Origin: Opitutia bacterium | GTDB taxonomy: Bacteria > Verrucomicrobiota > Verrucomicrobiia > Opitutales > T3Sed10-336 | Assembly: GCA_050506795.1 (NCBI GenBank) | Contig: JBJHCF010000066.1 | Coordinates: 1-17,129 of the forward strand | Direction: 5' to 3' | Length of the DNA stretch: 17,129 nucleotides | Shown: piece by piece, positions 1 through 17,129 of the stretch | Layout: every line of letters begins with the position of its first letter | Numbering within the stretch: position 1 is the first letter of the stretch | Made by a program: the position numbers and the translations under genes | The notes under the pieces: model-generated | Told to the model about the DNA's origin: nothing | Databases searched by the model: none | What the model saw: the letters and a program-made list of their open reading frames with translations, nothing else

Positions 1-249
1 GTCCTCCGCAGCAGCCTGGCCAACGCCTTCGTGGCCACCTACTCCTTGCGCATGCGCGGCGACTGCCTCCGCTTCCAAGCCCAATACCTCCGCCGTATCC
101 GCCTCCCGCGCTGGTCGACTCTCTCCGGTGAGCTCCAAACCACCCTCAAATCCCTCGCCGAATCCAACGACATCCCACGAATCGAGGATACCGTTCGTTC
201 ACTCTACGGTCTCGACGAAGCGGATTGGAACGCACTGCGCACTGACTGA
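1..249 (+). CDS. C-terminal end (5'-partial) of a PaeR7I/XhoI-type adenine DNA methyltransferase (type II R-M)
   Basis: Frame 1 is open from base 1: VLRSSLANAFVATYSLRMRGDCLRFQAQYLRRIRLPRW...LYGLDEADWNALRTD, stop TGA at 247-249. 'FVATYS.xMRG..LRFQAQYLRRIR.PRW' and 'LYGL' match the C-terminus of M.PaeR7I-family enzymes as I recall it. The gene lies 15 bp upstream of a PaeR7I-family endonuclease. Confidence 0.9.
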   Translation, partial: VLRSSLANAFVATYSLRMRGDCLRFQAQYLRRIRLPRWSTLSGELQTTLKSLAESNDIPRIEDTVRSLYGLDEADWNALRTD

Positions 250-264
250 TAACCGCCGACGAAC

Positions 265-999
265 ATGCCAAAAGCCGATTACTCCGACTCGATTCGAAAA
301 GCGGTCCGGTCTTACTGGAAAAGTAAGAACACCGCTCTCAAAAAGAATCAAGCGGGTCAAAGAGTCGACCAAGGGCGCCGAGGCGCGGCCACCGCCGGAA
401 AAAACTTCAACGGCTTCGCGAAAATGTTTGCCGCACTCGCGCAGAAATATGGTGGCAATTCACTCGAAATCTACGACAACAAGACACATGTTGTCCTCCC
501 CGGCCATTTCCGTCCGAGCAAGCAATGGGACTTGGTGCTGATCGATAAAGGCCGACTCATCGCGACACTGGAATTCAAAGCGCTCGGCGGCCCATCGTTC
601 GGCAACAACGCCAACAACCGCTGCGAAGAAGCCCTCGGCTCCGGGACCGACCTCTCTGTCGCCCAGCGCGAAGGCCGCTTCGGAGCCGGCGCCAACCCCT
701 TTATCGGCTATTGCATCCTCGTCGAAGACGAAGATAACTCCCGCTGCGTCCCCAAACGCGGCAACCCCTCCATTCACTTTGCGTCCGATCCCGTTTTCCG
801 CACAGCATCCTATCAAGAGCGCATGCGTATCCTCTGCGAACGCATGGTCCAGGAGCGCATCTACACCGCCGCCGCTGTTATTGCCTCACCGCCCAACGCC
901 GCCAAATCCGGTCTATTTACCGACCTGTCCACCGCCACCTCACTGAACCAACTGATAGCCCGGTTTCTCTCCCACGTTGAGATTGAGACCACCGGATGA
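265..999 (+). CDS. PaeR7I/XhoI-family type II restriction endonuclease
   Basis: 244 aa with family hallmarks DQGRRGAATAGKNFNGF, LPGHFRPSKQWDL, EFKALGGPSFGNNANNRCEEALG and ILCERMVQERIYTAA. The PD-(D/E)XK catalytic residues (WD...EFK) are intact. Confidence 0.92.
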   Translation: MPKADYSDSIRKAVRSYWKSKNTALKKNQAGQRVDQGRRGAATAGKNFNGFAKMFAALAQKYGGNSLEIYDNKTHVVLPGHFRPSKQWDLVLIDKGRLIATLEFKALGGPSFGNNANNRCEEALGSGTDLSVAQREGRFGAGANPFIGYCILVEDEDNSRCVPKRGNPSIHFASDPVFRTASYQERMRILCERMVQERIYTAAAVIASPPNAAKSGLFTDLSTATSLNQLIARFLSHVEIETTG

Positions 1000-1037
1000 A
1001 AAACTATGCGTGAAACCATTGCCTATCAAGACCACAC

Positions 1038-1071
1038 GATCCAGATACTGCGGTACCTTCGTATCTCAATC
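1038..1071. promoter_or_regulatory. Interrupted 34-bp palindrome upstream of the giant TPR-PIN gene (possible operator or hairpin)
   Basis: GATccAGATACtgcGGTACCttcGTATCTcaATC has dyad symmetry about a central GGTACC. It lies in the 114-bp gap between the endonuclease stop and the ATG at 1114. Confidence 0.4.
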
Positions 1072-1113
1072 AACTGTCGAAGCAAAACTTGCGTGATTAC
1101 AACATGATTATCG

Positions 1114-4100
1114 ATGGAGCCAATTCTCACATCATTTGCCATTAGTATTGGTACGAATGCGGCGATAGAAGCGATCGTAAGGCATAAAATTCAGTGTGCA
1201 GAACTGAAGGAGGCGGATGCCAGAGCACTACTCAAGCGAAACGAGATGTTCGTTGACTTCGAGAAACTCCTGAAACCACATGTCGACGAAGTTTTTAGTC
1301 AATTCGAGGTCGCGAAGGATCTGAACGACTTTCTATTGAGCGAATCTGCACGGAAAGAGCTATCGACTGAGATTCGTCGGCAGGCGGCCGAAAGTGAATG
1401 GTCGCGGCAAGCTGCGATCTCCGCGCTAACAGTTCCGGAGGATTTTGGGTTAATGCCTGAGTTGGAGAAATTTGTAGATGGACTAATCAACGCGGTCCAA
1501 CGGACAATCGCCAGGGATCAGATCCGTTGGAACGAGGCAATTATAAAGGCCATTGGTAAAATCCTGGTTGGTATCGATGAACTTAAGGAGGGCCAAGCTG
1601 ATATTGATGAGAAATCGGACGCCATTCTCAAAGAAGTCCATAGTTTAGGAGAACAACGACCTGCGATAAATCTTTCCGTCACCCAAAATCAGACGAATGT
1701 ATTTATGGGGCCTTCCATCCCTGAATCGCTCTCCGATGAGCTGGCAGCGGAGAGAAATCAGAGGCTTGATGAAATTCAGGATTTGCTACGAAGAGGGCGG
1801 AGTGGTGGTGCTGAAGCAAGGTTGCGAGAGTTGAGAAACACCCGCAGTTGGGAACATTTGCCGACAAAGGTGAAGGTTCGAGCGCTTCGGATGCATGCGG
1901 GCCTGGCACTCAGTGCTCGGGATGATGCCGTTCTTGCGGAAGAGCTTCTTGATGAGGCAAATAAACTGGATCCGGGCGCTCCGTCACCGTTTCATCAAGC
2001 GCTTCTTCTTCTGCATAAGGGCAAACTCGACGAAGCTTTAAGGGAGGTCAGCAGCCCTTCAAAATTAGATGAGTGGCACCTCAAAACAGCCATTCTCATC
2101 AACTTAGGGAAGCCACAAGAGGCCATCGACTTAATGTCCAAATCGGCATTCGACAGCAACGCTGAAACTTTTCGACTCAGAGCAATCGCCCAACTGATTC
2201 TCAAAAAGCCGTCTGAAGCCAAACGCCATGTGGATGAAGCGCTCGAAGCTTCCCCGGAATGGTTCAGTGTTAGAGAGACAGCGGGAAAGGTCTATTTCTA
2301 CTCAGCAATTACTACAACGTCGCCAGAATGGGGGCTTTGGGAGGCCCCTCCACCGACTAGGCTTGAATTTGTCAAGCTTGATCCCGAAAGCCAACAGTCG
2401 CTACAGAAGGCCGAGGCAATATTTAATGGACTGGCGTCCACCGAGGGAGTCGCAGAACGCGCACGTCTGCAGATGCGCATTTGGCGAATGGGATGCCTTT
2501 TCAACATGCCTGAAAGGCGGGCAGAGGCAGAACGGCTCTGCATTTCACTGCTCGAAGAAGCTCGGCTATCTTTTCCTGTGATAGCCTGGGCCATTGAAAA
2601 AGGAGTGGATTTTGACCATAAAAGTGTGCTGGAGGTCCTGGAGCAGGCGATATCGGAATCACCTGATATTCCCCATATTCAGACACGTTTCTTCCTGCTC
2701 TGCAGCCAACACAACTACGAAGAAGCCGGCAAACTCTTGGATAAGTTTCGCCACCTTTATGAGGAATCCTTGGCGTTCTCCGCTTGGGCATCTCAACGAA
2801 TCCAAATAGCGACGCTAAATGGCGAGACCACCTTGAGATCTGAGCTCCTGGCGCAAGATACCGCGGGAGAATTGAAAGGTGTGGCCGCCCAAGTTCAGGG
2901 CAGGAAAGATGGCTGGTCACCAGATGTGCTGCTCGAACTCGATCACGCCTTCCAGGAGTCGCAGCGGCCCGAAGACCTTTTCGCTGCTTGTGAAGCCCAC
3001 TGGTTCGCACGCGATTTTCAATTCATCCTTCAGCATACGGAGCAATTGTTGGCAGCATTCCCAACCGAAGCGACCCTTCGACTCGTGCTGGATTCGGCAT
3101 TTCGCTCGGGCGATCCTAAGCTGTGCCACACGCTGACGGAAAAGCATCAAGCGCTGCTGTCCGGAGGTATTTTCTCAGGTTCGATGAGACGGCTCCGATC
3201 TCGCTGCCTGTATTTGTTAGGGCGTTTCAGTGACGCCCGAGAGGAGTTGCGCCAGATTCAGACGGATGAGATTTCCTCAGAGGACAAATTCCACCTCTTC
3301 GACACGCAGCTGAAGTCTGGAGATCCCCATGGTGCGATTATTACTGCCAGGGAGTTGCTAGGTGCCCAAGACCTCACCGTGGATGGGCTGATCCATATTG
3401 CTGAGAGGGTTCGACCGGAAGATATGCACCTCGCAAGGGAGGCATTTCGGCGAGCGGAGGCGAAAGGAATCGACAATCCAATTACGGCAGCACGCGCAGT
3501 ATACGTTGGATTCAGGCTGGGGGAAGATGATCGATTGAAGGAAGTTCTCCGTCTTGCCACAGAGGGGGCTGGTGCTCCTGGTGCTCCTATGCAGGCTGTC
3601 AACCTGGAGCAGATCCTTGGCATAATGACGGATAATCGAGCTGCAGAGGAGGAAAGGGAACGTGAGTATCGGGAGGGTAGGATTCCAATTCATTTACTTG
3701 CAAGCATGGTGGGGAACCCGCTCTCATTCCTGGTTTGGTTAGCGCCTGAAAATTGTCGGAAATCAAAACAACCCCTATCAAGGCATTGGTCCCTCAGAAT
3801 TCAACACGGCACGGTCCGGAAGTCCAGGATTCGGAACATAGAAGCGCCGACCGGAGGGATGTTTCTGGACGTCACCTCTCTTCTCCTCATGCACGAACTC
3901 GACCTATTGAGAGTTGTGGAACAGAACTTCAGCCCTCTGCTCATTTCATCCTCGGTCCTCGCTTGGCTGGATGAGGAAATCGCCACAGTCACTGGCTACC
4001 AATTATCGCGGGAGACAGCCCAGAGGCACGCTAATAGTATCATTGATTCAGGTCTTCTCGAAATTATCGATGTAGAGTTTCTTGAACCCATTGATGACTA

Positions 4101-7100
4101 TACAGTCGGAGACCAGATGGGTGACGAGTGGTCACGACTAGCAAAACAAGCAATTAACCAAGATGGGTGGATCGTCGCATTTATCCCCCCCATGAAGTCT
4201 GGGATCACTGGAGAGCCTGCTGATTTGCCCGACAACGTTCGGTCATTGGTCTGTGACGCAGCATCCATTTGTAATGCACTTCATGCAGCCGGAAGATTAT
4301 CAGCACAGGAAATTGAAGAAGTGCTAGAGAAATTGGGTACACCTCAAACCGAAGGCGCTTCAATGGAGAACGATGAGAGTGACTCCGAAGACGAAGAAAA
4401 TTCTTCCGAGGAAGCAAAGTCTCCGCACCCCACGGTGATCCTGCGGGAGGGGCAGACCATAGTTTTACAGACAGGTCAGCTGGAGCAACTCGCTTACGCC
4501 GGTGCGCTTGGGCCGTTGGTCTCTTATGCGAACGTCGTAGTCGGGAAGGATGAAGTTGGTCGGATCAAGGAAGCGTTGGTCGAATTCGACATCCGAAGGA
4601 GGGCCCATGAGAAATTGAAGCACCTCCGCCAACACATCCGGCTGAAGATTGAGGGCAATATCTACTCAGAGCTCTCGGTGGACCATCTTGGGGCTGAGGA
4701 GCTACCTAAAACACAACGAACGCTCATTCGATGCCTGAAAGATGCTGTCGACACCGAGAGAACCGACGACATTTGGACATGTATCGATGACCGAATGTTG
4801 GGCCGATTCAAGAAGGTTGGACGATCGCCGATTGTGGGCACGATCGATCTCCTGGAATTCCTCGGAAGGCGAGGAGCGCTATCGCGAACAGAGCTGCTGA
4901 ACATCCATCATCGCCTCCGGTTAGGGAACGTCAGGTATCTGAACACAACAGCGGAGGAACTAATCGAGCAGCTTGGTCGAACCCAGATTCAGAACGGGTC
5001 CATCGTGGAAACCGTGGAACTCGCTACGATTCGGAAGTACTTCGCCGGCTGCCTTGCTGACGAAGCATCGCTACAGCGATTACCCGCAGACCATCCTAGG
5101 GCTAAAGTCTTGTCGGAGGCACTATTTTTGATGAGGCAGTATAATGTGGTGCTCGAAACGATAAGAAGCGTATGGGGAAGTGCCGATCTCTCAAAGGAAA
5201 AGCAAAGCGCCTACTCGGAATGGCTACTTGAGTCGCTTTGGTTCGATTCAGTCGGTCTGCCAGCACTAATAACGGAGTTTCAAGGTTCGGACAAACTTGT
5301 CGGACTCGCCCTTAGCCAGATTTTTTCCATCGGATTTCACCTTCCAGGAGTCTTTGACGACGGCGGGAGGGCTAAACAATTCTGGCACTGGCTCTTTTCT
5401 CGCATCGGAATCGAACCTAGTCGCTGGAACTCCGTCCTAGAATCCGTAAAGAAGGGAATCTTTGAGGTTGCTCGCAATTCAGGCAGCACAGATAAGCTCT
5501 TTATTTTCGGTGTAATGCATAGCAGCCTGACTAACTCAGTTCCTCGAATTTTGCTCCCAGCTCTTTCTCTTAGTGAAGAGGAATCACGGATTCTGAAAGC
5601 TGAAGATGCCAAATCAATCGAACTGGGACCGCATACGTTTTCCACTAATCTTTTTGGGGAATGCTGCGAAAAGGCTCTGGACGGCCAAGAGTCGTTCATT
5701 GAGACGCAGGGCTCTGAACCAAAGAAATTCAAGATGAGGATTGAAGAAAGCGGTGCCGATGAGGAAGAGGTGTTGACGATGGTCTTCGAGCCCGAATGTG
5801 GCGGTAAAAGTTTCAGATTGAGCAACGGGATGTTGTGTCTCCTACAACGTGATTCGGAGAGGCGAAAACACGCTCTGCAGAAGCTCCGCCAAACTCTCGA
5901 TCTCTCAAGGGAAGAGTCCACACCTGCTTTCGAGGTGATACTCAGCCTTAGCGAACCTGGGAGTCGAATCGAAGCATACACCGAACTGGAGAACAAAGCT
6001 TTTACGAAGCACCTTCGAGTGATTGCGTTTCAGCTAGGTGGCAGTGGACATCTCAATCTAGAGACATTGCGACCGAAGGGGGTAGAAATGATTCTTCACC
6101 ATTTGAGGCTCAAGAAAGGTCTCATGTGGCCACAGCTATGCGAGACGTTAGGCCAAGGTGCACAAACGCTGCTCAAAGATGAGGGATTTCAGGAGGCATT
6201 TTTCAGATTCTCCAGCCTCCCATTTCCTCTACCAGAGAACATTCGGGAGGCCTATTCGTCCTTAAAGGCGGAGGAACGGGCAGAATTCGCGGTTGTTGCT
6301 GGAAATGTCGTTTCAAATCCTCTGCTGGCTCTGCACACGGCTTCGGTCCTTTTGGAGGGAGACGCTAACGAACGGGCCAAGGGATTGGAGTTACTTTGTG
6401 GGGTGAGTCAAAATGAGAGCTTCGAGATGCTCAAGTATTTTGGGCACGTCCTTCGCTGGGCGTTTTCCTGCCTGTGTCACGATCAAAACGGCGATTTCGA
6501 AACGCTTGATTATGTTTTAGCCGCTTGGATCTATACCGGCCGGCTGGATCAAATCCCACGTGTTCCGCGAGACTTAGACGGCGCAGGTTCCTACTTCAAA
6601 AGCAACACACCGACTGCGGCAAAGTTCGCATTTTCGCCTGGGCTTCTGCGTGGAGATTCCCGTATTCACCCTCTCTGGTTTGAACCAGTGGTACTCCAAC
6701 TGGGGGGCGTTTCTCAGCTTCTGCCCCCTGACACAGTTCCCCATTCCATAGCGGAAAGGATTGGGAACGCCCTCTATCCACTCTGTTTTCCAATAGTGGA
6801 GCTACCTGAGCTACCCTCGATATTGATAACCCGAATGGGGGGAAATTATTCTCAGGCAACGGAAAGCTACCTGGAAACAGATCGCCTTTCAAGACTTGCC
6901 AAATTGCCCGGTTTAGAGCATTTAGAAAAAGCTATTGATCCGGCTAGAGGCGAAGAATTGGTTAGCCTTTTGGAGCGCCTCAAGAATTTTCCGAGCAATG
7001 CTGACCATTGGCTCCTCGTGACCGGTATTATAGGAAAATCCGCGCTAACACCTCAGCAAGTCGATCTGTTGGTCGATGCAATCAAAGAAATTAGATTTGG

Positions 7101-7488
7101 AGACGTCGCTGAATCTCCCAATCAGGTTACTGGAATTGGAATGGCTGTATTTGAATTAGCTCAACTTCCAGAATTAAAGAGAACCGAGGTCGATTGGCAA
7201 AGCTTACTAGAGTCGTTTGGAGATGTTGTTCTTTCACGCGATTTTTCAGGGAGTGATCGAGCTATAGAAGTGTTCATAAATGCGTCGTATTGTGTTGGGG
7301 TGTCGCCTGACGCGAGTGAAGAAGAAAATGTCAATGGATTTGTCAACGCGGTCAGACCGGTGATTGGTAAAAGGACGCGCGGCATGAATCTTTTGCGGCA
7401 AGCGCTCTTTCGGATAGCAAGTCGTCAGTCGAGCGGTGTCAGTGCGCCCTTGTGGCAGCTCATTAATGAATCGCGGGAGTTTTTTTAA
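1114..7488 (+). CDS. 2124-aa TPR-repeat protein with PIN-like nuclease region(s); probable anti-phage/conflict protein
   Basis: Uninterrupted 6.4-kb ORF. TPR-like helices span ~1740-3590 (e.g. AETFRLRAIAQLILKKPSEAKRHVDEALEASP; LRSRCLYLLGRFSDAREELRQI). PIN N-terminal motif MFLDVTSLLLMHELDLL starts at 3859. PIN C-terminal motif WTCIDDRMLG...VGTIDLLEFL..RGALS lies at ~4775-4885. No Walker A found. Composition is lower in GC than the host genes (hand counts: 29/60 at 2041-2100, 24/60 at 7141-7200, versus 47/60 at 9361-9420). Confidence 0.8.
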   Translation: MEPILTSFAISIGTNAAIEAIVRHKIQCAELKEADARALLKRNEMFVDFEKLLKPHVDEVFSQFEVAKDLNDFLLSESARKELSTEIRRQAAESEWSRQAAISALTVPEDFGLMPELEKFVDGLINAVQRTIARDQIRWNEAIIKAIGKILVGIDELKEGQADIDEKSDAILKEVHSLGEQRPAINLSVTQNQTNVFMGPSIPESLSDELAAERNQRLDEIQDLLRRGRSGGAEARLRELRNTRSWEHLPTKVKVRALRMHAGLALSARDDAVLAEELLDEANKLDPGAPSPFHQALLLLHKGKLDEALREVSSPSKLDEWHLKTAILINLGKPQEAIDLMSKSAFDSNAETFRLRAIAQLILKKPSEAKRHVDEALEASPEWFSVRETAGKVYFYSAITTTSPEWGLWEAPPPTRLEFVKLDPESQQSLQKAEAIFNGLASTEGVAERARLQMRIWRMGCLFNMPERRAEAERLCISLLEEARLSFPVIAWAIEKGVDFDHKSVLEVLEQAISESPDIPHIQTRFFLLCSQHNYEEAGKLLDKFRHLYEESLAFSAWASQRIQIATLNGETTLRSELLAQDTAGELKGVAAQVQGRKDGWSPDVLLELDHAFQESQRPEDLFAACEAHWFARDFQFILQHTEQLLAAFPTEATLRLVLDSAFRSGDPKLCHTLTEKHQALLSGGIFSGSMRRLRSRCLYLLGRFSDAREELRQIQTDEISSEDKFHLFDTQLKSGDPHGAIITARELLGAQDLTVDGLIHIAERVRPEDMHLAREAFRRAEAKGIDNPITAARAVYVGFRLGEDDRLKEVLRLATEGAGAPGAPMQAVNLEQILGIMTDNRAAEEEREREYREGRIPIHLLASMVGNPLSFLVWLAPENCRKSKQPLSRHWSLRIQHGTVRKSRIRNIEAPTGGMFLDVTSLLLMHELDLLRVVEQNFSPLLISSSVLAWLDEEIATVTGYQLSRETAQRHANSIIDSGLLEIIDVEFLEPIDDYTVGDQMGDEWSRLAKQAINQDGWIVAFIPPMKSGITGEPADLPDNVRSLVCDAASICNALHAAGRLSAQEIEEVLEKLGTPQTEGASMENDESDSEDEENSSEEAKSPHPTVILREGQTIVLQTGQLEQLAYAGALGPLVSYANVVVGKDEVGRIKEALVEFDIRRRAHEKLKHLRQHIRLKIEGNIYSELSVDHLGAEELPKTQRTLIRCLKDAVDTERTDDIWTCIDDRMLGRFKKVGRSPIVGTIDLLEFLGRRGALSRTELLNIHHRLRLGNVRYLNTTAEELIEQLGRTQIQNGSIVETVELATIRKYFAGCLADEASLQRLPADHPRAKVLSEALFLMRQYNVVLETIRSVWGSADLSKEKQSAYSEWLLESLWFDSVGLPALITEFQGSDKLVGLALSQIFSIGFHLPGVFDDGGRAKQFWHWLFSRIGIEPSRWNSVLESVKKGIFEVARNSGSTDKLFIFGVMHSSLTNSVPRILLPALSLSEEESRILKAEDAKSIELGPHTFSTNLFGECCEKALDGQESFIETQGSEPKKFKMRIEESGADEEEVLTMVFEPECGGKSFRLSNGMLCLLQRDSERRKHALQKLRQTLDLSREESTPAFEVILSLSEPGSRIEAYTELENKAFTKHLRVIAFQLGGSGHLNLETLRPKGVEMILHHLRLKKGLMWPQLCETLGQGAQTLLKDEGFQEAFFRFSSLPFPLPENIREAYSSLKAEERAEFAVVAGNVVSNPLLALHTASVLLEGDANERAKGLELLCGVSQNESFEMLKYFGHVLRWAFSCLCHDQNGDFETLDYVLAAWIYTGRLDQIPRVPRDLDGAGSYFKSNTPTAAKFAFSPGLLRGDSRIHPLWFEPVVLQLGGVSQLLPPDTVPHSIAERIGNALYPLCFPIVELPELPSILITRMGGNYSQATESYLETDRLSRLAKLPGLEHLEKAIDPARGEELVSLLERLKNFPSNADHWLLVTGIIGKSALTPQQVDLLVDAIKEIRFGDVAESPNQVTGIGMAVFELAQLPELKRTEVDWQSLLESFGDVVLSRDFSGSDRAIEVFINASYCVGVSPDASEEENVNGFVNAVRPVIGKRTRGMNLLRQALFRIASRQSSGVSAPLWQLINESREFF

Positions 7489-7649
7489 GCACCAGGACGG
7501 ACAATGGGGTCACGCCGTTGTTTGTTGATTTCTTCATCGGTTTTCCTGACGACGATAGTTCCGTGGGATTGGTAAAAAGAGCTGATGGTCATACTCAACA
7601 GGAAGGCTCTGGTCTAAAAGTCCTCACGCAAAAAGTCGCAGACCCTTCA

Positions 7650-7766
7650 CTACAGGACCCTGACTCCCGGGTAGGTGGGAATGGTTTGGTCCGACGTAAG
7701 GATTTCGAGCTTTCGCTCGAGGGCAGTGGCGATAATGAGGCGGTCAAACGGGTCTCTGTGTAAAGG
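7650..7766 (-). pseudogene. vapC: 5'-truncated VapC (PIN domain) toxin remnant
   Basis: Minus-strand translation PLHRDPFDRLIIATALERKLEILTSDQTIPTYPGVRVL* carries the classic VapC C-terminal motif H.DPFDR.IIA.A...LT.D. It has no start codon and no homologous N-terminal part. It ends CTG TAG TGA, consistent with the usual terminal Trp (TGG) having mutated to TAG. Confidence 0.85.
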
Positions 7767-7802
7767 CGATCCGCGGTTGCGGTCCGGGACAAACGGCCCA
7801 GA

Positions 7803-8531
7803 ATGAAAAGCATGAACTCACTCGAGGGAAAGGTGGCGATCGTGACCGGCGGAAACAGCGGCATCGGCCGGGCGATCGCGGAGGCGTTGGCCGCTGCCGG
7901 GGTTCGGGTCATGGTCGCCGGACGGCGGGAAGAGGCCAACCGGAAGGTTGTCGGTGAGCTGCGCGAAAAACACGGCGTCGATGCCGAGGCCATGACGACC
8001 GACGTCGCCATCGAAAGCGACTGCGTTAGCCTCATCGCGAAAACGCGCGAAAAGTTCGGACGACTCGATATCCTGGTCAACAACGCCGGTATCGGCGGAT
8101 GGGGAACCATCGTTGAAACCTCCACCGCGGACTTCGACCGCGTCCTGAAGACCAACCTCTACGGCGCCTTCTGGTGCGCCAGGGAAGCCTTTCGCGCCAT
8201 GTCCGAGAATCCGGAGGAAGCCGGAATCCGAGGCGCAATCGTGAACATTTCCTCCATCGCCGGAAAGGAAGCCTGGAGCGGGACCGGCACGTATTCGGTT
8301 TCCAAATTCGGTATAATGGCGCTGACCCAAACCCTTGCCGACGAAGGCAAAGCCCTCGGAATTCGCGCCACCGCTGTGTGTCCGGCCCTGGTCGCCACTC
8401 CCATGACCAACGCCTCCAGAAGCGAAGCGCTCCTGCCGGAGGACATCGCGGAAACCGTCCTTTACCTCCTCCGCCTCTCCCCCGCCGCCTGGCCCACCGA
8501 AGTCGCCCTCCCGCGCCGGGGCGCGGAGTGA
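7803..8531 (+). CDS. SDR family NAD(P)-dependent oxidoreductase
   Basis: Motifs TGGNSGIG, NNAG, the NISS catalytic Ser region and YSVSK (YxxxK). An alternative start ATG lies at 7812. Confidence 0.93.
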   Translation: MKSMNSLEGKVAIVTGGNSGIGRAIAEALAAAGVRVMVAGRREEANRKVVGELREKHGVDAEAMTTDVAIESDCVSLIAKTREKFGRLDILVNNAGIGGWGTIVETSTADFDRVLKTNLYGAFWCAREAFRAMSENPEEAGIRGAIVNISSIAGKEAWSGTGTYSVSKFGIMALTQTLADEGKALGIRATAVCPALVATPMTNASRSEALLPEDIAETVLYLLRLSPAAWPTEVALPRRGAE

Positions 8532-8665
8532 CGCCTGTTATTCCAAACCTTTTTGCAATCTCCCGCCAGTGCAAGTGGGTGTGCGATCAACAATTTCAAC
8601 CAACTCCTCAGCCGGCTCAAATCTTCGAGCGCGATTCCACCTAACGACTCGTACCGAGCCCTTGA

Positions 8666-9010
8666 TCAATCATCGAACCATTCGTCTTCCGGATCGAAGG
8701 CGGGAATGGGAATGTTGACGATTCGCAATGGCCCAACCGCGCGATGGCGGCAGCCGGGCTTAATGAGAATACTTGTCATCGGCTTCACCGCCACCAGCTC
8801 GCCGTCGAGCTCCATGTGACCTTCGCCTTCCAGAATCAGGTAAATTTCCGTCAGCTTCTTGTGATAATGACTTCTGCTGTCATTGGAGATATCCACAAGG
8901 TGAAGCGTTGCCACGGAATTGTCGGGGCGCACGAACGCGCGCCGGGTCGTCCCGCAAGGGCATTGCACGGACTCGATCTCTTCCAATTGTTCGATAATGT
9001 AGTTCTTCAT
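8666..9010 (-). CDS. Cupin domain protein
   Basis: Cupin motif 1 HYHKKLTEIYLILEGEG and motif 2 IKPGCRHRA. Start placed at ATG 9010, preceded by a GAGGA Shine-Dalgarno, rather than the TTG at 9025. Confidence 0.88.
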   Translation of the reverse strand: MKNYIIEQLEEIESVQCPCGTTRRAFVRPDNSVATLHLVDISNDSRSHYHKKLTEIYLILEGEGHMELDGELVAVKPMTSILIKPGCRHRAVGPLRIVNIPIPAFDPEDEWFDD

Positions 9011-9208
9011 TGGTCCTCGTTTCAAAGGTCGGGGTGGGCGCGCGAAAGTTGGCGCTTGTTTTGGTTCGTTTCGCCGGCCTTGCGGGCAATTTCAGTTTGG
9101 CCCTTCCGCAAGCGAGGGGCAAGTTCCGAACAACAGCCTCTCCGGAAGGTAAAGGAGATGTTATTTGTCGGGTTTTCCATTATGTTTATTTGCGCCCGCC
9201 GGGTTGGG

Positions 9209-10495
9209 ATGTCTTTCCTTGGCCACATGTACGCCAATGAGGAATTGATTCCCGAGCCGCCGGAAGTAACCGCATCCGACGACGGTTCAGGGGAGGCCGT
9301 GATTAACGTCGAATCGATTGAGCCCGGCGTTCCTGATTTTTCCGGACTGCAGGGCGCCGGCGACCGCGGCTGGCGGGACGCGATGATCGCTCTGCTGCGG
9401 CACGCGACGGCGAGCGGCGCGAGCGATCTCCACCTGAGCGCGGCGGCGCGGCCGTTCGTGCGGCGCAATCGCGAAAACGAGTACCTGGATTCCGAACCGC
9501 TCAGCGCCGAAGTCGCGGCAGGGCTGAACCGCGCGCTCCTGTCCCCGGCCCAGTGGGCCACCTTTCAGAACCATCAGGATTTCGACTTTGCGCTGCCCTT
9601 CTCCTCCGGCGAACGCTACCGCGCCAATCTCATGGTCCACAAGGACGGGTGCGCCGGTTCCTATCGAACGGTTCCCAGCGAGCTTCGATCCTTCACGGAA
9701 CTCGGCTTCCGCGACACAAAAACGATCGAAAAGCTGCTGGCCTACCACAACGGCCTGATCATCGTCGCGGGTCCGGTCGGCTCCGGAAAAACCACCACCC
9801 TCGCCTCCCTGGTGCATCACCTCAACCTGACGCGAGAGGATCATCTCATCTCCGTGGAGGAACCGATCGAGTTCGTTCATCAACCCAACCGCTGCGCCAT
9901 TACCCAACGCGGCGTCGGCCAGCACACCCAGACCTTTCACCGAGCCTTGAAAGGCGCGCTCCGGCAGGACCCGGACATCATTGTCATCGGTGAAATGCGC
10001 GACCTTGAAACCGTCGAAATGGCCATCAGCGCTTCCGAAACCGGGCACCTCGTTATCGGAACCATGCACACGAGCGACGCCGCCACGACTCTGAACCGGC
10101 TTCTCGACGTCTTTCCACCCGCCCAGCAGCCTCAAATCCGAGCGATGGTGGCCGAAAGTTTGCGCGGGATCATCTGCCAGCGTTTGCTTCCGTCCAAAAA
10201 CGGCGGGCTCGCCCTCGCGTGCGAACTCCTGGTCCGGAACACCGCCGTTTCCGCCCTGATCCGCGAAGGCAAGACCCAGGGACTCGGCAACGTGATGGAA
10301 ACGGGGAAAGCCGAAGGCATGGTGAGCATGGACAGCTCGGTGATGGCGTTGTGGCACGAAGGAAAGCTCTCCGACGAAATCGCCCTGGCCAATCTGCGAA
10401 GCGAGATCGCGGGCCGGGAAATCCGCATGCCGGCTCCCGCCGCCCCACCTCCGCCCGAACCCAAGAAACGCGGGCTCTTTGGCCGCAATCGATAA
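9209..10495 (+). CDS. pilT: PilT/PilU-family type IV pilus retraction ATPase (copy 1)
   Basis: Motifs ASDLHL, Walker A GPVGSGKTTT, Asp box EEPIEF, ALRQDPDIIVIGEMRD, His box GTMHT, and the AIRNLIRE equivalent AVSALIRE. The start is uncertain (ATG 9209 or 9227). The ORF-track start at 8744 overlaps the cupin gene and is unlikely. Confidence 0.88.
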   Translation: MSFLGHMYANEELIPEPPEVTASDDGSGEAVINVESIEPGVPDFSGLQGAGDRGWRDAMIALLRHATASGASDLHLSAAARPFVRRNRENEYLDSEPLSAEVAAGLNRALLSPAQWATFQNHQDFDFALPFSSGERYRANLMVHKDGCAGSYRTVPSELRSFTELGFRDTKTIEKLLAYHNGLIIVAGPVGSGKTTTLASLVHHLNLTREDHLISVEEPIEFVHQPNRCAITQRGVGQHTQTFHRALKGALRQDPDIIVIGEMRDLETVEMAISASETGHLVIGTMHTSDAATTLNRLLDVFPPAQQPQIRAMVAESLRGIICQRLLPSKNGGLALACELLVRNTAVSALIREGKTQGLGNVMETGKAEGMVSMDSSVMALWHEGKLSDEIALANLRSEIAGREIRMPAPAAPPPPEPKKRGLFGRNR

Positions 10496-10499
10496 TACC

Positions 10500-11555
10500 A
10501 TGGCACAACTCGACCGCTACTTACGTCAAATGCTTGAGGCGGACGGCTCCGACCTCCACCTCAGCGTGGGCTCGCCTCCGAAAATTCGTTCCTCGGGAGT
10601 GATCCTTCCGCTCGAAGACACCGTCCTGACCGCCGGCGATATGAGCGAACTCCTGCGGGAAATCTGTCCGGAAGACCGTTGGACCGATTACCTCGACCAC
10701 CAGGATCTGGACCTGGCCTACGAAATCCCCGGGCTCGCCCGGTTCCGCGGCAGTTTCCTCTACAATCACTGGGGCCAGGCCGCCGTCTTCCGCCAGATTC
10801 CCGCCGACATCCTTTCCTTCGACAAACTCGGTCTGCCCGACGTGCTTCGCCAGGTATGCGGTTACAACGAGGGGCTGATCCTCGTTACAGGCCCGACGGG
10901 AAGCGGCAAGTCGACCACGCTCGCCGCGATGATCGACTACATCAACGAGCATTATCAAAAGCACATCATCACCATCGAGGATCCGATCGAGTTCGTGCAT
11001 CCCAAGAAGCGCAGCGTGATCGTTCATCGCGAAGTGGGCTCCCACACCGACTCCTTCGCCAGGGCCTTGCGCGGAGCCATGCGCGCCGATCCGGACATCG
11101 TGCTGGTCGGGGAAATGCGGGAACTGGAAACGATCAAGCTGGCCCTGAACTGTGCCTCCATGGGCATGCTCGTCTTCGGGACGTTGCACACCAACAACGC
11201 GCCGAAAACCATCGACCGCATCATCGACGCGTTTCCGGCCGACGAACAGGCGCAGATCCGTATCATGCTGGCCAACAGTCTCGCCTGTGTCGTTTCTCAG
11301 CTGCTCTGCAAGCGTCAACCCAAAGGCCGGGTCGCCGTGCATGAAATCCTGCTCAAACACGATGCTCTTCCCAACACCATACGGACCGGACGCATCAGCG
11401 ACATCCGCGGCATCATCGAAAGCGGCTCGGCCCAGGGCATGCGCATGATGGACAGTTCCATCCGCAAATGCCTTGAAGCCGGCACGATTTCGAAAGAGGA
11501 AGCGTACATGAAGGCCTCAGACAAGGACGCCTTCTCCCATTTGCTGACGCCTTGA
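10500..11555 (+). CDS. pilT: PilT/PilU-family type IV pilus retraction ATPase (copy 2)
   Basis: Motifs GSDLHLSVGSPP, Walker A GPTGSGKSTT, EDPIEF, AMRADPDIVLVGEMRE and GTLHTNNA. The ATG at 10500 lies 4 nt after the stop of copy 1 (TAA tacc ATG). Confidence 0.92.
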   Translation: MAQLDRYLRQMLEADGSDLHLSVGSPPKIRSSGVILPLEDTVLTAGDMSELLREICPEDRWTDYLDHQDLDLAYEIPGLARFRGSFLYNHWGQAAVFRQIPADILSFDKLGLPDVLRQVCGYNEGLILVTGPTGSGKSTTLAAMIDYINEHYQKHIITIEDPIEFVHPKKRSVIVHREVGSHTDSFARALRGAMRADPDIVLVGEMRELETIKLALNCASMGMLVFGTLHTNNAPKTIDRIIDAFPADEQAQIRIMLANSLACVVSQLLCKRQPKGRVAVHEILLKHDALPNTIRTGRISDIRGIIESGSAQGMRMMDSSIRKCLEAGTISKEEAYMKASDKDAFSHLLTP

Positions 11556-11651
11556 CCCCGGTCTCGGTCGGGCGTCCGAGGACGAAGGGATGTACCGTGC
11601 GCTTGTGCGCCAAATGGCCATGACCCTTTACCGGCAAACCAAACAGCAACG

Positions 11652-12458
11652 TTACTTCTTTGGCCGTGCGTGGAAGGTGTAAAATACTCCGGCGGCGAAG
11701 AACGTTCCGTTCTCGTGGGATTGAATCATGTGCCTGACCCACGATTCGGCTTCTTCCGGGGAGAGTATGCCAAGAGTGGGGATCAGGCGCGCGAAACCGT
11801 GCACGCTGGAAAGCCAGTAGTCTCCCTTGCCGCATTCGGAGATCACTTCGGAATCGTGGTTCGACAGCTCGAATTCAGCCGTTTTCAGAAGGCGCGGAAG
11901 CTGACGGCAGACGTCGGGATGAGTGGCGATCGCCGAGGTCAATAGATGGTCGATGCGACGAGTCACCTCGTAGCTCGGCTGGCTGTAGGTTGTGCCGGCA
12001 TGATCGGCGTCAAACACGATGAGACGCCCGCTCGTTTTTAAAACCCGATACGCCTCCTTGAGAATGGCCTCTGGATCAGGAACATGGCTCAGCAGCGTGT
12101 GCATGACAACAACATCAAACGTCGATTCCGCGTAAGGCAGCGGGCCGGGCGACAGGTGATCCCATTGGACCCCGATGTCCGGAGCCAGGCGAGCGGCTTC
12201 TTTCAATAGAACCGCGCTGACGTCCCCTCCGTGCAGCGTTGAGGACGCGTGAAGGACTTCCGCGAGCTGGCGGACGACCACTCCCGTGCCGCAGCCGAGA
12301 TCGAGGACTGTCAGTGGCTCGTCGCGCGGTAACGTCGCCGAATACTTCCGGATCATCCGCAGGAATCGGCTATCCCGGCCTCGTTCTTCCAGACGGGTAA
12401 TCATCGCTTGAGTCGCGGCTTCGGACTGAGCATCCGGGTTCGTGTAGGGATCAGGCAT
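11652..12458 (-). CDS. Class I SAM-dependent methyltransferase (UbiE/Methyltransf_11-like, small-molecule substrate unknown)
   Basis: Motif [10 protein letters not shown], followed by [23 protein letters not shown] and [13 protein letters not shown]. Confidence 0.88.
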
Positions 12459-12508
12459 AAGCTTATTGGTTTTTTATCGCCGGGAACAGGGCAGACAGGC
12501 CCCCAACC

Positions 12509-12550
12509 TAACCGCAGAACGGTTATCGACACAACCGTTAACGGTTAACA
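12509..12550. promoter_or_regulatory. Cluster of palindromic operator-like sites between the divergent methyltransferase and melA genes
   Basis: TAACCG-N5-CGGTTA at 12509-12525, a perfect 14-bp palindrome AACCGTTAACGGTT at 12533-12546, and an overlapping GTTAACGGTTAAC at 12537-12549. These resemble LacI/GalR-type AAnCGnTT operators. Confidence 0.55.
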
Positions 12551-12604
12551 CAAACAATGCTCCGCCAACAGGTCCACCCGACGCCCGCGACCCACGGGAA
12601 GCCG

Positions 12605-12633
12605 TTGACAGAATCACCACGAACTGACACGTT
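12605..12633 (+). promoter_or_regulatory. Possible sigma70 promoter for melA
   Basis: Perfect TTGACA at 12605-12610. At 17-nt spacing the -10 is only CACGTT (weak). Confidence 0.3.
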
Positions 12634-12692
12634 CCCAAAAAACCTTGAAACGGCATCCCTCCGTGAACGAGGGACAAAAGAAAGGATCAGAT

Positions 12693-14111
12693 ATGGCGAA
12701 GATTGCGATGATCGGTGCGGGAAGTTTGGTTTTCTGCAAAACCCTGATGGCGGACTTTCTGGCGACACCCGCGCTGGCGGGAAGTGAATATCGGCTGATG
12801 GCGCTGACCCACACCCGCCTGGACAAAATGCACGACTTCGTTAAGCGGATGATCAGCGACAACGGCATCGATGCGAGCGTGATGGCCACGACCGACCGCC
12901 GGGAAGCGCTCAAAGACGCGGATTACGTGGTGGTGATGTTGCAGGCCGGGGGCGTTGCCGAGTTCGCCCAGGATTATGAGATTCCGCTCAAATACGGTGT
13001 CGACCAGTGCATCGGCGATACCCTGGGGCCGGGAGGCGTGTTCCGGGCCCTGCGGCACATTCCGGCGCTGCTGGAGATCGCCGAGGACATGCGTGAGCTG
13101 TGTCCGAACGCCATCCTGTTCAACTACGCCAATCCGATGGCCATGTGTTGCTCGGCTCTCGGCCGGGTGCCGGATCTCCAGTTTGTCGGCCTTTGCCATG
13201 GCGTGCAGACGACGATGGACCTGATCGCGAGCTACACCGACGTCCCCAAGGAGGAGATCGATTTTGTGGCCGCGGGCATCAATCACATGGCGTGGTTCCT
13301 GAAACTCGAGCACCAGGGCCGGGATTTGTATCCGCTGCTGAAAGCGAATTTTGAGAAGCCGGGTTATTATGTGAACGAAAAGGTGCGGGGTGAGGTGATG
13401 CGGCATTTCGGTTATTTTATGACCGAGAGCACCGGACACCTTTCGGAATACCTGCCCTATTTTCGCAAGAACCAAAAGGCGTTGGATCTGTACTGCGACG
13501 AGCCGGCCTTCGGCGGCGAAAGCGGCGCCTATTATAAATACTGCGCCATGCTGGCGGAAAAATTCAGCAAAACGGATCCGCTGTCGATCGAGTCGACCGA
13601 ACTGGGCGAACGCAGCGCGGAGTATTGTTCCCACATCATCGAGGCGAAGGAAACCGGTGAGGTTTTTCGCCTTAACGGAAACGTTCGCAACGACGGCTAC
13701 ATCACCAACCTGCCCAACGGGTGCTGCGTTGAAGTGCCGATTTTTGTGGACCGCAACGGCTTGCAGCCGACAGTGGTGGGCGACCTGCCGCCGCAATGCG
13801 CCGCCTTGAACATGACCAACGTGCTGGTCCAGCAGTTGACGGTGGAAGCAAGCTTCACCGGCGACGTCGAACTGGTGATGCAGGCGGTGGCGCTGGATCC
13901 GCTAACGGCGGCGGTGCTGACGCTGGATGAGATCCGCCAGATGACGGCCGAGATGCTGGAAGCCGAGGCGAAGTACCTGCCGCAGTTCGCCGGGAAAACA
14001 CTCCGAAAAGTGCCGCCGATCCAGGTGCCGGCCGACGTCGTGCGCCAGGATGTTCCGGTCGACCCGGCCCTGGCGATCGCCAACCGTTTCGGAAAACTGG
14101 CCGAAGCGTAG
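12693..14111 (+). CDS. melA: Glycoside hydrolase family 4 NAD+/Mn2+-dependent alpha-galactosidase
   Basis: Motifs KIAMIGAGSLVF, GDTLGPGGVFRALRHIP, NYANPM, VGLCHGVQ, GINHMAW, TESTGHLSEY and NVRNDGYITNLP..CCVEVP. Start ATG 12693 with an AAGGA Shine-Dalgarno. Confidence 0.9.
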   Translation: MAKIAMIGAGSLVFCKTLMADFLATPALAGSEYRLMALTHTRLDKMHDFVKRMISDNGIDASVMATTDRREALKDADYVVVMLQAGGVAEFAQDYEIPLKYGVDQCIGDTLGPGGVFRALRHIPALLEIAEDMRELCPNAILFNYANPMAMCCSALGRVPDLQFVGLCHGVQTTMDLIASYTDVPKEEIDFVAAGINHMAWFLKLEHQGRDLYPLLKANFEKPGYYVNEKVRGEVMRHFGYFMTESTGHLSEYLPYFRKNQKALDLYCDEPAFGGESGAYYKYCAMLAEKFSKTDPLSIESTELGERSAEYCSHIIEAKETGEVFRLNGNVRNDGYITNLPNGCCVEVPIFVDRNGLQPTVVGDLPPQCAALNMTNVLVQQLTVEASFTGDVELVMQAVALDPLTAAVLTLDEIRQMTAEMLEAEAKYLPQFAGKTLRKVPPIQVPADVVRQDVPVDPALAIANRFGKLAEA

Positions 14112-14242
14112 GCGAATGGGTTCCGTGCTCCCAACCCGGCGGCGTCGGTAGCGATCGGGAGTTACATAGAGGGCACTCGGTTAAGGCAGGTGGTCGGTGA
14201 GAATCGGACGGAGGAGGAACAGAGTTATTCATCGGGTTCGCA

Positions 14243-14330
14243 GACACACCCCACCGCTCTTGTTAGAGGGGATCAAATAACAATTCCCCTCTTGAGAGGG
14301 GGGCCCCGCGCCTGCGGGGTGGGGTGTGTC
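14243..14330. repeat. Palindromic CCCCTCT/AGAGGGG-type repeat pair (REP-like stem-loop)
   Basis: 13-bp perfect IR GACACACCCCACC (14243-14255) / GGTGGGGTGTGTC (14318-14330), an inner IR AGAGGGGA (14265-14272) / TCCCCTCT (14285-14292), and an overlapping CCCCTCTTGAGAGGGG. Confidence 0.75.
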
Positions 14331-14536
14331 GTTACCGCGCAGCAGCGAGATTCAGTGCTCGACAACACCCTTAACCGAGTAGCATTCCGGTTAAGGCGGC
14401 TCATCGTTTGATGAAGCAAAAAAATACAACGGACGAAGCGCAGCAGCGCGTAGATGGTGAGCGAACGCGAGTCCCGAAGGGACGATTTCCGGCGGGTGCC
14501 CTCTGGGCGACGGGAACCGCAAATGCGGAGATTGGA

Positions 14537-14600
14537 CTCACACGGAGCCACAAAGTCACGGAGATTCTTACAGGACGCACCTCCGTGAGCTCAGTGTGAG
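14537..14600. repeat. CACGGAG/CTCCGTG inverted-repeat element
   Basis: CTCACACGGAGCCACAAAGTCACGGAG (14537-14563) pairs with CTCCGTGAGCTCAGTGTGAG (14581-14600), with a 7-nt bulge and one mismatch. Confidence 0.7.
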
Positions 14601-14705
14601 AACCTTCACCGTTCAGCAATGTTTTAACAGGGTATGGTTTTGGTGATCTTGCCAAAGTAGGACTACTCTGCTTCGATCCACCACCTTAACCGAGTGCCAT
14701 TCGGG

Positions 14706-16796
14706 CTAGGGGCTGTCGGGCCGTCGGAGGCGGAAGAAACGCTGGGGGTCCTCGGTTGGCAATTCAACTGTCATTTCGCCTTCCTGAGCCGGAACGGCGT
14801 TTTCGACAGCGGACCACTCGCTTTCCCCGAGGTCATCCGTGGTTTCGAGAATCCATCCGGCTTCGCCTGAGGTCCAGGACAATCGGATACCGCCCAGCTC
14901 GCCCATTGAGATCGACTCGGCCCGAAGGCCTGGCCCTGGAAGGTCGCCGGTTTCGGGAAGGTCGCCAAGGCGCAGGATCGTTCCGTTGCCCCCCACCGCC
15001 CATCCGGTGTCAAAATCGAAGAGGTGAATCGCATTGAGCGGATTGGACGTAACGGAACTGACAGTAACGCCGCTTCCGAATTCCAGTGCCGTCCAGTTTT
15101 CCCCGCCGTCGTTCGTGTGGGCCATCAAACCGATCGTGCCGACGATCCTGCCGTTCTGTGCGTCCGAAAACCGAACCTTTTGCGCGCCAATAATAGTGCT
15201 GAGACCACTGAATAGCTCTGCTTGCTGGGTCCAGGTCACACCGCCGTCGGTAGTGTGCAATATTCCCGAACCCCCGACCGCCCAACCGGTCATCGTATCG
15301 AGGAAAAACACGTCGCTTAAATTCCAGGTCTTGCCGCTTTCCTGAGGGGTCCAGGTTTCCCCGCCGTTGGTGGTGTGAAGGATCATCCCGGAATTGCCGA
15401 CCACCCAACCGCGGTCGGCGTCCAGGAAGTACACGCCGTTCGCCTGGGAAATCCCGGCGGGATGCTGAGGCTCCCAACTCAGACCGCCGTCCGAAGTGTG
15501 CAGAATGAGACCGTTGCCGGACTGGCGTCCAACGATCCAGCCCCGATCGGCGTCGACGAATTGCACGTCGTCCAAAACGACCGTTCCGCTCGGCAAGGTC
15601 GCGTGCTGGCTCCAGGTCTGACCGGCGTCCGAGGTGTGCAGGATGAACCGGTTGTTGCCCACGATCCAACCGCGGCTATCGCTGACGAAGGACATGGCAT
15701 TGTACTGTGAGGCCGAAGAAGACACGTCGAGCCGATTCCAGGTGTGCCCGCCGTTGGTGGTACGAAATACGGTTCGTGACGTCCCCACCGCCCAGCCGCG
15801 CAAACGGTCCGAGAACCAGACGTCGTTCAGGCCGCTGCGGACGCCGCCCAGCACCGGACTCCAGCTGGAACCCCCATTGGTTGTCCGGCTGATCGCACCA
15901 TTAATTGCTAACGCCCAACCGTTTTGATCGTCCGAAAAATGCGCCATAGTTCCCGGAGGACTGACGGTCACCTGTGTCCAGGTTTCCCCTCCGTCAATCG
16001 TCCGTAAGTACCGGGATCCGAATATCCAGCCGTTGTCCCGGTCGAGGAATTGGATTTTTTGGAATGATCCCGCGCCGAAATCCTGAGGCTCCCAAGTTTC
16101 GCCGCCATCGGTTGTCCGTCGCAGAAAAGAGTTTCCCGTCGCCCAACCGTTTTGGGCATCCGCAAAATAAATGGCATTGATTGCATTGCTAAACCCACTG
16201 GGATGAGGCGCCCACGTGGCTCCGCCATCCGTGCTGCGCACCAGGGTACCGCTGGCTCCCGCCGCCCAGGCGTTGTCGGCGTCGATGAAATGAATGGAGG
16301 TTAACCGTGAATTGCTGCCTGTGCTCACGGTGATCCAGTTCACCCCGCCGTCGGTGGTGCGAACCATATTGGGAGACCCTCCGCCTCCACCGACGCCCCA
16401 GCCGTTCATAGGGTCGGAAAAGTGCAAGGCTTCGATTGCCGATGGGACGAAGCTGGAGGCGGGAAGCCAGGATTCCCCGCCGTCGGTGGTGCGCAGAAGT
16501 GTGCCCCACATTCCCCCGATCCAACCGCGATTTTCATCGAGAAAGTAAACGGATTCCAGGTCATATCGGGTGCCCGAATCGACCAGACGCCAGCTCTGCC
16601 CCCCGTCGGTCGTTTTCAGGATCGTACCCACGTTGCCCACCGCGATGGCGGTATCGCCGTCAAGGGCATGAATGTCATTCATGAAGTTTCCGTTCGGCAA
16701 TGGATTGTGCCAGGTCCAGTCCGAAGGATCGCCGTACAAAAATTGCGTGGCCGCTCCAACCAGAGCAGCCAGGATAAAACCAATGGTAACACGCAT
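14706..16796 (-). CDS. Secreted YCF48-like/BNR (Asp-box) double beta-propeller protein with a C-terminal Verrucomicrobia-type domain
   Basis: Start ATG 16796 with GGAG/AAGG upstream, then a signal-peptide-like MRVTIGFILAALVGAATQFLYG. It contains 13 Asp boxes (TTDGG.SW type) in ~42-aa repeats plus a closing blade GWAVGGNGTILR, giving about 14 blades. The tail reads IRLSW...WILETTDDL...W...RFFRLRRP. Confidence 0.88.
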   Translation of the reverse strand: MRVTIGFILAALVGAATQFLYGDPSDWTWHNPLPNGNFMNDIHALDGDTAIAVGNVGTILKTTDGGQSWRLVDSGTRYDLESVYFLDENRGWIGGMWGTLLRTTDGGESWLPASSFVPSAIEALHFSDPMNGWGVGGGGGSPNMVRTTDGGVNWITVSTGSNSRLTSIHFIDADNAWAAGASGTLVRSTDGGATWAPHPSGFSNAINAIYFADAQNGWATGNSFLRRTTDGGETWEPQDFGAGSFQKIQFLDRDNGWIFGSRYLRTIDGGETWTQVTVSPPGTMAHFSDDQNGWALAINGAISRTTNGGSSWSPVLGGVRSGLNDVWFSDRLRGWAVGTSRTVFRTTNGGHTWNRLDVSSSASQYNAMSFVSDSRGWIVGNNRFILHTSDAGQTWSQHATLPSGTVVLDDVQFVDADRGWIVGRQSGNGLILHTSDGGLSWEPQHPAGISQANGVYFLDADRGWVVGNSGMILHTTNGGETWTPQESGKTWNLSDVFFLDTMTGWAVGGSGILHTTDGGVTWTQQAELFSGLSTIIGAQKVRFSDAQNGRIVGTIGLMAHTNDGGENWTALEFGSGVTVSSVTSNPLNAIHLFDFDTGWAVGGNGTILRLGDLPETGDLPGPGLRAESISMGELGGIRLSWTSGEAGWILETTDDLGESEWSAVENAVPAQEGEMTVELPTEDPQRFFRLRRPDSP

Positions 16797-17002
16797 AAGC
16801 AGCCTTTCTCCGAGGCGAGAATAGTGGCATGGAGGGGAGGCAACAAGCAGGCTGTCGATCGCCACCCCAATTTCAGGCATTCTCTGATGCCGACGGAAGC
16901 CTTTCACCACATCCACGATGCAGTAACCCAGATCGAAAGAATCTTCGCTATTTGAGGTGGGCTCCGAATCAGTGATTTCTGGGAACTGGCACCCCCGAAA
17001 AT

Positions 17003-17122
17003 GTCCGGCTGAAGCACGGACCTACGTGGCGGAATTCGTAGCGCCCTGCTTAAGCGGGCGTCTGTGCGGTGTGCGGACGGCGGATCCCGTCACGGAACCT
17101 CCGGCTGACGCCCCGGACCTAT
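17003..17122. repeat. Cluster of three GTAG-type REP sequences in alternating orientation (BIME-like)
   Basis: Minus strand 17003-17025 GTAG-GTCCGTGC-TTCA-GCCGGAC; plus strand 17038-17060 GTAG-CGCCCTGC-TTAA-GCGGGCG; minus strand 17100-17122 ATAG-GTCCGGGGC-GTCA-GCCGGA. Each is a tetranucleotide foot plus a bulged GC-rich stem. Confidence 0.75.
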
Positions 17123-17129
17123 GCAAAAA

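Follow-up and report, generated by a model that had tools for sequence, protein, structure and literature searches.

In the Avs/STAND proteins, an N-terminal effector and a TPR sensor are combined in one large protein, and PrrC is an ABC-ATPase/HEPN protein that is encoded in a type I operon (EcoprrI) and is physically tied to its restriction-modification (R-M) system. Another design is that of the TPR-GreAB-C-PIN (TGP) proteins, for which the portion of Kaur 2021 (PMC8195603) drawn on here gives mostly stand-alone genes and a list of effectors, together with the proposal that the PIN domain cleaves transcripts as a first line. The part of the supplement of that paper considered here holds about 1,400 rows with GreAB-C+PIN (2,862 occurrences, two per row, in supplementary file 1), as against one row with the order TM+SIR2+TPR+PIN+PIN+TM, of 2304 aa. 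A TGP protein has a demonstrated partner in the Bab/Agp pair of E. coli ECOR25, where it triggers a Bell-type effector and thereby aborts T5 infection (10.1101/2024.11.07.622273). In the sections of that report used here, a 'MEPIS' N-terminal motif is described as common to Bell domains and anti-phage NLRs and as required for the activity of Avast2; no Bab-independent activity of Agp was found there, and the result with its PIN mutant was confounded by instability.

The locus analyzed here lies in a window made up of the first 17,129 bases of a contig (C66), beginning at the contig's first base. Positions 1..249 (+) hold the last 82 codons (3' tail) of a gene for a type II DNA methyltransferase (MTase); its first ~516 codons are found on another contig, C65. 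This tail showed a 93% match to the MTase of a sister cassette, L011, which is recognized by PADLOC as MTase_II (E 1.8e-201), and the first 516 codons of the L011 enzyme matched C65; the overlap between C65 and C66 is inexact, 111 nt at 97.3% identity. The tail is followed by a gene for a type II restriction endonuclease (REase) of the XhoI/PaeR7I family at 265..999 (+; 244 aa; Pfam XhoI E 1.4e-57; PADLOC REase_II), and a 66-bp stretch of it (878..943, +) has a second copy (88%) on C65, upstream of the MTase gene. A spacer without strand assignment (1000..1113) then leads, with neither a terminator nor a sigma-70-like promoter found in 900-1200, to an ORF of 2124 aa at 1114..7488 (+), referred to below as the giant gene. 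As a previous sequence-only reading had stated, the three ORFs are co-directional, all on the + strand, and are separated by 15 and 114 bp. With an REase adjoining a type II MTase, the first two genes represent a type II R-M system of the XhoI/PaeR7I family. The sequence CTCGAG, with an observed/expected ratio of 0.60, was the second most avoided among the 64 six-base palindromes in this genome, and this fits the predicted XhoI-family specificity of the REase. Named relatives of the cassette were mostly from Opitutales, and by itself the cassette is ordinary. A single contig from run X1, which may be where this DNA came from, covered window positions 1-9000 unbroken, with 2,618 nt more upstream, and this ruled out a frameshift or chimera at the giant gene.

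The giant ORF is not a chance reading frame, since it spans 6.4 kb and has homologues along its full length. Its composition differed from that of five neighboring genes, with a GC content of 0.509 and GC3 of 0.516 versus 0.57-0.64 and 0.68-0.77, respectively. The sister cassette L011 was 91% identical to the window over positions 1-1060 and divergent beyond; because the identity stops there, ~1060 is likely the left edge of an acquired giant gene. No paralogue of the protein was found in the genome, nor any homologue in the 11 other genomes of the same taxonomic family that were searched. The sequence-only reading had set the protein apart from Avs/STAND because of a missing Walker A motif, and this held: the pattern [AG]xxxxGK[ST] is absent from the giant protein, GxxxxGK[ST] occurred in none of 160 family proteins, and searches against PADLOC and NCBIfam gave no match. 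The giant protein shares with Avs/STAND the combination of effector and TPR sensor in one chain and a common pool of heads, but it lacks a Walker A motif, a STAND domain of the P-loop NTPase type and any PADLOC match, and membership in that group was rejected.

To place the protein, residues 800-1999 were used as a query, and hits with E up to 0.001 were counted as clusters at 50% identity. This gave a family of 1,193 clusters, present across many phyla and hereafter called the double-PIN family, of which the best 150 were inspected. Homology among the members begins at about residue 200. From there on the core is constant and consists of TPR repeats, a helix-turn-helix (HTH) segment (PF24407), two PIN repeats and a helical solenoid, while the N-terminal head is swappable. 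In the giant protein, the first part of this core is a TPR-like solenoid at aa about 205-825 (1726..3588, +); Pfam TPR matches within it were weak, with E from 1e-4 to 0.3 and all below cut-off, and along with the core homology from aa ~200 they bear out the TPR-like repeats reported earlier. The domain HTH_upst_double_PIN (PF24407) lies at aa 831-899 (3604..3810, +) and scored 26.4 bits in one scan (cut-off 27) and 32.8 bits in another. The segment 'YREGRIPIHLLA', which the sequence-only reading had used as a landmark of its own, is the HTH of PF24407. The protein thus shows the features of the HTH-double-PIN family, namely the HTH directly before two PIN repeats and full-length homology to members. 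Among 1,538 candidates of 3,722-5,000 aa, no longer fused form was found, which is weak evidence. Searches of PDB sequences with the giant protein gave nothing useful.

The claim that this architecture is novel did not survive these searches. Since the models PF24407 and PF24388 (Permuted_GreAB-C) describe the family core, Pfam curators already know the architecture. We take the source of these models to be, perhaps, Nicastro et al. 2023. The SIR2+TPR+PIN+PIN protein in the consulted part of the Kaur 2021 supplement (PMC8195603) also bears on the claim. In the literature searched, with subscription papers and bioRxiv supplements outside its scope, no experimental work on any double-PIN member was found. 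What is new here is the predicted cross-over PIN fold with one conserved and one degenerate site; the architecture itself was already visible to the curators.

A PIN nuclease had been proposed from sequence motifs, and the fold is backed by the structure model, but there are two PIN repeats and not one. Repeat A covers aa 910-1078 (3841..4347, +) and repeat B aa 1108-1278 (4435..4947, +), and the two aligned with each other with a probability of 94% and E 1.2e-7. The AlphaFold model of aa 825-1345 (pLDDT 92, pTM 0.87) contains the same series of strands and helices twice. Foldseek found nothing with this model. In VIA, nearly all top rows were PIN domains, the best being EST1A (Z 7.0, rmsd 3.1, 127 aligned residues), followed by matches such as Nmd4, SMG5, Utp24 and VapC; all PIN Z-scores were below 8. 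These matches covered model residues ~84-430 (aa 908-1251), with 92-152 aligned residues and about 120 as the typical value, and a second group of Rossmann-like matches fell on model residues 155-335. This pattern fits a modelled arrangement in which an outer PIN domain combines the first half of repeat A with the second half of repeat B, and the reverse composite is nested inside it. PF20698 (PIN) matched many homologues weakly, one of them above cut-off (P0012), and it matched in none of the 401 genomes of the phylum, this genome among them.

The covariation analysis gave the same picture. With 168 sequences, strand 1 of repeat A was coupled to strand 4 of repeat B with a maximum z of 7.8, versus 1.9 for its own strand 4, and strand 1 of repeat B was coupled to strand 4 of repeat A with 8.5, versus 2.3 for its own. 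When 233 sequences were used, the 40 strongest long-range pairs included 22 of the cross-over type, joining halves of different repeats; nine connected the two crossing helices, six lay inside one half, and three joined halves of one repeat. The AlphaFold model and the covariation together show computationally that the two PIN repeats are predicted to fold across each other. These two lines are not independent, since they draw on overlapping alignments, and covariation alone gives the same couplings for a swap within one chain and a swap between chains. The residues of the predicted outer site come from both repeats, with D919 from repeat A and D1225, D1226, R1227 and D1245 from repeat B. In the 233 sequences, D919 was conserved in 229, D1225 in 227, D1226 in 228, and position 1227 was R in 232. 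At the inner site, the first position (1119) was D in 42/233, and the giant protein carries Q at this position and A at 1022. Because the outer acidic residues are near-invariant and the first aspartate of the inner site is mostly lost, we infer one working PIN site and one degenerate site that would serve as scaffold. A PIN fold with conserved acidic residues, as expected of a PIN RNase, is therefore present in the giant protein.

The sequence-only reading had noted a C-terminal region of ~850 aa that it could not assign. The long extra tail is present, and it can now be described as a helical solenoid that spans aa 1279-2124 (4948..7485, +), has an ARM/HEAT-like arrangement and holds a beta insert at aa 1501-1570 (5614..5823, +), built of a hairpin, a helix and four strands. 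The model of aa 1346-2124 reached a pLDDT of 90 and a pTM of 0.92 and was helical apart from the insert. Foldseek and VIA returned generic ARM/HEAT solenoids only (best Z 10.1, rmsd 18.7), and these matches concerned the solenoid part and not the beta insert. The order of elements in the insert is, we presume, the one expected for a circularly permuted GreA C-terminal domain. The Permuted_GreAB-C model PF24388 had no match to the giant protein itself; it matched 8 of 34 homologues below cut-off, and it scored above cut-off (31.7 bits) on the C-terminal piece of one split member, in a stretch that maps to about 1504-1564 of the giant protein. An hhalign comparison of the insert with the GreA C-terminal domain, native or permuted, gave no signal, in a shallow alignment with 14 GreA rows, one of them wrong. 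Atlas features of the insert were uninformative, and covariation likewise gave no GreA signal and did not settle its topology. The putative relationship of the insert with GreA rests on the label given by Pfam. The earlier statement on a GreA/B C-terminal domain is thus correct in that none precedes the HTH, but incomplete, as a Permuted_GreAB-C position can be assigned at ~1504-1564 through the homologue.

The resemblance to TGP proteins that the sequence-only reading had noted is supported. As in the TGP proteins of the cited source, a variable N-terminal effector sits on a constant TPR-PIN core, there is no NTPase, and the gene mostly stands alone, so that the giant protein appears as an enlarged relative. 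The differences are also clear. Its length is about 2,100 aa, whereas most of the full-length TGP rows seen in the portion of the supplement considered have 1,050-1,500; the helical PF24407 HTH occupies the interval between TPR and PIN where TGP has GreA/B-C; two internal, intertwined PIN repeats replace the single C-terminal PIN domain; and an 850-aa solenoid with the putative permuted GreA/B-C follows the PIN repeats. Since it departs from two of the features that define TGP, we file the giant protein as a TGP variant and not as a TGP member.

The head of the giant protein corresponds to aa 1-200 (1114..1713, +). It starts with MEPILTS and has a hydrophobic first helix, residues 4-22 being the most hydrophobic 19-mer of the whole protein, and it is a weak candidate for a Bell/NNH-like membrane-targeting effector. 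It had no match in Pfam, NCBIfam, PADLOC or PDB sequences. The Atlas leads were NNH2 (0.81) and NNH5 (0.78), both under 0.9, and a profile of the head found nothing among the other helical heads. Starts of the MEPIS type were observed in 7 of 2335 long ORFs; a MEP start was also present in two relatives with REase heads, and P0004 begins with MIPF. The head may thus weakly resemble the Bell/'MEPIS' death domains. A candidate amyloid motif at aa 184-199 was discarded, as its score equaled background and it is absent from P0004; no amyloid-like stretch above background was found in the giant protein.

In 96 homologues with a full N-terminus, the parts before ~residue 200 fell into unrelated groups. 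Fifty-five heads clustered with Mrr-like REases, eight were HNH-like by eye, four were PNPase, four alpha/beta hydrolase and two SIR2, and Cap4, SMEK, TIR and trypsin were found once each; the set also included several helical heads, one of them of the NNH2 type, as well as short heads with many G, N, Q, V and I residues. The helical head of the giant protein is common to its subclade (P0001-P0004) and occurs nowhere else in the homologue set. A tree built from 46 chosen rows placed this helical-headed clade among REase-headed members with a support of 0.99, which indicates that a nuclease head was exchanged for a helical one in this subclade. The heads of the family are nearly the TGP effector set of the part of Kaur 2021 used here (PMC8195603), which speaks for a defence role.

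The comparison with Bab/Agp, limited to the sections of that report used here, bears on which part of the protein would kill. Bab/Agp couples a TGP-type sensor to a helical membrane-targeting effector, and the MEPILTS start of the giant protein recalls the conserved N-terminal 'MEPIS'-type helix of that effector; the short G/N/Q/V-rich heads of some family members resemble amyloid motifs in composition. The head is fused in the giant protein, whereas Bab/Agp has a separate effector gene, and it measures about 200 aa against about 80. By analogy, the head is the likelier killer rather than the PIN domain, and the fact that the family keeps swapping enzymatic heads also suggests that the head does the killing. 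A rather unlikely alternative is that PIN is the main effector, binding RNA polymerase or ribosomes hijacked by the phage and cutting RNA, with the helical head as an inert adaptor or oligomerization domain. In its favor, the composite site stays near-invariant across the different heads, transcript cleavage by PIN was proposed in the consulted part of Kaur 2021 (PMC8195603), and toxicity of the head is weakly supported; the recurrent exchange of enzymatic heads across the family speaks against it, as does Agp, for which no Bab-independent activity is given in the portion used of 10.1101/2024.11.07.622273, the PIN mutant there being confounded by instability.

The neighborhood of the family was surveyed in 80 loci, of which 63 stayed distinct at 90% and many had short flanks; all came from subclades other than P0001-P0004. 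Pfam was used to scan 148 of 187 flanking ORFs, and PADLOC and record annotations covered some others. A flanking ORF was available at 58 loci, and about 24 of these had a defence-type gene within two ORFs, compared with 1 of 20 random places in a control drawn from this genome only, the labels being our own and subjective; this supports the expectation that homologues lie near defence genes. The neighbors included pPIWI-RE, TIR, NB-ARC, nSTAND, AbiE, SNF2/DEAD helicases, DUF499, DUF6527 and toxin-antitoxin pairs. The clustering is of the defence-island type, with no fixed partner.

These loci also bear on the earlier idea that the giant protein guards the R-M pair as PrrC guards its own system, in which it would monitor the XhoI-type enzymes and fire when a phage anti-restriction protein disables them. 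A nuclease gene adjoining R-M genes is indeed common to both cases, but the giant protein has no NTPase, its R-M neighbor belongs to type II, and the two were not found to co-occur. The shared strand, the 114-bp gap and the lack of any terminator-like site found speak for a guard, and a clear R-M component lay within two ORFs at 3/58 family loci (HsdM, HsdS and a type IIG-like protein, each different). Against this, an XhoI-type REase was present at 0/80 family loci, and the double-PIN family at 0/11 loci of close relatives of the REase. The XhoI-type gene was detected in 26 of 401 genomes of the order; the family was found in 0/25 of the other XhoI-positive genomes, in a search that detected two positive controls, and XhoI in 0/3 of the other family-positive genomes of the phylum. 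Moreover, in locus L013 the Lamassu genes lmuA, lmuC and lmuB lie directly behind the REase gene, in the same slot as the giant gene. An obligate R-M partnership was rejected on these counts, the lack of co-occurrence in both directions leaves the guard claim unsupported, and we regard a PrrC-like guard as very improbable. A local R-M link within the four-member subclade P0001-P0004 is possible. Placement next to restriction genes looks incidental, and the slot behind the R-M cassette appears to be a site where defence genes settle.

It is improbable, in our estimate, that the gene has no anti-phage role and is instead a selfish addiction gene, cargo directed against plasmids, or a passenger in decay. 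Many family loci adjoin integrases, transposases or parAB genes, eight plasmid records carry members, and the distribution is patchy, with members in four of the 401 phylum genomes and, as mentioned, in none of the 11 others of the taxonomic family. However, the frame of the giant gene is intact with all the conserved residues kept, the neighbors of the family showed no conserved partner resembling an antitoxin, and the heads are typical immune effectors.

Our preferred explanation, held with slight confidence over its being wrong, is that the giant gene, a recent insertion behind the R-M cassette, encodes a stand-alone abortive-infection (Abi) protein from an enlarged TGP-like family, in which the head kills and PIN cuts RNA or helps sensing. 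The sensor-nuclease scheme proposed from sequence thus holds in describing a single-gene, NTPase-free TPR-PIN conflict protein from defence-rich places, but it had assigned the killing to PIN, and by the Bab/Agp analogy the head is the better candidate. The giant gene would have landed behind the cassette because this slot gathers defence genes. The TPR and C-terminal solenoids would then sense a host machine altered by the phage, or a phage protein, and the beta insert might contact RNA polymerase during sensing. The body of the protein could subsequently change shape or oligomerize with no NTPase involved, freeing the Bell/'MEPIS'-like head, and the infected cell would die as the first helix of this head disrupts its membrane. 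RNA cleavage by the single PIN site may provide a first line of defence or back up the head, or else this site may take part in sensing.

Unlikely, but of wider consequence, is the possibility that these proteins form a widespread class of giant NTPase-free immune receptors distinct from TGP, with a tandem PIN duplication locked into a cross-over swap inside one chain, in which the cross-over helices of the PIN repeats act as the switch that replaces the STAND ATPase, and ligand-driven re-pairing assembles the site and frees or clusters the head. If this were true, the halves of the PIN repeats would re-pair within or between chains, with a fused Bell-like pore former as the head in this case, which would make the protein an NLR-like receptor whose switch is a split nuclease.

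Collectively, these results describe a large double-PIN family that spans many phyla and is missed by PADLOC 2.0. Its cross-over fold predicts a single catalytic site split between residues 300 apart, with the second site as scaffold, and, with heads exchanged in nature, the sensor can be studied apart from the effector. If the body of the giant protein senses RNA polymerase, the Bab/Agp result would be extended to a one-protein design, and this would bear on how receptors can switch with no NTPase.

The restriction–modification (R-M) cassette, composed of the methyltransferase (MTase) and XhoI-family restriction endonuclease (REase) genes, was associated with repeats. A 66-bp segment within the REase gene (window 878–943) was found again, at 88% identity, on contig C65, which carries the rest of the MTase gene. 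About 220 bp separate this second copy from the start of the MTase gene downstream of it. The two copies bracket most of the cassette, possibly as the scar of a duplication or insertion. At the locus carrying the sister cassette (L011), a repeat was also observed on each side (L011:1295–1439 and 4557–4639); it aligned with the beginning of a type IIG-like ORF fragment, and further copies were detected in the window's genome (contigs C51 and C78). At another locus (L013:9855–13550), a related REase of the XhoI type was followed, after about 115 bp, by Lamassu lmuA-lmuC-lmuB, in the slot occupied by the giant gene in the window. The genes at window 7803–16916 were ordinary, encoding an SDR, a cupin, two PilT/PilU ATPases, a SAM methyltransferase, an alpha-galactosidase and a YCF48-like beta-propeller protein.

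Among the homologues of the giant protein, one was annotated as two overlapping genes (L026:6995–13500), with the break just ahead of the beta insert, and its second piece gave the sole match to PF24388 (Permuted_GreAB-C) above the cut-off among those seen. Many members of 1,580–1,595 aa begin at one point, about residue 523 of the window protein, with a similar motif at this common start, and another group of 1,770–1,795 aa begins near residue 347. These short forms (among P0030, P0033, P0034, P0037, P0085, P0091, P0106 and P0125) may be split genes or start-calling artefacts. The acidic linker between the PIN repeats (window 4348–4434, about aa 1080–1105), modelled with low confidence, was longer in the subclade of the window protein than in other members. 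In this phylum, GreA/B C-terminal domains were mostly found within frames of 620–820 aa (loci L029–L058), far above the usual GreA length; such long proteins are entered as GreAB in a table of Kaur 2021 (PMC8195603).

In L080, L082, L125, L127, P0007, P0111 and P0130, a short G/N/Q/V/I-rich stretch resembling an amyloid signalling motif makes up either the whole head or its end. A 651-aa gene lies directly upstream of the L080 member in the same orientation, and TPR and NB-ARC genes surround that of L082. Members with these heads are possible candidates for pairs like Bab/Agp, where sensor and Bell effector are separate genes. At L024:3680–6046 and L100:2318–3025, DUF6527 genes were found immediately upstream of two distant members, accompanied in L024 by multi-ubiquitin and ThiF genes; these neighbourhoods point to a possible recurring link of the family to a ubiquitin-like system.

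Finally, CAGCTG showed a genome-wide observed/expected ratio of 0.55, and since this site is even more avoided than CTCGAG, the result suggests another R-M specificity in this lineage.
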